Below the pieces are notes generated by a model. That model saw nothing but the letters and a program-made list of their open reading frames with translations, was not told the DNA's origin and ran no database searches. The position numbers were made by a program, and so were the translations under genes. A stretch of 64,000 nt of DNA from an uncultured bacterium (GTDB lineage Bacteria > Chloroflexota > UBA5177 > JANWHV01), in contig CAVSOU010000009.1 of the NCBI GenBank assembly GCA_963729625.1, positions 64,001 through 128,000 of the forward strand, read 5' to 3'. Positions 1 through 64,000 of the stretch are shown piece by piece. Position 1 is the stretch's first letter. Each line of letters begins with the position of its first letter.

Positions 1-27
1 AGGGCCGCTCGGCACTATCGGAATGCC

Positions 28-1557
28 TCACGCTGTGGGCGTCACCACGATGATCGGGTTGCCGCCGATGACATAGTCTGCGGGATCGGCGCTATCCGTA
101 TTCCCTGTCGCGCGCGCCAGGTGGACGTGGGCGGTTCCGGCGCTGGAAAACAGCCTGAGGCGTTGCCCGAACTTGTCGTACGCCATCGAGGTCGTCGACA
201 CGGGCACGGTCGCAACAGCCGGTCGGGGCCGTTGATCCCACAGGATCTGCACCGTCGCTCCCGGGCGTCTCAGGGTGACGATGTATACGCCGTCAAGCGG
301 GCTAAAGGACACCGTGCCACCCGTTGCGCCGGCAAACAGGGTCGCCACCGTGCGGTAGGCGTAGAATTCGGGCCGCGCGGAGCCATCGTTACGCACGAGG
401 CCGAACGGCTCCCCTCCGGCCGCGAAATCGGCGCCGTCGATCATGCGGTTGATCTCGACGCGTTGCACGCCTTCGGCGATGTCCAGGGCCAGCGCCTGGA
501 CGACAAACGACGCCTGGTCGTCGAGACTCGCGCGAAATCCGCCCCGCGAGTACATACGAACGGTGTCGTCGTAGGGAATCGCATTCGTCTCCGATATCCA
601 GATTGGCTTTTCGACACCTGCCGCACGCATAGTCGAACGATACCATTTCACGATCGCGATCACGTCGGTAGGGCGGCTGTACAAATGGAGGTTTGTTATA
701 TCGAAGTAGTCGTTGCTCGCGCGCGCACTGCGATCGAGCGAAAGACGATGCAGCAGATCCGCGAAGAACGCCCCATGGTCGTACCAATATGGATCCCCCG
801 CCAGGATGATGCGCGCGCGAGGATTCGCAGCCTTCGCCGCGAGGTAGGCTACCTTCAGAAGCTGCGCGTAGTCGGCGGTGGTCCCTCCCCACGTGTGCCA
901 ATGGCCGCTCGGTATATTGACCTCGTTCCAGATAATCCAGTCGTCAATCCGACCCGCGTACCGCCGAGCGATGAGTCCCACAAAGTGGCCCCAGTAGTTC
1001 CCGGGGTTATCGAACGGCAAGTAGAGTCCTTTTGGAGGCGACGCACCATGCAGCGACGGCTGCGCCGCCGCCCAGTCTGGAGTGTTGATAAGCAACCCCA
1101 CTATGTGCCGATGCATGCTCAGCTCTTGATTGATGGTGCGATCGTGGTCCGTGGCAAATGGATCCCAGGACTCCGGACCAGTCTTTTGGAGCTCCTTCCA
1201 CCAAAAGGGCATGCGCTCCCAGCCGATCGGTAGCATCGCCGCTTGCCGCGGCGCTTCATACGGCTGCACAATGCCGAAGCGCGAATCTACGGTGGGCGAA
1301 CGCGGAGCGGTCAACAGTGCGCCGGGCGGAGCAATGGGGTCGGTCGCCGTCCCGGTCGACCAGTAACACAGCAGCGCCAACGCCACGACCGAAGCGGCCA
1401 ACAATAGAAGCAGCCGGGAGAGCGCCCACCGTCGCCACCGAGCAGCCCGACCGCGCTGAGGCTTCCCCCGCCCGCCTGCTTGCCGTTGCGACACAGTGAC
1501 GCCACTGGATTGAAGTAGCCGCTCGACCTTCTTCACCGCGTCGTGCTTGTCGTCCAT
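28..1557 (-). CDS. Membrane-anchored glycoside hydrolase, clan GH-A (GH39/GH5-like TIM barrel)
   Basis: 509-aa ORF with N-terminal hydrophobic segment (LLLLLAASVVALALLCYW), acid/base motif WIIWNEVN, NLHLY and nucleophile motif IWISETN. Confidence 0.75.
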   Translation of the reverse strand: MDDKHDAVKKVERLLQSSGVTVSQRQAGGRGKPQRGRAARWRRWALSRLLLLLAASVVALALLCYWSTGTATDPIAPPGALLTAPRSPTVDSRFGIVQPYEAPRQAAMLPIGWERMPFWWKELQKTGPESWDPFATDHDRTINQELSMHRHIVGLLINTPDWAAAQPSLHGASPPKGLYLPFDNPGNYWGHFVGLIARRYAGRIDDWIIWNEVNIPSGHWHTWGGTTADYAQLLKVAYLAAKAANPRARIILAGDPYWYDHGAFFADLLHRLSLDRSARASNDYFDITNLHLYSRPTDVIAIVKWYRSTMRAAGVEKPIWISETNAIPYDDTVRMYSRGGFRASLDDQASFVVQALALDIAEGVQRVEINRMIDGADFAAGGEPFGLVRNDGSARPEFYAYRTVATLFAGATGGTVSFSPLDGVYIVTLRRPGATVQILWDQRPRPAVATVPVSTTSMAYDKFGQRLRLFSSAGTAHVHLARATGNTDSADPADYVIGGNPIIVVTPTA

Positions 1558-1826
1558 GGCCGTATCTCACGTCCCTTCAAGTTCAGTATCTGGATAGTCG
1601 TGTCAAGGGGGAAGCTCCGGCGCTGCGGCTTGAGAGAGCGCTCAAGCGGCCAGACCCGGGGAGGTCACGATAGGGGCGCCGCGAGAGAAGCTCAAGGAAC
1701 CGCTACTGGTCGCGCATCGAGCCGAAGGCGAAACACTGCTAAAGTGGTGCCACGCCGGAGTCCGCCGGGTGGTCACGTCTTGTCGACGGAGTGGATGGCC
1801 GGCGCGTCCACGGGGGACGAGGACAG

Positions 1827-1856
1827 CACCCGCCTCGGCGGGTCCCCGGCCCCCGG
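1827..1856 (+). repeat. Copy of dispersed ~23-bp hairpin element with duplicated 3' tail
   Basis: CACCCGC-CTCG-GCGGGT-CCCCGG followed by CCCCCGG; related copies at 6485, 10776, 47186. Confidence 0.6.
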
Positions 1857-1963
1857 AATCGTGCGGTTCGACACAGATCCCGTCGTGGCCCCACTATAGG
1901 CTCTTCGCTTTGCCTGCTACTGGCGGAGCGTCAACGTCACGCGATGGTACCCGAGCGCCCTGG

Positions 1964-3112
1964 CTAGGCGACCCGTTCTCCCGCAGGACGGTTACTCGCC
2001 GGCACGCTTCCAGACGGCCACCAGCCAGCCCCCGAGCGCCGCGACTTCATCGATTGAGCCTGCTTCAAGGCGGCAAGTGCGAGGACAATGAGCACCTTCG
2101 CTACAGGGTCGCTGGCGCGGATCAGGATTGCCATCGCGGCAGCGGTCGGCAGCGAGACGTGCGCTACGGCGACGAGGAGCGCGGCAATCGCTCCGTCACG
2201 TGCTCCAAGCCCACTGGGCAGGAAGAATGTGACACTGCCTGCCATGCATGCCATCGATTGTATGCCGACTGCAGTGGGCAGAGACACGACCGCGTGCGAC
2301 GAGGCGTTAACCAATAGCCACAGCGGGCAGGCGCCGACGACCCATGCAACCGCCGAGCACGGAATGAGCATCAGCAGTCCTCGCAGGGATATACAGAGCG
2401 GCGTGCTGGATGAGCCAGACACCACGCGCATCAAGCGCGAACGCCTTGCCATGCGTGGCGTGAGTGCGAGCAGCACGAGCATGCCCAGTGATCCAAAGCC
2501 GCAGGCGGCTGTCACGAGTGCGGCGATAAGCATTCCCTGGGCGCCAAGACCCGGCAGGGCCCGAATCGCGGCGGGCGAGTGCAGAAGTGCGATGCCCCAC
2601 GGCGCCCACAGGACCGAGCCGCAAAAGCCGATCAGGCTGGCGAGAGCCAGCAGCAGAGCAGCTCGACCGGCGCAGATATCGTGGCGCCGCAGAAGCACGA
2701 CGCTCTCCGCCAGCGCGCCCGCGCCCGATCCTACGTACGATGCAAGGCCCGTGCCGGCGAACACGGCCAAGCCGACCCCGGTTGAAGCCTGAGAACCCAT
2801 GAAACGCAGGACCCACGCCCATATGGCGCCATTCGCGAGCATCGAGATCAGGGTCAATCCGAGAGCCAGCGCGAGTGTTTCCAGGCCGACATGCAGGGCG
2901 GCAGAGACAATAGCGCCGGCGGTACCACTACGGATGATGACGGTAAGCAGCCCTGCCAGAACAATCGCGCAGCCGGCATGAACTGCTCGCCGCAACTTCA
3001 CGATGCGCTGTTCCTTTCCGATGCTCGACATCCAGGCATTCCACGGATCTGGTCGAGCCGGGAACGACACGCGGGGTCTCCGCCGCACTTCTGCTATTGG
3101 AACAGAATCCAC
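1964..3112 (-). CDS. Lysylphosphatidylglycerol-synthase TM domain / flippase-like (YbhN-type) membrane protein
   Basis: Many TM helices and family-like motif FFLPSGLGARDGAI near C-terminus; true start may be downstream of 3112. Confidence 0.7.
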   Translation of the reverse strand: MDSVPIAEVRRRPRVSFPARPDPWNAWMSSIGKEQRIVKLRRAVHAGCAIVLAGLLTVIIRSGTAGAIVSAALHVGLETLALALGLTLISMLANGAIWAWVLRFMGSQASTGVGLAVFAGTGLASYVGSGAGALAESVVLLRRHDICAGRAALLLALASLIGFCGSVLWAPWGIALLHSPAAIRALPGLGAQGMLIAALVTAACGFGSLGMLVLLALTPRMARRSRLMRVVSGSSSTPLCISLRGLLMLIPCSAVAWVVGACPLWLLVNASSHAVVSLPTAVGIQSMACMAGSVTFFLPSGLGARDGAIAALLVAVAHVSLPTAAAMAILIRASDPVAKVLIVLALAALKQAQSMKSRRSGAGWWPSGSVPASNRPAGERVA

Positions 3113-3383
3113 CGCGGCATGCTATAGCCCAGAAAGGCGCGCTCACCTGAGAAGCATTGAGCTCACGATCGCTCACGTTGGGCCAACGCACGTGTTCCCG
3201 TGACGCATTGTACCGTAGAGTCGTCCCGAGCGTATCTCCTATGCGTCCTGATGAGGGCCTTTGAGCAGGTGGATTGGCAATTTGAGGTTCATTATCAAGA
3301 GCGCCCCTTGGCCGCGCGCATTTGACGCTGGTCGTCGTTCACAGGCACACTCCCACCGGATGCAGCAGTACGGAGGTATGACC

Positions 3384-5561
3384 ATGGCCACGGACGGCCT
3401 CGCGGAGCGTATCGCGGGCGAGCTTTCACTCCCAGCCCTGGGCGTAGCGCGAACGATCGCGCTTCTGGACGACGCAAATACACTTCCATTCATAGCCCGC
3501 TATCGAAAAGAGATGACGGGCGGTCTCGACGAAGTTCAGCTCGAAGCCATTGAGCACCGCGTCAATACTCTTCGCGCCCTCGAGGCCCGTCGTGATGAGG
3601 TGCTGCGCCTGATTGGCGAGCAGGGCATGATGACAACCGACCTCGAAAATGCGATCGACGCTGCTCAGACGTTGCAGGCGCTCGAGGACCTCTACCTGCC
3701 CTATCGGCCCAAGCGGCGCACTCGCGCCATGATTGCGCGTGAGCGCGGCCTCGATCCGCTCGCCGACCTGGTATTGAGCCAGGTCGTCGGCGATCGCTCC
3801 GCGTTGGCGAGCACCTTCATCGATGCTGCGATGGATGTGCCGACCATCGATGACGCACTGGCCGGTGCGCGGGACATCATTGCCGAGGTAATTGCGGAAG
3901 ATGCCGAAGTTAGGGGCGATGTTCGCGCGCTCTTCGCGACGGCAGGCGAAATAGGGGCCACACTTGTCGATCAGTCCAAGGACCCCGACCGCACCTATCA
4001 GCAGTACTACGAGTTCCGGGGCTCCCTGGCGGGCTTACCTCCCCATCGCGTTCTCGCTCTCAACCGCGGGGAGCGGGACGGCGTGCTTAAAGTGAAAGTG
4101 TCGGCGCCTGAGGACATGGCGCTGGCGATCCTGTTGCGCTACTACGTCGCGGACGACCGCTCATCGCTTGCCGACGACCTGCGCCGCGCGGCGGCAGACG
4201 GGTTCCAGCGCCTGCTTGGACCGTCCTTGGAACGCGAGATGCGATCGGAGGCAACGGCCAAGGCGGAGTCTCATGCCACGGCCGTGTTTGCGCGGAACCT
4301 TCGACCATTGCTGCTACAACGGCCGTTACGCGGCCGGACGGTGATTGGCGTCGATCCCGGCTATCGTACGGGCTGCAAAGTCGCGGTAGTCGACGAGACC
4401 GGCAAGCCGCTGGAAACCACTGTAATCTATCCGCACCCGCCTCAGCAAAAACGGACTGAGGCGAAGAACGTACTGAGGGAGCTGGCACGGAAGCACGGTG
4501 CTACTGTGTTTGCCGTGGGCACGGGCACGGCAAGCCGGGAGACTGAGGAGATGGTCGCGGAGATCGTCGCGGGCATGCAGGGTGAGATGAGCTACGCGAT
4601 GGTGGACGAGGCCGGCGCATCGGTGTACTCAGTGTCCGAGGTTGCGCGGGAGGAGTTTCCTGACCTGGAGGCTACTGACCGGGGGGCGATATCGATTGCC
4701 CGCCGGGTGCAGGATCCCCTGGCCGAACTGGTCAAAGTCGATCCGCGCGCCGTAGGTGTGGGTTTGTATCAGCACGACGTCGAACAAAAGGCCCTAGCCA
4801 GCGCCCTCGATCGCGTCGTGGAGAGTGCAGTGAACTACGCGGGTGTGGACATCAATACCGCCTCGGCAACCTTGCTGTATCGCGTTGCCGGGCTCAACCG
4901 CAAGGTTGCGTCAGCGATCGTGCGGTATCGTGAGACCCATGGCAAGTTCAAGGGCAAAGCCGAGCTCAGCAGGGTGCCTGGGGTTGGCCCCCGCACGTTT
5001 GAGCAGGCAGCGGGCTTCTTGCAGGTGCCTGACGGAGCCGATATCCTGGACAGGACGTTCATTCACCCTGAGAGCTACGCAGCCTGCCGCCGTCTGATGG
5101 AGGAGTTTCCCGCAGCGCAGCCAGGTGAGAACCTGCCCTCACGCGCGTCTCGATTTGCTACCCACCTGGCGGCCCGCCCGCAGGAAAAGCGTGCCCTGGG
5201 CGAGAAGTTGGGAATCGGCGAGCCGACGCTCATCGACTTGCTCAATAACCTGTCCAAGCAGGGAATCGATCCGCGCGCCTCCCTTCCGGCCCCACTTCTG
5301 CGCACCAGCGCCCTTTCGATCGACGCTTTGCAGCCTGGCACGATCTTGCAGGGCACGATACGGAACGTGGTGGATTTCGGCGCTTTCGTCGACATCGGCC
5401 TCAAGCAAGCCGGCCTCGTTCATGTCTCGGAGCTCGCCGATCGCTTCGTGTCGTCTCCATTCGATGTGGTGATGGTTGGGCAAATCGTAACTGTGCGCGT
5501 GCTATCTGTAGACGCCGCCAGAGGCAGAATTGCACTCTCGATGCGGGGAGCCAATGCGTGA
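3384..5561 (+). CDS. tex: Tex-family RNA-binding transcriptional accessory protein
   Basis: TLPFIARYRKEMTG, LEDLYLPYRPKRRTRA, GVDPGYRTGCK, GVGLYQHDV, C-terminal S1 domain (NVVDFGAFVDIG); GGAGG RBS before ATG 3384. Confidence 0.95.
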   Translation: MATDGLAERIAGELSLPALGVARTIALLDDANTLPFIARYRKEMTGGLDEVQLEAIEHRVNTLRALEARRDEVLRLIGEQGMMTTDLENAIDAAQTLQALEDLYLPYRPKRRTRAMIARERGLDPLADLVLSQVVGDRSALASTFIDAAMDVPTIDDALAGARDIIAEVIAEDAEVRGDVRALFATAGEIGATLVDQSKDPDRTYQQYYEFRGSLAGLPPHRVLALNRGERDGVLKVKVSAPEDMALAILLRYYVADDRSSLADDLRRAAADGFQRLLGPSLEREMRSEATAKAESHATAVFARNLRPLLLQRPLRGRTVIGVDPGYRTGCKVAVVDETGKPLETTVIYPHPPQQKRTEAKNVLRELARKHGATVFAVGTGTASRETEEMVAEIVAGMQGEMSYAMVDEAGASVYSVSEVAREEFPDLEATDRGAISIARRVQDPLAELVKVDPRAVGVGLYQHDVEQKALASALDRVVESAVNYAGVDINTASATLLYRVAGLNRKVASAIVRYRETHGKFKGKAELSRVPGVGPRTFEQAAGFLQVPDGADILDRTFIHPESYAACRRLMEEFPAAQPGENLPSRASRFATHLAARPQEKRALGEKLGIGEPTLIDLLNNLSKQGIDPRASLPAPLLRTSALSIDALQPGTILQGTIRNVVDFGAFVDIGLKQAGLVHVSELADRFVSSPFDVVMVGQIVTVRVLSVDAARGRIALSMRGANA

Positions 5562-5687
5562 GTGCCGCGGCGCGCCAGGTTTCTCATAAACGACATACCA
5601 CTGGGAGAGCGGCGCGACGACGCGTGGTACCGGGCACTCGGAAATGAGCTCGGGGTGGCGGGCCAGCGCCAGTCAGTGGGCCTTGAG

Positions 5688-5921
5688 GCCAACCGCAAGG
5701 GCTCGGCGGAGCACGAGCGGTTCGACTTCCTCGGCAACACGTTCCATCCCCGGCTGTCGAAGAGCAAGTACGGCAAGCGTTTTGTCAACTTCTCTCCGGC
5801 GGTCTCGGACATCGCTCGCAAGGCGATAGGCCAAGAGATACTCTCTTGGCACCTCGTGCGGCGCAGTGACAAGACCCTCACGGACCTTGCACACATGTTC
5901 AACCCGGTTGTGCGGGGGTGG
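5688..5921 (+). pseudogene. Fragment of group II intron reverse transcriptase/maturase (RT domain 7 and start of X domain)
   Basis: Translates ANRKGSAEHERFDFLGNTFHPR...FSPAVS...MFNPVVRGW, typical of group II intron RTs; no YADD region, cut off after RGW. Confidence 0.85.
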
Positions 5922-6453
5922 CTCAAACCAGCCCAGCCGGCTGCAGTAGCCGATGTCCACCTGCCCGGCCAGCCAGCCGGTCCCCCGCCGCTGGCTGTTG
6001 CGGGTGGCCAGCCCTATGGTGTCGAGCACCTGGTAGCGGGCCTGCGGCGCGTCCAGCCAGGCCGCCACCTGCAGGCCCACCGCCACCAGCCCATCGTGCC
6101 AGCGCCGCACCAACCGGTTGAACTGGGGCCGGCTGGGCAGGTGGGGGAAGGCGGCCAGCAGGTGCCGGCGCCCGTAGCGGAAGAACGCCCGCTCGCTGGC
6201 AAACGGCGCCCACTGGCTGGCAATCGCCAGGGTCAGCGTCTGCGTCCGCGTCAGCGCGGGCGCGGGGCCGGGTTGCGGCGGCTCCACCGGCAGCACACAC
6301 CGATCGTCAATCAGCACGTAGACTGTGGTCAGGAAGGTGTCCAGGTCCATCATCGAGGAGCCCCTTTCACTACACAGGAATTGCTTACTCCTCGAGACGG
6401 CCTTCGGACACCTCACCTATCCACATTTCTCCTCTCTATCTCCCACCAAGCGT
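5922..6453 (-). mobile_element. Truncated IS982-family insertion sequence (5' half of transposase from 6353 plus probable left end)
   Basis: MMDLDTFLTTVYVLIDD...SERAFFRY...FPHLPSRPQFNRLVRR...IGYCSRLGWFE resembles IS982 transposase N-terminus; homology stops at ~5922; candidate terminal IR ACGCTTGGTGGGAGA (6453-6439). Confidence 0.75.
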
Positions 6454-6473
6454 TGAGGGCCACTGCTAGGCGA

Positions 6474-6514
6474 CACCCACTCCACACCCACTCTGGTGGG
6501 TACCCGGTACCCGG
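6474..6514 (+). repeat. Nested/duplicated copy of dispersed ~23-bp hairpin element
   Basis: CACCCACTC-CA-[CACCCAC-TCTG-GTGGGT-ACCCGG]-TACCCGG; 6484-6507 matches 47185-47208 at 23/24 positions. Confidence 0.75.
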
Positions 6515-6537
6515 AGTCTCCCCGGCGTGAACGCCGT

Positions 6538-6602
6538 GGTTTCGACGGCCGTCACATCTTCCTGCTGCGACACCGAAGCAGGGGTTTCGACGGCCGTCAC
6601 AT
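6538..6602 (+). promoter_or_regulatory. Two exact 20-bp direct repeats, CRP/FNR-like boxes upstream of resB-ccsA
   Basis: GGTTTCGACGGCCGTCACAT at 6538-6557 and 6583-6602; each reads TTCGA-N6-TCACA versus CRP consensus TGTGA-N6-TCACA. Confidence 0.55.
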
Positions 6603-6752
6603 TTTCTGATGCGCCCTGATCGCGTCGTCGCATCGTCACCAAAGCGAGGCATTCGGTATGCTAGGGGTGGAGTAGCACGTCTCGCCGGCACCCATTGTAC
6701 GTGCTGACGACGCTCACGGCGATAGAGATCGTATCCGCGGATATTGGAGAAC

Positions 6753-8249
6753 ATGGCGGCCCGAGGGCAACATTTGCGCATGATCGGGGCAACCGCGCTG
6801 AACCCGATCGCGGTGTGGCACGTGCTGCGCTCAATGACTTTTGCCATCGTGATGCTGCTGACTATTCTGTGCATCGTCATGGCCGGCAGCTTCATGCCGC
6901 AGGATAGCGGCATCCGCCTGGTGTACCAGTCCTGGTGGTTCTACGGGCTCAATTTCGTGCTGATGCTCAGCGTGATCAGCTGCGTGGTCCGGCGGGCGAA
7001 AGGCGTGTATCGTTTCTCCTTTCGTGTCCCGGTCATGCACCGCCCGGACTTCTATCGTGCAGGAGACACTGCGCGAGAGTTGCAGACGCCGGTCGATGTC
7101 GACACGGCCGCCGAGGCAGTACTGCGCGCAATTCGTGCAAACCACTACCGTGTAGAAGTCAAGAAGGCCGGACGTGACGTATACGTGTTATCCGATCGGT
7201 TTCGCGTCATGCGGCTTGGCACGCTGGTCTCTCACTGCAGCATCGTGCTCATGGTCGCGGCAATCGCTTGGGGAGCCTTAGCTGGCTGGCTTGATCGGTC
7301 AATACAGCTGGAAGCGGGTGGCGCGGCCGTGCCCATAGGTCACGGAACCGGCCTGTTGCTCCGCTCAGACTCATTCAATTTCGGTCTATATCCGGATGGA
7401 ACGCCAAGGAACTTCGACGATCATTTGACAATTGTCGAGAACAACGGCGCGGGACCCATGCACCATCAGCTGATCGACGTCAACTCTCCCTGGTACTACG
7501 GCGGGATGTTCGGCTTCGACATTCATCAGGCAGACTACGGAATCGGCGCGCGCCTGCTTGCTATCGATACGTCGCATGGTCAGCCGGCATTGCTTCCCTA
7601 TTGCCTGCTCCAGTTCTCGGCGGCGCCGGACTGTTCGCAACCCTCGCAGGCCATGTTGCTGCAGCCTGTAGGCGATGGGAGCTACCGGCCGGCTGGGGCT
7701 ACACTTGCGGCGTTCTATCTTCCCGACCAAGATCTTGCCGTGACACTGTCGTATCATGACGCCGTGCCCAAGCAGCATCTCACAGACACCGCGGTGGTCA
7801 CCGTGGTCAGGCCGCCGCAACGAGCGGGCCAGGGCATGAGCATCGTCAAAGAGGCCCTGGACATTCCAGTTACGAAGCACAGCTTCAATGGCAAAGAAGA
7901 AATGGTCACCGCTTCGCCGATCGACGTGGGCAAGCTGCGCATCGCGCTGCTCATTCGACGCGAGGCATTTGTCAACATCGGGCACAACCCTGCGGTACCG
8001 TTCATTTTCGCCTCTTTCGCGCTCATTCTGCTCGGGTTGGTCAGCGTGCTCTATTTTCCCTTTAGCAGGCTATGGCTCTATGTCGCACCGGAGAACGGCG
8101 GGCTGGGCGGCACACGCATACTGGTGCGAGGTGCGGCTGAAAAGACGAAACAGGGCTTCAAGCGACGGTTGGCATATCTACTCCGACGGATCCAGCGAGA
8201 ACTGGATACGGTCTCGAGTGGAAAGGAATCAGGGGGCGGAGAGGAATGA
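6753..8249 (+). CDS. resB: Cytochrome c biogenesis protein ResB/CcsB (system II)
   Basis: N-terminal TMs, MPQ, VYQSWWF, GTLVSH (conserved His), large extracytoplasmic domain with VNSP, C-terminal TM; overlaps ccsA start; GGAG RBS. Confidence 0.85.
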   Translation: MAARGQHLRMIGATALNPIAVWHVLRSMTFAIVMLLTILCIVMAGSFMPQDSGIRLVYQSWWFYGLNFVLMLSVISCVVRRAKGVYRFSFRVPVMHRPDFYRAGDTARELQTPVDVDTAAEAVLRAIRANHYRVEVKKAGRDVYVLSDRFRVMRLGTLVSHCSIVLMVAAIAWGALAGWLDRSIQLEAGGAAVPIGHGTGLLLRSDSFNFGLYPDGTPRNFDDHLTIVENNGAGPMHHQLIDVNSPWYYGGMFGFDIHQADYGIGARLLAIDTSHGQPALLPYCLLQFSAAPDCSQPSQAMLLQPVGDGSYRPAGATLAAFYLPDQDLAVTLSYHDAVPKQHLTDTAVVTVVRPPQRAGQGMSIVKEALDIPVTKHSFNGKEEMVTASPIDVGKLRIALLIRREAFVNIGHNPAVPFIFASFALILLGLVSVLYFPFSRLWLYVAPENGGLGGTRILVRGAAEKTKQGFKRRLAYLLRRIQRELDTVSSGKESGGGEE

Positions 8250-9406
8250 GCCAGGACCAGTTGCTCAACATATCATCTACTAGCCTATTCCTAGGCTTTT
8301 GGCTGTATGCAATCAGCCTCTTATTCTACGTGGCACACGTTATTTCGCCAGAGGTTGAGGCGGCTACCGCCAGAATAGCGCAAACCAGCGGGTCCATAGC
8401 GATCGGTAGTGGAGGCGAACAACTCTTCGGCCGTGCTCGCCTCGGAGTCACAGCTACCGGGGTGGCCTATCTCGGCTATCTTCTCATGACTCTTGGCCTG
8501 GGAACTCGGTGGGCGGCACAGGGATACTGGCCGGTGTCCAACGCGTTTGAAGCACCGCTCGCGTTTTCCTGGATGATCGTGAGCGTGTATCTCGTCGCCG
8601 AAGTGCGGATGCGCACGCGCATCGTGGGCTGGGCCATCTTCTTGATCGTAGTTGGCCTATGCGGCTATTCGTTGTTTGCTTTTGGCTCGGGAAGCACGGT
8701 CATCGATCCACTCAAGCCCGCGCTGCAAAGCTTTTGGCTGACCGTTCACGTTGGAATGGCGATGCTCTCCTATAGTCTTTTCGCGCTCGGCGGCGCCCTC
8801 AGTCTGACCTACCTCGCACGTACGGGTGCGTGGCGCCAATCCCAGACATTCTATCTCGCAGTTTGGCCGACGGCTATCGTGCTGGCGATCCTGGCCGGCA
8901 TCTACGTCGGAAGGTGGCCCGGTAGCGGTGATGCGATCAGCCTAGGCAAGCTGGCCGGCGTCGGCGCCGAGTGTGTCCTGTTCCTGCTGCTCGCCTTGGG
9001 GGCCCGTGCAACCCTCGCGCGACGCGTCGCCGCGGCAGGGCCGATTGTGCTCAAAGCGCATGGTCCGGAGGCGGATCTGCTGGACCAACTGGACGAATGG
9101 GCGTACCGGTCCATAGCGTTCGGTGTTCCGATGATCGCCTTTGTGCTCATGTCAGGCGCGATCTGGGCGCAAATGGCATGGAGCACGTTCTGGAGCTGGG
9201 ATCCCAAAGAGGTTTGGGCACTGATCACGTTCATCTACTACGTGCTGTACGTACACGTGCGCGTGCAACGGGGCTGGCGCGGGGCGCCAATGGCTGCCCT
9301 GGGAGTGATCGGCTTCAGCATTGTTCTGGTCAGTTTCCTTGGCCTCGCCTACATCGTCGGGACGTTCCAGATCTTCAGCCTCCACACGTTCGGCAACGTG
9401 CAATGA
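8246..9406 (+). CDS. ccsA: Cytochrome c biogenesis protein CcsA/ResC
   Basis: WPVSNAFE, PALQSFWLTVHV, WWD motif GAIWAQMAWSTFWSWDPKEVW, C-terminal SLHTF. Confidence 0.93.
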   Translation: MSQDQLLNISSTSLFLGFWLYAISLLFYVAHVISPEVEAATARIAQTSGSIAIGSGGEQLFGRARLGVTATGVAYLGYLLMTLGLGTRWAAQGYWPVSNAFEAPLAFSWMIVSVYLVAEVRMRTRIVGWAIFLIVVGLCGYSLFAFGSGSTVIDPLKPALQSFWLTVHVGMAMLSYSLFALGGALSLTYLARTGAWRQSQTFYLAVWPTAIVLAILAGIYVGRWPGSGDAISLGKLAGVGAECVLFLLLALGARATLARRVAAAGPIVLKAHGPEADLLDQLDEWAYRSIAFGVPMIAFVLMSGAIWAQMAWSTFWSWDPKEVWALITFIYYVLYVHVRVQRGWRGAPMAALGVIGFSIVLVSFLGLAYIVGTFQIFSLHTFGNVQ

Positions 9407-9522
9407 GCCGGGTGCTTGACCGCCAGCCCTGTCATCGGACACGCTAGAGCGCGGGAGGATTTGATGAGCGCCAATTGTGTTACGCGGTATTGTCACGTCT
9501 CCGCTCAGGGACGGGCACGCTG

Positions 9523-10617
9523 ATGGGGAGCCAGCAGTTCAGGGCGATTCTGTTTAGCGGAGGCGCGGGATCTCGACTTTGGCCGTTGAGCCGCAGGGCG
9601 CGACCAAAGCAGTTTCAGCCGCTGGTAGGGAGCGATTCCCTGTTTCAGCTCATGGTCCGCCGGCTCGAGGCATTAATCGGTATCGAGAACGTCTTCGTCT
9701 CCACCGGCGAAGTCTATCGCGGCATCGTCCTCGAACAGATCCCGAACTTGCCGGAGGACAACGTTCTTGCCGAGCCTGAGATGCGTGACACGCTGGCCGC
9801 GGTCGGCTACGCGGTGACCGTGCTGAACGATCGCTTTCCGGATTCGACCATTGCTACACTCTGGGGCGCCGATCATATCGTCCGACGCAATGAAGAGTTC
9901 ATGGCCTGCCTTGGCGCCGCGCACGAGCTGGCGAGCGAGCATAACTGGGTCGTGAAGGTCGACGTTCGTCCGACATGGCCCAGCAGTGCTCTGGGCTATA
10001 TCGAATACGGCGAATGGCGTGGCGATGCTCGAGGCCGACCGGTATTCGCCTTTCGACGGCAGGTAGAAAAGCCTCCCGTTGAAGTGGCGCTCGATCTTGT
10101 AGCCTCGGGAAACCACCTGTGGAACACCGGCTACATTATCTGGACGGCCGCCAAGATTCTCAGCCTCTATGAGCAACATGCGCCGGAAACCTACACCGTG
10201 CTGCAGGAGATAGTGCATGCACTTCACGGTCCGACACCCGACGCAGCCGTGGCGGAGCTCTACAGCCGCTTGCCCAGGATGTCCATCGACAAAGGCATCT
10301 TTGAGAAGATGGGTGACCAGGACATGGTGGTCATGCCCGCGGACCTCGGTTGGGGAGATATCGGCGCCTGGGACGTGCTGCGAGACGAGTTGGTCGATGG
10401 CTCTTCGGGAAACGCGGTGCACGCACGGCATATATCGCTCGATACGAGCAATTGCTTGATCTACGGACCGGAAGGCAAACTGGTGGTCACTATCGGCCTT
10501 GACAATCTCATCGTTGTCGACACGGGCGATACGCTGCTCGTGTGTTCCGCGGATCGTGCACAGGACGTGAAGACAGTGGTGCAGGTGCTCGAAGCCGAGC
10601 ATCCGGAACTTCTTTAG
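9523..10617 (+). CDS. manC: Mannose-1-phosphate guanylyltransferase
   Basis: GGAGSRLWPLSRRARPKQF, EPEMRDT, ADH, VEKP, WNTG, SIDKGIFEK, WGDIGAW. Confidence 0.9.
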   Translation: MGSQQFRAILFSGGAGSRLWPLSRRARPKQFQPLVGSDSLFQLMVRRLEALIGIENVFVSTGEVYRGIVLEQIPNLPEDNVLAEPEMRDTLAAVGYAVTVLNDRFPDSTIATLWGADHIVRRNEEFMACLGAAHELASEHNWVVKVDVRPTWPSSALGYIEYGEWRGDARGRPVFAFRRQVEKPPVEVALDLVASGNHLWNTGYIIWTAAKILSLYEQHAPETYTVLQEIVHALHGPTPDAAVAELYSRLPRMSIDKGIFEKMGDQDMVVMPADLGWGDIGAWDVLRDELVDGSSGNAVHARHISLDTSNCLIYGPEGKLVVTIGLDNLIVVDTGDTLLVCSADRAQDVKTVVQVLEAEHPELL

Positions 10618-10775
10618 CGCACCGATGCCTGCCCGGTCGCGTGGGTGAAGCGCTGCCAACATCGACTTCATGCCGGTCCGATAGCCGGCAGGGCTGTTGA
10701 ATTGTCGCTGCCCGAGCCGCAAGACAAGGCCCGACGAGGCGGTGGGCACGTGGCTTCCAGGCTGGGCGGGCAGCG

Positions 10776-10796
10776 CACCCACTCGCGGGTCCCCGG
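10776..10796 (+). repeat. Degenerate copy of dispersed hairpin element
   Basis: CACCCACTCGCGGGTCCCCGG, two bases shorter than the other copies. Confidence 0.5.
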
Positions 10797-10864
10797 CCGC
10801 CCCATGGCCGTGAAGACGCGCTTGTTACAGGAGCTAGATCCGCCCGGTTAGCCCTTCCTTGCGC

Positions 10865-10893
10865 TTGACGATCCTTCAGGCACCGGCTATATT
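10865..10893 (+). promoter_or_regulatory. Sigma70-type promoter of tRNA-Asn
   Basis: TTGACG-17 bp-TATATT about 30 bp upstream of the tRNA. Confidence 0.7.
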
Positions 10894-10925
10894 ACCTCTC
10901 GCGACGGAGAAACGTTGCAGCGCGA

Positions 10926-10997
10926 TCCCCGCTAGCTCAACGGTAGAGCGGCCGGCTGTTAACCGGTAGGTTGTTGGTTCGAATCCAGCGCGGGGAG
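10926..10997 (+). tRNA. trnN: tRNA-Asn (GTT), CCA not encoded
   Basis: Cloverleaf: acceptor TCCCCGC/GCGGGGA, D arm GCTC/GAGC, anticodon arm GCCGG-CTGTTAA-CCGGT, T arm GTTGG-TTCGAAT-CCAGC. Confidence 0.97.
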
Positions 10998-11117
10998 CTT
11001 ATAGGCAGGTGCCGCCGGGATTCACTCGGCGGCACGCCTGTTTGCACTCCGGCGCCGCCCGGGCGCCGCGGTACAGTGTGTGGCCTGGTGCGCCAGACTG
11101 GGGGTTGAACGACGATC

Positions 11118-12155
11118 ATGTCGCGTTTTTTGATCACCGGCGGCGCCGGCTTCCTCGGCATCAATCTTGCCCGATACTTGCTGGCTCGCGGACACGAGGT
11201 TGTCTCGCAGGACATCGCCGAATTTGACTACCCGGAGCGCGAGCGCATCGTCGTTCACACCAGCGATATTCGCGATCGAGCGGCCGTGGATCGCGCGATG
11301 GAGGGGGTAAGCGTGGTCGTGCACTGCGCGGCGGCCCTGCCTCTGTACAAGAAAGCGGATATCTACACGACGGATGTCCTCGGTACGCGAAACGTCGTGC
11401 AGTCCGCCCTGGAGCACGGCGTCGACCGTTTCATCCAGATCTCCACGACGGCCGTTTATGGTATTCCCGATCACCATCCCCTACTGGAGGACGATCGTCT
11501 CGAGGGAGTTGGCCACTACGGGCGAGCCAAGATCAAAGCCGAGCGGGTGTGTCTGGCATATCGTCGGATGGGCATGTGCGTGCCCATCATACGTCCCAAG
11601 TCCTTTATCGGCCCGGAGCGGCTTGGCGTGTTTGCCCTCTTCTACGACTGGGCAAAAGACGGTAAGGGATTCCCGATGATCGGCAACGGCGAGAATCGCT
11701 ACCAGCTGCTCGATGTCGAGGATCTTTGCGATGCAATCTATCTGTGCGCGACGGCGGATAGAGATCGGGTCAACAACACATTCAATATCGGCGCCGCGGA
11801 GTTCACGACCATGCGCGAAGATTACCAGGCGGTTCTCGATCATGCAGGCTTCGGCAAGAAGATTCGCGGCTTCCCGGCCGAGCCGATGATCTGGACATTG
11901 CGGCTGCTATCGCTGGTTCACATGTCGCCGCTCTACCGGTGGGTCTATGAAACGGCATCCAGGGATTCGTTCGTGTCGATTGATCGCGCGACGTCAGTGC
12001 TTGAGTGGAAGCCGAAGTACTCGAACAAGGACGCGCTCGTGAGGAACTTCGTCTGGTATCTGGCCAACGTCGATCAATTCGAAAAGACATCCGGAGTCTC
12101 ACACCGTGTGCCCTGGAAACAGGGCGTTTTGCGCTTCGCAAAAGTGCTGTTCTAG
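11118..12155 (+). CDS. NAD-dependent epimerase/dehydratase (extended SDR)
   Basis: ITGGAGFLG, HCAA, STTAVYG, YGRAK catalytic motif. Confidence 0.9.
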   Translation: MSRFLITGGAGFLGINLARYLLARGHEVVSQDIAEFDYPERERIVVHTSDIRDRAAVDRAMEGVSVVVHCAAALPLYKKADIYTTDVLGTRNVVQSALEHGVDRFIQISTTAVYGIPDHHPLLEDDRLEGVGHYGRAKIKAERVCLAYRRMGMCVPIIRPKSFIGPERLGVFALFYDWAKDGKGFPMIGNGENRYQLLDVEDLCDAIYLCATADRDRVNNTFNIGAAEFTTMREDYQAVLDHAGFGKKIRGFPAEPMIWTLRLLSLVHMSPLYRWVYETASRDSFVSIDRATSVLEWKPKYSNKDALVRNFVWYLANVDQFEKTSGVSHRVPWKQGVLRFAKVLF

Positions 12156-12360
12156 TGCATTCCCCTTCTTTCACGTATGATCGAGGTGGTGTCGGTGGAT
12201 TCGGCCGAATACGCCTGTTCAATCCCGGCCGGTCGGACGCGTGACGCTGCACGTGTCGCCGTGAAAACGCAGCAACCTACATGACCTAAATCGCGGGAGC
12301 CCGCGAAGACGCGGCAGCGCGCGTCGGGCGGTGCCATAAAGCAGAGAGAGTCTTAGCCGC

Positions 12361-12546
12361 ATGGGGAAAAGCGTCGTCACGCCATTTAACGTATTCTCGC
12401 TGTTCTCGTTCGTTCTGCTGGTGACCATCGCGCTGCTTGTACACAACAGCCAACTGCCCAAGTTTGGTCTGGCCGCGGTGAGTGCGGTGTGTGGATTCCT
12501 GTTTATCGGCACGTTCCTGGTGTGGACGATGCTGCAGGGAGATTGA
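12361..12546 (+). CDS. Small two-TM membrane protein, hypothetical
   Basis: 61 aa with two clean hydrophobic helices; purine-rich sequence upstream. Confidence 0.55.
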   Translation: MGKSVVTPFNVFSLFSFVLLVTIALLVHNSQLPKFGLAAVSAVCGFLFIGTFLVWTMLQGD

Positions 12547-12640
12547 GGGGACCAATCCTGCGAAGGCCTGGACCCGGCGGCGACAGGTGACCCGTGCGCC
12601 CGCGGCGTCGAAGCGAAAATGATGGCCCTGTTTTGGCGCG

Positions 12641-13078
12641 CTATGCGCGAGGCAGCTCGTGCTGAGCGGGTGCCGCCTGATCGCTCACCAGACTCACGGT
12701 GAGCGCGATCCTGCCGAGTTCCCGCCCCTCGGAGAGCATGCGGAATTCATATCTTCCCACCTGCTCGAGTGGCAGCATGGTGATTTCCGCCATCAGGTTG
12801 CCGGTTCCCTGCGAGATCGATTCCGGGTCCACGGGGATGCTCTCGTGCATCAGCACGCGGCCGTCCGGAGCAATCAGCTCCATTTCCACCGAGCTGGCGG
12901 TAGTCGCGCCCTGAAGCACGCACACCACAAAGAATTTTGGGTGCTGCGCGGGCAGCCTCACGACCGCAATATGGTCGAAGATTCCGATCACGCTGAGCTT
13001 GCCATCCTGGCCGATGAGCGCGTGGTCGCAGAGGACGCCGAGTCGGCTACTCAGACTGCTGTATGAGCGATCAAGCAA
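12641..13078 (-). CDS. Conserved hypothetical protein (DUF6941-like)
   Basis: LCDHALIGQDGKLSVIGIFD N-terminal motif and GRYEF C-terminal motif; family assigned from recollection. Confidence 0.7.
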   Translation of the reverse strand: MLDRSYSSLSSRLGVLCDHALIGQDGKLSVIGIFDHIAVVRLPAQHPKFFVVCVLQGATTASSVEMELIAPDGRVLMHESIPVDPESISQGTGNLMAEITMLPLEQVGRYEFRMLSEGRELGRIALTVSLVSDQAAPAQHELPRA

Positions 13079-13120
13079 TTGCGGATACCTTCCTGACCGG
13101 CACGGCCCGAGCCCAGCGCC

Positions 13121-13495
13121 TCAGTGGCCCGATGACACTTCGCCCAGCGGGGCAGCTACTATCGACCGGCTCCCGTAGTAAATGTCATTCGCCATGACCT
13201 GGTTGGCGCGGTCGGGCACGCGTACCAGGAGTTCCCCATTGGTATGCACTCTGAGCGTGGTCTTCATCGTCGCCAGGTCGTCGCGATTCTCGATGATGTA
13301 GCGAAAGCGCCGTGCCTGGCCCCGGAACACGAACCTGATCTCGAACGCGGGTGCGGCTGGGGCGGATCGGCGAAACGGGAAACGCGATCGCGGCGATGGC
13401 TTCCCTGGGAGGACTGGGGGTTGCACGGAACTCACCCCATCCTTTCGGCTGAGCCAAGCCGCCAGATCATCGGCCAGATCTTTGATCTCGTCCAA
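13121..13495 (-). CDS. Hypothetical protein
   Basis: GGAGG RBS before TTG 13495; co-oriented with next gene; protein-like composition. Confidence 0.6.
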   Translation of the reverse strand: MDEIKDLADDLAAWLSRKDGVSSVQPPVLPGKPSPRSRFPFRRSAPAAPAFEIRFVFRGQARRFRYIIENRDDLATMKTTLRVHTNGELLVRVPDRANQVMANDIYYGSRSIVAAPLGEVSSGH

Positions 13496-13896
13496 TGCTA
13501 CCTCCTGGTGCGTGCCGGCTGTCACAAGGCCGCGCCTCGCGGGCACCACCCGCTCGAGGTGCAGCGCACGGCGGCCGTGTCTTTAGCGCGCGCACTCCTC
13601 GCATGGCCCGCTATGCCGGCCTTTGGAAGAATACACGCCCCGGGCTCGCGCGGCAACCGGCACTACGCTGAAGTGCGCAGGTGGTGATTCACCCTACTGC
13701 GACCGCCGAAGGCTACCAGTAGACAAGGGAGCTGCCGTGTGCTGTTCATCTGGATCCTTGCCTGCCCGGTTCTTACCTGATACACCCAACATGTGGCCGA
13801 AGTCGCAGTGCGGGGAAAACCATGGCTTCTCGGACGAGATTTGGCCCTCAATCGTGTCTGGCCTCTGAAGGCCGAGGGAAAGTCTTGGCACGCCCC

Positions 13897-14550
13897 ATGC
13901 CCCGCGCCTACGGAGTGCTCAAGCGCTTCATCGACATGTCCGCGTCTGTCGGTCTGCTCGTGCTCTGCAGCCCGGTACTAGGCGTCGCGGCGATCGCGAT
14001 CCACCTCGATTCGAAGGGCCCAGTTCTCTTAAAGCCCATACGAGTGGGCAAGGACGGCCGTGAGTTCGCCATGTTCAAGCTTCGCACAATGGTGGTAGAC
14101 GCCGAAGATCGCCTCAGCGAGCTCCAGCACTTGAACGCCGGTGGGCTGCACATGATTAAAATCCAGAATGATCCGCGCGTGACAAAGGTAGGCCGGGTGC
14201 TACGCGTGACGAGCGTTGACGAACTGCCACAGCTTGTCAACGTGTTGCTCGGCGACATGAGCCTGATTGGCCCAAGGCCGCAGTCTCCGCAGGAGGTGGC
14301 GTTGTACACGCCCGTACAGCGCAGACGTCTCACAGTACGGCCCGGCATCACAGGACTATGGCAGGTTCGTTCTCGACACAGTCCTTCGCTTGAGCTGCTC
14401 ATGGCGAATGACCTCGAGTACATCGACGGCTGGAGCCCGATTCTTGAAGTGATTATCGCTGGCAAGACGATCTCGACCATTGCAACGGACACTTACACCG
14501 CAATCTGGCACCTTCTAGCGAAGCGGTTCAGTCGGCAGACGCGCAAATAG
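13897..14550 (+). CDS. Priming sugar (phosphoglycosyl) transferase, Bac_transf family
   Basis: KRFID, FKLRTM, DPRVTKVGRVLR, DELPQLVNVL, GDMSLIGPRP, RPGITGLWQV; start uncertain. Confidence 0.92.
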   Translation: MPRAYGVLKRFIDMSASVGLLVLCSPVLGVAAIAIHLDSKGPVLLKPIRVGKDGREFAMFKLRTMVVDAEDRLSELQHLNAGGLHMIKIQNDPRVTKVGRVLRVTSVDELPQLVNVLLGDMSLIGPRPQSPQEVALYTPVQRRRLTVRPGITGLWQVRSRHSPSLELLMANDLEYIDGWSPILEVIIAGKTISTIATDTYTAIWHLLAKRFSRQTRK

Positions 14551-14600
14551 TTGGGCCAATGCCGGTACAGGCAGCGTTGACGCAACGCACAGGCAAGGAG

Positions 14601-15845
14601 TCAGCGCCCGGTTCCCGAGAACGCGTGCTCGTAAGCCGCGAGAAGGCGTGGCTTGCTGTGATCCCACGCCAGCTCATCCCTCACGCGCTGCAAACCGATC
14701 TGGCCCATGGTGTGTCGGAGCGTGGCATCATCGATCAACCGGAGAATCTTGGCAGCGAACTCCTCGACGTCGTTAGGCCGGGCATACAAGGCAGCGTCAC
14801 CCGCTGAGTAACGTGTCTCCCTAAGGTCAAATGCCACAACCGGTTTGCACATGGCCATGTATTCCATGGTCTTGTTCATTGTGTTGTTCTCATTAAGCCC
14901 GTTCTCCGGATCCGGGCTCACGCACACGTCGCTTGCGCTAAGCAGAGCCACCAGTTCGTCGTCGGATACCCTACCGGTGAACGTGGTGAAAGCGCCGAGG
15001 TCGAGTGAAGACGCCATATTTACGAGATTCTCGAACTGCTCGCCGCCACCGATGAGCAGGAACCCAATATCCTGCCTACCATAACGATGCACGATCAGAT
15101 CGGCCGCTTGGACCACTAGATCGACCCCATCAGTTGCGCCCATCACGCCAAGATAGGCGACGTTGAATCGGTGACCCAACTTTGGGCGATTCTCCAAACT
15201 GACCGGATGAAGGCGATCGGCATCCGGACCGGTCCGCACGACAAACACGCTGCTCTCGGGAACATGGCCCCGAGTCAGGGCGATTGTTCGAAGCGATTCG
15301 TTGGTAGTAATAACCGTATGTGCGGTCAAAAAGGTACATCGCTCAACGATACGTAGCAATTGATAGAGCACCGAGAATCGATTTCCGATGACTACGCGAT
15401 ACGTTTCTGGCGAGAGATCGTGATGATCAAAGACGTACCGCACGCCCAAGGGCTTGAAGACCAAAGCAATCAAAAAGAAGAGATCCGGTGGGCAGCAGCC
15501 ATGTATGACGTCGAAGCCACGGTCTCGATATACTCGCGCGGCCAGGCGCAGCGTCTGGACCATGGCCACGCCGTATTCGCGGAAATACGAGCTCGCAGTT
15601 GTGGATAACGGTGGTAACTGGTACCGGTAGATGGCAATGCCGGCAATCTTCGTGAATGACTCAGTGTCCCTCCCTGAGCCCTTGGGACAGATCACGGAAA
15701 CGGTGTAGCCGGCGTTCCGCAGCGTCGTGGCCTCCAGCCACACCCGCCGATCGAACGGTACCGAGAGGTTCTCTACAAGAATGAGCACTCTCCGGCGCCC
15801 ATTGCCTTCTCGCGTACTTCGCCTGAAAAGCTGTCGCAATCTCAA
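14601..15845 (-). CDS. Glycosyltransferase family 4
   Basis: VENLSVPFDRRVWLEA, FDHHDLSPE, MNKTMEYMA motifs. Confidence 0.92.
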   Translation of the reverse strand: MRLRQLFRRSTREGNGRRRVLILVENLSVPFDRRVWLEATTLRNAGYTVSVICPKGSGRDTESFTKIAGIAIYRYQLPPLSTTASSYFREYGVAMVQTLRLAARVYRDRGFDVIHGCCPPDLFFLIALVFKPLGVRYVFDHHDLSPETYRVVIGNRFSVLYQLLRIVERCTFLTAHTVITTNESLRTIALTRGHVPESSVFVVRTGPDADRLHPVSLENRPKLGHRFNVAYLGVMGATDGVDLVVQAADLIVHRYGRQDIGFLLIGGGEQFENLVNMASSLDLGAFTTFTGRVSDDELVALLSASDVCVSPDPENGLNENNTMNKTMEYMAMCKPVVAFDLRETRYSAGDAALYARPNDVEEFAAKILRLIDDATLRHTMGQIGLQRVRDELAWDHSKPRLLAAYEHAFSGTGR

Positions 15846-15925
15846 ATCTCGTTCTCGCTGCGTTGCACGGCCTTGGGCTCATTGGCCGGGTACTTGGCAT
15901 CATGACAATCGACCCCGGCAGGATA

Positions 15926-17239
15926 CTACCACGAAATGCCCACATATTCCCCGTCGGACACACCTGTGTCAGGCAGCCGGACGAGGTCTATGAGGACCTG
16001 ACCATCGCGGACCTTGTGCTTGACGTTCGCGAACTCGGAATCGCGATTTGCAATGACGATCACTTCACAGGTCGCCAGCACATCATCGAGGCTGCTGCGT
16101 AGCAGCGTCGCCACATGCGGCAGTTCGCGCTCAATATACTGCTTGTTTGCGCCGAATATGGTTGCCAGATAGACTTTCGGGTCGTAGATCGACACCTCAA
16201 AGCCCTTGCCCAGCAAGCCTTCGACCAACTCGACAGCAGGGCTTTCGCGGAGATCGTCGGTTCCGGCCTTGAAGCTCAATCCGAGCACGCCAATGCGACG
16301 CTTCCCGGTGGCACGGACCAACCGCAGTGCCCGCGCCTTTTGCTGATCGTTCGAGACGCCGATGGCTTCCAGAAGTGGAACGGGGACATCGTGCGTACGC
16401 GCTTCGTAAACGAGCGCGCGCAGGTCCTTTGGCAGGCAGGAGCCTCCAAATGCCGCACCGGGCATCAGGTAGGCCGCGGAGATGTTGAGCACCCGATCCT
16501 CAGAGAATATCCGCATAACCTCGTGACTGTCGACGGAGACCGCGCGGCAGATGTTTCCGACCTCATTGGCGAAACTGATCTTGAGCGCGTGAAACACGTT
16601 GTCGACATACTTCACTGTTTCCGCAACGCGGATCGATGTGCGAATGAGCGGAGCGCGGAAGCCGTCGTAGAGCCGAACCAGCCCCTGCGCACTTGAGCCA
16701 TCGCGCTCGCCGACCACGATCTTGGGCGGGTTTTCGAAATCGTGAATGGCCGAACCCTCGCGAAGGAATTCCGGATGATAGGCTACACCGAAGTCTTGAC
16801 CCAGCCTTCGGCCGGATTTGCGCGACAGGATAGGCATGAGGATATCCTCGACGGTGCCCGGGAGCATCGTGGAACGAAAGACGACGAGGTGGAAATCGGT
16901 AGCGTCTGCCAGGGCGGCGCCGATGTCTGCTGCCACGCGCTCGATGAACTCCAGGCGAAGGCTGCCGTTCGCATTGCTTGGCGTGCCCACGCACACAAGC
17001 GAGAGATCGCTCGTGCTGATGGCGTCAGCAGCGCGCGTAGTAGCGCGCAGCGCACCCAATGCCACGCCAGCCGCGACGAGCTCATCCAGACCCTCCTCGA
17101 TGATTGGACTACGCCCCGAGTTGAGCATGTCCACTTTGTGCGCGGCCACGTCAATTGCGATGACAGTGTTACCTCGAGCGGCAAGGCAAGCAGCGGTAAC
17201 ACATCCTACATATCCAAGTCCGAAGACAGCGATTCTCAT
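15926..17239 (-). CDS. algD: GDP-mannose 6-dehydrogenase-like nucleotide-sugar dehydrogenase
   Basis: FGLGYVG, CVGTPS, RST, PEFLREG, AFGGSCLPKD (catalytic Cys), GLSFKAGTDDLRESP; substrate (GDP-Man vs UDP-Glc) inferred. Confidence 0.85.
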   Translation of the reverse strand: MRIAVFGLGYVGCVTAACLAARGNTVIAIDVAAHKVDMLNSGRSPIIEEGLDELVAAGVALGALRATTRAADAISTSDLSLVCVGTPSNANGSLRLEFIERVAADIGAALADATDFHLVVFRSTMLPGTVEDILMPILSRKSGRRLGQDFGVAYHPEFLREGSAIHDFENPPKIVVGERDGSSAQGLVRLYDGFRAPLIRTSIRVAETVKYVDNVFHALKISFANEVGNICRAVSVDSHEVMRIFSEDRVLNISAAYLMPGAAFGGSCLPKDLRALVYEARTHDVPVPLLEAIGVSNDQQKARALRLVRATGKRRIGVLGLSFKAGTDDLRESPAVELVEGLLGKGFEVSIYDPKVYLATIFGANKQYIERELPHVATLLRSSLDDVLATCEVIVIANRDSEFANVKHKVRDGQVLIDLVRLPDTGVSDGEYVGISW

Positions 17240-17349
17240 TGATCCTCAAGAAATTCTCGGACGTATCCAGACCTCACCGATCAGAAAACGGCGTCGGTTC
17301 CAGCCTGAAGCAGCCAGGATCGCCCGGCAAGGCACATGCTGTCCGCCAC

Positions 17350-17802
17350 TTACCAGCTCTCATACAGTTCTACGGCAACGTTTTGACGGATTATTCGCGC
17401 TGGAACGCCCGCAACAATTGTATTGGCAGGCACCGAGTGGGTCACTACAGCGTTAGCACCGACAATCACGTTGTTAGCAATCGTAATGTCGCCCAGTATC
17501 TTGGATCCGACCCCAAGGAAGACATTGTCACCTATCGTCGGCACCCTCGATCTCAGCGACTTCCCGCCAACAACAACGTGAGCAGCGACGTGCACGTGAC
17601 GACCAAGCCGGCATCGGGGGTGCAACACGACCCCGAGTCCGCCGTGCGCAAACTGGACGCCTGGGCCGATTTCGACGCCATACGGTATGACGGCGTGGAA
17701 CACGACGAATATGACGCTCTGGAGAAGCCGAGGCGCCAGTGGCACGTGCAGTTCGTGCAGCCTATGAGCGATTCTGTACAGCAACTCTGGGCCGCTCATC
17801 AT
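17350..17802 (-). CDS. Hexapeptide-repeat (serine O-acetyltransferase-like) acetyltransferase
   Basis: PTIGDNVFLGVGSKILG, IVGANAVVT, VAGVPARII. Confidence 0.88.
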   Translation of the reverse strand: MMSGPELLYRIAHRLHELHVPLAPRLLQSVIFVVFHAVIPYGVEIGPGVQFAHGGLGVVLHPRCRLGRHVHVAAHVVVGGKSLRSRVPTIGDNVFLGVGSKILGDITIANNVIVGANAVVTHSVPANTIVAGVPARIIRQNVAVELYESW

Positions 17803-17874
17803 CTCCTCCGGTCCGCCTGGAACATGTCAACACCTCTGAAACGACTGTTGCTTTCGGTCGCTTCATTGCCGCAT

Positions 17875-19104
17875 TCAGACTGAGCGACCACGCAGCGCCT
17901 CGCGGTACACAGCTCCGACATCGTCAATAAACCGGTCTGGCATGAAGGAAGATCTGACAGTCTCATACCCACCTTCCCGCAAATGCACGCGAAGGTCAGG
18001 ATCGCTGTAGAGGCACTTCAAGGCGTCAGCAAGCGCGGCCGTATCGCCTGGGTGAACCAAGAGGCCGTTAACTCGGTGCGAGACAACAGCCATGATTGGC
18101 GTAAGGGTGCTCGAGATGACGCATGCACCCGTAGCCATCGCTTCAATCAAGACACTGGGCTGGTTCTCGGCATAACTTGGCAGCGCAAGTACCTCAGCCG
18201 CTCGGTACTCGGCGATGAGATCAGCGCCCATGCGGGGACCAAGCAGCGTCACTGTGTCCTGCAGGCCCAATTCCTTGACGCGCTCCTCGTACGACTTCGC
18301 GATTCCAGGGGATCCCTCAGTCCCTACGATTCGAACTGCCAAAGTCGGAATATCGTCACTGATAAGCGCAACGGCTTCGATAAGGTCATGCACTCCTTTG
18401 CGCGCCCCAATCTCACCGACGAAAAGCACGACGAAGGGGTCTGGTCGGTCAGAGTTCAGGCGTGCCAACGGCACGACGAAAGCTGGGCTCACACCAATCG
18501 GCATGACTGTGATGCGCGTTCGGGGCATGAGCCGAGAGAAGTGCCGCTCCCAATAAGGCGACAGCACGACCAGATGATCGACGCCATGAAGAAGGCAGCG
18601 AATCAGCCTTCTGCGCCATGGACCACCTTGTAGATAGAGTGTGTCCGCATTGGAGCCGTGGCTGTGGGCGACAGTGTAGCTGCCAAGCGCTTTGGCCGTC
18701 CATATGAGGGCCATATCGCGCAGGAAGCCAGTTCCCGTGGCTGAAAGTGGGGCATGAAACACACGCGGGCGACGGCGAGCGACGGCCAGCAGGCAGCTCA
18801 TCACTTGCAGTGCGGCATCACGAAGGTTACGCGCATCAAAGCGGCCCTGAAACTCCTTCCCCCGTGTCCGGTGAATCTCAAACAGCTCCATACGGTAGTT
18901 CGATCTCAACGAGGATTCCCAGATCAGTTTCGTGATCGTCTCTACACCGCCTGGAGGCGGCGGAAGCCGGCCCGCCAGCATCACCGGGCACCGATGGCCA
19001 GGCCGATAAGTCGCCAGACGCGTCAGCCAGCCCATTGGCGTTGCCGAACCCTTTCTGTAGGGCCGACATAGCATCGCGGTCTCCTCGGACGGCGGACCCG
19101 TCAT
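17875..19104 (-). CDS. Glycosyltransferase family 4
   Basis: PPPPGGV, LFVGEIGARKG, LPSYAENQPSVLIEAMA; start overlaps upstream stop. Confidence 0.9.
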   Translation of the reverse strand: MTGPPSEETAMLCRPYRKGSATPMGWLTRLATYRPGHRCPVMLAGRLPPPPGGVETITKLIWESSLRSNYRMELFEIHRTRGKEFQGRFDARNLRDAALQVMSCLLAVARRRPRVFHAPLSATGTGFLRDMALIWTAKALGSYTVAHSHGSNADTLYLQGGPWRRRLIRCLLHGVDHLVVLSPYWERHFSRLMPRTRITVMPIGVSPAFVVPLARLNSDRPDPFVVLFVGEIGARKGVHDLIEAVALISDDIPTLAVRIVGTEGSPGIAKSYEERVKELGLQDTVTLLGPRMGADLIAEYRAAEVLALPSYAENQPSVLIEAMATGACVISSTLTPIMAVVSHRVNGLLVHPGDTAALADALKCLYSDPDLRVHLREGGYETVRSSFMPDRFIDDVGAVYREALRGRSV

Positions 19105-21257
19105 TGTGGGCTACGCGGATGCGAATCCGGAACCACCATATTAGTAACCATTGCACTCCGCTCAGAGCGCCGTAGGCCAATCCGTATCCTCATAGCGCCG
19201 ATTTTGGACACCTGGACTGATGAGATCGGGTCGTGCGACAGGGCGTCGATCACGGTGACACTGGTCAAAGGAAGCCGCGCCGTCCAGCGAAGACACACTG
19301 TCGACGAGGGTACGCTGGCCCCATATGACGCCGAGTACCAGCCGAGCATTGGATCGACAGCACCCCGAACCGACCGTACGCGAAAGTCCCGATCGCTCCA
19401 ATGGTACAGCCGGAGCGTCCTGCCGGCCCGTTCCACCACCGACCACTCGCCGTCCGTGTGGTGCACGTGAGCATCTGGCATCATGTGCCAGTATTGACTC
19501 ACATCATGTGTCATCCTACCCAGAACTCTGTCGACCACGATATAGGCGCCCTCACCGGCTACCGCGATCGATCTGTGATGGGACACCGGATCTCGAAGAC
19601 GTGTATAGCCGTCGTGGCACCCGCGCGCAAGCACGTCTGGCTCGAGGTCACCGTGGTCCATCACCGACCGGGCTTGCCTGTGCCAGATAGTCGGTCCTGC
19701 CTGGACCGATTGGTCCAGGCCATCCACTTCGATCGTGTTGTGCGCTCGGGTGCTTCTAAAGTACTCTCGAACAGTTGCGTTATCATCAAACGCGCCGGTG
19801 CCAGGGTCGATGAGCATCGCAAGCCCCCCCAGGCTCAGCCAGATCGACAGTGCGTCCGCGTGCCCGTGGGCAGCCAGGGAGCCATAGCCGAGCGCACCAC
19901 AATTGAAGGCCAGTTGGATCTGACCGGGGCCCGAACAATCGGTTTCGGCTCTGTGGATGGTCCATCCACCATCCGGAAAGACGAACCGTCCTTGATGTCG
20001 CGGAGATACGGGTGGCTGATCGGAGACAGTCAGTGATCCGGTGAGCCAATACGCGCGCTCGTCACTCGGATCGTTCCCTCTCAGGGGTGCTGCGTCATCA
20101 TACAGCGTCGCGGTAACGGCACGCAGGGAGCGAAAGTAGTCGTCGTTAGTGTCGGACAGGGGCGCGACGACAGCGTCGTCGCTGTCACCATACAGCGGAA
20201 CGTTGCCGGCGCTATCACTTACGCGTTCAAGAAAGACGGCCATGGCCAGCAGGCGAGGCTTCCAGGCGATGGCGCTGCGTCCGCCAGTCTTGCTGTCGAT
20301 GCATGCAACCAGTAAGTACCATTCAAGCACTCCGGCATGATAGCGCATGGCCTGCTCGCGATTCACACCATCGCAATGCACTTGAAGCTCGAGTTCGCGC
20401 GACAGAATGCTAAGCCCCGTCTGCCGCCACTCGTCAGCACCCGACAGGTCTGGAAACAATGCGCCGACGATGGCCAGCCCTGCAGCCTCTGCGATCAGGT
20501 GGTTGTTGGCAGACGAGTATCGAGAGAGGCGCCGGCGAACGTGTCGAGCCTGCAGCGCAATCGCGATCAGCAGCTGGTCCTTTGTGTCTTCTGTCAGTTC
20601 GGGCGCGGATGCGGCAAAGCCAAGTGCCCAGCACCAGGCCACGAGGCGGATCGACAACTCTATGCCACTTGTCCAGTTGATGCCGAAGTACGGCGGATTT
20701 TGCGCAAGCCAGCCGCGGAACTGCCGCTCCAGCTCGGCACTGAATGTCGAGTCTCCCGACCAATACCAGGCCATAGCAAGTGTTATCAAGTGTCCGTGGC
20801 GATTTGGCTCCCACACGTATTTCGCACCGCCGCGGCGGCAATCCACCCGTGTCCAATGCTTGAGCGGCCATTCATATTCACTCCGCGGATCCCGTCGCCA
20901 CTGCCAATCCGGACCGTACTGCCACCGCTTGCCGAAGAAGGTCAGTTCGCCTGCGCAGACCCGCCGGGCGCTCGCCAAGGTCGCTTCGACGCACGCTGGG
21001 AGAGCCACCCCGAGATCGATCCTTGCCGTGTCAGAGCTCGGCATTCGTAGCGATGTTCTCAGTCGCTCCAGCTGCGCGGCCGGCGGCACCGTCACTGATC
21101 CGGGCCGGCTCGCGAGTCCGGCCAGAGACAGATAGGAACTTGGCGATCGTTCTTGCGACCAGGCGAATGCTGCAAGCACCGCGCGCTTGACCCGGAACGA
21201 CACCTCGGCTGCCGACATCACGCGAAGGCGAGCCCAGTACCACCTGAATCGATTCAT
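19101..21257 (-). CDS. Heparinase II/III-like (alginate lyase-like) protein
   Basis: KYVWEPNR, QNPPYFGINW, YSSANNHLIAE, GDSDD, AAHGHADALS, IDPGT, RSTRAHNT. Confidence 0.9.
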   Translation of the reverse strand: MNRFRWYWARLRVMSAAEVSFRVKRAVLAAFAWSQERSPSSYLSLAGLASRPGSVTVPPAAQLERLRTSLRMPSSDTARIDLGVALPACVEATLASARRVCAGELTFFGKRWQYGPDWQWRRDPRSEYEWPLKHWTRVDCRRGGAKYVWEPNRHGHLITLAMAWYWSGDSTFSAELERQFRGWLAQNPPYFGINWTSGIELSIRLVAWCWALGFAASAPELTEDTKDQLLIAIALQARHVRRRLSRYSSANNHLIAEAAGLAIVGALFPDLSGADEWRQTGLSILSRELELQVHCDGVNREQAMRYHAGVLEWYLLVACIDSKTGGRSAIAWKPRLLAMAVFLERVSDSAGNVPLYGDSDDAVVAPLSDTNDDYFRSLRAVTATLYDDAAPLRGNDPSDERAYWLTGSLTVSDQPPVSPRHQGRFVFPDGGWTIHRAETDCSGPGQIQLAFNCGALGYGSLAAHGHADALSIWLSLGGLAMLIDPGTGAFDDNATVREYFRSTRAHNTIEVDGLDQSVQAGPTIWHRQARSVMDHGDLEPDVLARGCHDGYTRLRDPVSHHRSIAVAGEGAYIVVDRVLGRMTHDVSQYWHMMPDAHVHHTDGEWSVVERAGRTLRLYHWSDRDFRVRSVRGAVDPMLGWYSASYGASVPSSTVCLRWTARLPLTSVTVIDALSHDPISSVQVSKIGAMRIRIGLRRSERSAMVTNMVVPDSHPRSPQ

Positions 21258-21994
21258 CTCTCTCGCGCGGGCACATCACACAGCCAAACAGCGCGGACGC
21301 CATCGCTGGTAGTATAACCGTCCAGAGCATCCCGGTCTTCATTTTCATTAAGTCCGCGCACTCGCGTCCGTGTGCAGGATCCGGGTACGTATCCACTACC
21401 GAGCTCTTGCGATCCGCCAGTCAGATTGCTGGCTCTGGTTCTGGATCGGGTCTCATGCTGAACACGACAGAATGCTTGCACGACCGCGACCCTAGGCGTC
21501 GCCTTCAACCAGGAGCCTCAAGCGCGTGTCCCGCAACTTGGCCAATAGGCCTGCGGTCGTGGCCGGGAGCGTGCTTCCGGGCGCCATCAAGCAGCCCGGT
21601 CATGCCGGGTACCGGCTCGAGGCGCGCCTTGATTGACGCTCGGACCGGGAAGACCATATAATCCCCCTCTAGAAGTCCTGCTCGCTTGTTACTACAGGTG
21701 ATGGAGATTGGCAGATGGCGGTCGACGTCTCAGGCCCCCCGGATGGCTCGATACCGGACTGCCGGCAGCTCGGCCGGGTACGCCACGGTGAGATTCTCTC
21801 GGACTTGCGGGCGCCGAATTCCGCCGTCGAGCTGGAACACGCCTTGTATCGCGGGTTCGCGGGCGGCATCACGCCGGTGTCGCCGCGTCCGCGTCGAGCG
21901 GCATCCGCGGGGCCCTGGTCATGGCCGGCTTTCCGACCTGCTCGCGTTGCGAGCCGTTCCGTGCACGCCGCGGCCTGAGCGCCTTTCGTGTACT

Positions 21995-22010
21995 GTTTCA
22001 ACGTTGAGAC
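21995..22010. promoter_or_regulatory. Palindromic operator, LacI-family-like
   Basis: GTTTCAACGTTGAGAC (one mismatch, central CG) about 35 bp upstream of the ABC operon. Confidence 0.5.
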
Positions 22011-22043
22011 GTATCGAGCCCGTCCAGATGTGAGGGTGACAGG

Positions 22044-23578
22044 TTGGCGCTTCTTGAAATAGCGGAAGTCAGCAAGCATTTCCCGGGCGTGCAGGCGCTA
22101 ACCGACGTGAGCCTGACAGTGGAGGCCGGTGAAGTCCGCGCGCTCGTCGGCCAGAACGGGGCCGGCAAGTCGACACTCGTCAAGTGTGTCTCGGGCGTGC
22201 ACCCGCCCGATGGCGGCCGAATCGTCTTCGACGGCGAGCTGATCCGCACCTACGCGCCGAAGCACGCCTACGACCTCGGTATCACCGTCGTCTACCAGCG
22301 CATGCAGCTGCTTCCCTGGCTCTCGGTTGCCGAGAACATTCTGCTCGGACAGATGCCCACCACCGCCCGCGCGCTCGTCGACTGGAAGGGCGCCAATCGC
22401 ATCGCGCGAGCGCTGCTCGCCCGATTCAAGCTGAACATCGACCCCAAGATCCCGGTGGCCAGGCTCTCCCCCCCGAACGCCAGGAAGTGGCCATCGCGAA
22501 GGCGCTCTATCGCCGAGCCAAGCTGCTGATCCTCGATGAGCCGACCGCGTCGCTCGATGCCAGCCGTATCGAGCGATTGTTCGATCTCATCCATGAAGTC
22601 AATATGGACGGCGTGGCGGTCCTCTACATTTCACACCACCTGGAGGAAGTCTTCCGGCTCGCGCACAACATCACCGTGCTGCGCGACGGCCGGTTGGTCA
22701 CTACCCAACCCGCCTCGGCGCTTAGCCAAACGGAAGTCGTGACTCTCATGGCCGGCCGTCGCATTCAGGTCGCGATCGACGCAGACAAGGCTGAGACGAA
22801 ACGGGATCGGGCCGGCGGAGCCGCCTCCGCTCCGGCCGGCGCCCCCGTGCTGGAGTTCCGGCACGTTGCCGCCGGAGCGCTGCAGGATATCGATCTCACC
22901 CTGCGGGAGGGCGAAGTTGTCGGCGTCACCGGGGTCATCGGCGCTGGGGGCGCCGACATCGCTCGCCTGCTCTTTGGTTTGAGCAAGGCCGAGTCCGGTC
23001 AGGTCCTGCTGGATGGGGCGCCCTATGTCTCGGATGGCCCCGGCTACTCAATCAGCCGCGGGCTGTTCATGGTGCCCGAAGACCCGAGCGGCGAGGGGCT
23101 GGTTCCCGTGCTGTCGGTGGCCAACAACATCACCCTAGTGGACCTTCCCGCCATCACCCGGTTCGGCGTGCTCTCTCTGCAGCAGGAGAGAAAGCTGGCC
23201 GAGGGCCACGTGAACCGGCTGAGCATCGCGACGAGCTCGGTCAACACCAGCGTGAGGAACTTGAGCGGAGGGAACCAACAGAAGGTGCTGCTGGCAAAGG
23301 CGCTGCAGGCTAAGGCGCGGCTCCTGGTCCTGCAGGAACCCACGCAGGGCGTCGACGTCGCGGCCAAGGCCGACATTCACCGCATCATCAGGGACCTGGC
23401 CGGCCAGGGGAAGGCGGTGCTTGTCGTCGCGACCGACATTCGCGACCTGCTGCTCTTTGTCGATCGGATCGTAGCCCTGCGAGGCGGCAGAATCGTTGCC
23501 GACATGCCGGCGGCCGACACCAGTTACGCCGAGATGCTCGATCTGACAGTGGGATCGCTGGGAGTGGAAGCGTCATGA
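22044..23578 (+). pseudogene. Sugar ABC transporter ATP-binding protein, frameshifted in a C7 run (22468-22474)
   Basis: Walker A GQNGAGKS in the first frame; [27 protein letters not shown] in the second; one extra C restores LSPPERQE; may be a sequencing error. Confidence 0.85.
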
Positions 23579-24606
23579 GTGACGAGATAGCAGGAAAGGC
23601 CGGCGGGGAGCCAATCCGTGCCGAAGCGGCAGCGCCTGCCGCGGCATTCGCCGGAAAGCGCCGCCAGTCGGGCAATGTCGACCTGTACGCATTGTGGCCC
23701 GTCGCAGTGATCATCGTGGTGATCATCGTCACCTCGTTCAGGTCGAGCACTTACCTCAGCGTGAACAACTTCAAGAACGTGCTCAGTCAAATGTCGGTGT
23801 ACGGCATCGTGACCATGGGCGAATGCATCTTGCTGATCTCCGCGGGCATTGATCTGTCGGTCGGCGCCAACATGGCATTCTCGTCCATCTGCACCGGCTT
23901 GCTGTTCACGCAGGGGGGGTACCCGATGTGGCTGTGCATCGCCGCGGGATTAGGAGCGGCGGTTGGCATCGGCCTGATCAATGGCATCCTGGCGTCCTTG
24001 AACCGCGCTCACCCGTTCATCATTACCCTCGGCATGCAGGTCTTCCTCTATGGCCTCGCCACGCAGATGACCGGTAGCGCTCCGGTCAACGACATGGGAT
24101 GGCTCTATTCAGCTTTCGGCGGCGATCTGCCGTCCTACCCGCCCTTCTTCGGACTGCCCACGGTAGCTGTGCCGTTTATCGCTACGGTGATCTGCGCGTA
24201 CGCGTTCCTGCGCTGGAGCCCGATCGGCCGCCAGGCGTACGCGATCGGGGGCAACGAGGAGGCGGCGTATCTGTCGGGGATACCCGTCAGACGCACCAAG
24301 ATAATCCTCTACGCCATCATGGGGCTGCTCGCCGGCATCGCGGCAATGGTGCTCGCGGGGAACATCGACGAGGCGTCGTTCAATCTGGCGCAGAACTACG
24401 AGCTGATTGGTATCGCCATGGCCGTGGTCGGCGGCACGGCTCTCTTCGGCGGCCGGGGCGGAGCCCTGCGCTCGCTGCAGGGCGTCGTCCTATACGCCGT
24501 TGTCGCCAACGCAATAGTCTTTCTGGGCTTTACGAGTGACTACCAGCAGATGGCCCTTGGCATCATCATTATTGTCGCAGTGATGGTGACGAGAGCTCGA
24601 CGATAA
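23575..24606 (+). CDS. Sugar ABC transporter permease (RbsC-like)
   Basis: GIDLSVG, PFIITLG, YAIGGNEEAAYLSGI, VVGGTALFGG. Confidence 0.93.
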   Translation: MSDEIAGKAGGEPIRAEAAAPAAAFAGKRRQSGNVDLYALWPVAVIIVVIIVTSFRSSTYLSVNNFKNVLSQMSVYGIVTMGECILLISAGIDLSVGANMAFSSICTGLLFTQGGYPMWLCIAAGLGAAVGIGLINGILASLNRAHPFIITLGMQVFLYGLATQMTGSAPVNDMGWLYSAFGGDLPSYPPFFGLPTVAVPFIATVICAYAFLRWSPIGRQAYAIGGNEEAAYLSGIPVRRTKIILYAIMGLLAGIAAMVLAGNIDEASFNLAQNYELIGIAMAVVGGTALFGGRGGALRSLQGVVLYAVVANAIVFLGFTSDYQQMALGIIIIVAVMVTRARR

Positions 24607-24768
24607 CTCAATCGGATCAGACTCTGGAAAGGAGGCAAAGCGAGAAGAGCAGTCGATTGCTAGCGGGTCCCGCCTGGCGCGCGACCAGCAAAGCTGGCGC
24701 GAGTCACCGTCGGGCACTCGGCGCACATGGGTTCAGCACCGATTTTCGACTCATAGGAGGCAGCACAT

Positions 24769-25836
24769 ATGTCCAAGATACTTCGATTTGCCGTCTCGGC
24801 GGCCGCCTTGACGGGGATGTTCGTTGCATCCGTCGGCGCCACGGGTTCGGTTACCGCTCAGCACGCAAACGCGGGCAAGGGAACGATCGCCTTCCTGCGC
24901 TCGGGGCCTGACCTGTACTACCAGTACGGGCTCAACGGAGCCGAGGCGGCGGCCAAGCAGTTGGGTTACAAAGTCGTCGACTACCCTAACCCGACAGTCA
25001 GCCCTGCTCAGGAGAAGACGAACATCCAGAACGCCATCGCGGCCGGCGTCGTAGCGATCGACGGCTACTCGGTTGGCCTGGCTACCGAGACCGCCTCGAT
25101 CGACGCCGCGGCGAGCGCAAACATCCCGATCTTCTTGATGTACGGATACAGCCCCAAGTACATCGCGAATAAGGATGTGATCGGCTTCGAGCAGGTCAAT
25201 CTGGGGCCGTTCAGCTACGCTGTTGGCCAGTATGTGAAGACGCACGTCAAGAGCGGGCAGCTCGCGATCATCACCGGACAGCTCGGACGCGGCGACGCGG
25301 AAGGATACCGCACCGGCTTCCTGCAGGGACTGGGCTGCGGAAACGATCCGACCGGGGCATACAAGAAGTGCGGCGGTATCGATTACGTCGATCAGGAGAG
25401 TGGCGGCTGGCTGCGCCCCACGGCGTACACGAAGGCGCAGGACATCATCGCCAAGTATCCGAATCTCGCCGTCTTGTGGGCGATGAACGAGGACATGGCT
25501 GTGGGCGCGCACAGCGCGCTCGTGGCGGCCCACAAGGACAAGCAGGTGATGCTCGTGTCGCAGAATGGCGCGCCGTACGGCCTTGCCGGCATTTCAGCCG
25601 GCTGGCTTCAGGCGTCCGACACCTGCTCGCCGTTCCTGGAGGGCATGATGTCCGTCCGGCTGACCGATGCCTTCCTTAACAAGACGATCACCGGCGGTCA
25701 CCTGTACTACTCGTACTCCGTGTTCGTCACCAAGGCAAACCTCAGCCAGGCAGTGGGCTGGAATCCTGCCAGCTCGTCGATCCCAGGGCTTATGAAGCTG
25801 CCGCTGCCGAAGCCTGTGAGCCCGGCGCCTATGTGA
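24769..25836 (+). CDS. Sugar ABC transporter substrate-binding protein
   Basis: Signal peptide, MNEDMAVGA motif of periplasmic binding protein type 1; AGGAGG RBS. Confidence 0.9.
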   Translation: MSKILRFAVSAAALTGMFVASVGATGSVTAQHANAGKGTIAFLRSGPDLYYQYGLNGAEAAAKQLGYKVVDYPNPTVSPAQEKTNIQNAIAAGVVAIDGYSVGLATETASIDAAASANIPIFLMYGYSPKYIANKDVIGFEQVNLGPFSYAVGQYVKTHVKSGQLAIITGQLGRGDAEGYRTGFLQGLGCGNDPTGAYKKCGGIDYVDQESGGWLRPTAYTKAQDIIAKYPNLAVLWAMNEDMAVGAHSALVAAHKDKQVMLVSQNGAPYGLAGISAGWLQASDTCSPFLEGMMSVRLTDAFLNKTITGGHLYYSYSVFVTKANLSQAVGWNPASSSIPGLMKLPLPKPVSPAPM

Positions 25837-25845
25837 GCCATCGCG

Positions 25846-25886
25846 CGTGACTGCGGCTCCTCTCCATGAGAGGAGCCGCAGTCACG
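25846..25886 (+). terminator. Perfect 19-bp stem-loop after the SBP gene (terminator or mRNA stabiliser)
   Basis: CGTGACTGCGGCTCCTCTC-CAT-GAGAGGAGCCGCAGTCACG; no U-tract. Confidence 0.7.
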
Positions 25887-26168
25887 GAACGTGATGGTTG
25901 ATTGGGGGCGGGGCATCTTTGGCCACGAATCTGCGCAGATTCCGGCGACCCGGAGCGTGCTGGCGGCGACAGAGATTGGTTTGGCGCTCGACCAACGTGC
26001 CCTGCCCCCATGGCGGCCAGAGATCAGGGGTTTGTCGGCGTACCTTGGTGGCCTCGACCGCTACGTTTGGTCGGGCGACACGAAGCATCGTCCCGTCCGA
26101 CGGCTGGTTTGAATGGGCTGTCACGTAGCAGAGCGCCGACAGGCACGCGGGAGGAGAACGATACATCC

Positions 26169-27026
26169 ATGAAGATAGGCATTGACAGTTACTGCTTTCA
26201 TCGGTTCTTCGGTGAGGTCTATCCCGAGCAACCGCCGGCGCCGCGACAGATGACGATGGACGACTTCCTCGCATTCGCGCATGAGCTCGGCGTCGACGGC
26301 GTGTCTCTGGAATCCTGCTTCTTTCCGTCGCACGATGCGGCCTGGCTTCGAGACCTGAAGGCCAGGCTCGACGATTACGGCTTCGATCGCGTGTACGCCT
26401 GGGGCCATCCCGACGGCCTGGAGGCCGGTAAGAACCGGCGCGCGCTGGACGATATGATCGCGCAAATCCCGAACGCCGCCATGATCGGCGCCCCGGTTAT
26501 GCGTGTCACCGGCAGCAGCCTGATGTTCCGCAACGAGCCTCATCGGCCGCAGCTCGAGATTCTGGCAGGCTGGTTCAAGGAGGCGATCCCGGTTGCCGAG
26601 CGCCACGGTGTGAAGCTGGCCGTTGAAAACCATATCGACTACACTGCCGACGAGATCGTCTGGCTGGTCGAGGCAGTGGGCTCCCCGTCGTTCGGCGTGA
26701 ACTTCGACACCGGTAATTTCCTGCGGCTGCTCGACGATCCTATCCGCGGCATGGAGAAACTGGCAAAGTACACGCTGGCCACGCATATCAAGGACCTCAA
26801 GGTACGCAAAGGTGTCTCCCCAACCGAATGGTTCTTCTTCTCAAGCACTCCCGTGGGCGACGGTCTGGTCGACAATCAGAAGCTCGCGCGGCTTCTCAGC
26901 GACGCGGGCTACCAGGGATTCCTGGCCGTGGAGATCGACCATCTGCATCCGGACTACCAGTATGATGAACACGCGGCGGTGCGGCAGAGCGTGCTGGAGT
27001 TGCGCCGTGTTGCAAGTGGCCTGTAA
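26169..27026 (+). CDS. Sugar phosphate isomerase/epimerase (xylose-isomerase-like TIM barrel)
   Basis: LAVENHID, NFDTGN, THIKD, VEID metal-ligand motifs; GGAG RBS. Confidence 0.9.
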   Translation: MKIGIDSYCFHRFFGEVYPEQPPAPRQMTMDDFLAFAHELGVDGVSLESCFFPSHDAAWLRDLKARLDDYGFDRVYAWGHPDGLEAGKNRRALDDMIAQIPNAAMIGAPVMRVTGSSLMFRNEPHRPQLEILAGWFKEAIPVAERHGVKLAVENHIDYTADEIVWLVEAVGSPSFGVNFDTGNFLRLLDDPIRGMEKLAKYTLATHIKDLKVRKGVSPTEWFFFSSTPVGDGLVDNQKLARLLSDAGYQGFLAVEIDHLHPDYQYDEHAAVRQSVLELRRVASGL

Positions 27027-27047
27027 CAGGTAGGATGGGGGTTGGCG

Positions 27048-28211
27048 ATGGGCAGTGATTCGATCAATGTCGCCATCATCGGCACCAAGTTCATGGGCAA
27101 GGCGCACAGCAACGCCTGGGCAAACGCTCACCACTTCTTCGATCTCGAACGCAAGCCGGTACTCAAGGTGGCGTGCGGGCGCGATAAAGAGGACCTTGGG
27201 CGATTTGCGCAACGGTGGGGCTGGGAGGATACAGATACCGACTGGCGCAGGGTGATTGCGCGGCCGGATGTAGACATCGTGGATATCGGCGTGCCGCAGA
27301 ATCTGCACCGAGAGATCGCGGTGGCCGCCGCTAAGGCAGGAAAGCATATCTTCTGCGAGAAGCCGATCGCGCTTTCGTTGGCCGAGGCGCGGGAGATGCT
27401 CGACGCGGCGCAGGCAGCCGGCGTCGTTCACTACCTCAACCACAACTACCGGCGCGTCCCCGCCGTCGCATTGGCCAGACGCCTGATCGACGAAGGCAAG
27501 ATCGGACGGATCTTCCACTGGCGCGGCGCGTATTTGCAGTCGTGGATCATCAATCCGTCGTTTCCCTTGACCTGGCATTTGCGACGGGAAACGGCGGGAT
27601 CGGGGCCGAACGGCGACCTCAATTCGCACAGCATCGATCTGGCGCGCTATCTCGTGGGCGAGATCAGCGAGGTGATGGCGATGACGGCGCAGTTCGTAGG
27701 CGAGCGACCGCTACCGGGGGCCGGCGCGGCCACGTTCTCCGCGGGTAGCTCAACCGGCGGTGAAGTCGGCAAGGTCACCGTGGAGGACGCGGCCTTCCTC
27801 GTGGCGCGGTTTGCAAACGGCGCGCTTGGGACCTTTGATGCGTCTCGTTTTGCCCTTGGGCGCAAGAACTACAACGTCTTCGAGATCTACGGAGACAAGG
27901 GCAGCATCCTGTTCGACATGGAGCGCATGAACGAACTGCAGTATTACTCGGCGTCAGATCCCGACGATGCGCAGGGCTTCAGGACCATCCTTGTCACCGA
28001 GCCGGTGCATCCATACATTTCGCATTGGTGGCCGCCTGGACATATCATCGGCTATGAGCATGAGTTCAGCCACGCCGTGGCCGACTTCATCCATGCGATT
28101 GCCACAGGCGGGACCATAACGCCGAACTTCGCGGACGGCGTGGCGGGGATGGCTGTTATGGAGGCGGCGTTGAAATCGGCAGAGAGCGGCCGACTGGTTA
28201 CCGTCGCCTAG
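27048..28211 (+). CDS. Gfo/Idh/MocA family oxidoreductase
   Basis: IGTKFMGKAHS, CEKP, NYRRVPA, GDLNSHSID, WWPPGHIIGYEH. Confidence 0.93.
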   Translation: MGSDSINVAIIGTKFMGKAHSNAWANAHHFFDLERKPVLKVACGRDKEDLGRFAQRWGWEDTDTDWRRVIARPDVDIVDIGVPQNLHREIAVAAAKAGKHIFCEKPIALSLAEAREMLDAAQAAGVVHYLNHNYRRVPAVALARRLIDEGKIGRIFHWRGAYLQSWIINPSFPLTWHLRRETAGSGPNGDLNSHSIDLARYLVGEISEVMAMTAQFVGERPLPGAGAATFSAGSSTGGEVGKVTVEDAAFLVARFANGALGTFDASRFALGRKNYNVFEIYGDKGSILFDMERMNELQYYSASDPDDAQGFRTILVTEPVHPYISHWWPPGHIIGYEHEFSHAVADFIHAIATGGTITPNFADGVAGMAVMEAALKSAESGRLVTVA

Positions 28212-28221
28212 CGCTCGCGGT

Positions 28222-28245
28222 AGGGGGTGGCGCCCGCCACCCCCT
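28222..28245. terminator. Hairpin between convergent genes
   Basis: AGGGGGTGGC/GCCACCCCCT stem followed by a T-containing tail. Confidence 0.65.
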
Positions 28246-28311
28246 TCGGTTTCCGTTGCGCGCCCAGCGCGGAGCGTTGCGCTCGTAGCTGGTGTCGGAT
28301 CGCAGCCTGCG

Positions 28312-29148
28312 CTACGCTCGGCCGAGCACGCCCTTCAGGTGAGCAATGGACGTTGCCGCCTGCTCAACCGTTCCGCACTCGACCGACAGCACGCCGGTGT
28401 AGTTGGCGCTTTCCAGGATTTCCACTACCTCGCGCCAGTTCACGGCCCCATCACCGCACGCGCAGCCTACAGGTGTGCCCGTCACGTGACCGCGCTTTTC
28501 CTCCGCCATGTCGAAGGCGATGTCCTTCGCGTGCACATGGACAACTCGGTCCACAACCTGCTTCAGGTCGCGAATTGGATCGGAGCCGGCAAGGTAGCTG
28601 TTCCCGGTGTCGAAATTGATACGAATCCACGGTGACGGCACGAGCTCGACAATGCGCAGGAGGCCCTCGACCTTCGTCGTATACACGCCGTGGGGTTCAA
28701 TGCCGACGTAGATGCCATAGCGCTCCGCCGTTTGGGCCACCACCGTGAGTGAATAGCGCATCATCTCCCAGGCCTGGTCTTCGCTCATCCAACCCGGCTT
28801 GATCCCTTCGTCGGTGTTGACAACAGGAGCTCCCAGGTCCGAGGCGTAGCGAATGGCCTGCCGCAAGTACGGTACGCCCGCATCCGGCCGCATGAGCGGC
28901 GCGTGTGCCGAAATGCCCGAAGGCTTGAGACCGGCTGCCGCGAGCTGGTCTCGGACTTCGATTGGGTCTTCCTCCATGGTGCGGAAATGATAGTAGCCGG
29001 CTTCGATCAGCAGGTCTCTTCCGGTCATGACGCACGGCTCGAGGTATTCGTATCCCAGTTCGGCAGCTTTCGATACGGCGTACTCAAAGGGCTTGTCCTC
29101 ATGCCGAACGAACTCAGCGTTCACGCCTATGCCGATGTGACCAGACAT
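28312..29148 (-). CDS. Sugar phosphate isomerase/epimerase (TIM barrel)
   Basis: GIEPHG, NFDTGN, HVHAKD, GCACGDG, LSVECG. Confidence 0.9.
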   Translation of the reverse strand: MSGHIGIGVNAEFVRHEDKPFEYAVSKAAELGYEYLEPCVMTGRDLLIEAGYYHFRTMEEDPIEVRDQLAAAGLKPSGISAHAPLMRPDAGVPYLRQAIRYASDLGAPVVNTDEGIKPGWMSEDQAWEMMRYSLTVVAQTAERYGIYVGIEPHGVYTTKVEGLLRIVELVPSPWIRINFDTGNSYLAGSDPIRDLKQVVDRVVHVHAKDIAFDMAEEKRGHVTGTPVGCACGDGAVNWREVVEILESANYTGVLSVECGTVEQAATSIAHLKGVLGRA

Positions 29149-29537
29149 CCCAACAACCTTTCGCTAAGATGATTCCGCGGCGCCGTTGCCGTCCCTGCCT
29201 GAGGCAGCGACCGCTGGTCGGGCTCGACACTGTGAACATACTCGATCTGGGTTGCGTCAGGCGTCGTTTGCGGTACGGGAGCGGTGAGCAATCTGTCGCC
29301 AGATTCGCGGGTCGAGGGAACATCGGCCCCAGAGTGCGGCGCCCTGGTGTCCGCGGAGCCGTCGGTAACGACCGCAGTGCGCAATCGCATCCGGCTCTCT
29401 CGCCCTGGCAGCTCTTTTCCAGCGGGCGAAACGGCCAGGGCTTCGCACTGCCGGCCGCGATAGGCGAGACGATCGCTGGCCCCGATCGTCCGGCTGTGTG
29501 CGTGTTGGGCGATGTACGTGTACCGCAGCGGCGGCTG

Positions 29538-29828
29538 CTAGGGTCCAGGCGGCGCTCCGGATGCATCGGGCGGTGCGGAGCTCGCGGTAGTGGTTGGAAC
29601 GGACAGCGACACGGCCGGCTGACTATCCGTGGCCGGAGCGTACTGGCTGATCAGCGTCCGATCGATCCCATGCTGATAGACGGTGCCCTGCCAGAAGGAT
29701 AGGCACCCTGCCGCGGCCAGGCAGAGTGTGACGACGACGAACCGGCGTTGCTTTGCGCCCGGTAAGGCTCGGGCAGCATGCGGCAGCAATCGGACCAGGT
29801 GGGCCGGTTGCGTTGCGGTATGGAGCAT
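29538..29828 (-). CDS. Hypothetical membrane-anchored protein, possibly truncated
   Basis: GAGGGG RBS before ATG; one hydrophobic segment followed by Ser/Thr/Pro/Ala-rich tail. Confidence 0.45.
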   Translation of the reverse strand: MLHTATQPAHLVRLLPHAARALPGAKQRRFVVVTLCLAAAGCLSFWQGTVYQHGIDRTLISQYAPATDSQPAVSLSVPTTTASSAPPDASGAPPGP

Positions 29829-30000
29829 AGGTTCCCCCTCGTTTGCCAGTGTTGTCCCTGTGTGGACGTCTGCGCATCAGGCCGGCGGCGAGCGCCTGCT
29901 CAATCGGGCGCATCACGAGTCTCGCCTGGTGGCAGTTGCAGCTCTTGTCGAATATCCAGCAGGAGTATGCTCGGCGATGATGGCAGCAATGTGACAATCG

Positions 30001-30039
30001 GGTAAGTGATGGCTAAGAAGTGGCTAAGGCTTTGCTAAG
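30001..30039. promoter_or_regulatory. Four hexamer direct repeats at exact 11-bp period (OmpR/PhoB-type array)
   Basis: GGTAAG 30001, GCTAAG 30012, 30023, 30034, between divergent genes. Confidence 0.6.
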
Positions 30040-30336
30040 GGTCGAGAGGGCTTCTGTGGCACTCATCCACGCACGCCGCGGACGAGCCTGTCGATCGTGG
30101 TAAGCTCAGATTGTGCCTGCTCCGAAGTGGACGCGGTGGCTAGTCCTTGACGGGTGCTTGGTGACAACCTGGGTGGTACACGGCGGCTACCGGGCTCCGA
30201 CTTGGTGACCGGCGCGCCGTGGCCGTCGAGTGGCGCCAACGCGTATGCGCGGTTGCGGACCGTGGCTCGGTAGCGAGCCGTCCACGATCGAAATGGGTCT
30301 GAGGTGATCGGACATACTGCCGAGGAAGGAACAACT

Positions 30337-31317
30337 ATGAGATGCGTACGGCCAACGTTCATTGCACTGGCGATCTTGTTCAGCGCTTTGCTGCCGTCCG
30401 CACGCGTAGCGGTTAGTCATGCGACGGCCGGTAGCTTCGTCGTGGCCAGTGCCCTTGACGACGGCAGTCCAGGCACGCTGCGCGCTGTGCTGGCCGCCGC
30501 GCCCGCCGGTTCGAGCATCACGTTCGCCCAAAGTCTTGTCGGCAAGACCATCACCTTGAGCCTCGGCCCGCTGATCCCGGTGCACAATGTTGTGATTAGC
30601 GGGCCCGGCAGCAGCAGCTTGGCGTTGTCAGGTGCGTATGGCTTCTGCTTGCTACAAATCAACGCAGGCTTGAACGTAGAGGTTGACGGACTGGCCTTCG
30701 TGGACGGCTGCGCCTCGACCACGCCCCTAGGCGCCTCCATCGTTAATTACGGCACGCTCTACATGCACCATGACATGCTCATGCAGAACACGGGCGCGCT
30801 GGCCGGGGCGATCTACAACACCGGCTACCTGAACGTGTTCAGCAGCACGGTCGTCGACAATGGGGCGGTGCAGAGCCCACCGTATGCCGGCGTGCCCATG
30901 CTGGCGGGCGGCATCGCCAACCTCGGCATCGCGTACCTTGATGGCGACTCGCTGACCGACAACACTGCCGGGAACGAAGGCGCCCTCTACAACAAGGGCA
31001 GTATGGTCGTGAATAACACCATGTTTCTGCGCAACCAAAGTTACGGCGCTGCCGGAAGCATTGCCAATGTCGGAGGCACGCTCGCCGTGGCCAGTTCGGT
31101 GTTTGAGCAGAACAGTTCGGTCTACGGCCAGGGCGGTATCTACAACATGGCCTCGCTCTCGCTCTCCAGCGTGACTATGATGTATAACTCTGGCAAGTAC
31201 TACACGACCATCGTGAACGCCGTACCCGGCACCGTGACTGTTCGCTACTCACGTATCGACGGGACCTGCCTGGGCGTGGTTATTCCGACGTGTCCCGTAC
31301 CGAGCGTCGGCCCGTAG
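30337..31317 (+). CDS. Secreted beta-helix / polymorphic-repeat protein
   Basis: Signal peptide, DDGSPGTLRA...ITF start, repeated GAIYN/GGIAN/GALYN/GGIYN units; AAGGA RBS. Confidence 0.8.
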   Translation: MRCVRPTFIALAILFSALLPSARVAVSHATAGSFVVASALDDGSPGTLRAVLAAAPAGSSITFAQSLVGKTITLSLGPLIPVHNVVISGPGSSSLALSGAYGFCLLQINAGLNVEVDGLAFVDGCASTTPLGASIVNYGTLYMHHDMLMQNTGALAGAIYNTGYLNVFSSTVVDNGAVQSPPYAGVPMLAGGIANLGIAYLDGDSLTDNTAGNEGALYNKGSMVVNNTMFLRNQSYGAAGSIANVGGTLAVASSVFEQNSSVYGQGGIYNMASLSLSSVTMMYNSGKYYTTIVNAVPGTVTVRYSRIDGTCLGVVIPTCPVPSVGP

Positions 31318-31524
31318 TCTGAGCATTCGCATAACGCCGTCAAACCCCGACCAGGCACATCGCCGCGATTCACTTTGCCGCGGACCGACCGCACTCCACC
31401 TGGCGCCCGGCTGCGAGTCCGCCTGTAGGTCGACGGCAAGCATTGAGCATACACGCACCAGGATGTGGTGGCGCCACGTGGCTGCAGTCGGCTGTGACTC
31501 GAGCAGGATGCGCCGGCGGCACGC

Positions 31525-32508
31525 TTAACAATCGCTCGCCCGAAGGCGGAACTTCTGGAAGGTGTGACAATCGGTGGTCACCAAGCCAGTCGGACCGCCG
31601 TGCGTGTGTGTGACCTCCGCCACGTACAGGTCGCCGCGCGAATCAACGCCTATGTCGTGGGGGGCGACGAAATTGCCTGGAGCGCAGCGGTCAGGGCCGC
31701 CCCAGCGAGCGACGAGCCGGCCGGCGCGGTCAAACACGCTTACGCGTCCCGGCTGGTCCGCGACGATCTCACCGTGGACCATTGACCGGTTGCCGACTTG
31801 CCACCAGAGCTCCGCCACGTAGAGGTTCCCTTCGCCGTCGAAGGTCAGGTTCGTAGGCCGCTGCACGTCTGTCCATTGCTCCAGAAATCCTCCATCGGGT
31901 GTGAAGACCTGGACCCGGTCGCTCTCGCGGTCGGCGACGAAGACTCGCCCGTCCCCGGCCACGCAAATTCCGTGCGGCAGGTGGAACTGACCTGGCCCGA
32001 TTCCCGGCTCACCCCAGGACTGGACCAGCTTGCCGTCGGCCGTGAAGCGATGGACCTTGCAGTTACCATAGCCGTCGGATACGTAGATATCGCCACCAGG
32101 CGCGACGGCGACATTGGTCGGCCGGTTGAAGGGCGGACCGCCACGAATGCTCGCCATGTTTCGTCCATCATACCCAGTCTCAGAAGCCAAACCCGGCGCT
32201 CCAATCGTGCCCAGCAGATCACCGCCCCCCGTGAAGACGTAAATGCACTGACTGCCTTCGTCGACACAGTAGACGTGACCGTCCGGAGCGACGGTCAAGC
32301 CGTGGGTACGCGCGGTAAACAAGTCCTTGCCCCAGGAACGGAGGAAGGCGCCCGCTTGGCTATACACGATCACGCGCGACTGATAACGCGTGAGCACGTA
32401 GACGTTGTCCTCGGCGTCGACGCCCACGCCCACGCAATCTCGATGCGTGAAGCCGCTCGGCAGCTGCTCCCACTCCTCGACTACGTCGTACTGCCGCTCC
32501 GCTATCAT
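31525..32508 (-). CDS. NHL-repeat protein, peptidyl-alpha-hydroxyglycine alpha-amidating lyase (PAL) family
   Basis: THGLTV, SDGYGN, FHLPHGI, ADRE, APHDI motifs; GGGAGG RBS. Confidence 0.88.
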   Translation of the reverse strand: MIAERQYDVVEEWEQLPSGFTHRDCVGVGVDAEDNVYVLTRYQSRVIVYSQAGAFLRSWGKDLFTARTHGLTVAPDGHVYCVDEGSQCIYVFTGGGDLLGTIGAPGLASETGYDGRNMASIRGGPPFNRPTNVAVAPGGDIYVSDGYGNCKVHRFTADGKLVQSWGEPGIGPGQFHLPHGICVAGDGRVFVADRESDRVQVFTPDGGFLEQWTDVQRPTNLTFDGEGNLYVAELWWQVGNRSMVHGEIVADQPGRVSVFDRAGRLVARWGGPDRCAPGNFVAPHDIGVDSRGDLYVAEVTHTHGGPTGLVTTDCHTFQKFRLRASDC

Positions 32509-32597
32509 GCTGTTCCTCCCCGTTACGATCTACTTTGTCCCGCTGGAATGCCGGAGTCTGCCCTCACCACCGCTCGAAGCGACGCGGAACTGCACAC

Positions 32598-33842
32598 TCA
32601 AAATGTCACGCGCAGCGCGCTCAGCACGCGTGAATTGGGCTTGTGCACGTCCCAGTCCGGGACGTTGTCGACCAACTGGATGTGCGGAAGACGATCGAGA
32701 AGCGTCTGGAAGACAATTTGGCCCTCGGCGCGGGACAGTGGAGCGCCGATGCAGAAATGAATGCCCCGGCCGAACGCAATATGCCGGTTTGGGGAGCGCA
32801 GGATATCGAATCGTGCGGCGTCGCTGAAGTACGCAGGGTCGCGATTGGCGGCGTTGAGCATCTGGAACACCATTTGTCCAGCACGAAGCTTACGGCCGTC
32901 CAGCTCGGTATCTTGCTTCAGAAGCCGCGGCTGGCGGGCAACGGGACTCTCAAAGCGGAGGATTTCCTCGATCGCCTGTGTGACGAGGGACCGATCATCC
33001 TGAAGCTTCTGCCACTCTCCCGGATGCTGCAGCAGCGTCACGAGTCCGTTGCCGATCAGAGACGTTGTGGTCTCGTGCCCGGCCACCAGGAGAGTGATGC
33101 CCGTGTTGATGATCTCCGCGTCCGACAACACTTCACCATCCGGGCTCCCGGCCGCCATGAGACTGATCAAATCATCCCCAGGATCGCTGCGTCGCTGTGC
33201 CAGGAGAGAGGTCAGATACGCGCGCACCTCGAGCAACGCCTGCTGCGCGGTCAACAGGATCGCCTCGTCGGGCTTGTTCACACCTTGAAAGGCAAGGATG
33301 CGGTCGGCCCAGCTTCGGAAGAGCAAACCATCGGATGTCGGGACGCCGAGCAGGCCGGCCAGGACCGTGACCGGCACCGCGAAGGCGAGGTCCTCGATGA
33401 CCTCCATGCTGCCCGCATCCGCGACACGATCGATCAGGTTGTCGACAATGGATTGGATGTGGGGGCGCATCGCTTCGATGGCGCGAGGGGAGAACGCCTT
33501 CTGAACAAGCCTGCGCAGCCGAGTGTGGTCCGGTGGATCGGAGTGCAGCAACCCCTTGGTGCGGTAGTGATCCTCAAAGGCGCTCAGCTTGGCGCGGGAT
33601 TCCGCAGGGAGATACGCCGTCGCGCGCCCGAGGCGCCCTTCGTTGGAATAGGAGGCCACGTCCATAAAGGTAACCACGATGTCGTCGTAGCGCGTAAGTA
33701 CCCATCCGCCGATCGACTCGCTCCAATGCACTGGGTCTATGTCTCGGAGGCGGTCCAGAATCGCGTATGGCTCCCTGACGAAATCCTCAGACACCAGCAA
33801 ACCGTCAAGCTTCTGCACATCTCCGGTCAGGTCGTACATCAC
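32598..33842 (-). CDS. Cytochrome P450
   Basis: DPPDHTRLR, I-helix AGHETT, EILR (ExxR), heme loop FGRGIHFCIG. Confidence 0.96.
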   Translation of the reverse strand: MMYDLTGDVQKLDGLLVSEDFVREPYAILDRLRDIDPVHWSESIGGWVLTRYDDIVVTFMDVASYSNEGRLGRATAYLPAESRAKLSAFEDHYRTKGLLHSDPPDHTRLRRLVQKAFSPRAIEAMRPHIQSIVDNLIDRVADAGSMEVIEDLAFAVPVTVLAGLLGVPTSDGLLFRSWADRILAFQGVNKPDEAILLTAQQALLEVRAYLTSLLAQRRSDPGDDLISLMAAGSPDGEVLSDAEIINTGITLLVAGHETTTSLIGNGLVTLLQHPGEWQKLQDDRSLVTQAIEEILRFESPVARQPRLLKQDTELDGRKLRAGQMVFQMLNAANRDPAYFSDAARFDILRSPNRHIAFGRGIHFCIGAPLSRAEGQIVFQTLLDRLPHIQLVDNVPDWDVHKPNSRVLSALRVTF

Positions 33843-34208
33843 ATTCCTTTGCGTGTGTTGTTGCCGCGACTCTGGTGGCGCGGAATGAATTGGCTCGTGT
33901 ATCTATCGTTCGTGGTAATCGGCTGGCGCCTCGTCCGGTACGTGTCTGCCAAGCGGCCCTGGCGCACGACCTTACCGTAGGCTGCACCTTCGTACGCTTA
34001 ACAACAGTCATTCTACGCCTACAGAACACAGTTTGGAGCCGGCCGCAGCCGCGCGCACGGCACGCTTGCCACCACGCCCTAATGCCAGGATTGCTGAGCC
34101 TGCTGCAATGGAGTACTGTTGATATCGAGAAACGGATAGCACGAATGGGCTAGTAAATTCTGTCGCGGTGGCGATGTTCGAGAGGCTCGTCAGTCCCGAG
34201 GAAGTGCA

Positions 34209-36068
34209 ATGGAGAGTTTTCCGCAGGGTCCGCAGGTAAAGGATGGGTCCGAACCCGACTTCACGGTCCTGAAGTCGGGTCCTGACGCTGCTCTGGCGGC
34301 TGATGCGCAGCGCCGAGCCGACCACTACTTGCTGCTGAGCGATGCCGGCCGTGAGTTGATGGCGCTGCGCACCGTGCCCGAGGTGTGTGATGCGCTCTAC
34401 GCCCAGACGAAACGGTTGGTCGATTGTTCGGTGTTCTACATTGGCCTACACGCCCAGGAGCGACATGCAGTCGACATCGTGCTGAAGATGGATGCCGGAA
34501 TCGCCTATCCCCTGAGCGCTGTCCGCGCGGTGGAGACGCAAATCTGGAGGGCAATCACCACCAAGCAGCCGATTGTGCGGCACGTGGAAGCCGTCGAGCA
34601 GCCCTCCCCGGTCGGTAATAGCGCACCACGACTTCGTTCAGCATTGTTTGTGCCCATGGTCAGTGGGGATCGCGTGGTTGGCGTGGTTGCAGCGCACAGC
34701 TTCCGCGAGCGCGCCTACGATCAGGAAGACACCCTCGTGATGCAGGCGTTCGCCAAGCAGGCAGCCGTAGCAATCGATAACGCCCGCTTGTTTGAGCAGG
34801 CCCGCTCGTGGGCGTCGCGGCTGGAAGCGATTCAACAGGTTGGCGCCGACCTGCAGCAGTGTGGCACGGCGAGCGAGATCGGCGCGGCGGCCGCGCGGGC
34901 GATGCAAGCGCTGATCCCGCTTGACACCTACCGCATCATGCTCGTCGAAGATGACTCGCAAGATCTGCTGACGCTGACCTCTGGCTCGACAGCTGGGCCA
35001 GACGATGGCGTGCAGGCTGGCGACCTTCGCGTGCCCAAAGGAGAAGGCCCTTTCGGGCTTTGCGCTTCGCAAGGCGATGTCGTGCTGATCAACGACGCCA
35101 CGGTTGAATCGGCGAGCCAAGCGGCTTCCTCTGCCCCCCCAGCCGCGCAATCGATCCTCGCAGTGCCGTTGCGCCATCACAAGGCCGTATTTGGCGTTGT
35201 GGGCGTGACCGCACAAGGCCACGACCGGTATCGCGCGGAGCACGGACGTTTGTTACAGCTTGTCGCCGACCATGTGGCGTCGGCCGTCTTCACCACGCTG
35301 GTAATCGAGCGGACGAACCACCGACTTGATCGGTTCAACGAGCTCGACCAAATGCACACGGAGTTCATGTCCGTGGTGCGCCACGAGCTTCGTACGCCGC
35401 TGACCAGCATTCTCGGATTCACCGAAATGCTGCTGCACTTTTGGGATCGATTGACCATCCTGCGCCAGAAGGAGATGGTATCCACAATCCAGGTATCCAC
35501 CAGTCGCTTGCAACGTCTCGTGGACGACCTGTTTTCGAGTTCGCGTCTTGGCGACGCCGCCCTGTCGCTCACGCTCGAATCGGTCGACTTGGCGGCCCAG
35601 ATCAGACAGGCAATAGTGGAGATCACGACAACACATCGAGGACAGGTCGTCGTGCAAGAGGCGCCGCCCGAAGCACTGTCGGTGCGCGCAGACGCCCACA
35701 GGGTGCAGCAGGTGATCGTGAATTTGCTGGACAACGCGGCGAAGTACAGTCCCGAAGGAAGCCCGATCGCCGTTCGCTGGCGAGTCGCCGGCGATTTCGC
35801 GGAGGTCTCCGTCGAGGACTCAGGCCCGGGCATTGCCGACTCGGACATGGCAACGCTCTTCACCCGGTTTGGAAGGATAGAGCGGACGATACGACCGGGC
35901 CAATCCGGCACGGGCTTGGGTCTCTATATCTCACGCCAGCTCGTCGAGGCGATGGGCGGCGCCATCTGGGTGGACACGGAAGTCGGGCACGGCAGCACAT
36001 TTTCATTCCGGTTGCCGCTTGCGCGCGAACTGCCGGATTCTCCTGCCACGGAACACGCGGCGCAATAA
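34209..36068 (+). CDS. Cytoplasmic GAF-GAF sensor histidine kinase
   Basis: Two GAF-like segments, H-box HELRTPLTSI, N-box NLLDNAAKYS, DSGPGI, GTGLGL; no TM. Confidence 0.93.
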   Translation: MESFPQGPQVKDGSEPDFTVLKSGPDAALAADAQRRADHYLLLSDAGRELMALRTVPEVCDALYAQTKRLVDCSVFYIGLHAQERHAVDIVLKMDAGIAYPLSAVRAVETQIWRAITTKQPIVRHVEAVEQPSPVGNSAPRLRSALFVPMVSGDRVVGVVAAHSFRERAYDQEDTLVMQAFAKQAAVAIDNARLFEQARSWASRLEAIQQVGADLQQCGTASEIGAAAARAMQALIPLDTYRIMLVEDDSQDLLTLTSGSTAGPDDGVQAGDLRVPKGEGPFGLCASQGDVVLINDATVESASQAASSAPPAAQSILAVPLRHHKAVFGVVGVTAQGHDRYRAEHGRLLQLVADHVASAVFTTLVIERTNHRLDRFNELDQMHTEFMSVVRHELRTPLTSILGFTEMLLHFWDRLTILRQKEMVSTIQVSTSRLQRLVDDLFSSSRLGDAALSLTLESVDLAAQIRQAIVEITTTHRGQVVVQEAPPEALSVRADAHRVQQVIVNLLDNAAKYSPEGSPIAVRWRVAGDFAEVSVEDSGPGIADSDMATLFTRFGRIERTIRPGQSGTGLGLYISRQLVEAMGGAIWVDTEVGHGSTFSFRLPLARELPDSPATEHAAQ

Positions 36069-36422
36069 GCCGTCCCTCGAGACTTGCCGGCGGGCGGATC
36101 CGTGACTGGTGTCGTCGAGCGCTGAGCGGTCCTCCGGAAGCAGCCAACGCCTCCCCGTGACACCGAAGAACTCCCTCCGAGCGCGGTGAAGACCTCGACC
36201 GTGAACTGGTAGGGGTGTGCGCAGACGGCCTGCTCCGGCCAACTCTCGCTTGCAGGGCACCGCTGCCGCGACAGTATGGCGCAGCGTCTGCCGAGGGACG
36301 GGCGTTGACTCGATGCTGCTGCCCTGGTTGCCGACTCGCAAGGACGTCCACGCCGCCTGCGACGGCTTGCGCCAGGCACCGCGACAACCGTAGGCTGAAG
36401 GTGCAAGCATGCGTGGTCCAGA

Positions 36423-36557
36423 ATTCGAGAGCACACCGTACCGGGGCTTCGCCGGGCCGGAGCCGACACCATCGTGATGGGATCGCTCGCCTTCAACGCG
36501 GAGAATCTCCGTGACCGCATGACTTGGGTTCATGCACTATGCAAGGAGGCAGCCTGA
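36423..36557 (+). pseudogene. 3' remnant of a ribulose-phosphate 3-epimerase-family gene
   Basis: Not in ORF track; translates IREHTVPGLRRAGADTIVMGSLAFNAENLRDRMTWVHALCKEAA*, like the Rpe C-terminus; stop overlaps ROK start (TGATG). Confidence 0.7.
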
Positions 36558-37534
36558 TGGCGCGGGTGCTCACAATCGGCATCGATCTCGGAGGCACTCA
36601 GGTGCGTGCGGGATTGGTGGAGCATGGCCGGGTTCTACGACGGGCTGCGACCGGCACGGATGTTCTCGGTGGCCCGACCGCCGTCATCGATCAGTTTAGG
36701 CAGCTTATAGAGCGAATCTGCGGTAAGAACGACCGAGAACCATTCGCCGGCATTGGAGTCGCGGCTCCCGGGCCGCTCGACAGCGAGACCGGCACCGTCA
36801 TCCACATCCCAACACTTCCGGGGTGGGAGAACCTCGCGCTGCGAGATATCCTCGCTGCTGAATTCGGTGTGCCGGTTGTCGTCGAGAACGACGGCATTGC
36901 CGCGGCATATGGGGAGTGGCAATTCGGGTCGGGGCAAGGCTTGCGGCATCTGGTCTATGTGACCGTCAGCACCGGGATCGGCGGAGGCATCGTTCTGGAT
37001 GGCCGCCTATTGCACGGTCGCCGCGGCATGGCCGGTCACGTCGGGCATTTCAGGATGGCGGCTGATGGGCCTCGGTGTTCGTGCGGAGCAACCGCCTGTT
37101 TCGAAGCGCTGGCAGCCGGTGCCGCACTCGACCGCCGGGCCAGAAAGGCAGCGCGCGACAGCCCGGCCGGTTGGCTGGGGACCCGGTCGGTCACGAAAAC
37201 TATCGACGCTCGAGACGTGGCCGACGGCGCTCGACGTGGCGACCCAGCGTGCCTCGCCCTCATGCGAGAGGAGGCGAGCTATCTTGGGGCGGGTTTCACC
37301 GGACTCATCCATCTCTACAGCCCGGAGCGTGTGATCATGGGTGGGGGGGTGTCACAAGCGTTTGATCTGCTGGAGCCTGATATTCGAGCCGTGGTCCAGC
37401 GCGACGCATTGCCGCCTTTCAAGAATGTGCCAGTCGTTCGCGCTGGACTCGGCGACGACTGCGGCCTGGTCGGCGCCGCGGAGCTCGCCCTCGCGGCACA
37501 TTCGAACAAGCAAAGGCCGATCGAGCAGTGTTAA
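36557..37534 (+). CDS. ROK family sugar kinase
   Basis: GIDLGGT, APGP, VENDG, STGIGGG, CSCGATACFE; AGGAGG RBS. Confidence 0.93.
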   Translation: MARVLTIGIDLGGTQVRAGLVEHGRVLRRAATGTDVLGGPTAVIDQFRQLIERICGKNDREPFAGIGVAAPGPLDSETGTVIHIPTLPGWENLALRDILAAEFGVPVVVENDGIAAAYGEWQFGSGQGLRHLVYVTVSTGIGGGIVLDGRLLHGRRGMAGHVGHFRMAADGPRCSCGATACFEALAAGAALDRRARKAARDSPAGWLGTRSVTKTIDARDVADGARRGDPACLALMREEASYLGAGFTGLIHLYSPERVIMGGGVSQAFDLLEPDIRAVVQRDALPPFKNVPVVRAGLGDDCGLVGAAELALAAHSNKQRPIEQC

Positions 37535-37577
37535 CCATGGAACATGGCCGCATCGTCGCGGCAGTGAGGAGAGGGAG

Positions 37578-38345
37578 ATGGATGTACTCGCGTCCTTCGC
37601 ATTGACGGATAAGGTGGCCATCGTCACGGGGGGCAACACCGGTCTCGGCGAGGCATTCGCGCACGCTCTGGCCGGGGTCGGGGCGCGCGTGGCCGTCGCG
37701 GCGCGCAACCCAGAGCATAACAACTTGGTCGTGCGGGCGATCGAAGCGGCTGGTGGCGCCGCCATCGCCGTGGCTGTGGATGTACGTGAGCGGGCGAGCG
37801 TGGAGAGGATGCTGAACGAAGTCACGAATCAGCTCGGTCCCGTCGACGTGCTGGTGAACAACGCCGGTGTTTGCTATCATCGCCCGGCACTCGACGTGCC
37901 CGATGAGGAGTGGCATGAGGTCTTCAACGTGAACGTGCACGGCCTGTGGCATTGCGCCCAGACCGTGGGCCGGCAGATGGTCGAGCGGCGAAGCGGGGTC
38001 ATCGTCAATATCGGCTCGCTTTCTGCGCTCATCGTGAACCGGCCGCAAATGCAGCCAGCGTACAATGCCTCCAAGGCGGCGGTCCATCAGCTCACCAAGT
38101 CCTTGGCGGCAGAATGGGCGCCCTTCAACGTGCGCGTTAACGCGCTCGTCCCCGGCTACGTAAAGACGGGCATGGCGGCGGTCGATCGTCCGGAGTTCCG
38201 GCGCCACTGGATCGAGGACACGCCGATGCAACGCTATGCGTTGCCGGAAGAAATCGCGCCCTCGTTGATTTATCTCGCATCCGATGCCTCGCGTTTCATG
38301 ACCGGATCCGCGCTGATCATCGATGGTGGCTACACACTCTGGTAG
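37578..38345 (+). CDS. Short-chain dehydrogenase/reductase (polyol dehydrogenase-like)
   Basis: VTGGNTGLG, NNAG, VNRPQMQPAYNASK. Confidence 0.92.
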   Translation: MDVLASFALTDKVAIVTGGNTGLGEAFAHALAGVGARVAVAARNPEHNNLVVRAIEAAGGAAIAVAVDVRERASVERMLNEVTNQLGPVDVLVNNAGVCYHRPALDVPDEEWHEVFNVNVHGLWHCAQTVGRQMVERRSGVIVNIGSLSALIVNRPQMQPAYNASKAAVHQLTKSLAAEWAPFNVRVNALVPGYVKTGMAAVDRPEFRRHWIEDTPMQRYALPEEIAPSLIYLASDASRFMTGSALIIDGGYTLW

Positions 38346-38475
38346 CGGTGCCGCTCACGGGCAGACACCTTGAAGCTCGACGAGGCGTGATACTGATGCA
38401 GCAGCAGGTCGGCGACGGCGTGCGTCGTGCCACTGTTGCTGCCTGGTTCGCAGGTGCGGTAAGGAGTATTTCAGC

Positions 38476-39705
38476 ATGTCCAGGCAACTTCGCGTCGGCA
38501 TTGTTGGGTGTGGGCGGATCCTGAATGCTCACTTGAACGGATACAAGGCGCTGCTCGGTGCTGGCATCAGCGACGTGATCATCACGGACCTGTGCTCTCG
38601 CCAGGAGGAAGATGCCTACAGATTCGTCGCTCCGGGCGGGCCACCGCCGCTTCCACGCGGGAGTGCGGATGATGGTGACCCATTGAATGCGCCGCAAGTC
38701 TACCTCAACCACCTCTTTCCCGATCAGCATGTTCGAGTGTGGACGGACGCCGCACGCATGATCGACGAGGCCGATATCGATGTGGTGGATATCACCACCT
38801 CAGTGCTGGCCCACAGTTCGATAGCGACCCACGCCGCATCGCGCGCCAAGCACGTGATGGTGGAGAAGCCTATGGCCGCGTCGGTTGCCGCCGCACACGA
38901 CATGGTCGAGCAGGCAGCCAGGGCCGGCACCGTGTTGGCAGTGATGGAGAACGTGCGCTATGAAGCTCAGGTGCTCTTGGGACATTGGTTGGTCGAGCGT
39001 GGCTACCTGGGCCGCGTGGAGATGGCGGCAGCCGCATACCTGGGCAGCTGGTGGAGTCCCGATGCAATCGTGGCGCATACAGCTTGGCGCCATCGCCGTG
39101 CGGAGGCTGGAGCCGGGATCAGCTTCGATCTCGGTGTTCATTTCTTCCAGCAACTGCGCTGGGTGTGCGGTCCCATCGCACGCGTCTACGGGACTGTCCG
39201 GACATTCGAGCCCGTACGCTACCGGCGGAGCGATGACGGGTCTGTGGTACAGCGCGTCGATGCGGACGCCGACGACACGATGTTTTGCCAAGTCGAGTTC
39301 GAGAACGGCGCCGTCGGGCACGTGAGCGCCTCCTGGGCGGCCCATGGCGTCGCGACCGAACTACCCGGCGGCTTCGCCGTGTACGGCAGCAAAGGCTGCC
39401 TGCGCGGCGAAGAGCTCTATCTGGACGGTCAGGGAGTGATCGCCCTCGCCGACTTCTTTGCCACGCATGCGAGCGACGCGGAGAAGGCTGCTCTTTTCCC
39501 TTTCGGTATGCACGATTCCTTCGCCTTGGCGTATCTGGACTTCTTTCGTGCGATTCGAGAGGGGAAGACGCCGCCCTACGACGGGGTCGAGGGACTTACG
39601 GACCTCGCCTGGGCCGCGGCGGTACTGGCCTCGTCGCTTGAGCGCGTGCCAATGACTGCGCAGGAACTGATTCGCCGCCGATCAGACTTTGCCGCCGGGC
39701 TTTGA
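38476..39705 (+). CDS. Gfo/Idh/MocA family oxidoreductase
   Basis: GIVGCG, VEKP, MEN, DLGVH; AAGGAG RBS. Confidence 0.92.
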   Translation: MSRQLRVGIVGCGRILNAHLNGYKALLGAGISDVIITDLCSRQEEDAYRFVAPGGPPPLPRGSADDGDPLNAPQVYLNHLFPDQHVRVWTDAARMIDEADIDVVDITTSVLAHSSIATHAASRAKHVMVEKPMAASVAAAHDMVEQAARAGTVLAVMENVRYEAQVLLGHWLVERGYLGRVEMAAAAYLGSWWSPDAIVAHTAWRHRRAEAGAGISFDLGVHFFQQLRWVCGPIARVYGTVRTFEPVRYRRSDDGSVVQRVDADADDTMFCQVEFENGAVGHVSASWAAHGVATELPGGFAVYGSKGCLRGEELYLDGQGVIALADFFATHASDAEKAALFPFGMHDSFALAYLDFFRAIREGKTPPYDGVEGLTDLAWAAAVLASSLERVPMTAQELIRRRSDFAAGL

Positions 39706-40349
39706 TCCCGCCGGCACGGAGCCTTTCTTCGGTGCCTGTTTCCCGGAATCGACGCGCGCGAAGCCATCCAGGGCGGTCGCGGAGCCCGGCAGAGACCGCT
39801 CCAGACGTCGCCAGAGCTGGAGCGGCTGCACATCACGTGGACCGTCAGGGCGCGATCGTCAAGCCACCACGTGCTCTCGACACTCCAGTCCGGCTCCTCC
39901 GCGACCGTGTGGGCCAGTGCCTCGGCCTTCGGCAGCAGGCTGCCAGGGAAGACGTCGCCTGCACTGAGCCGGCGGGCCGAGAACTCCTGCTCGTGAATGA
40001 GGAAGCCGCGCAGCCAAGACCACACTTCTTGGTCGCCCGCCTGAAACCGGGCCGCCGCGGCTTCCACGTCGAGGCGCTCGTCAGGTGGGTCCAGCATGGC
40101 GCGGTTGTCGTCGTGATCCCCCTTCGCATGGGGCTCGATGCGGCCTGCAACAGTCATCGGATTCTTCGGCCAGCATTGGTGCCTCCCGTACTTGAGCCGT
40201 GCCCTCACGATGCCAGTGAGCCGCGGCCGCGGCTGCATGGAGGCGGTCGCCACTGGAGCGGTCAGGAACAGGGGTGCCGACCGCAGGGCAGCGCGCGGGT
40301 CGCGAGGCTCCGGTCGAGGACCGACCAGCCGAGGAGTGGGCGCCGCCAT
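39576..40349 (-). CDS. Hypothetical protein or decayed gene
   Basis: AAGGAGG RBS before ATG 40349 and a globular-looking middle, but 3' end overlaps the convergent Gfo gene by 130 bp. Confidence 0.35.
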   Translation of the reverse strand: MAAPTPRLVGPRPEPRDPRAALRSAPLFLTAPVATASMQPRPRLTGIVRARLKYGRHQCWPKNPMTVAGRIEPHAKGDHDDNRAMLDPPDERLDVEAAAARFQAGDQEVWSWLRGFLIHEQEFSARRLSAGDVFPGSLLPKAEALAHTVAEEPDWSVESTWWLDDRALTVHVMCSRSSSGDVWSGLCRAPRPPWMASRASIPGNRHRRKAPCRRDQSPAAKSDRRRISSCAVIGTRSSDEASTAAAQARSVSPSTPS

Positions 40350-40630
40350 CGGGCTCCTCCTTCCCGCCGCTCAAGGGATTGCGGCGGGGCGGGCCCCATC
40401 AGCAATGTGCCCGAAGTCAACACGTCAGGCACCTCCGCACCTCACCGTATACCGCGACCGCGATAACATCAATTGCCAGACGGCACCCGATATGACGCCA
40501 AGCGTCATGATGTGCGATGAGCGGCCCGATGTTCCATGCTCAGTCTCCGACGATGGCCTTCATCAGGGCAGCTTCTTCGGCGTCGCGGTCGGCAACCGAA
40601 ATGGGCATGGCCAGAATATATCCCTGCGGC

Positions 40631-40843
40631 CTACTGGATGAGGTTGGCAACCCTGTCTCGCTGATCCGGAAAGAGGTCCGCAGGGACCGCTTCGGCTCCC
40701 TTGGCTATGAGCATTATCCGGCGCGCGCACAGCCGAAAGATGCCTCGGCAATACTCTCTCTTGATCAATTCACTGGTGCCGGGCATGTTGGCAAGGCGAT
40801 CGGAAAAGAACGGACACGCCGACAGCCTGTCGCATTCCTGCAT
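40631..40843 (-). CDS. Small four-cysteine conserved hypothetical protein (70 aa)
   Basis: MQECDRLSACPFFSD...YCRGIFRLCAR...VPADLFP; AAGGA RBS. Confidence 0.75.
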   Translation of the reverse strand: MQECDRLSACPFFSDRLANMPGTSELIKREYCRGIFRLCARRIMLIAKGAEAVPADLFPDQRDRVANLIQ

Positions 40844-41247
40844 CAACTCGTCCTTCATGCGTTGGCAGGCGATAAGCTCGCGCCTCGCCCTGCCCAGCCC
40901 AACGGCAAATCTGGGCGCGCGTCTTCGCGGGCCGTCGCCAGCTGACCCATCTCGAGGCATTCTATCATCTCACCTGACCATGTGAAAGTACTGGCTCCCA
41001 GGCTTGCTATCCCACCATACGGTTATGACTGCCCGGCTCGAAAGGGCGACACGCCCGTCGTCCAGCAATACGATGTCTGGGCCGAAGGCGTTCGCGATAT
41101 CGTCGTCCCGATCCGCTGGGAGGCAGCCTGGTTTTGCACTTTGAGCCCCAGTTGGTCATGCTTGACTGTAGCAGCCGCGGCGGCTACGTGGGCCTCAGCC
41201 CAGGTTGGCCGGCGCCGGCCAGGCTTGTTGTTCCAGAGGCAGGCAAA

Positions 41248-41637
41248 ATGCGCCGCAAGGGAATTCGCCTGAGCCCGCAAGATTTCGAGTCAGAGGTCGC
41301 GCGCGCGCTCGAAGACATACCGGAGCCGTTCGCGAAAATGCTGGATAACGTGGCGATCGTGGTCGAAGACGAGCCAGACGCGGAGACGCGCGCGGCACAC
41401 GGGCCGATTCTCGGGCTCTATGAGGGAGTACCGTTGACCGCAGGCACCGAGGGATTCGAGCCGAGCATTCCACCGTGTATCACGATCTTTCAACGCCCTC
41501 ATGAGCGCGCCTGTCAAACGCTGACCGAGCTCCGCTCGGAGATTCGTGAGACCGTCCTGCACGAAGTAGCTCACCAATTCGGCATGGACGACAGCGATCT
41601 GGATGCCCTTGGGCCGCTGCGGCCTCAGCGTCGCTGA
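41248..41637 (+). CDS. Minimal zincin-like metallopeptidase family protein
   Basis: NVAIVVEDEP, LGLYEGVPL, ITIFQRP, TVLHEVAHQFG (HExxH). Confidence 0.9.
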   Translation: MRRKGIRLSPQDFESEVARALEDIPEPFAKMLDNVAIVVEDEPDAETRAAHGPILGLYEGVPLTAGTEGFEPSIPPCITIFQRPHERACQTLTELRSEIRETVLHEVAHQFGMDDSDLDALGPLRPQRR

Positions 41638-42172
41638 GCCTGTCTCCGGAGTGCAGCGCGGCACTGCTATCGCCGCGCGGTTGGGCACCCCTCTCGAATC
41701 GTGTCAGCAGACGCGGCACACTGCCAATAGCGCTCTCCGGGAGCCCGGATGAAGGCCCTAGTGCCCGATGCGCGCGGACATTCTTGGTGTGGCATGTGTC
41801 GGGCCCAGGCAAGGCAGAAGGATCGAGGGCTCTTCTTGCGCCTCGGTGCTACCATGTGCGAGACGGCGACGTCGCACCCGGCACGTACCCTGAGTCGCAC
41901 AGGCTGCCGGCATCATACAGGGAGATGCAGATGGCCCGATTCGGATCAGGAGTGCTAAGCGGAGCGATCGGCGGAGCCGGTATGGCCATTTCACCCATGC
42001 GGAATGTCGCGCGGTGTGAGCTATCTGCGTTCGCGTCGCCGGGTCAAACGGCGGCTCGCTCCCTTCCAGGGCGAACCGGCCACTCGCGAGTGCGCCACGG
42101 CGCCGCGACGACGACCAAGGCGATCACGTCTATGGCTGGACCATATCGGTCATCTGCGACTCGCAGGTTCGG

Positions 42173-43642
42173 ATGATCGATACTGTCCGAGCCCATGCGC
42201 GAGCCCGGCCCGTGAACAAGTGGGTGACCTTCGTGGTAGTGGCCATCTCTGTCTTCATGGCCACCCTGGATGGGTCAATTGTGAACATCGCGCTGCCGAC
42301 GGTTGCGGCGTACTTTCACACCGGGATCTCAGGTGAGATCGAATGGGTAGTCATTGCATATCTGGTTGTAATCGCGGCGCTACTACTGTCGATCGGCCGG
42401 TTATCCGATGTCGTGGGCCGCAAGGCCATCCTGTTCTGCGGCGTGGCGATCTTCACGTGCGGCTCAGCCCTGTGCGGCGCGGCACAATCTCTGCCCATGC
42501 TGATCCTCTCGCGTGCCCTGCAGGGAATCGGCGCCGCGCAGATGATGGCGGTGACACCGGCTATCCTGACCGGGGCTTTCGCGCCTGCCGAGCGGGGCAG
42601 AGCGCTGGGTCTCAACGCGCTGGTCGTGGCCATGGGTACCAGTGTCGGACCCACCCTGGGAGGTGTCATCACCCAGCAAACAAGCTGGCGATGGATCTTC
42701 TTCGTGAATCTGCCTGTCGGCGCGGTTGCTCTGCTCGGCATTGCGCTTCTCTTGCAGGACACTGTCGAGCGGCGCCCGCTGCGGCTCGACCTGGCCGGCA
42801 CATTTGGCGTGGGCATCAGCTTGGCATCGTTGACGCTCGGGCTGTCGTTTGGACAGGAGTGGGGCTGGACATCAGCGCGACTGGTTTGGACGCTTGGCGT
42901 CGCGCTCGTGGCGGTCGTGCTCACGGCGCTGCTTGAATCACGCGCGCCCGATCCGCTCATCGACGTGTCGCTGTTGCGCCGGCGGGTATTTGCCTCCGCT
43001 AACGCCAGCTTGGTTCTCAGCTTTCTGGCCCTTTTCGCGGTCTCGTTTGTCATGCCCTTCTATCTGGAGGAGTTGCGCGGGTACTCCGCCCAGGACGCAG
43101 GGTTTCTGCTGACGCCGCTGCCGCTCACGATTGCGGTCGTAGCGCCCTTTGCCGGCGCGCTTGCCGATCGCATCGGCACGCGCTGGCTCGCTGCAGGCGG
43201 CCTGACGATAGCGTGCTCGGGTTTGCTGCTCCTCGCCGAACTCTCAGCCACCGCCACGGCGTGGGATGTCGTGTGGCGGCTCGTCGTGATCGGCCTGGGC
43301 CAAGGCCTGTTCCAATCACCGAACAACAGCGCGCTCATGGGCGCCGCTCCGCGCCAACAACAGGGACTGGCGGCGGGCTTCATGGCTACAGGTCGGGTGG
43401 TGGGTCAGAGCATGAGCGTTGCCCTGGCCGGCGTCGTGCTGGGCGCGTACGGCAGTACCTCCGCCGGTGCGATGCTGGCGCGGCTGCGGGAGGTGCCGCC
43501 GAGCCCGCGTCAACTGGCGCCGCTGGAAAACACGTTTCTAACGGGCTTTCACGCGGCCTTTGTCGTCTGCGCCTGCGTGGCCGCGTGCGGGATCCTCACT
43601 TCGCTGGTTCGCGGCCAGGACCATCGCGCGGGAAAAGCCTGA
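42173..43642 (+). CDS. MFS drug:H+ antiporter, DHA2 (EmrB/QacA) family
   Basis: LDGSIVNIALP, GRLSDVVGRK, WRWIFFVNLPVG, FQSPNNS; about 14 TMs. Confidence 0.93.
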   Translation: MIDTVRAHARARPVNKWVTFVVVAISVFMATLDGSIVNIALPTVAAYFHTGISGEIEWVVIAYLVVIAALLLSIGRLSDVVGRKAILFCGVAIFTCGSALCGAAQSLPMLILSRALQGIGAAQMMAVTPAILTGAFAPAERGRALGLNALVVAMGTSVGPTLGGVITQQTSWRWIFFVNLPVGAVALLGIALLLQDTVERRPLRLDLAGTFGVGISLASLTLGLSFGQEWGWTSARLVWTLGVALVAVVLTALLESRAPDPLIDVSLLRRRVFASANASLVLSFLALFAVSFVMPFYLEELRGYSAQDAGFLLTPLPLTIAVVAPFAGALADRIGTRWLAAGGLTIACSGLLLLAELSATATAWDVVWRLVVIGLGQGLFQSPNNSALMGAAPRQQQGLAAGFMATGRVVGQSMSVALAGVVLGAYGSTSAGAMLARLREVPPSPRQLAPLENTFLTGFHAAFVVCACVAACGILTSLVRGQDHRAGKA

Positions 43643-43650
43643 GAGCGAGC

Positions 43651-44931
43651 CTACCGCCGCGACCGGCCCAAAGCCTGATCCAGGTCCTCGACGAGATCCC
43701 GGCGATCCTCAATGCCGACGCTGAGTCGAATCAGCCCGTCGGAGATGCCGGCGTTGGCCCGCGCGCGGGGCGTCATCGACGCGTGGGTCATGCTGGCCGG
43801 ATGCGAGACCAGGCTTTCTACTCCGCCGAGGCTTTCGGCAAGTGTAAACCAGCGCAACGAGCGGAGCACTGTGTCCACTGCCCTCCGCGATCCGTCCACC
43901 AGCTCAAAACTGACCATGGCGCCGAATCCTTGCTGTTGGCGCCTGGCAAGCGCGTGCTGTGGATGGCTCGGCAATCCAGGATAGTTCACTTTCGCCACCG
44001 CGACATGGTTAGCGAGGTGTTCGGCGACTGCCTGCGCGTTGGTCTCGTGCGCGGCCATGCGCAGCGCCAGGGTCTTGATGCCCCGCAGGACGAGAAAGCA
44101 GTCGTGCGGGCTCTGGCAGGTTCCCATGAGGTTGTTCAGCGATGCGATGCGCTGCGCGAGCGCATCCCGGTCGGGACCGGCAACGACGACGCCCCCAATG
44201 ACGTCGCTGTGACCATTCAAGTATTTTGTCGTACTGTGCACGACCAAGTCTGCGCCAAGATCAAACGGACGCTGCAGGAGCGGTCCGAGAAACGTGTTGT
44301 CCACGACCGCGAGGGCGCCTGCCTCCCGCGCCATGCGGGCCACCAGCGCGATATCCGTGAGCCGCAGGAGCGGATTGGACGGCGTCTCAATCCAGACCAT
44401 GCGCGTGTTCGGTTTGATCGCGCGCGCGACTGCATCCAGATCCATCAGGTCCAGATAGTCCACAGATAAGTTGTTGACCTGTCTTGCGTGCTCGAACGTC
44501 CGAAACGATCCGCCATAGCAGTCGATAGTGCACAGAATGTTGCTTCCGGCCTCCACCAGATTGAGTGCCAGCAGTACCGCGGCCATTCCGCTCGAGGTGC
44601 ACGTTGCGCCCGAGCCCCCTTCGAGCCGATTGATGGCGTCTTCCAACCGCGCGCGCGTGGGATTCCCGCTTCTCGAGTAGTCAAAGCCGGCGTTCGTGCA
44701 CAGGTCGCTAAAGGCAAAGGTCGAAGTCTGATAGATTGGCGGCGCGACACTGCCAAACGCGGGGTCGGGCAACGCTCCGACGTGGACGCACTTCGTGCCG
44801 GGCTGTGCCGCGGACAGCAGGAGCGGCCGTTCGCCCCAGCCGGCCTCCACTTTGGTCCCGGGCGGCACCACGGAGAAATGATATGCCGGGTTGCCCGGCA
44901 CATTGGAATCGACGTGCGTATCCTCGTTCAT
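43651..44931 (-). CDS. metB: PLP-dependent cystathionine gamma-synthase/lyase family enzyme
   Basis: PPIYQTSTF, YSRSGNPTR, IETPSNP, DNTF, HSTTKYLNGHSD, AESLGGVESL; exact activity not resolvable. Confidence 0.85.
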   Translation of the reverse strand: MNEDTHVDSNVPGNPAYHFSVVPPGTKVEAGWGERPLLLSAAQPGTKCVHVGALPDPAFGSVAPPIYQTSTFAFSDLCTNAGFDYSRSGNPTRARLEDAINRLEGGSGATCTSSGMAAVLLALNLVEAGSNILCTIDCYGGSFRTFEHARQVNNLSVDYLDLMDLDAVARAIKPNTRMVWIETPSNPLLRLTDIALVARMAREAGALAVVDNTFLGPLLQRPFDLGADLVVHSTTKYLNGHSDVIGGVVVAGPDRDALAQRIASLNNLMGTCQSPHDCFLVLRGIKTLALRMAAHETNAQAVAEHLANHVAVAKVNYPGLPSHPQHALARRQQQGFGAMVSFELVDGSRRAVDTVLRSLRWFTLAESLGGVESLVSHPASMTHASMTPRARANAGISDGLIRLSVGIEDRRDLVEDLDQALGRSRR

Positions 44932-45102
44932 GGCGGCCCTCCCGACACAAGCATAACGGGTCGGGGATCTAGGGATCCATGCCCTGGCCCGCCTGATCGC
45001 CCTCCGATGTTGCGGACCGGCGACGTGTTACGTCGTGCCGGCGTAACACGCCTGCAGAGGAAGGCGGCGTCCCGTCCCAGCCGAGACGGATTCTCTGTGC
45101 CC

Positions 45103-45838
45103 TCAAATGATCTGTGCCTGCGGCAGCGCCACAATATCTCGAATTGTCAGACGCCGCGGCATCCTCAGCATGAAGTTGATGAGCTCGGCAACATCCTCGG
45201 AGCATAGACCGCGCCGTTCACGCAACCCCGCGGCCACCTCGGCGGGGTCGGTGACGCCCCAAATCTCATTGAGCACCATCCCAGGGGAAACACATGCGAC
45301 GCGCAGCCCGTGCGGCGCCACTTCCTTCCTCAGCAGGCTGACCAGCGTCATGACGCCGTGCTTGCTGGCGCTGTAGACGGCCTCGTCCTCAATGTCCTGA
45401 TGGCCGGAGATCGACGACGTGACGATGATGTCGCCGTCCTGTTGTGCGATCATGTGCGGCAGTACCTGTTTGATGCAGCGGATCACGCCAATCAGGTTCG
45501 CGTTGACGATTGCCACGAGTGTCTCGGTGTCGACATCGGCAATCCTTCCTTGCGCGAACTGCCCGGCGTTCGCCAGGAGAATATCGATGCGCCCGAAGCG
45601 GTCGAGCGTGTTCGCTATGAGGTCCTCGACGTCGCGCGCTCGGGAGACGTCGGTCAGGCACGGCCAGCGCGACCCCAGTCCCCAATCCAGCTTGGAGCGC
45701 CTGCAAGCGATCAGCGCGCCGTCCAGCTAGCGTCACGCGCACGCCCTGACCGACCAGTAGCCGCGCTGTTGCCGCGCCGATGCCAGACCCGGCGCCCGTG
45801 ATAATGGCAACCTTGCCTCTTAGGTCCTGCGTTTCCAT
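45103..45838 (-). pseudogene. SDR oxidoreductase (ribitol dehydrogenase-like), one-base insertion near 45655
   Basis: ITGAGSGIG in one frame; TDVS...LANAG...YSASK in another; removing one base at GTG CCTG ACC restores VPTDV. Confidence 0.82.
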
Positions 45839-46002
45839 ACTCAATCCATTTCGGTAGCGCGGAACGGCACTCAGCGGTTGCACCTGCCATTCCCATGTGT
45901 TCGAAAGTATAGTCCAAGAAACACCGCCCTGCATGCGCTGCGGAGACCAGCGCGTCATAATGTGTAAGAATCCGTCATCTGGTGTGAGACACGGCTGTCG
46001 TT

Positions 46003-46011
46003 TGCTATAAT
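46003..46011 (+). promoter_or_regulatory. Extended -10 promoter
   Basis: TGCTATAAT about 30 bp upstream of the DeoR gene. Confidence 0.6.
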
Positions 46012-46040
46012 CCCACGTGAGGGAAGTGACGTTGAGCGAC

Positions 46041-46871
46041 ATGGCGATCCACACTCGATCGCCCCGGCCGGACGAGTCGCGGTTGTTGCCGGAACAGAGA
46101 CAGCTGCAAGTTGCGGCATTGCTGGCTGGGACCGATGCGGTCGCGCTGGACGACCTCGCCCGGCGGTTCGGAGTGTCGGCGCAGACCATCCGCCGCGACC
46201 TTGCGCGGCTCGAACGCAAGGGTCTGGTGCGACGGACCCATGGCGGCGCGGTCACGCGCGACGCGCTCAACTTGAGTGAGCCCGCGTTCATTTCTCGGCA
46301 AAGCGAGCACGCTGCCGAGAAGAAAGCTATCGCCCATGTGGCCCTCAGCCTGTTGCGTCCGGGCGAGAGTCTCTTTCTCGACGCGTCGACCACAGTTCTC
46401 GCGCTGGTCAACCTGCTTCCTCCGGACTGGTCCGGCGACGTCGTGGTGACTTCGCTTCCGGCGGCTGTCGAAATGTCGCGTCTCGCGGGCGTCCGCCTCA
46501 TGGTCGTGGGCGGAGAGTTCCGCCACTCGTCGCGGTCGTTCGGCGGTCCTCTGGCCGAGGAGATGCTCGAGCGGTTGGCGGTTAGCACCGTCCTGATGTC
46601 AGCTCGCGCGATCCACCATCGTCTTGGTCTCATGGAGGCTCACGCCGGAGAGGCCGCGCTCAAGCGAAGTATTCTGGCACGCGCCGACCGGGTGATAGTG
46701 CTCGCGGACAGCAGCAAGCTCGGCAGGGTTGCCATCCATAGGGTCTGCGGAGTCGACCTCGCGCGTGCCCTGATTACCGACTGTGGCGCCTCCGCGGATG
46801 AGCTCGATGGCCTGCGTCGAGTTCCCTGCGACGTGCGTGTCGCCGACGTGCCCGGCGCCGAAGCTCGCTGA
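46041..46871 (+). CDS. DeoR/GlpR family transcriptional regulator
   Basis: HTH FGVSAQTIRRDL, RTHGGA, LDASTT, LADSSKLG; start uncertain. Confidence 0.93.
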   Translation: MAIHTRSPRPDESRLLPEQRQLQVAALLAGTDAVALDDLARRFGVSAQTIRRDLARLERKGLVRRTHGGAVTRDALNLSEPAFISRQSEHAAEKKAIAHVALSLLRPGESLFLDASTTVLALVNLLPPDWSGDVVVTSLPAAVEMSRLAGVRLMVVGGEFRHSSRSFGGPLAEEMLERLAVSTVLMSARAIHHRLGLMEAHAGEAALKRSILARADRVIVLADSSKLGRVAIHRVCGVDLARALITDCGASADELDGLRRVPCDVRVADVPGAEAR

Positions 46872-47185
46872 GCTGGCGGTCGCTCGGCAGCCCGCCGCAC
46901 GCCGGTGCTCTCCCCACCTGCGAGCGTTTTTCGCCTGGCTGGTCCGGCGCGAACGGAGCGCGGCGGTGTGCGTGGCAGGCGCTGCACGGTCCAGAAACAC
47001 GCACGCCCTGACGACCACTCATGGCATGATTATGTGGTATTATGGTCGGCGGTGAGCAAAGCTGACCAATGTCGGTGCGTTCGCGGCGGCAGGTCGCTAG
47101 TGGGTAACCTTTCACGTTTATGGCCTTTCCCGGTGCGCGAGAATCTGGTCGGCCTGAAGGCCACGGCTGGGCGACCGGGTGAGGA

Positions 47186-47208
47186 CACCCACTCTTGTGG
47201 GTACCCGG
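47186..47208 (+). repeat. Copy of dispersed ~23-bp hairpin element
   Basis: CACCCAC-TCTT-GTGGGT-ACCCGG, near-identical to 6485-6507. Confidence 0.75.
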
Positions 47209-47324
47209 GCGTGAAGGCCGGAGTCTCACGCGAAGCGACAGTGGCCATGAGCAACGCACTTGACCCACGAACAGGGCGGTAATGCGTTTTGTCGCACGGG
47301 TTGCGGCACGGTCTGGAGTCGTGA

Positions 47325-48131
47325 ATGCTTGCGTTCGAGAGGCGGATGGCCCTGGCGGAACTGCTCGAGCAGAGCCCCGTGCTGACGGTCGACGACCTCG
47401 CGCGTCGCTTCACCGTGTCGCCACAGACGGTCCGCCGTGACTTCCAATACCTTGAGCAGAAGGGCCTGATCACGCGGAGGTATGGTGGCGCCGTGGCGCG
47501 CGAGGACGACCAGTCCGGCCGTGAACGTGCGTTTGTTGCGCGCGAGTCCGAGAGAATGAGCCAGAAGCGAGCGCTTGCGGCAGCCGCGTTGGACCTTGTG
47601 AAGCCGGGCACGACGGTGATCATGGATGCGTCGACAACCATTCTCGAGCTGGCTCGGGCTCTCCCGTCGACCATTCAACTCACTGCCATAGTCAATGCGC
47701 TGCCGATTGGCATGGAGCTGAGCCGGCGATCCCAGGTGTCGCTCACGATGCTCGGAGGAACGCTGCGGCACACGTCGCTTTCCTTCAGCGGCACTATCGC
47801 CGAAACCGCCCTCCGGCGCCTGTTTGTCGACACAGCCTTCATTTCAGTGCGAGGCCTATCCCTTCAACACGGTTTGACTGAGGCCAACGTCTCGGAAGCG
47901 TCGCTCAAAGAGATCATGGTGCACAATGCCTCGAGTGTAATCACGCTAGCCGACAGCACGAAGCTCGAAAGGATGGCCTTAAGCTACTTCGCGCCTGTTG
48001 CCGCCATCGGGGTACTGATTACCGACGATGGAGCCGACCCACAGATCGTGGCGCAGCTTCGCGACGCCGGGATCGACGTTCGAGTGGTGTGGACGGGCGC
48101 GCAGACGGAGATTGCGGCCAGGCGCGCATGA
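47325..48131 (+). CDS. DeoR/GlpR family transcriptional regulator (probable rhamnose locus regulator)
   Basis: FTVSPQTVRRDF, RRYGGA, MDASTT, LADSTK; adjacent to rha operon. Confidence 0.93.
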   Translation: MLAFERRMALAELLEQSPVLTVDDLARRFTVSPQTVRRDFQYLEQKGLITRRYGGAVAREDDQSGRERAFVARESERMSQKRALAAAALDLVKPGTTVIMDASTTILELARALPSTIQLTAIVNALPIGMELSRRSQVSLTMLGGTLRHTSLSFSGTIAETALRRLFVDTAFISVRGLSLQHGLTEANVSEASLKEIMVHNASSVITLADSTKLERMALSYFAPVAAIGVLITDDGADPQIVAQLRDAGIDVRVVWTGAQTEIAARRA

Positions 48132-48202
48132 GCCGGACGAGATCAGTACAGGGTAATGCCGAGGCCGAAAGTGCACAGTAGCGCTCAGGATTTAATGTAT
48201 AT

Positions 48203-48231
48203 TTGACAACAACGCTCAACAGTGGTAGTGT
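48203..48231 (+). promoter_or_regulatory. Sigma70-type promoter of the rhamnose operon
   Basis: TTGACA-17 bp-TAGTGT with TG extension and AT-rich upstream sequence. Confidence 0.65.
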
Positions 48232-48370
48232 TGCTCCAGCGTTTTGCGTCTGGAAAGCAGGCTGAATTGTATCGCACGCCTATCTGTTTCGCGAGCAGAG
48301 CGCTGCCATTCGGGCTGGCAGTTAGGTGGTGCGGCTGCACACCAGATCGGAACGATTCTTGGAGGTAGAG

Positions 48371-49888
48371 ATGCACGGCCGGGTGCCGATCCTGCGGCTG
48401 GAGAACATCAGCAAGTCATTTGCCGGAGTCCATGCCTTGCGCGACGTGTCATTTGAGGTATATGGCGGCGAAGTGCACGCACTCGTAGGCGAAAACGGCG
48501 CCGGCAAGTCGACGCTGATCAAGGTCCTGGCGGGCGTCCATAAGCCCGATACAGGTCATGTGTTCGTGGACAGCAATCCGGCCGAAATCGGATCGCCGTC
48601 CGCTGCGCAGTCGCACGGCGTGGCAGTGATCTATCAGGAACCGACTCTGTTTCCCGACTTGAGCGTGGCCGAGAACGTGCTGATGCGGCGGCAGCCAGTC
48701 GACCGTTTGTACAGAATTCGCTGGCCGGCGATGAACGCATCTGTCCAGAGTATTCTGGACAACCTCGGCGTGTCGATTGCAGCTAACAACAAAGTGCGAG
48801 GTTTGAGCATCGCCGACCAGCAAATGGTCGAGGTCGCGAAGGCGCTGTCGATGAATGCTCGCGTGCTGATCATGGACGAGCCGACAGCCGCGCTCACTCC
48901 GCGCGAGGTCCGTGACCTGTTCGCGATCGTCGACCGGCTGCGCGCCAACGGAGCCGCCGTTGTCTTCATCAGCCATCGACTCGAGGAAGTGCTCCAGATC
49001 GCGGATCGCATCACGGTGCTGCGCGACGGCCAGCAAGTGGCGACCATGCCGCGGTCAGAGGCATCCTCGGAGAAGTTGGTGCAGCACATGGTGGGTCGTC
49101 CGCTCAGCGTGCTGTTCGAGCGCGGAGCGAGCAACGTCGGCGACCCCTGTCTCGAGGTACGCGGACTCAGCCGCGGCCGCATCTTCCAGAACATCGACCT
49201 CGAAGTGCGGCACGGCGAGATCGTCGGACTTGCCGGCCTTGTTGGAGCCGGAAGGTCGGAAGTTGCGCGGGCTATCTTCGGTATCGATCGCCCCGATGGC
49301 GGCAGCGTGCTGCTTGACGGCCGCGAGCTCAGGATACGGAGCGCTCGGCAGGCCGTCCGCCTGGGTCTGAGCTATGTGCCTGAGGATCGTGCCGCCCATG
49401 GATTGGTGGCGCCTATGTCCATTCAGCACAACGTCACGCTGGCGATCCTTCGTCACGTGAGCGGGGCGGGCTGGACACGCGACGCGCGAGAGCGAGTCGT
49501 TACCCAGGAGTACGAGTCGCGCTTGCGCATTCGCATGTCTGGTGTCAGGCAGAGGGTGCGTGAGCTGTCGGGCGGGAATCAGCAGAAGGTCGTGCTGGCG
49601 AAATGGCTGGCCACGCAGCCAAAGGTCCTCATCCTCGACGAACCCACGCGCGGTATCGACGTCGGCGCCAAGGCGGAGGTCCACCGGTTGATGGGCGAGC
49701 TGGCCGGGCAAGGGCTGGCTATCCTCATGATCTCATCCGAGCTGCCCGAGGTACTGGCGATGAGCGATCGCATCGTTGTCATGCGCGGCGGCCGCATCGC
49801 CGGCCGATTTACGCGCGGCGAGGCCACGCAGGAGTCGATTATGGCCGCGGCAGCGGGGCAAACAGTGGTGGAAGGAGTCGCGTCGTGA
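48371..49888 (+). CDS. rhaT: Rhamnose ABC transporter ATP-binding protein
   Basis: [35 protein letters not shown]; GGAGG RBS; substrate from context. Confidence 0.88.
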
Positions 49889-50943
49889 TCGCCGGAAGCG
49901 CGGTCGGCCGTGAGACCCGGCTGGATCGCGGCAGTTCGCTCATCATCTGGATTGCTCGTCTTCGCGAGGCCGGCATTATCGTGGCGTTGCTGCTGCTTAT
50001 GACCATGGTCAGCTTCAGCAATTCGACGTTCCTGACTACCGAGAACTTCCGTAACATCCTGCTGGCCATCGCCATCTTGGCGACGCTGGCGATCGGCGAG
50101 ACCATGGTTATCCTCGCCAAGCAGATTGACCTGTCCGTCGCCGCCAACATGGGCGTCACGGTGATGATCATCGCCCAGTTGCTCAAGGCGCATCCAGGCA
50201 TGTCGCTGGGGATAGCCGTACTGATCTGCGTGGTCATCGGCATCGGGCTCGGCGCCGTGAACGGGGTGCTCGTCACCGTTGGGCGCGTGCCGGCGATCAT
50301 CGCCACGCTGGGTACGCTCAACATCTACCACGGACTGCAGTCCATCGCCAGCGGTGGCGGCGAGGTGGTCAGCGGCGACCTTCCCGGCAGTTACCTCAAC
50401 CTGGCCGGCAGCAACGCGATCGCCATTCCGCTGCCCGGCGGGATCGTCTTCAGCATTCGCTGGCTGGTGATATTCCCGGTCGTGCTGGCCATCCTCGCCG
50501 CGTATTTCCTGCGCAGCACTCGAGTCGGCCGCCAGATCTACGCCGTCGGCAGCAACGCGCTGGCAGCGCGGTTGGCCGGCGTCCGCGTCAACTGGATCGT
50601 GTTTCTTGTGTTCGTGCTGTCGGGCGCCCTGTCCGGGCTCGGCGGATTCCTGTACGGCGCGGACTACGGCACGGTGACGGCCGGCGCCGGCAACGGTTTC
50701 GAGCTGCAGGTCATCGCCGCCGTGGTCATCGGCGGTACCACCATAGCCGGAGGCAGTGGTACCATGCTGGGCACGATTCTCGGTTGCCTGCTGTTGGGCG
50801 TCGTTCAGAACGCCCTGGCGCTGCTCAATTTGTCTGAGTTCTGGTCGCAGGCGATCACTGGCATGATCATTCTGGCAGCGGTGGTCTCCGACGCATTGAT
50901 CAGCCATCGCTTGCAACGCCTTCTGCAGGGGGTTCGACGATGA
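49885..50943 (+). CDS. rhaP: Rhamnose ABC transporter permease
   Basis: [29 protein letters not shown]; GTG overlaps upstream stop. Confidence 0.87.
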
Positions 50944-52022
50944 GCGCGGGAAGCGAGCGAGACACCGGGATCGCCGCGACTCCGGTCATGGCAGAGCATT
51001 CCACGGCGCCTGTAAATGCCCTGTTTCGCCGACCGTCCTTGCAGCTGCTGTTGCGCTGGGAAGTTCTCCTGGTAGTGCTGATTGTCGTCGCCGGTGCATG
51101 GTCGTCGTGGCTGTCGCCGTACTTTCTGGACTGGTCGAACATGTTCGACATGACGTCCCAGTTCATGGAGAAGGCAATCATGGCCCTTCCCATGACGCTG
51201 ATCATCATCAGCGGCGGCATCGACTTGTCCATCTCGTCAGTATTGGCACTGGCCGGTGTCTCGTTCGGCCTGCACTATTCGACATCCGGCGATCTCTCGG
51301 TCAGTATCTTCCTGGCGCTGGCCATAGGTCTGGTCGCGGGATGCGCCAACGGCATGATAACCACGCGCGTCAGGCTTCACCCGTTGGTGGTGACGCTGGG
51401 GACGATGGCGCTGTACCGGGGACTGGCGCAGGTTATCCTCGGCGACCGCGCGATCAGCTCATTCCCAGACAATTTCAACAACCTCGGCCAGGGTTACGTG
51501 GGCGTCAAGCCGTTGCTGCCGTTCGGCGACATGCTGCCGTGGCCGCTGGTGATTTTCGCCGTACTGGCGATCATCTTTGCCCTGCTCCTGCATCGCACAA
51601 GTTTCGGCCGATTGATCTACGCCATCGGCAACAACGAGGATGCCTGTCGCTACTCAGGCATCGCGGTCGACAGGATCAAGCTGGTGCTGTACACGGTGTC
51701 CGGACTGTTCGCCGCTACGGCCGGTCTCATCTACGCCTCGCGACAGGGCAGCGCGCGCTGGGACATGGGCACGGGGTTCGAGCTCGACGTGATCACGGCC
51801 GTCGTGCTCGGCGGCACGGACATCAACGGAGGCTCTGGCAGCATACTCGGCACCGTGCTCGCCCTCTTCCTCATCGGCGTGCTCCGCAACGGCATGGGCC
51901 TGGCCAATATCGGCGACCAGAACCAGACCATTGTGATTGGCGCATTGCTGATCTTCTCCATTCTTGGGCCATCGATTGCGCAGCGATTGGGTCTGCGCCG
52001 CGTGGAAGCAAAAGGAGGTTAG
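50940..52022 (+). CDS. rhaQ: Rhamnose ABC transporter permease
   Basis: [41 protein letters not shown]. Confidence 0.88.
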
Positions 52023-52114
52023 TTAGCAGTCGTCGGCAAGTAAACTTGAGCACGAATGTGCAAAGCACCTCGAACGTGCTTGCGTCGAGCTATCAATAAA
52101 GGAGTATTCGTAGT

Positions 52115-53125
52115 ATGCGCCGTTCCCTTCGCGTCATTTGCGCCGCAGTGCTGGTCGGCAGTGTGGCCGCGACCGCCCTACCCCAGTCGATGTCTCTCAC
52201 TGCACACGCGAAATCCTACAAGATCTTCGTGTTGCCCAAGACCACCGACAACCCCTACTTCACAACGGCCTACAATGGTAGCCTTCGGGCCAACAAGGCG
52301 CTTGGCGACTCGCTGAAGATGGTCGGACCAACCTCCAGCAGCACCACGACGCAGACGCAGTACGTGAACCAGCTCATCCAGGAGCACGCGGATGCCATCG
52401 TCGTCTCGGCGAACGACCCGGGCGCGATCAAGGCCGCGCTGCAGAAGGCAATGGCCAAAGGGATCAAGGTAGTCGGCTACGACTCTGATCCGGTCGGCGC
52501 TCGCAACGTGTTCGTCAACCAGGCCGACACCGAGCAAATCGGGCGCATCGAGGTTCAGACGATCGGCAAACTGCTCAACTACACGGGCGAGATTGCCATC
52601 CTGAGCGCGACCACCACGGCGACGAATCAAAACGCCTGGATCGGCTTCATGAAGCAGGAGCTGGCCCTGCCCAAGTACAAGAACATGAAGCTCGACAAGA
52701 TCGCCTACGGGAACGACGATCCGAACAAGAGCACGACCGAGGCCAACGGCCTGCTCACCAGCTTCCCCAATCTCAAGGGCATCATTTCTCCGACCACGAT
52801 CGGTATCCTCGCGGCCGCGCAGGCGGTCAAGGTTGCGGGCGATACAGGCAAGGTGCTTGTCACCGGACTGGGGACACCTAACGACATGCGCGCGTACGTC
52901 AAGGGTGGCCAGTGCCCGGCGTTCGCGCTGTGGGATCCCGGAAACCTCGGCTATCTGGCCGAGTACATCGCGCACGACCTGGCGGCGGGGACCATCACCG
53001 GCAAGGTGGGCGAGAAGTTCACGGTTCCAGGGCTTGGAGCCTACACCATCGGCGCCAACAATGTCGTCGTGCTCGGGCCACCGACCGTCTTCGACAAGAC
53101 GAATATCGACAAGTTCCACTTCTAG
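52115..53125 (+). CDS. rhaS: Rhamnose ABC transporter substrate-binding protein
   Basis: LPKTTDNPYF, SANDP, ATNQNAWI, ISPTTIG, TGLGTPN, LWDP. Confidence 0.9.
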   Translation: MRRSLRVICAAVLVGSVAATALPQSMSLTAHAKSYKIFVLPKTTDNPYFTTAYNGSLRANKALGDSLKMVGPTSSSTTTQTQYVNQLIQEHADAIVVSANDPGAIKAALQKAMAKGIKVVGYDSDPVGARNVFVNQADTEQIGRIEVQTIGKLLNYTGEIAILSATTTATNQNAWIGFMKQELALPKYKNMKLDKIAYGNDDPNKSTTEANGLLTSFPNLKGIISPTTIGILAAAQAVKVAGDTGKVLVTGLGTPNDMRAYVKGGQCPAFALWDPGNLGYLAEYIAHDLAAGTITGKVGEKFTVPGLGAYTIGANNVVVLGPPTVFDKTNIDKFHF

Positions 53126-53378
53126 TCCCAGCGTACGATCGAGCTCTTTGTTTGCCGGGCCTGCGTCGAGAGGCGAATGGTACGGGTGGGTGAGCTGACC
53201 TGCGGGTCAGGGACGGTGAATTGGCATGAGCCGTCATGCTCGCTCCAGGCCTGCAAACGAAGGTCATCGAGATTGCGCTGAGGAGCACGCTCAAGCTGGG
53301 GGCAGGTATTCTGCCCCCAGCGAGCGCTCGACAGACGCTGCCGGCCGTCTGCCCGATTTGCCGACCGGAGGGAGTAAG

Positions 53379-54434
53379 ATGACACCTCGCCAACGGTGGC
53401 GAGCATTGCTCGCCGGAGAACGTCCCGATCGAGTTCCCTGTGACTACTGGGGCACTGCCGAAGTCACCGCGCGCCTGCTCCGCGATCTGGGCTGCGCGGG
53501 CGAAAAGGAGCTGTACGAGCGACTGGGCGTGGATAAGTGCATCCACCTTGTGCCGAGCCATCCGACGGTTGCTTCCGACGGGTGGCACATGCAGTCGCAT
53601 TTCCAGGTCTGGAACATCGGCACGGAAATGATTTCCTACGGCGACGGACTCGGCGTCTATGAAGAGGCGGTCTCGCATCCGCTCGCCGGCGCACGTACCG
53701 TGGCCGACGTGGAAATGTTCAACTGGCCCAGCGTAGACGTATGGGACTACTCCACGCTGCGCGACCAGTGCGCCGCTTGGCCCGACAATCCTATCCTTTG
53801 CGGCTCCAGCGAGCCTTTCTACCTCTACTGTCGCCTGCGCGGCATGGAGCGTTCGCTATCAGACCTCATCGAATGTCCAGAAATAGCGGAGTCAATTCTC
53901 GAGCATATCTTCGCGGTAGACTTCGCGGTGTTCAGCCGGATCCTGCGCGAAGTGGGCGATCGCATCGATCTCATGTACGTGGCGGAAGATCTCGGTACCC
54001 AAGCCTCTCTGCTGATGAGTCCGCGACTCTTCCGGAGATTCCTCAAACCTCGCATGACCAGGCTGATTGAGCTGGCACATTCATTCGGCGTGCGGGTGAT
54101 GCATCACGACGATGGAGCGATCCGGACCGTGATCCCGGACCTGATCGAGGCCGGAATCGACATTCTGAATCCCATCCAGTGGCGCTGTGCCGGCATGGAA
54201 CGCGAGGGCTTGGCGCGGGATTTCGGGTCCCAGCTCGTCTTCCACGGCGGTGTCGACAACCAGCAGACGCTGCCCTTCGGGACCGCGGCCGATGTGCGCG
54301 AGCAAGTGGCCGAGAACATCCTGGCATTTCGCGATGGTAAAGGCTATATCGTGGCGCCATGTCACCACATTCAAGCCAACACGCCGACCGAGAATATCGT
54401 GGCCATGTACGCTGCCGTACAGGAGTTCGGCTGA
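53379..54434 (+). CDS. Uroporphyrinogen decarboxylase-like (URO-D/MtaA superfamily) protein
   Basis: PDRVPCD, LRGME, EDLGTQ, HHDDGAI, LNPIQW, FHGGVDNQ, APCHHIQANTPTEN; GGAG RBS. Confidence 0.88.
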   Translation: MTPRQRWRALLAGERPDRVPCDYWGTAEVTARLLRDLGCAGEKELYERLGVDKCIHLVPSHPTVASDGWHMQSHFQVWNIGTEMISYGDGLGVYEEAVSHPLAGARTVADVEMFNWPSVDVWDYSTLRDQCAAWPDNPILCGSSEPFYLYCRLRGMERSLSDLIECPEIAESILEHIFAVDFAVFSRILREVGDRIDLMYVAEDLGTQASLLMSPRLFRRFLKPRMTRLIELAHSFGVRVMHHDDGAIRTVIPDLIEAGIDILNPIQWRCAGMEREGLARDFGSQLVFHGGVDNQQTLPFGTAADVREQVAENILAFRDGKGYIVAPCHHIQANTPTENIVAMYAAVQEFG

Positions 54435-54563
54435 ATCTGAGGTGACAATAGCCTCCATCTGCGGAAGGATGGCAGAGACGGGCCGACTGCGGTCGGGCGA
54501 GCGCGGCGGTTTTCATGCGTGGTGGCGGCCCACCGGACCATTGGTATCTAGGGAGGAATTGGA

Positions 54564-56078
54564 GTGTCACGCTATCTTGCCGTCGACCTGGGCGCCGAGA
54601 GCGGCCGTGTCATGGCCGGCGTGTTCGGCGGTGAGCGCATTGAGCTCGAGGAAATCCATCGTTTTGCCAATATTCCGGTGCGCACGCCGGACGGCTTGCA
54701 CTGGGACACTCTGGGCATCTATCGCGAGATCCTGGCCGGCCTTCGACGTGCGTCCGACCTCCATTCCGGAGAATTCGCGGGCATCGGCGTCGACTCCTGG
54801 GGTGTCGACTACGGGCTGATCGACGCGGATGGGCGGCTGCTGGGCAATCCCTACCACTACCGCGATGCGCGCACGGACGGTATGCCAGACGCTTCCGCGA
54901 AAGTCGTCCCCGCGTCCGAACAATACGCGCGCACGGGCATCGCGGCGCTGCAATTCAACACGCTGTACCAGCTCATGGCGGCCGTTCAATCGGGCGATCG
55001 CACGATCGAGCTGGCGCGCAACCTGCTGCTCATGCCGGACCTCATGCACTACTGGCTGTGCGGCGTGCAAGCCTGCGAACGAACGAACGGCAGTACGTCC
55101 GGCGCACTCGACACGAATGGAACCTGGGCGCGCGACATGATCGAGCGTCTCGGCGTGCCGACCCACATGCTGACAGAGCCCGTGACCGCTGGGTTCAGGC
55201 TCGGCGCGCTCCGTTCGAGCGTGCAGCAGGACAGCTGCCTCGGGGCGGTGCCGATACTATTGCCTCCGACGCACGACACGGCCTGCGCCGTCGTCGCGGT
55301 GCCCGCGGAGCCCGCGCGCGAGGGCGCCGGGCACATGTACCTGAGCTGCGGCACGTGGTCGCTCATGGGGATGGAACTGGAGAGGCCAAACACCAGCGAG
55401 GCGGCACGACTGGCAGGCTTTACAAACGAGCATGGCGCCGGCGGAACGTTCCGCTTTCACACCAACATCATGGGGCTCTGGCTTCTGCAGGAGTCCCGCA
55501 GGGCCTGGGCCCGAAGGGGCTTGCATGCGGACTGGAGCTACCAGGAGCTCATGGAGCGCGCCTCGGCTATCGAGTCCCCGCACGTGGTTATCGACGTCGA
55601 TGCGCCCGGATTCCTCCACCCAGACGACATGCCGGCTGCCATCGGGGCGAGCCTCGCTGCTGCCGACCGTGCGCGCGTGAGCGATCCTGTCTACCTGACG
55701 CGCGCGATCCTGGAGAGCCTGGCTGTGGCGTACCGCGTAACTGTCGAGCGCGTCGAACGCCTGACGGGAGTGGCGGTGCGGACTATCCACATCGTGGGCG
55801 GCGGCTCGCGCAACAGCTTGCTGTGCCAGCTTGCGGCCGACGCAACAGGGCGCCACGTGGTTGCCGGTCCAACTGAAGCTACCGCCCTCGGCAACATCAT
55901 CATCCAGACGCTGGGCGCGGGAGAGATCCGCGACATGGTCGAGGCGCATGAGGTTGCTCGCGCATCGGCCCAGGTGACGCACTACGAACCGCGCGCAGGC
56001 GAAGTCTGGGACGAGCTGCATGCGCGCCTGGTTGGACTACGGGCGGCGGCCCCGAATGCGGGGGCCGACCATAGCTGA
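54564..56078 (+). CDS. rhaB: Rhamnulokinase
   Basis: AVDLGAESGR, DSWGVDYG, YRDART, FNTLYQL, HDTA, GTWSLMG, NIMGLWLLQE, EATALGN. Confidence 0.95.
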   Translation: MSRYLAVDLGAESGRVMAGVFGGERIELEEIHRFANIPVRTPDGLHWDTLGIYREILAGLRRASDLHSGEFAGIGVDSWGVDYGLIDADGRLLGNPYHYRDARTDGMPDASAKVVPASEQYARTGIAALQFNTLYQLMAAVQSGDRTIELARNLLLMPDLMHYWLCGVQACERTNGSTSGALDTNGTWARDMIERLGVPTHMLTEPVTAGFRLGALRSSVQQDSCLGAVPILLPPTHDTACAVVAVPAEPAREGAGHMYLSCGTWSLMGMELERPNTSEAARLAGFTNEHGAGGTFRFHTNIMGLWLLQESRRAWARRGLHADWSYQELMERASAIESPHVVIDVDAPGFLHPDDMPAAIGASLAAADRARVSDPVYLTRAILESLAVAYRVTVERVERLTGVAVRTIHIVGGGSRNSLLCQLAADATGRHVVAGPTEATALGNIIIQTLGAGEIRDMVEAHEVARASAQVTHYEPRAGEVWDELHARLVGLRAAAPNAGADHS

Positions 56079-56193
56079 ACTGAAGTATTCTGGGATGGCC
56101 GTGCTATTGAACGGGCGGAAGGGCTGCGCAGAGAGCGATTTGTAGGGGACGGCGATCCGCGCAGCAGTAGGTAGTGTGAAGTGGAGCGCGAAA

Positions 56194-57429
56194 ATGGTCG
56201 TTGAACAGACGCAGTCGGCCGGGCTGTCGGTCATTGCCGAGGGCCTGACGCGGCAGGGCCGGTCATTGGAAGACGTATTGGCGCGCCTGCGCGCTCAGCG
56301 CATCGAGATGCCAAGTTGGGCATTTGGGAACTCCGGCACGCGTTTCAAGGTGTTCCCGCAGACCGGGGTGCCGCGGACGCTGTTCGAGAAGCTCGACGAC
56401 GCCGCGCAGGTGCAGTCGCTCGTCGGCGTGGCGCCAAGCGTCGCCCTGCACATTCCATGGGACCGCGTCGAGGACTGGAACGCGGCGCGCCAGTACGCTG
56501 GGGAGCGAGGGTTGGCGCTCGGCGCGATCAATCCCAATCTCTTCCAGGATGAAGACTACAAATTCGGCTCGCTGACGCACCCGAACGGCGCGGTTCGCGC
56601 GAGGGCCGTCGCGCATGTACGGGAGTGCATCTCCATCGCGCAGTCCACGCACTCCTCCCTGATCAGCCTGTGGCTGGCCGATGGAACCAACTACCCTGGC
56701 CAGGACGACCTGCGGACGAGACGGCAGCGGCTCATCGCCTCGCTGCGGGAGATCTACGGCGATCTGCCCGCCGGCATGCGCTTGCTCATCGAGTACAAGT
56801 TCTTTGAGCCGGCCTTCTACGCCACCGACATCCCCGATTGGGGCACGTCGCTGTTGCTGTGCCAGAAGCTCGGGCCGCAGGCCCAGGTGCTTGTCGACCT
56901 CGGTCATCATGCCGCCGGGGCCAACATCGAGCAGATTGTGGCCACATTGGTCGACGAAGGGCGGCTTGGCGGCTTCCATTTCAATGCGCGGAAGTACGGT
57001 GATGACGACCTCATCGTCGGCACGACCAATCCGTTTGAGCTGTTCCTGATTTACAACGAGCTCGCCGCGGCGGAGGACGATCCGGTTGCAGGCGCGGCGA
57101 CGCGAGAAGTCGCGTACATGATCGACCAGTCGCACAATGTTGAGGCAAAGATTCCGGCAATGATACAGTCGATCGTCAACTGCCAGATCGCGTATGCGAA
57201 GGCACTGCTCGTCGATCGAGGCGCCCTGAACGAGCTTCAGCAGTCCGGCGACGTCGTCGGCGCCCTGGGCGCCGTAATGGCCGCGTTCGAGTCGGATGTG
57301 CGCCCACTGCTCGTCCAACTTCGGACTGAACTAGGGCTTCCGGCCGATCCGCTGGTGGCCTTTCGCCAAAGCGGCTATCAGGAACGCGTCGCCGCGGAGC
57401 GCGTGGGCGGCACGCCGATGAGCTGGTAA
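56194..57429 (+). CDS. rhaI: L-rhamnose isomerase (RhaI type)
   Basis: PSWAFGNSGTRFKVF, HIPWD, WLADGTNYPGQ, EYKFFEPAFY, DLGHH, DQSHNVE. Confidence 0.95.
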   Translation: MVVEQTQSAGLSVIAEGLTRQGRSLEDVLARLRAQRIEMPSWAFGNSGTRFKVFPQTGVPRTLFEKLDDAAQVQSLVGVAPSVALHIPWDRVEDWNAARQYAGERGLALGAINPNLFQDEDYKFGSLTHPNGAVRARAVAHVRECISIAQSTHSSLISLWLADGTNYPGQDDLRTRRQRLIASLREIYGDLPAGMRLLIEYKFFEPAFYATDIPDWGTSLLLCQKLGPQAQVLVDLGHHAAGANIEQIVATLVDEGRLGGFHFNARKYGDDDLIVGTTNPFELFLIYNELAAAEDDPVAGAATREVAYMIDQSHNVEAKIPAMIQSIVNCQIAYAKALLVDRGALNELQQSGDVVGALGAVMAAFESDVRPLLVQLRTELGLPADPLVAFRQSGYQERVAAERVGGTPMSW

Positions 57430-57444
57430 AGGAGCGCCGGGAAA

Positions 57445-57768
57445 ATGGAACGCTATCTGCAAATCGTGCGCGTCAAGCCGGAGTACATCGAGGAGTACGA
57501 GCGCATTCACCGAGAAGTGTGGCCCGGCGTGCTGGCCACGATTCGCGCGTGCAATATTCGTAACTACTCGATCTATCGCTATGGCAAAGTGCTTATCGCC
57601 TACTTTGAGTACGTTGGCCAGGACTACAAGGCGGACATGGCCAGGATGGCTGCGGATCCCGTGACAAAGGAGTGGTGGACGCATACTGACCCGATGCAGG
57701 AGCCGGTGCCCGAGCAGAAAGCGGGTGAGTGGTGGCTGCGGCTGCCGGAGGTGTTTCACGTCGATTGA
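57445..57768 (+). CDS. rhaM: L-rhamnose mutarotase
   Basis: EYERIHREVWP, IRNYSIY, EWW, EVFH; AAGGAG RBS. Confidence 0.93.
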   Translation: MERYLQIVRVKPEYIEEYERIHREVWPGVLATIRACNIRNYSIYRYGKVLIAYFEYVGQDYKADMARMAADPVTKEWWTHTDPMQEPVPEQKAGEWWLRLPEVFHVD

Positions 57769-57804
57769 GCGCGCCGCGGCACTTGGCGCCGAACCGTCGC
57801 TGGT

Positions 57805-57821
57805 TGTAACATATTGTCACA
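57805..57821. promoter_or_regulatory. Imperfect palindromic operator in an AT-rich promoter region
   Basis: TGTAACA-TAT-TGTCACA upstream of the PHP gene. Confidence 0.5.
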
Positions 57822-57937
57822 GTATGTAATACTCTGATGAGCGACCGAACTGATGGGGCTGCTCCGATCTGGCCGGTGTTCGTGGGCGCTAATCGAATGA
57901 GAGCCGGCGGCCGGCGTCGCCGCAATGGGAATGGCAG

Positions 57938-59242
57938 ATGGCAGTCGAACGCGATCCACTGGCCGCGCTGAAGATGCTGGGTGACCTCTCTGGTCCGCGG
58001 AGTCGGGCGGCGGATGCGCCCAGGCGACTCAAGGTGAACGCGCACATACACATTCCGCCGAACTTCTCCGCGTTTAGCAGCGTCAGGGAGGCGGTAGAGC
58101 TGGCAGCGGCGCAGGACGTCCGCGTGGTGGGGGTAAGTAACTACTACCATTTCGGCGCATACGCAACGTTCGCCGAGCACTCGCATGCGATGGACGTGTT
58201 CCCGCTTTTCGGCCTGGAGGTCATCTGCCTTCTCGACGATCTCGTGCAGGCGGACGTCAAGATCAACGATCCGGGCAACCCGGGCAAGATGTACCTCTGC
58301 GGCAAGGGCGTGACGCGGTTTGCACCGATGTCCGGCGATGCGGTGGGTCTCATGGATACGATCCGCCGCAATGATTCCACGCGGATCGCCACCATGATCG
58401 AACGGGTCGCCCGCCTGTTCGAGGACGGCGGCGTGGACACCGGTGTAACCGAGGCGTCGGTGAAGGCCGCGATCGTCCAGCGCCACGGGTTACCGCTGGA
58501 CACGATCTACTTGCAAGAACGCCACGTGGCTCAGGCCTTTCAGGAAGCCGTGTTTGCGCGTGTTTCCCCCGAAACGCGGACTGCGACACTGCGGGCCGTC
58601 TTCGGCTCGGACCCTGGACCCGGCCTCAACGAAGCGGTGAGGCTACAGAGTGCCATACGCACGCATCTCATGAAGGCGGGCAAGCGCGGTTACGTGGACG
58701 AGACCTTCGTGGGCTTTGACCATGCCTATCGGTTGATCCTGGCGCTGGGCGGCGTGCCGTGTTATCCCGTGTTGGCGGATGGCGCTGCGCCGATCTGTCC
58801 GTTCGAGGATCCGCTGGAGCGCCTGGTTCGGTCGCTCAGGGACCGGCGCATCTACTGTGCCGAGCTCATCCCAAACAGAAATTCTCCGCAGGTGCTTGCT
58901 GCATACGCGCGGGGGCTGCGCGCCGCCGGCATCGTGGTGCTGGCGGGCACCGAGCATAACACGCTGGAGATGCTGCCGATGGAGCCGCAGTGTGCGGGAG
59001 GCATTCCGATCCCGGAAGCGATCAAGGAAGTCTTCTGGGAAGGAGCGCTCGTGGTGGCCGCGCACCAGTACTTGACCGCGAACGGACAGATGGGCTATGT
59101 GGACGAATCCGGAGCGCTGAACCCAGCCTACACGAGCGGCGAGGCACGCATCGAGGCGTTTGCCCAGCTCGGGGAGTCGGTTATCCAGCGATACGGACGG
59201 GTCGCTTGCGCGTCTGCATCAGTCTCGGGTAGAGGATGTTGA
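57938..59242 (+). CDS. PHP-domain-like metallo-hydrolase, function unknown
   Basis: NAHIH (HxH), FGLE, NDPGNPGKMYLCGKG, ELIPNRN, AGTEHN. Confidence 0.75.
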   Translation: MAVERDPLAALKMLGDLSGPRSRAADAPRRLKVNAHIHIPPNFSAFSSVREAVELAAAQDVRVVGVSNYYHFGAYATFAEHSHAMDVFPLFGLEVICLLDDLVQADVKINDPGNPGKMYLCGKGVTRFAPMSGDAVGLMDTIRRNDSTRIATMIERVARLFEDGGVDTGVTEASVKAAIVQRHGLPLDTIYLQERHVAQAFQEAVFARVSPETRTATLRAVFGSDPGPGLNEAVRLQSAIRTHLMKAGKRGYVDETFVGFDHAYRLILALGGVPCYPVLADGAAPICPFEDPLERLVRSLRDRRIYCAELIPNRNSPQVLAAYARGLRAAGIVVLAGTEHNTLEMLPMEPQCAGGIPIPEAIKEVFWEGALVVAAHQYLTANGQMGYVDESGALNPAYTSGEARIEAFAQLGESVIQRYGRVACASASVSGRGC

Positions 59243-61295
59243 TGACGTCAACGATGCACTGGCCGGCGTTCACGGGAGCGCCGAGCCCCCTGGAGATACT
59301 CGTCGAGCTCTCTCGTTTCTTCGGATCTGACCCGGAGCTGGTGCTCGCCGGCGGCGGCAACACCTCGGTCAAGCTCGACGATCGGCTGCTGGTCAAAGGC
59401 AGCGGGCACGCGCTGGCCACGATTGGCCCTGAGGGGTTCGTGGATCTCAATCGCAAGACCCTTCAGGTGCTTCTGGAGAGCGACCTGGGCAGCGCGAGGG
59501 ACCAGCGCGAGGCCGCCTTCAAGCACGCCGTCCTTTCGGCACGACGAGAACCGGAGAAAGGGCAACGACCCTCGGTCGAGGCCGTTCTGCACCATCTCAT
59601 GCCGGGACGTTTCGTCATTCACCTGCATGCAACGCTCGTAAACGAGTTCAGTTGTTGTCGGGAAGGCAAGCGACTCGTCGAGCAAAGCCTGGGCGACGAT
59701 GTTCTCTGGATCGACCTCGTGGATCCCGGCTTCGCGCTCGCCAAGTCGCTGCAGCACGGGCTCGCGGCGTTCCAACGCAGAACAGGCAAGAACTGCCCAC
59801 GCGCGTTGATCATGCAAAACCACGGACTCGTGGTCAGCGGCGATACGCCTGATGAGATCAGAGAGCGCATGGAGTGGCTGTTCGCATCGCTTCGAGACAT
59901 TCGGGTGCACGCCTGCGTTGAGCAGCCGGGTCCGATTGAGACCGTCGTTGCCGTCGCCGAGGCGTCGGCGCTCGTGAACATCATCGCGCCGGCGCTGCGC
60001 GGCCTGCTCAGCGTCGGGCAATCGCTGAAGGTGGTCACGTTCGACGATTCGGACGCGGTGCTGGGCCTGGTTTCGCGCGAGGCAGGCCAGTACGACTGCG
60101 ATGGGTGGGCCGCTCACGCCCGACCAGATCGTGTACTGTCGATCGTTTCCACTGTGGTTCGAGACGAGAGTCGGCGAGACACGCTTCCGACCTGGTGCAG
60201 CGGCTCACGGCGGCGGTGCGTGAGCACGCGGCCACCTACAGCGTTCTGCCGAATGTGGTGTTGGTCCAGGGCCTCGGCCTGTTCGCGTGCGGCGACGCCT
60301 GGACCGACGCAAACATCGTGCGCCTGGTTTACGTCGACGCCATCAAGATCATGGCCGGCGCCGCCGGAATGGGCGGCGTCCAGTACCTCGATGCCGACTT
60401 CAGGAGCTTCATCGAGCAGTGGGAAGTCGAGTCATACCGCCGGCAGATAGCGGCCTCCGCGACCGGAAGGGGCCGGGCGGCGGGGAAGGTCGCGATGGTG
60501 ACCGGAGCCGCGCAGGGATTCGGATTGGAAATAGCCCGGGATCTTGCCGCGCAGGGTGGCCACGTCGTGCTATCCGACGTCAATGTGGAGGGAGCGCGCC
60601 AGGCGGCTGCGGCCCTGGTGGGCCGGTTCGGCGAAGGTCGGGCGCTCGGCCTGGCCATCGATGTGACCAACGCTGAGTCGGTCGCGGAGGCCGTGCACCG
60701 GGTGGTTCGCATGTACGGCGGCCTTGACGTGCTGGTCTCCAACGCGGGTGTCCTTCGCGCCGGCAGCGTGAAAACGCAACTGGAGCGGGACTTCGACCTC
60801 TCGACCGCGGTCAATTACAGGGGTTACTTTCTTTGCGTGCAGAAGGCGGCGCCCATCCTGGCCGTCCAGCACGAGGTGCGCCGCGACTACTGGAGCGACA
60901 TCATACAGATCAACTCCAAGTCGGGCCTCGAGGGGTCGAACAAGAACTTTGCCTACGCTGGCAGCAAGTTCGGCGGCATCGGCTTGACGCAGTCCTTCGC
61001 GCTTGAGCTTGTGACTGACGGCATCAAGGTGAACTCCATCTGTCCGGGAAACTTTTTCGACGGACCGCTGTGGTCCGACCCAGACACGGGTCTGTTCGTA
61101 CAGTATCTGCGCACGGGAAAAGTACCGGGCGCCACCACGATCGAGGACGTCAAACGTTTCTACGAGAGCAAGGTGCCAATGGCTCGAGGATGCACATCCG
61201 CCGACGTGATGTCGGCCATTTACTACCTTATCGAGCAGCAATACGAGACGGGTCAGGCGCTTCCAGTGACCGGTGGACAGGTGATGTTGCACTAG
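59242..61295 (+). pseudogene. Class II aldolase / SDR (SrlD-like) fusion with two frameshifts (~60091, ~60180)
   Basis: GGGNTSVK, RPSVE, IHLH, QNHG; middle frame PLTPDQIVYC; final frame TGAAQGFG, NAG, QINSKSG, YAGSKFGG; may be intact in vivo. Confidence 0.85.
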
Positions 61296-61329
61296 TCGCG
61301 ACAAGGCGAGTAGCGGAAAGACAATGCAC

Positions 61330-63039
61330 ATGACGCAACGTGACGCGGCCGTTCCTACGACGCAATTCGCCGTTCAGTTGGTTGGACCGGGCCAACTGGT
61401 ATTGAACGCGAAGAAGGATGTTCTCCAGCCTGGTCCGCACGAGATCTTGGTGAAGGTGGATGCCGTCGGCCTCTGCTTCTCGGACCTGAAGCTGCTGAAG
61501 CAGTTCTCCGCTCACCCACGCAAAGGCGAGATCGTCACGGGTATCGCCCGCGAGGTGCTTGACTCGTGCCCCAGCTACGTGCCAGGCGACAAGCCCAGCG
61601 TGCCGGGACATGAAGTGGCCTGCCGCATTGTGGCGGTGGGCGATGCGGTCCAGCGCCATCGGGTCGGCGAGCGGTGCCTGGTGCAGACGGACTATCGCGG
61701 CCTCAAGACGCTCGGATCGAACGCCGCGTTCGGCTATAACTTTGAGGGCGGTTTGCAGGAGTATGTTCTGCTGGATGAACGCGTCACAGTCGAGGCCGCT
61801 ACGGGAGAGCGCTATCTGATCCCCGTGCCGGAGACGTTGGGTTCCTCGGCCGTCGCTCTGGTTGAACCGTGGGCTTGCGTCGAGGACGCCTACGCCCACG
61901 CCGACCGACGGACCATACTGGCGGGAGGACGTCTTCTGGCAGTCGCCGACGCCGGACACCAGGTCATCGGCCTTAGGGAAGCGGTTGCGGCGAGTGGTGG
62001 CAGTGTGTCGGTCACGGCCGTCACTGCCGATCCGGACCAACGGGGCGGCCTTGAGGCTCTCGGCTTCCCAATCGTGTACGCGGATCGGATTCAGGATCTG
62101 GTCGATGAAGGCTACGACGACATTGTGTATTTCGGCGCCTCAAAAGAGTCGATCGAGGTACTGAACAATAAGCTGGCGTCCTTCGGCATTATCAACATTG
62201 TGCTTGGCGGCGAGACGATCGGCCAGTTGGTGTCGGTAGGCGTCGGCCGTATCCACTACGGCTTTACGAGATGGATCGGCACGCCGGGACCGTCGGCGGC
62301 CGACTCCTACGCGATCATTCCTGAATCGGGCGAGTTGCGACCGCGCGACAAGGTACTGGTGGTCGGCGCCGGTGGGCCGATGGGACAGATGCACGTGATT
62401 CGCGGCCTGTGCTCTCAGATCGACGGGCTCTCGGTCGTGGGTACCGACGTGGACGACGCGCGGTTGGAATCGCTGCGGCGAAAGGCCGAGCCGCTGTCAC
62501 TGCGCAATGGTGTACCGTTGCGGTTGGTCAATACGGCCAAGGCTCCGCTCGACGAGCGCTTCAGCTACCAAATCCTCCTGGTTCCGGCCGGAGCGCTGGT
62601 GGCGGCCGCGATCCAAGCCAGCGACGACGGCGGCCTGATAGACATCTTCGCCGGCATTCCTGCTCCGACGCGTCACGACCTCGATCTGGACACGTACATC
62701 GCGCGCCGCTGCTACATGTTCGGCACCAGCGGCTCGGATATTCGCGACATGAAGATCATGCTCGACAAGGTGAACTCTGGGCAGCTGGACACGAACTGTT
62801 CGGTCGACGCGATATCAGGAATGGCGGGCGCGATTGACGGCATCGGCGCGGTGGAGAATCGCACGATGGCGGGGAAGATCGTCGTCTATCCGATGCTTCA
62901 CGACGTCGGATTGATTTCCCTGGCCGAGCTCGGCGATCGATTTCCCACCGTGGCTGCGAAGCTTGACGCGGGACAGTGGTGCAAAGAGGCGGAACAAGAA
63001 CTGCTCCGGGTGACCGCCGCGGTCAGCCCGAGCGTCTAG
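61330..63039 (+). CDS. Extended Zn-dependent medium-chain dehydrogenase (L-sorbose-1-phosphate reductase-like)
   Basis: GLCFSD, GHEV, LVEPWACV, VGAGGPMGQMH, GTSGS; about 570 aa; start 61324 or 61330. Confidence 0.82.
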   Translation: MTQRDAAVPTTQFAVQLVGPGQLVLNAKKDVLQPGPHEILVKVDAVGLCFSDLKLLKQFSAHPRKGEIVTGIAREVLDSCPSYVPGDKPSVPGHEVACRIVAVGDAVQRHRVGERCLVQTDYRGLKTLGSNAAFGYNFEGGLQEYVLLDERVTVEAATGERYLIPVPETLGSSAVALVEPWACVEDAYAHADRRTILAGGRLLAVADAGHQVIGLREAVAASGGSVSVTAVTADPDQRGGLEALGFPIVYADRIQDLVDEGYDDIVYFGASKESIEVLNNKLASFGIINIVLGGETIGQLVSVGVGRIHYGFTRWIGTPGPSAADSYAIIPESGELRPRDKVLVVGAGGPMGQMHVIRGLCSQIDGLSVVGTDVDDARLESLRRKAEPLSLRNGVPLRLVNTAKAPLDERFSYQILLVPAGALVAAAIQASDDGGLIDIFAGIPAPTRHDLDLDTYIARRCYMFGTSGSDIRDMKIMLDKVNSGQLDTNCSVDAISGMAGAIDGIGAVENRTMAGKIVVYPMLHDVGLISLAELGDRFPTVAAKLDAGQWCKEAEQELLRVTAAVSPSV

Positions 63040-63195
63040 GCGCGCCCGCTGGCCACGGGCTCGTGCCTGAGGTTGGACGGGTCGCCCGGATGAAATATCT
63101 GTGAGGTAACGATGACAAGTCGCACGTCATATCGTGCCGGTGCCGTATTGCCGCGGCACCTGCCGGATCTCGTTGTGCGAGAAGGGTTCCACTAG

Positions 63196-64000
63196 ATGGC
63201 GACAGTGGTCGAAATGCCGAAGCTTGGCAACACCGTCGAGGAGTGCCTCCTGGCGGCATGGCGAAAACACAAAGGCGATACCGTTGCCGAGGGCGAGATC
63301 ATCGCCGAGATTGAGACTGACAAGACCAACTTTGAGATCGCGGCGCCGGTGGCCGGCACACTCCTGGAGACGTTTTTCGAAGAGGGGGCGCTCGTTCCCG
63401 TCTTCACGAGTCTCTGCGTGATCGGCACGGCAGGCGAGGACGTCGAAGCTTTCCGGCCGCGCACTGCCGCCGACGGCACAGTTGTTGCTTGGAGCGGTGA
63501 AGCATCCGGCGGAAGCTCCGTACAGGCCAGTCCGGCCGTGCAGACGGCGCCGAACGTGGGATTCGCACCCGGTGCGCGTACGGCGCCACTTGCGCTGGGC
63601 CCGTTGAGCCCGCGGGCGCGACGGTTTGCCCGCGAACACGACTTTTACCCGGAAGCGGTAACGGGAAGCGGGCCGGGCGGCAGAGTCCTGGAGGGAGATC
63701 TGCGCGATCTCTACATGTCCTCGCCGCGCATCTCGCAGGCGGCAAGGCGACAGATGACACAGGGCTCGGTGGCGAATGGCGCCGGATCCGGCATCGGCGG
63801 CATGATACGCGCGGCCGACCTGACCGAGCCATCCACGCAGCGCCCGGCAGCGCCGCAACCGGCATCGACCACTGTCGAACGCGGCTCTACAACAGGCGAA
63901 CGCCTGTCTACGACCCGCGAGCGGATCGCGAAGCGCCTGCGGGAGTCCTTGAACTCAACCGCCCAGTACACGCTGAATGGCTCGGCCAACGCCGGCGGAT
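63196..64000 (+). CDS. Dihydrolipoamide acyltransferase (E2) of a 2-oxo-acid/acetoin dehydrogenase-type complex, 3' end outside window
   Basis: Not in ORF track; MATVVEMPKLGNTVEE...EIETDK lipoyl domain, SPRARRFA...GSGPGGRV E3-binding domain, then RERIAKRL. Confidence 0.92.
   Translation, partial: MATVVEMPKLGNTVEECLLAAWRKHKGDTVAEGEIIAEIETDKTNFEIAAPVAGTLLETFFEEGALVPVFTSLCVIGTAGEDVEAFRPRTAADGTVVAWSGEASGGSSVQASPAVQTAPNVGFAPGARTAPLALGPLSPRARRFAREHDFYPEAVTGSGPGGRVLEGDLRDLYMSSPRISQAARRQMTQGSVANGAGSGIGGMIRAADLTEPSTQRPAAPQPASTTVERGSTTGERLSTTRERIAKRLRESLNSTAQYTLNGSANAGG

Follow-up and report, generated by a model that had tools for sequence, protein, structure and literature searches.

The window, by which we mean the whole stretch of 64 000 nt analyzed here, ends within a single operon of seven genes on the + strand that starts at 57938 and reaches, in window numbering, about 69033, overshooting the window end by 5 kb. 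These genes encode, in order, a PHP-fold protein (X434), a class II aldolase/short-chain dehydrogenase (SDR), a 571-aa Zn-dependent dehydrogenase (MDR571), the E2 and E3 of a lipoyl complex, its fused E1 alpha-beta (E1ab) and an HxpB-like phosphatase (Table 1). The module genes are real and form one operon: their spacing is tight, with overlaps at the TGATG and between E2 and E3 and with gaps of 28, 12 and 1 nt, and a perfect 11-bp hairpin lies beyond the stop of the final HAD gene. The original prediction had pointed downstream for E3 and E1 genes, and both E3 and the fused E1 alpha-beta were found directly 3′ of E2.

Table 1. Features of the rhamnose locus and the downstream operon (window coordinates)
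Feature	Position	Strand	Evidence
DeoR-family regulator, head of rhamnose locus	47325..48131	+	NCBIfam AgaR/GlpR/SrlR-type DeoR models, best 203 bits, below cut-off
Sugar ABC transporter (ATPase, two permeases, binding protein)	48326..53125	+	Pfam BPD_transp_2 twice, Peripla_BP_4
URO-D / MtaA-like protein within rhamnose locus	53226..54434	+	Pfam URO-D 2.3e-20
rhaB-like kinase	54564..56078	+	TIGR02627 rhamnulokinase 399 bits (cut-off 528)
RhaI isomerase	56176..57429	+	TIGR02635 586 bits (cut-off 531)
RhaM mutarotase	57445..57768	+	Pfam rhaM 1.7e-34
Operator-like element: three TGTNAYA heptamers, 10 nt apart	57805..57831	.	In 34% GC core
X434, divergent PHP-fold protein, 434 aa	57938..59242	+	AlphaFold model and Foldseek
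Aldolase/SDR, frame A: class II aldolase domain, residues 1 to about 293	59242..60090	+	Pfam Aldolase_II 6.9e-16
Aldolase/SDR, frame B: 28 codons (AMGGPLTPDQIVYCRSFPLWFETRVGE) between two 1-nt insertions	60095..60178	+	Three-frame translation
Aldolase/SDR, frame C: end of aldolase-type domain and SrlD-like SDR	60183..61295	+	adh_short 1.4e-44
MDR571, long Zn-dependent medium-chain dehydrogenase, 571 aa	61324..63039	+	ADH_N 7.5e-14
E2 dihydrolipoyl acyltransferase, first 268 of 458 codons	63196..64000	+	Biotin_lipoyl, E3_binding
E3, fused E1 alpha-beta, HxpB-like HAD phosphatase	past window, to about 69033	+	Pfam

Surroundings of the operon

Upstream of the operon, profile matches bear out the predicted gene order rhaB-rhaI-rhaM. 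The ATPase of the ABC transporter in the same locus matches AraG/RbsA-like models, while the URO-D / MtaA-like protein scores under the cut-offs of the MtaA/CmuA-type models; URO-D / MtaA-like genes also occur near the module or X434 in L005, L042, L063 and L075. The rha genes lie on one side of the module and a cluster with an L-fucose isomerase (FucI 1043 bits, cut-off 775) on the other, and the region around the window is a large mixed sugar island.

The 169-nt gap between rhaM and X434 had been described as AT-rich, which is true of a 41-nt core (57800-57840, GC 0.34) but not of the gap as a whole, with an average GC of 0.615 (0.626 for the window). A repeat element is indeed present in the gap, although three spaced TGTNAYA heptamers describe it better than the palindrome originally proposed. 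Heptamers one and two also match the motif on the reverse strand, and the pattern gives four overlapping matches at a single site in the window against 0.2 expected; it was not found in the 81 other loci examined. The sole report of a repeat finder in the gap region was a GC palindrome at 57905-57916, and a search of 57400-58100 found neither a sigma-70-like promoter nor an intrinsic terminator.

Proteins of the module

X434 has no match in Pfam or NCBIfam, yet its AF2 model (pLDDT 93.3) adopts the PHP fold that had been suspected, with the TGATG overlap into the next gene at 59240-59244. Its top Foldseek matches are RNase AM 9etk (E 1.4e-9, TMt 0.75), 3e0f and 2yb1. H36, H38, E94, E339, H340 and H376 are invariant across 34 sequences, and since several of the metal ligands typical of PHP proteins seem to have been exchanged, a phosphatase activity of X434 is uncertain.

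In the present assembly, two single-base insertions at about 60091 and 60179 break the aldolase/SDR gene into three frames, so that the fusion reported earlier is not seen here, whereas it does exist as a single open reading frame in 34 related loci. Intact orthologs from L002 and L003 align over all three frames in tblastn; the frame B piece is identical to residues 295-322 of the L003 protein at 23 of 28 positions, and the frame C piece is 81% identical to it. A soil-metagenome contig is one base shorter at 60089. Because the related loci have one reading frame and other split genes are also present in this genome, the frameshifts are likely an assembly error. Should the break be genuine, the pathway would be disabled in this copy.

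The ligands of the class II aldolase are intact, as first noted, with the GGN.S, K.SG, PS.E, H.H and NHG positions all present, and in all 25 of 25 module fusions the residues for phosphate binding, acid/base function and metal binding do not vary. This is a RhaE-type domain; elsewhere in the genome there are just two Aldolase_II genes, both outside this locus. The SDR part (motif QINSKSG...YAGSK) had been likened to SrlD. This is upheld by its ten best matches in a plasmid collection, which are srlD or unannotated E. coli loci with 37–39.5% identity, and by a score of 229.8 bits for frame C with the NF009050 SrlD model (cut-off 307). As judged by sequence, the closest relative of the SDR is sorbitol-6-P dehydrogenase.

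The Zn dehydrogenase of about 570 aa seen at first reading is MDR571, which carries an insert of about 140–200 aa and has invariant C51, H96, E97, E181, GAGGPMG 348-354 and D375. Its AF2 model (pLDDT 91.5) retrieves Tdh, butanediol dehydrogenase and sorbitol dehydrogenase in Foldseek (TMt 0.7–0.8, spanning about 335–350 aa). The nearest solved relatives, (R,R)-butanediol dehydrogenase 6ie0 and threonine 3-dehydrogenase, oxidize CH3-CHOH groups. For the resemblance to SorE proposed at first reading, the one lead is a weak match to E. coli yggP with 27% identity over half of the protein.

The predicted E2 starts as given in Table 1, and the full gene ends at window-equivalent 64572 (2-oxoacid_dh 4.7e-66). 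E3 scores 466 bits with TIGR01350 (cut-off 409), and the HAD phosphatase scores 248 bits with NF008087 (cut-off 191). Motifs of the complex are present in E2 (lipoyl TDKT at K43, DHQVVDG), in E1 (GDAS...NCMDN) and as CLNVGC. Although E1 and E2 are nearest to pyruvate dehydrogenase (PDH) components by sequence, E1alpha, E1beta and E2 all score under the PDH cut-offs. Elsewhere the same genome encodes OGDH as well as an E2-E1alpha-E1beta set that is more PDH-like. The E2 of the module belongs to neither of these operons, so its complex is an extra, dedicated one. E1ab is 58–61% identical between this genome and Planctomycetota, compared with only 25–49% for E2 and E3, which suggests that E1 may have a special substrate.

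Conservation across phyla

Synteny was assessed in 80 loci carrying X434, with counts limited to loci with an adequate view. The SDR adjoins X434 in 47 of the 66 loci that extend far enough to show it, directly following it in 44/46 outside Armatimonadota, and the long MDR comes next in 43 of 55. The SDR is present in 33 of 41 full-view loci, together with E1ab and E2 in 30 of the 33. X434, the aldolase-SDR and the long MDR are thus co-conserved with E1ab/E2 both with and without rha genes, the pattern for which the original prediction had proposed looking. The module occurs in at least five phyla, its genes being arranged in three different ways, with X434 and the long MDR, two families without curated annotation, always lying in between.

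The rhamnose link is seen INDEPENDENTLY, the module being flanked by rha genes in three phyla with either a RhaI or a RhaA isomerase. With RhaI and RhaB upstream, rha genes are present in 9 of 11 full-view loci of Actinomycetota and 4 of 6 of Chloroflexota. In the planctomycetal loci L053 and L077, the module occurs with a RhaA-type isomerase (670 and 697 bits) and a rhamnulokinase-like kinase; both keep a separate RhaE-type aldolase, and L053 also has RhaM.

A module for some other sugar or polyol phosphate (a hexitol, tetritol or ketose), which merely travels with rha genes in sugar islands such as the one around the window, would account for several observations. Just 15 of the 41 full-view loci have any rha gene, including only 2 of 12 in Planctomycetota, where these are kinase matches, and planctomycetal neighbors of the module include KpsF-like, mannitol-1-P-DH-like, PfkB and inositol-1-P-synthase genes. 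The module is also patchy in its own phylum: of 200 other genomes, 3 have E1ab at E ≤ 1e-100, as does one of the four from the same genus. We regard this explanation as quite unlikely, as rha genes with isomerases of two non-homologous kinds border the module or are interspersed with it in three phyla as well as in the window, the aldolase domain is RhaE-type, and other sugar-specific isomerase/kinase sets recur less consistently. Because the module is repeatedly embedded in rhamnose loci, products of rhamnose or fucose are likelier substrates than the second sugar first considered.

Putative routes and comparison with known systems

The module is kept in several bacterial phyla, and its genes suggest a putative function. 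We consider it probable that it is linked to deoxyhexoses and feeds acetyl-CoA, acting as the ‘lower’ half of 6-deoxyhexose catabolism (L-rhamnose, probably also L-fucose) with its own ThDP/lipoyl complex. More tentatively, we infer all substrates and steps of a particular C3 route. L-rhamnulose-1-P made by RhaI and the kinase would be cleaved by the RhaE-type aldolase domain to DHAP and L-lactaldehyde, a product common to the rhamnose and fucose pathways (PMC3870299). The SDR and the butanediol/threonine-dehydrogenase-like long MDR would then oxidize the C3 methyl-carbinol unit in NAD-dependent steps to a methyl-keto compound, either pyruvate via lactate or methylglyoxal, from which the dedicated E1ab-E2-E3 would form acetyl-CoA, releasing a C1 unit as CO2 or formate. 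Accessory phosphoesterase roles would fall to X434 and the HAD enzyme.

This C3 route has a precedent in rha operons extended downstream: lldD/lldEFG lie within the RhaR regulons of some species described in PMC3870299, and lutABC directly follows rhaB in Deinococcus deserti. The published prediction for the rhamnose cluster of Caldicellulosiruptor bescii described below also speaks for it. We found no LUD-domain (LutB/LutC) genes in the present genome (87% complete) and no LutB among the 80 X434 loci. Against the route, the SDR resembles sorbitol-6-P dehydrogenase far more than canonical RhaW does, a likeness that hints at a phosphorylated sugar or polyol rather than lactaldehyde as substrate. 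Several parts are left without a role by the route: the PHP protein and the HxpB-like hexitol phosphatase, a KpsF/GutQ-like sugar-P isomerase (by the module in 6 loci), the mannitol-1-P-DH-like gene (5 loci), and the transaldolase and extra Tdh-like MDR (8 and 12 Chloroflexota loci). A RhaD-like aldolase (161 bits, cut-off 170) is also present in four Chloroflexota loci; were it to do the same job, the fused aldolase would be redundant. A pyruvate-specific complex seems superfluous beside the other PDH-like set, and the conservation of E1ab above E2/E3 also counts against the route.

Many of these points would be explained if the sugar were flipped and cut at the C6 level, yielding acetyl-CoA and a tetrose-4-P with no carbon lost as CO2. 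The long MDR, like sorbose-1-P reductase, would reduce the C2 keto group of a 6-deoxy-ketose-1-P to a 6-deoxyhexitol-1-P; the SrlD-like SDR would oxidize the penultimate carbon at the methyl end to give a 1-deoxy-ketose-6-P, a substituted acetoin; and an acetoin-dehydrogenase-like E1ab-E2-E3 would remove acetyl-CoA, with the remaining tetrose-4-P entering the pentose-phosphate network via transaldolase or the KpsF-like isomerase. The aldolase-type domain would be an epimerase or a side-branch enzyme. SrlD oxidizes a carbon four carbons from the phosphate, and by analogy this spacing would equal that from C5 to C1-P in 6-deoxyhexitol-1-P. The SDR is SrlD-like along its full length, the long MDR falls in the polyol/butanediol/threonine dehydrogenase branch with its yggP similarity, and the hexitol phosphatase, the recurring sugar-phosphate genes, the E1ab conservation and the separate RhaD-like aldolase all fit, as do 10 loci with the SDR but without the aldolase domain. 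On a Deinococcus plasmid, a distant homolog of the long MDR (32%) also shares an operon with an SDR and an FGGY kinase, but the SDR of that operon is not SrlD-like (27% identity). We nevertheless judge such a scheme somewhat unlikely. No such pathway or intermediate is known to us, and none was found in a narrow literature search. The strictly conserved, apparently catalytic aldolase site is left without a clear role, the L053 and L077 operons retain their separate RhaE-type aldolase, E1 and E2 are PDH-like by sequence, the tetroses formed from rhamnulose-1-P and fuculose-1-P would differ in stereochemistry, and the likeness to sorbose-1-P reductase is a putative analogy.

The fusion belongs to the broad PRK08324 family, as does RhaEW, and the best matches of E1, E2 and E3 are PDH-like, as would be expected if an ordinary RhaEW gene lay by chance beside an ordinary pyruvate dehydrogenase operon. 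This is extremely improbable given the synteny over phyla and gene orders, the constant presence of X434 and the long MDR, the sub-cut-off scores of E1alpha, E1beta and E2 and the additional complexes in the genome. In comparison with canonical RhaEW, from which its grouping had been questioned, the module fusion stands apart with 26–32% identity and 307–334 bits against a cut-off of 568, far under every curated RhaEW-type cut-off, whereas the canonical proteins score 884–1017 bits. With the SrlD model, the module SDRs score 228–234 bits and three canonical RhaEW proteins 138–172; the identity of the module SDR to SrlD given above compares with 22% reported for YuxG in PMC3870299.

A further alternative is direct aldehyde capture, in which the ThDP of E1ab would add to L-lactaldehyde and the complex would oxidize it to lactyl-CoA. 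A dedicated and conserved E1 would suit this, and loci lacking the aldolase domain would be expected of a lactaldehyde-consuming unit. We find it very unlikely, since both dehydrogenases, X434 and the phosphatase would have no role, and to our knowledge non-decarboxylating aldehyde oxidation by E1 is not an established physiological reaction. A putative parallel is the rhamnose cluster of Caldicellulosiruptor bescii, where an acetoin-dehydrogenase-like three-subunit enzyme was predicted to dispose of L-lactaldehyde (PMC8579813, 2021), implying a lipoamide-linked aldehyde dehydrogenase.

Gene order of the locus and the broken aldolase/SDR gene

The original prediction had named a series of closely spaced genes at the end of the window, two of them sharing a TGATG, and all of these genes were found, including the zinc dehydrogenase whose length it had put at about 570 aa. 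The TGATG at 59240-59244 is common to the stop of the gene for X434, a divergent PHP-fold protein, and the start of the aldolase gene. A search downstream for E3 and E1 genes had also been proposed, and both exist directly after the E2 gene, the E1 alpha and beta parts being joined in one protein (E1ab). The E2 and E3 genes overlap, the gaps from E3 to E1ab and from E1ab to the HAD phosphatase gene are 12 nt and 1 nt, and the HAD stop is followed by a perfect 11-bp hairpin; the spacing of the module genes is operon-like. The 156 nt between the long MDR (the zinc dehydrogenase) and E2 genes, at 63040-63195, form the sole sizeable gap within the operon and could have room for an internal promoter or regulatory element.

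Features of the locus in the last 17 kb of the window and in the adjoining part of the contig (window coordinates)
Feature	Position	Strand	Remarks
DeoR-family regulator	47325-48131	+	head of the last 17 kb of the window
Sugar ABC transporter	48326-53125	+	
URO-D / MtaA-CmuA-like (methyltransferase-type) gene	53226-54434	+	between sugar-binding protein and rhaB
Rhamnulokinase-like FGGY kinase	54564-56078	+	TIGR02627 399 bits, below the 528 cut-off
RhaI	56176-57429	+	TIGR02635 586 bits, above cut-off
RhaM	57445-57768	+	
X434, 434-aa ORF	57938-59242	+	no Pfam/NCBIfam match
Class II aldolase + SDR	59236-60450 and 60105-61295	+	two overlapping ORFs
Zn-dehydrogenase (long MDR), 571 aa	61324-63039	+	
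E2, 458 aa	crosses window end at 64000	+	lipoyl, E3-binding and catalytic domains
E3, 447 aa	beyond window, after E2		TIGR01350 466 bits, cut-off 409
E1ab, single 819-aa protein	after E3		E1_dh, Transket_pyr and Transketolase_C joined (fused E1 alpha-beta)
HAD phosphatase, 218 aa	after E1ab		passes HxpB hexitol-phosphatase model, 248 bits, cut-off 191
XylB-like FGGY kinase + HAD-IIA hydrolase	3' of module; L001 12325-17994 and L083 region	-	

Farther 3' there is a LacI regulator and then a clear L-fucose isomerase gene (1043 bits, cut-off 775), followed by genes for a xylose-isomerase-like TIM-barrel protein, an SDR, an MDR and an aldo-keto reductase, and lastly by two MDRs and one more ABC transporter together with a second LacI. 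This flank (L001 12325-17994 and L083) showed no FucA-type aldolase. On contig C9, where the window is G000:C9:64001-128000, the module lies between rhamnose and fucose genes. Relatives of the URO-D/MtaA-like protein are encoded 3' of the long MDR in one related locus (L063) and near X434 in three others (L005, L075, L042); in a rhamnose locus its role might be the demethylation of O-methylated deoxy-sugars.

The rhaM-X434 gap had been described as AT-rich with its own palindrome. Over its whole 169 nt the gap is of average composition (GC 0.615), but it does contain an AT-rich core of 41 nt (57800-57840) at GC 0.34, versus 0.626 for the window, and what had been taken for a palindrome is a triple repeat, namely three TGTNAYA heptamers with 10-nt spacing at 57805-57831 within this core. 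The only element that the repeat finder reported in the gap is a GC palindrome at 57905-57916. The heptamer-pair motif has a single site in the window, against a chance expectation of 0.2 matches, and is absent from 81 other loci searched; simple promoter and terminator scans of the gap found none. Judged by their sequence, the repeats look like an operator, perhaps a candidate site for the DeoR-family regulator. By eye, an AT-rich segment at 48190-48220, 5' of the ABC ATPase gene, has TTGTCA and ATAT elements like those at 57805-57831, on the reverse strand.

The predicted fusion of aldolase and SDR is found as one ORF in 34 related loci, but in the window the gene is frameshifted. The end of the first ORF and the beginning of the second look like out-of-frame sequence, and three-frame translation finds the conserved stretch GGPLTPDQIVYCRSFPLWFE in the third frame. 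With intact orthologues from L002 and L003 (684 aa and 693 aa) as tblastn queries, orthologue residues 1-293 map to window 59242-60090, residues 295-322 to 60095-60178 and residues 324-693 to 60183-61292. Each junction leaves over one residue and four bases, which indicates two 1-nt insertions, 88 nt apart. The YxxxK-type SDR and aldolase motifs are intact in the pieces. Among the other related loci, the gene is split in L004 and L027 and cut by contig ends in L016, L020 and L078.

The genome under study (G000) is a metagenome-type assembly, 87% complete with 5% contamination, and its sole same-genus relative with the module, G190 (L093, contig C14), has frameshifts in the X434, aldolase and MDR genes. 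At the protein level, residues 179-693 lie in one frame in G190, in an assembly with many frameshifts of its own, and the DNA alignment (69% identical) is too diverged for placing indels. A 151-nt contig of depth 2, which comes from a soil metagenome unrelated to this assembly, aligns to 59969-60120 with two mismatches and has one base fewer at 60089; since it spans the first break and not the second, it is a hint rather than proof. The search for read support gave two runs holding small shares of the stretch (0.12 and 0.10). The intact relatives, the other split genes, the frameshifts in G190 and the soil contig lacking the base lead us to think assembly error more likely than a pseudogene. 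Gene calls in both assemblies, which seem indel-prone, therefore need care. E1beta/E2 homologues on contigs C13 (19606-22099) and C18 (2953-5422) of the genome under study are likewise scattered over several frames. We also considered the natural split of the aldolase/SDR gene in some Planctomycetota and rejected it as an account of the window, because that split falls at about residue 410, just before the SDR, whereas the window breaks lie inside the aldolase-type domain, at about residues 293 and 323. In L055 (1804-6570), an apparent triple fusion of X434, aldolase/SDR and MDR (1588 aa) was discarded, since this ORF is produced by masked N stretches and changes of frame in the record.

Conservation of the module and its link to rhamnose genes

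With X434 as bait in contigs from one genome per species, we found 89 relatives and kept 80 loci, on which the window proteins were mapped by tblastn (E ≤ 1e-10). In 47 of the 66 loci where 2 kb or more could be seen, and in 44 of 46 when Armatimonadota are set aside, the SDR gene lies directly 3' of X434; the long MDR gene comes next in 43 of 55. With a view of 7 kb or more upstream and 9 kb or more downstream, 33 of 41 loci have the SDR, and 30 of those 33 have both E1ab and E2. Acidimicrobiales and Solirubrobacterales keep the module gene order of the window. A second arrangement, seen in Planctomycetota, Acidobacteriota and some Armatimonadota, has E2-(E3)-X434-aldolase/SDR-MDR running divergently from E1ab and a DeoR regulator. 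The Chloroflexota order is transaldolase-E2-E1ab-SorC divergent from X434-aldolase/SDR-MDR-(Tdh-like MDR). Identity to the window is 72-81% for E1ab and 50-61% for E2 in Actinomycetota, 58-61% and 25-49% in Planctomycetota and allies, and 36-44% and 31-44% in Chloroflexota, so that by sequence identity E1ab is the best-kept component of the complex. Among the sampled genomes the module is rare in the window's own phylum, with E1ab at E ≤ 1e-100 in three of 200 others and in one of four of the same genus.

A survey of neighbours in the 80 loci (tblastn, E ≤ 1e-20, query coverage of 60% or more) found a KpsF/GutQ-like sugar-phosphate isomerase beside the module in six loci, a mannitol-1-phosphate-dehydrogenase-like gene in five, transaldolase in eight, all Chloroflexota, and a RhaD-like aldolase in four. 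The Tdh-like MDR occurs in 12 Chloroflexota loci, with a 32% match elsewhere in L019, a locus with stand-alone X434. Neither LutB nor FucI was found by this survey.

Of the 41 full-view loci, 15 have rhamnose genes alongside the module: 9 of the 11 from Actinomycetota, 4 of the 6 from Chloroflexota and 2 of the 12 from Planctomycetota, the last by a kinase match only. Two shorter Planctomycetota loci outside the full-view set, L053 and L077, add to this. L053 encodes, in order, a RhaA-type isomerase, a separate RhaE-type aldolase (354 aa), RhaM, E1ab, a regulator, E2, E3, X434, SDR and MDR, followed by a kinase resembling rhamnulokinase (490 bits); apart from RhaM, which it lacks, L077 has this gene set too. 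The module is thus linked to rhamnose gene sets of two kinds, based on the non-homologous isomerases RhaI and RhaA. The gene set is thus conserved as a unit across phyla, with and without rha genes, a point on which the original prediction had asked for a comparison of genomes. That prediction had also left the substrate between rhamnose products and a second sugar. With rha genes flanking the module, products of rhamnose or fucose are the more probable of these, and we consider it improbable that the module serves a different sugar altogether.

Predicted properties of the module proteins

X434 has no Pfam family at E ≤ 0.001, PF02811 included, and its family profile matches no solved protein significantly, the best being PolC at E 1.1. 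In this faint alignment the HxH motif and the GLE glutamate are kept, and N68-Y69 stand at the canonical D-H position. The AlphaFold model built from a 34-sequence alignment (pLDDT 93) has as Foldseek matches RNase AM (9etk), BAD_1165 (3e0f/3o0f) and the pAp phosphatase 2yb1, with E-values of 1e-9 to 7e-8, probability 1.0 and TMt 0.68-0.75. The model thus predicts a PHP fold, a distorted TIM barrel, in which H36 and H38 (HxH), E94 and E339-H340 are invariant. A uronate-isomerase-like (amidohydrolase) assignment was also tried and is unsupported, as the Foldseek matches are PHP proteins. The family is large, with at least 1990 clusters at E ≤ 1e-20 among the 8000 candidates scored; almost all of the best 120 of the 1990 are annotated ‘hypothetical protein’ with no precomputed Pfam domain, and PF02811 is found on 12% of members in the Atlas clusters nearest X434. 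A quick tree sets apart a stand-alone clade in Armatimonadota, with 18 loci without module partners and six too short to judge. The neighbours of these copies have no common theme and so give no functional clue. A second copy in the genome under study, G000:C11:785016-786266 (L082 10010-11317, minus strand), is 54% identical, lies beside clpB and an MMPL transporter gene with no sugar genes nearby, and resembles the stand-alone Armatimonadota copies.

In the aldolase/SDR protein, the phosphate-binding GGN.S and K.SG motifs, the acid/base PS.E and the metal-binding H.H and NHG are kept in 25 of 25 module fusions, and the intact class II aldolase ligands (PSxE, HxH, NHG) claimed earlier are confirmed in the window. 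From its rhaB/rhaI/rhaM locus context, the protein is a putative enzyme of L-rhamnulose-1-phosphate cleavage and L-lactaldehyde oxidation to L-lactate. It stands apart from canonical RhaEW, the known aldolase/lactaldehyde dehydrogenase fusion to which the original prediction had wished to see it compared. On the RhaEW model TIGR02632 (cut-off 567.75 bits), the window pieces score 108.8 and 207.2 bits and the intact orthologues of L003, L012 and L065 score 334, 317 and 307 bits, compared with 884-1017 bits for canonical RhaEW proteins of annotated plasmids, of which those of Frondihabitans and Deinococcus deserti are in rha loci and the Alkalihalophilus protein is outside one. None of eleven PRK08324 sub-models was passed by the module fusion orthologues. 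The earlier suggestion that the SDR resembles SrlD, the sorbitol-6-phosphate dehydrogenase, was borne out by an end-to-end alignment to model NF009050 (positions 2-258 of 259) at 228-234 bits, below the cut-off of 307; the SDR domains of canonical RhaEW proteins score 138-172 bits on this model. The SDR domain matches PDB 5o3z at E 6e-49, and its best ten matches in the plasmid collection are srlD or unannotated E. coli loci at 37-39.5% identity. In 10 loci the SDR has 354-394 aa and lacks the aldolase domain.

The long MDR has 571 aa, versus about 330-380 aa for the usual MDR. It has the GroES-like domain (ADH_N, 7.5e-14) and the Rossmann fold of MDR enzymes; ADH_zinc_N has no match at E ≤ 0.001. 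Zinc ligands C51, H96, E97 and E181 are invariant, the Rossmann motif GAGGPMG is at 348-354, and D375 is as in NAD-dependent enzymes. Its AlphaFold model (pLDDT 91.5) superposes on MDRs of 335-350 aa, including threonine 3-dehydrogenase, butanediol dehydrogenase, sorbitol dehydrogenase and carbonyl reductases, and comparison with these Foldseek targets places an inserted alpha/beta domain at about residues 195-335. The best solved sequence match is (R,R)-butanediol dehydrogenase, and a weak likeness to E. coli yggP (27% identity, residues 39-348) is the sole pointer to the resemblance to sorbose-1-phosphate reductase (SorE) suggested earlier. The sole full-length relative in the plasmid collection is a 564-aa protein (32%) on Deinococcus sp. 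AJ005 plasmid p380k (L088 8120-12874), in an operon of the order SDR / long MDR / FGGY kinase / GntR, with genes for mannose-type isomerase and epimerase enzymes alongside. As this relative lies outside the module, the long-MDR family may be broader than the module.

E2 and E3 have the architecture of a PDH-type complex, with lipoyl, E3-binding and catalytic domains in E2 (lipoyl-lysine TDKT, DHQVVDG) and a lipoamide dehydrogenase with CLNVGC as E3; E1ab has the ThDP motif GDAS...NCMDN and YRISGHSPSD. The best solved relatives of E1 and E2 are those of PDH and branched-chain complexes, and scores on the PDH models are below cut-off throughout (E1alpha part 178 bits, cut-off 394; E1beta part 225, cut-off 321; E2 270, cut-off 445). 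Elsewhere in the genome, a canonical OGDH is encoded on contig C7 (SucA 1116 bits, SucB 543 bits), and an E2-E1alpha-E1beta set with separate subunits on C10 is more PDH-like (279, 360 and 346 bits). The module E2 is thus not that of an ordinary PDH operon, a reading that the original prediction had held open. Mere chance adjacency of a RhaEW gene and a PDH operon has very little to commend it, given the distance of the fusion from RhaEW, the OGDH and more PDH-like set elsewhere, and the conservation of the gene set as a unit. The C10 set (G000:C10:1154181-1159411; L094 3181-8411) has a 582-aa FGGY kinase gene directly 3' and may be another sugar-linked lipoyl complex. A further ThDP-dependent route for a sugar or polyol may be encoded in this genome by a cluster at G000:C11:657223-661109 (L095 2223-6109), which comprises an SDR, a transketolase whose N and C halves are separate genes, and a Tdh-like MDR.

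Candidate pathway and comparison with known systems

Polysaccharides of plants, algae and bacteria have rhamnose and fucose among their major sugars. Lactaldehyde, the toxic C3 product of both, is handled in ways that vary among bacteria and are only partly known. By sequence comparison, the genes described here form an uncharacterised, co-conserved ThDP/lipoyl-linked sugar module, and in general terms it is probably linked to deoxyhexoses and feeds acetyl-CoA. For its particular chemistry we tentatively favor a C3 route, in which aldol cleavage would yield DHAP and L-lactaldehyde, the methyl-carbinol C3 unit would be oxidised in NAD-dependent steps by the SDR and the butanediol/threonine-dehydrogenase-like MDR, and the resulting methyl-keto compound would be converted to acetyl-CoA by the dedicated E1ab-E2-E3 complex.

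The main rival acts at the C6 level and by analogy follows the action of SorE and glucitol-6-phosphate dehydrogenase on sorbose. Here the long MDR would reduce a 6-deoxy-ketose-1-phosphate to a hexitol phosphate, the SrlD-like SDR would re-oxidise the methyl end to give a 1-deoxy-ketose-6-phosphate, and an acetoin-dehydrogenase-type E1ab-E2-E3 would cut this into acetyl-CoA and tetrose-4-phosphate. We regard this scheme as rather unlikely, and it would leave the conserved aldolase site without explanation, yet several observations fit this scheme better than the C3 route: the SrlD-like SDR, the two phosphoesterases in the module, the recurrent sugar-phosphate genes beside it, the RhaD-like aldolase in four loci and the seeming redundancy of a second PDH-like complex if its substrate were only pyruvate. 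If this is true, the complex would be the first lipoyl-dependent one with a sugar phosphate as its substrate, and rhamnose would be degraded by a carbon-conserving pathway with no aldol split and no loss of CO2.

The module combines familiar enzyme families in a conserved, uncharacterised set with two unannotated families, and its lipoyl complex may have a new substrate; a narrow literature search, outside the subscription journals, found no description of this gene set and brought up only a 2021 paper on Caldicellulosiruptor bescii, discussed below. It is common in uncultured soil, peat and sediment bacteria, carried by Acidimicrobiales, Chloroflexota, Planctomycetota, Armatimonadota, Acidobacteriota and Verrucomicrobiota. 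Solving it would give functions to two sizeable protein families that lack curated annotation and close a gap in metagenome-based carbon-flow models, and might bring to light a ThDP/lipoyl complex whose substrate is not a 2-oxoacid. Metabolic engineering, too, could make use of a route from deoxy-sugars to acetyl-CoA.

Among known systems, RhaEW (YuxG) is described in the available text of its report as a bifunctional L-rhamnulose-1-phosphate aldolase/L-lactaldehyde dehydrogenase in Bacillus subtilis and Chloroflexus aurantiacus (PMC3870299). The module fusion has the same two-domain plan (extended class II aldolase-type N-terminus, C-terminal SDR), the same aldolase motifs and the same place in rha loci without RhaD. 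In contrast, it shares no more than 25-32% identity with four proteins annotated as bifunctional aldolase/SDR, of which one is a Rhizobium paralogue and three are TIGR02632-positive RhaEW (two from rha loci), its SDR has NSKSG where RhaEW has an S-K-N-type motif, and it is always accompanied by X434, the long MDR and the E1/E2 complex, which canonical RhaEW loci lack. A term search of the available text of the RhaEW report found no mention of pyruvate dehydrogenase, dihydrolipoyl enzymes or acetoin. The same text puts the identity of YuxG-RhaW to E. coli SrlD at 22% (PMC3870299).

The SDR side of the module is more like the sorbitol and sorbose systems. Sorbose-1-phosphate reductase (SorE) and glucitol-6-phosphate dehydrogenase (SorD) are a pair acting in succession on sorbose, and the module likewise pairs an MDR with an SrlD-like SDR; in other phyla it also lies beside DeoR/SorC-type regulators, a further likeness to the SrlD and SorE-SorD systems. 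Unlike SrlD (NF009050), which is a stand-alone protein of about 259 aa, the module SDR is fused to the aldolase-type region or follows it, or has an extension of about 90 aa.

Extension of rha operons is known as well, with the lactate-oxidation genes lldD/lldEFG reported in RhaR regulons in the available part of the same study (PMC3870299) and lutABC right behind rhaB in Deinococcus deserti (plasmid 3); Lut genes were not found in the 87% complete genome under study. As in those operons, the module is placed behind kinase, isomerase and aldolase genes, where extra genes take the C3 product further, but its proteins are wholly different, with neither Lut nor Lld among them, and go one step further, to an acyl-CoA-forming complex. 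A closer functional parallel is the RhaR2 cluster of Caldicellulosiruptor bescii, where the available passage predicts, untested there, that an acetoin-dehydrogenase homologue (Athe_0702-4) acts on lactaldehyde (PMC8579813). This too is a ThDP/lipoyl-type dehydrogenase proposed on genomic grounds for the last rhamnose step. Compared by description, Athe_0702-4 has three subunits as against the fused E1 alpha-beta of the module, and partners of the PHP-like, SrlD-like or long-MDR kind are not mentioned in the passage. That the module complex would, in the sense of that prediction, oxidise lactaldehyde directly to lactyl-CoA seems to us highly improbable.

The same logic as in the C3 route is found in the pairing of butanediol dehydrogenase with AcoABCL, in which an MDR-type enzyme yields a methyl ketone and an E1 alpha/beta-E2-E3 complex converts it to acetyl-CoA. 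The module E2 matches the AcoC model (NF011457) at residues 2-170 only, that is over the lipoyl and E3-binding domains (63.8 bits, cut-off 307), and the AcoA and AcoB models are not among the matches to module proteins. From AcoABCL the module differs by its standard three-domain E2, its fused E1 and its sugar-catabolic context.
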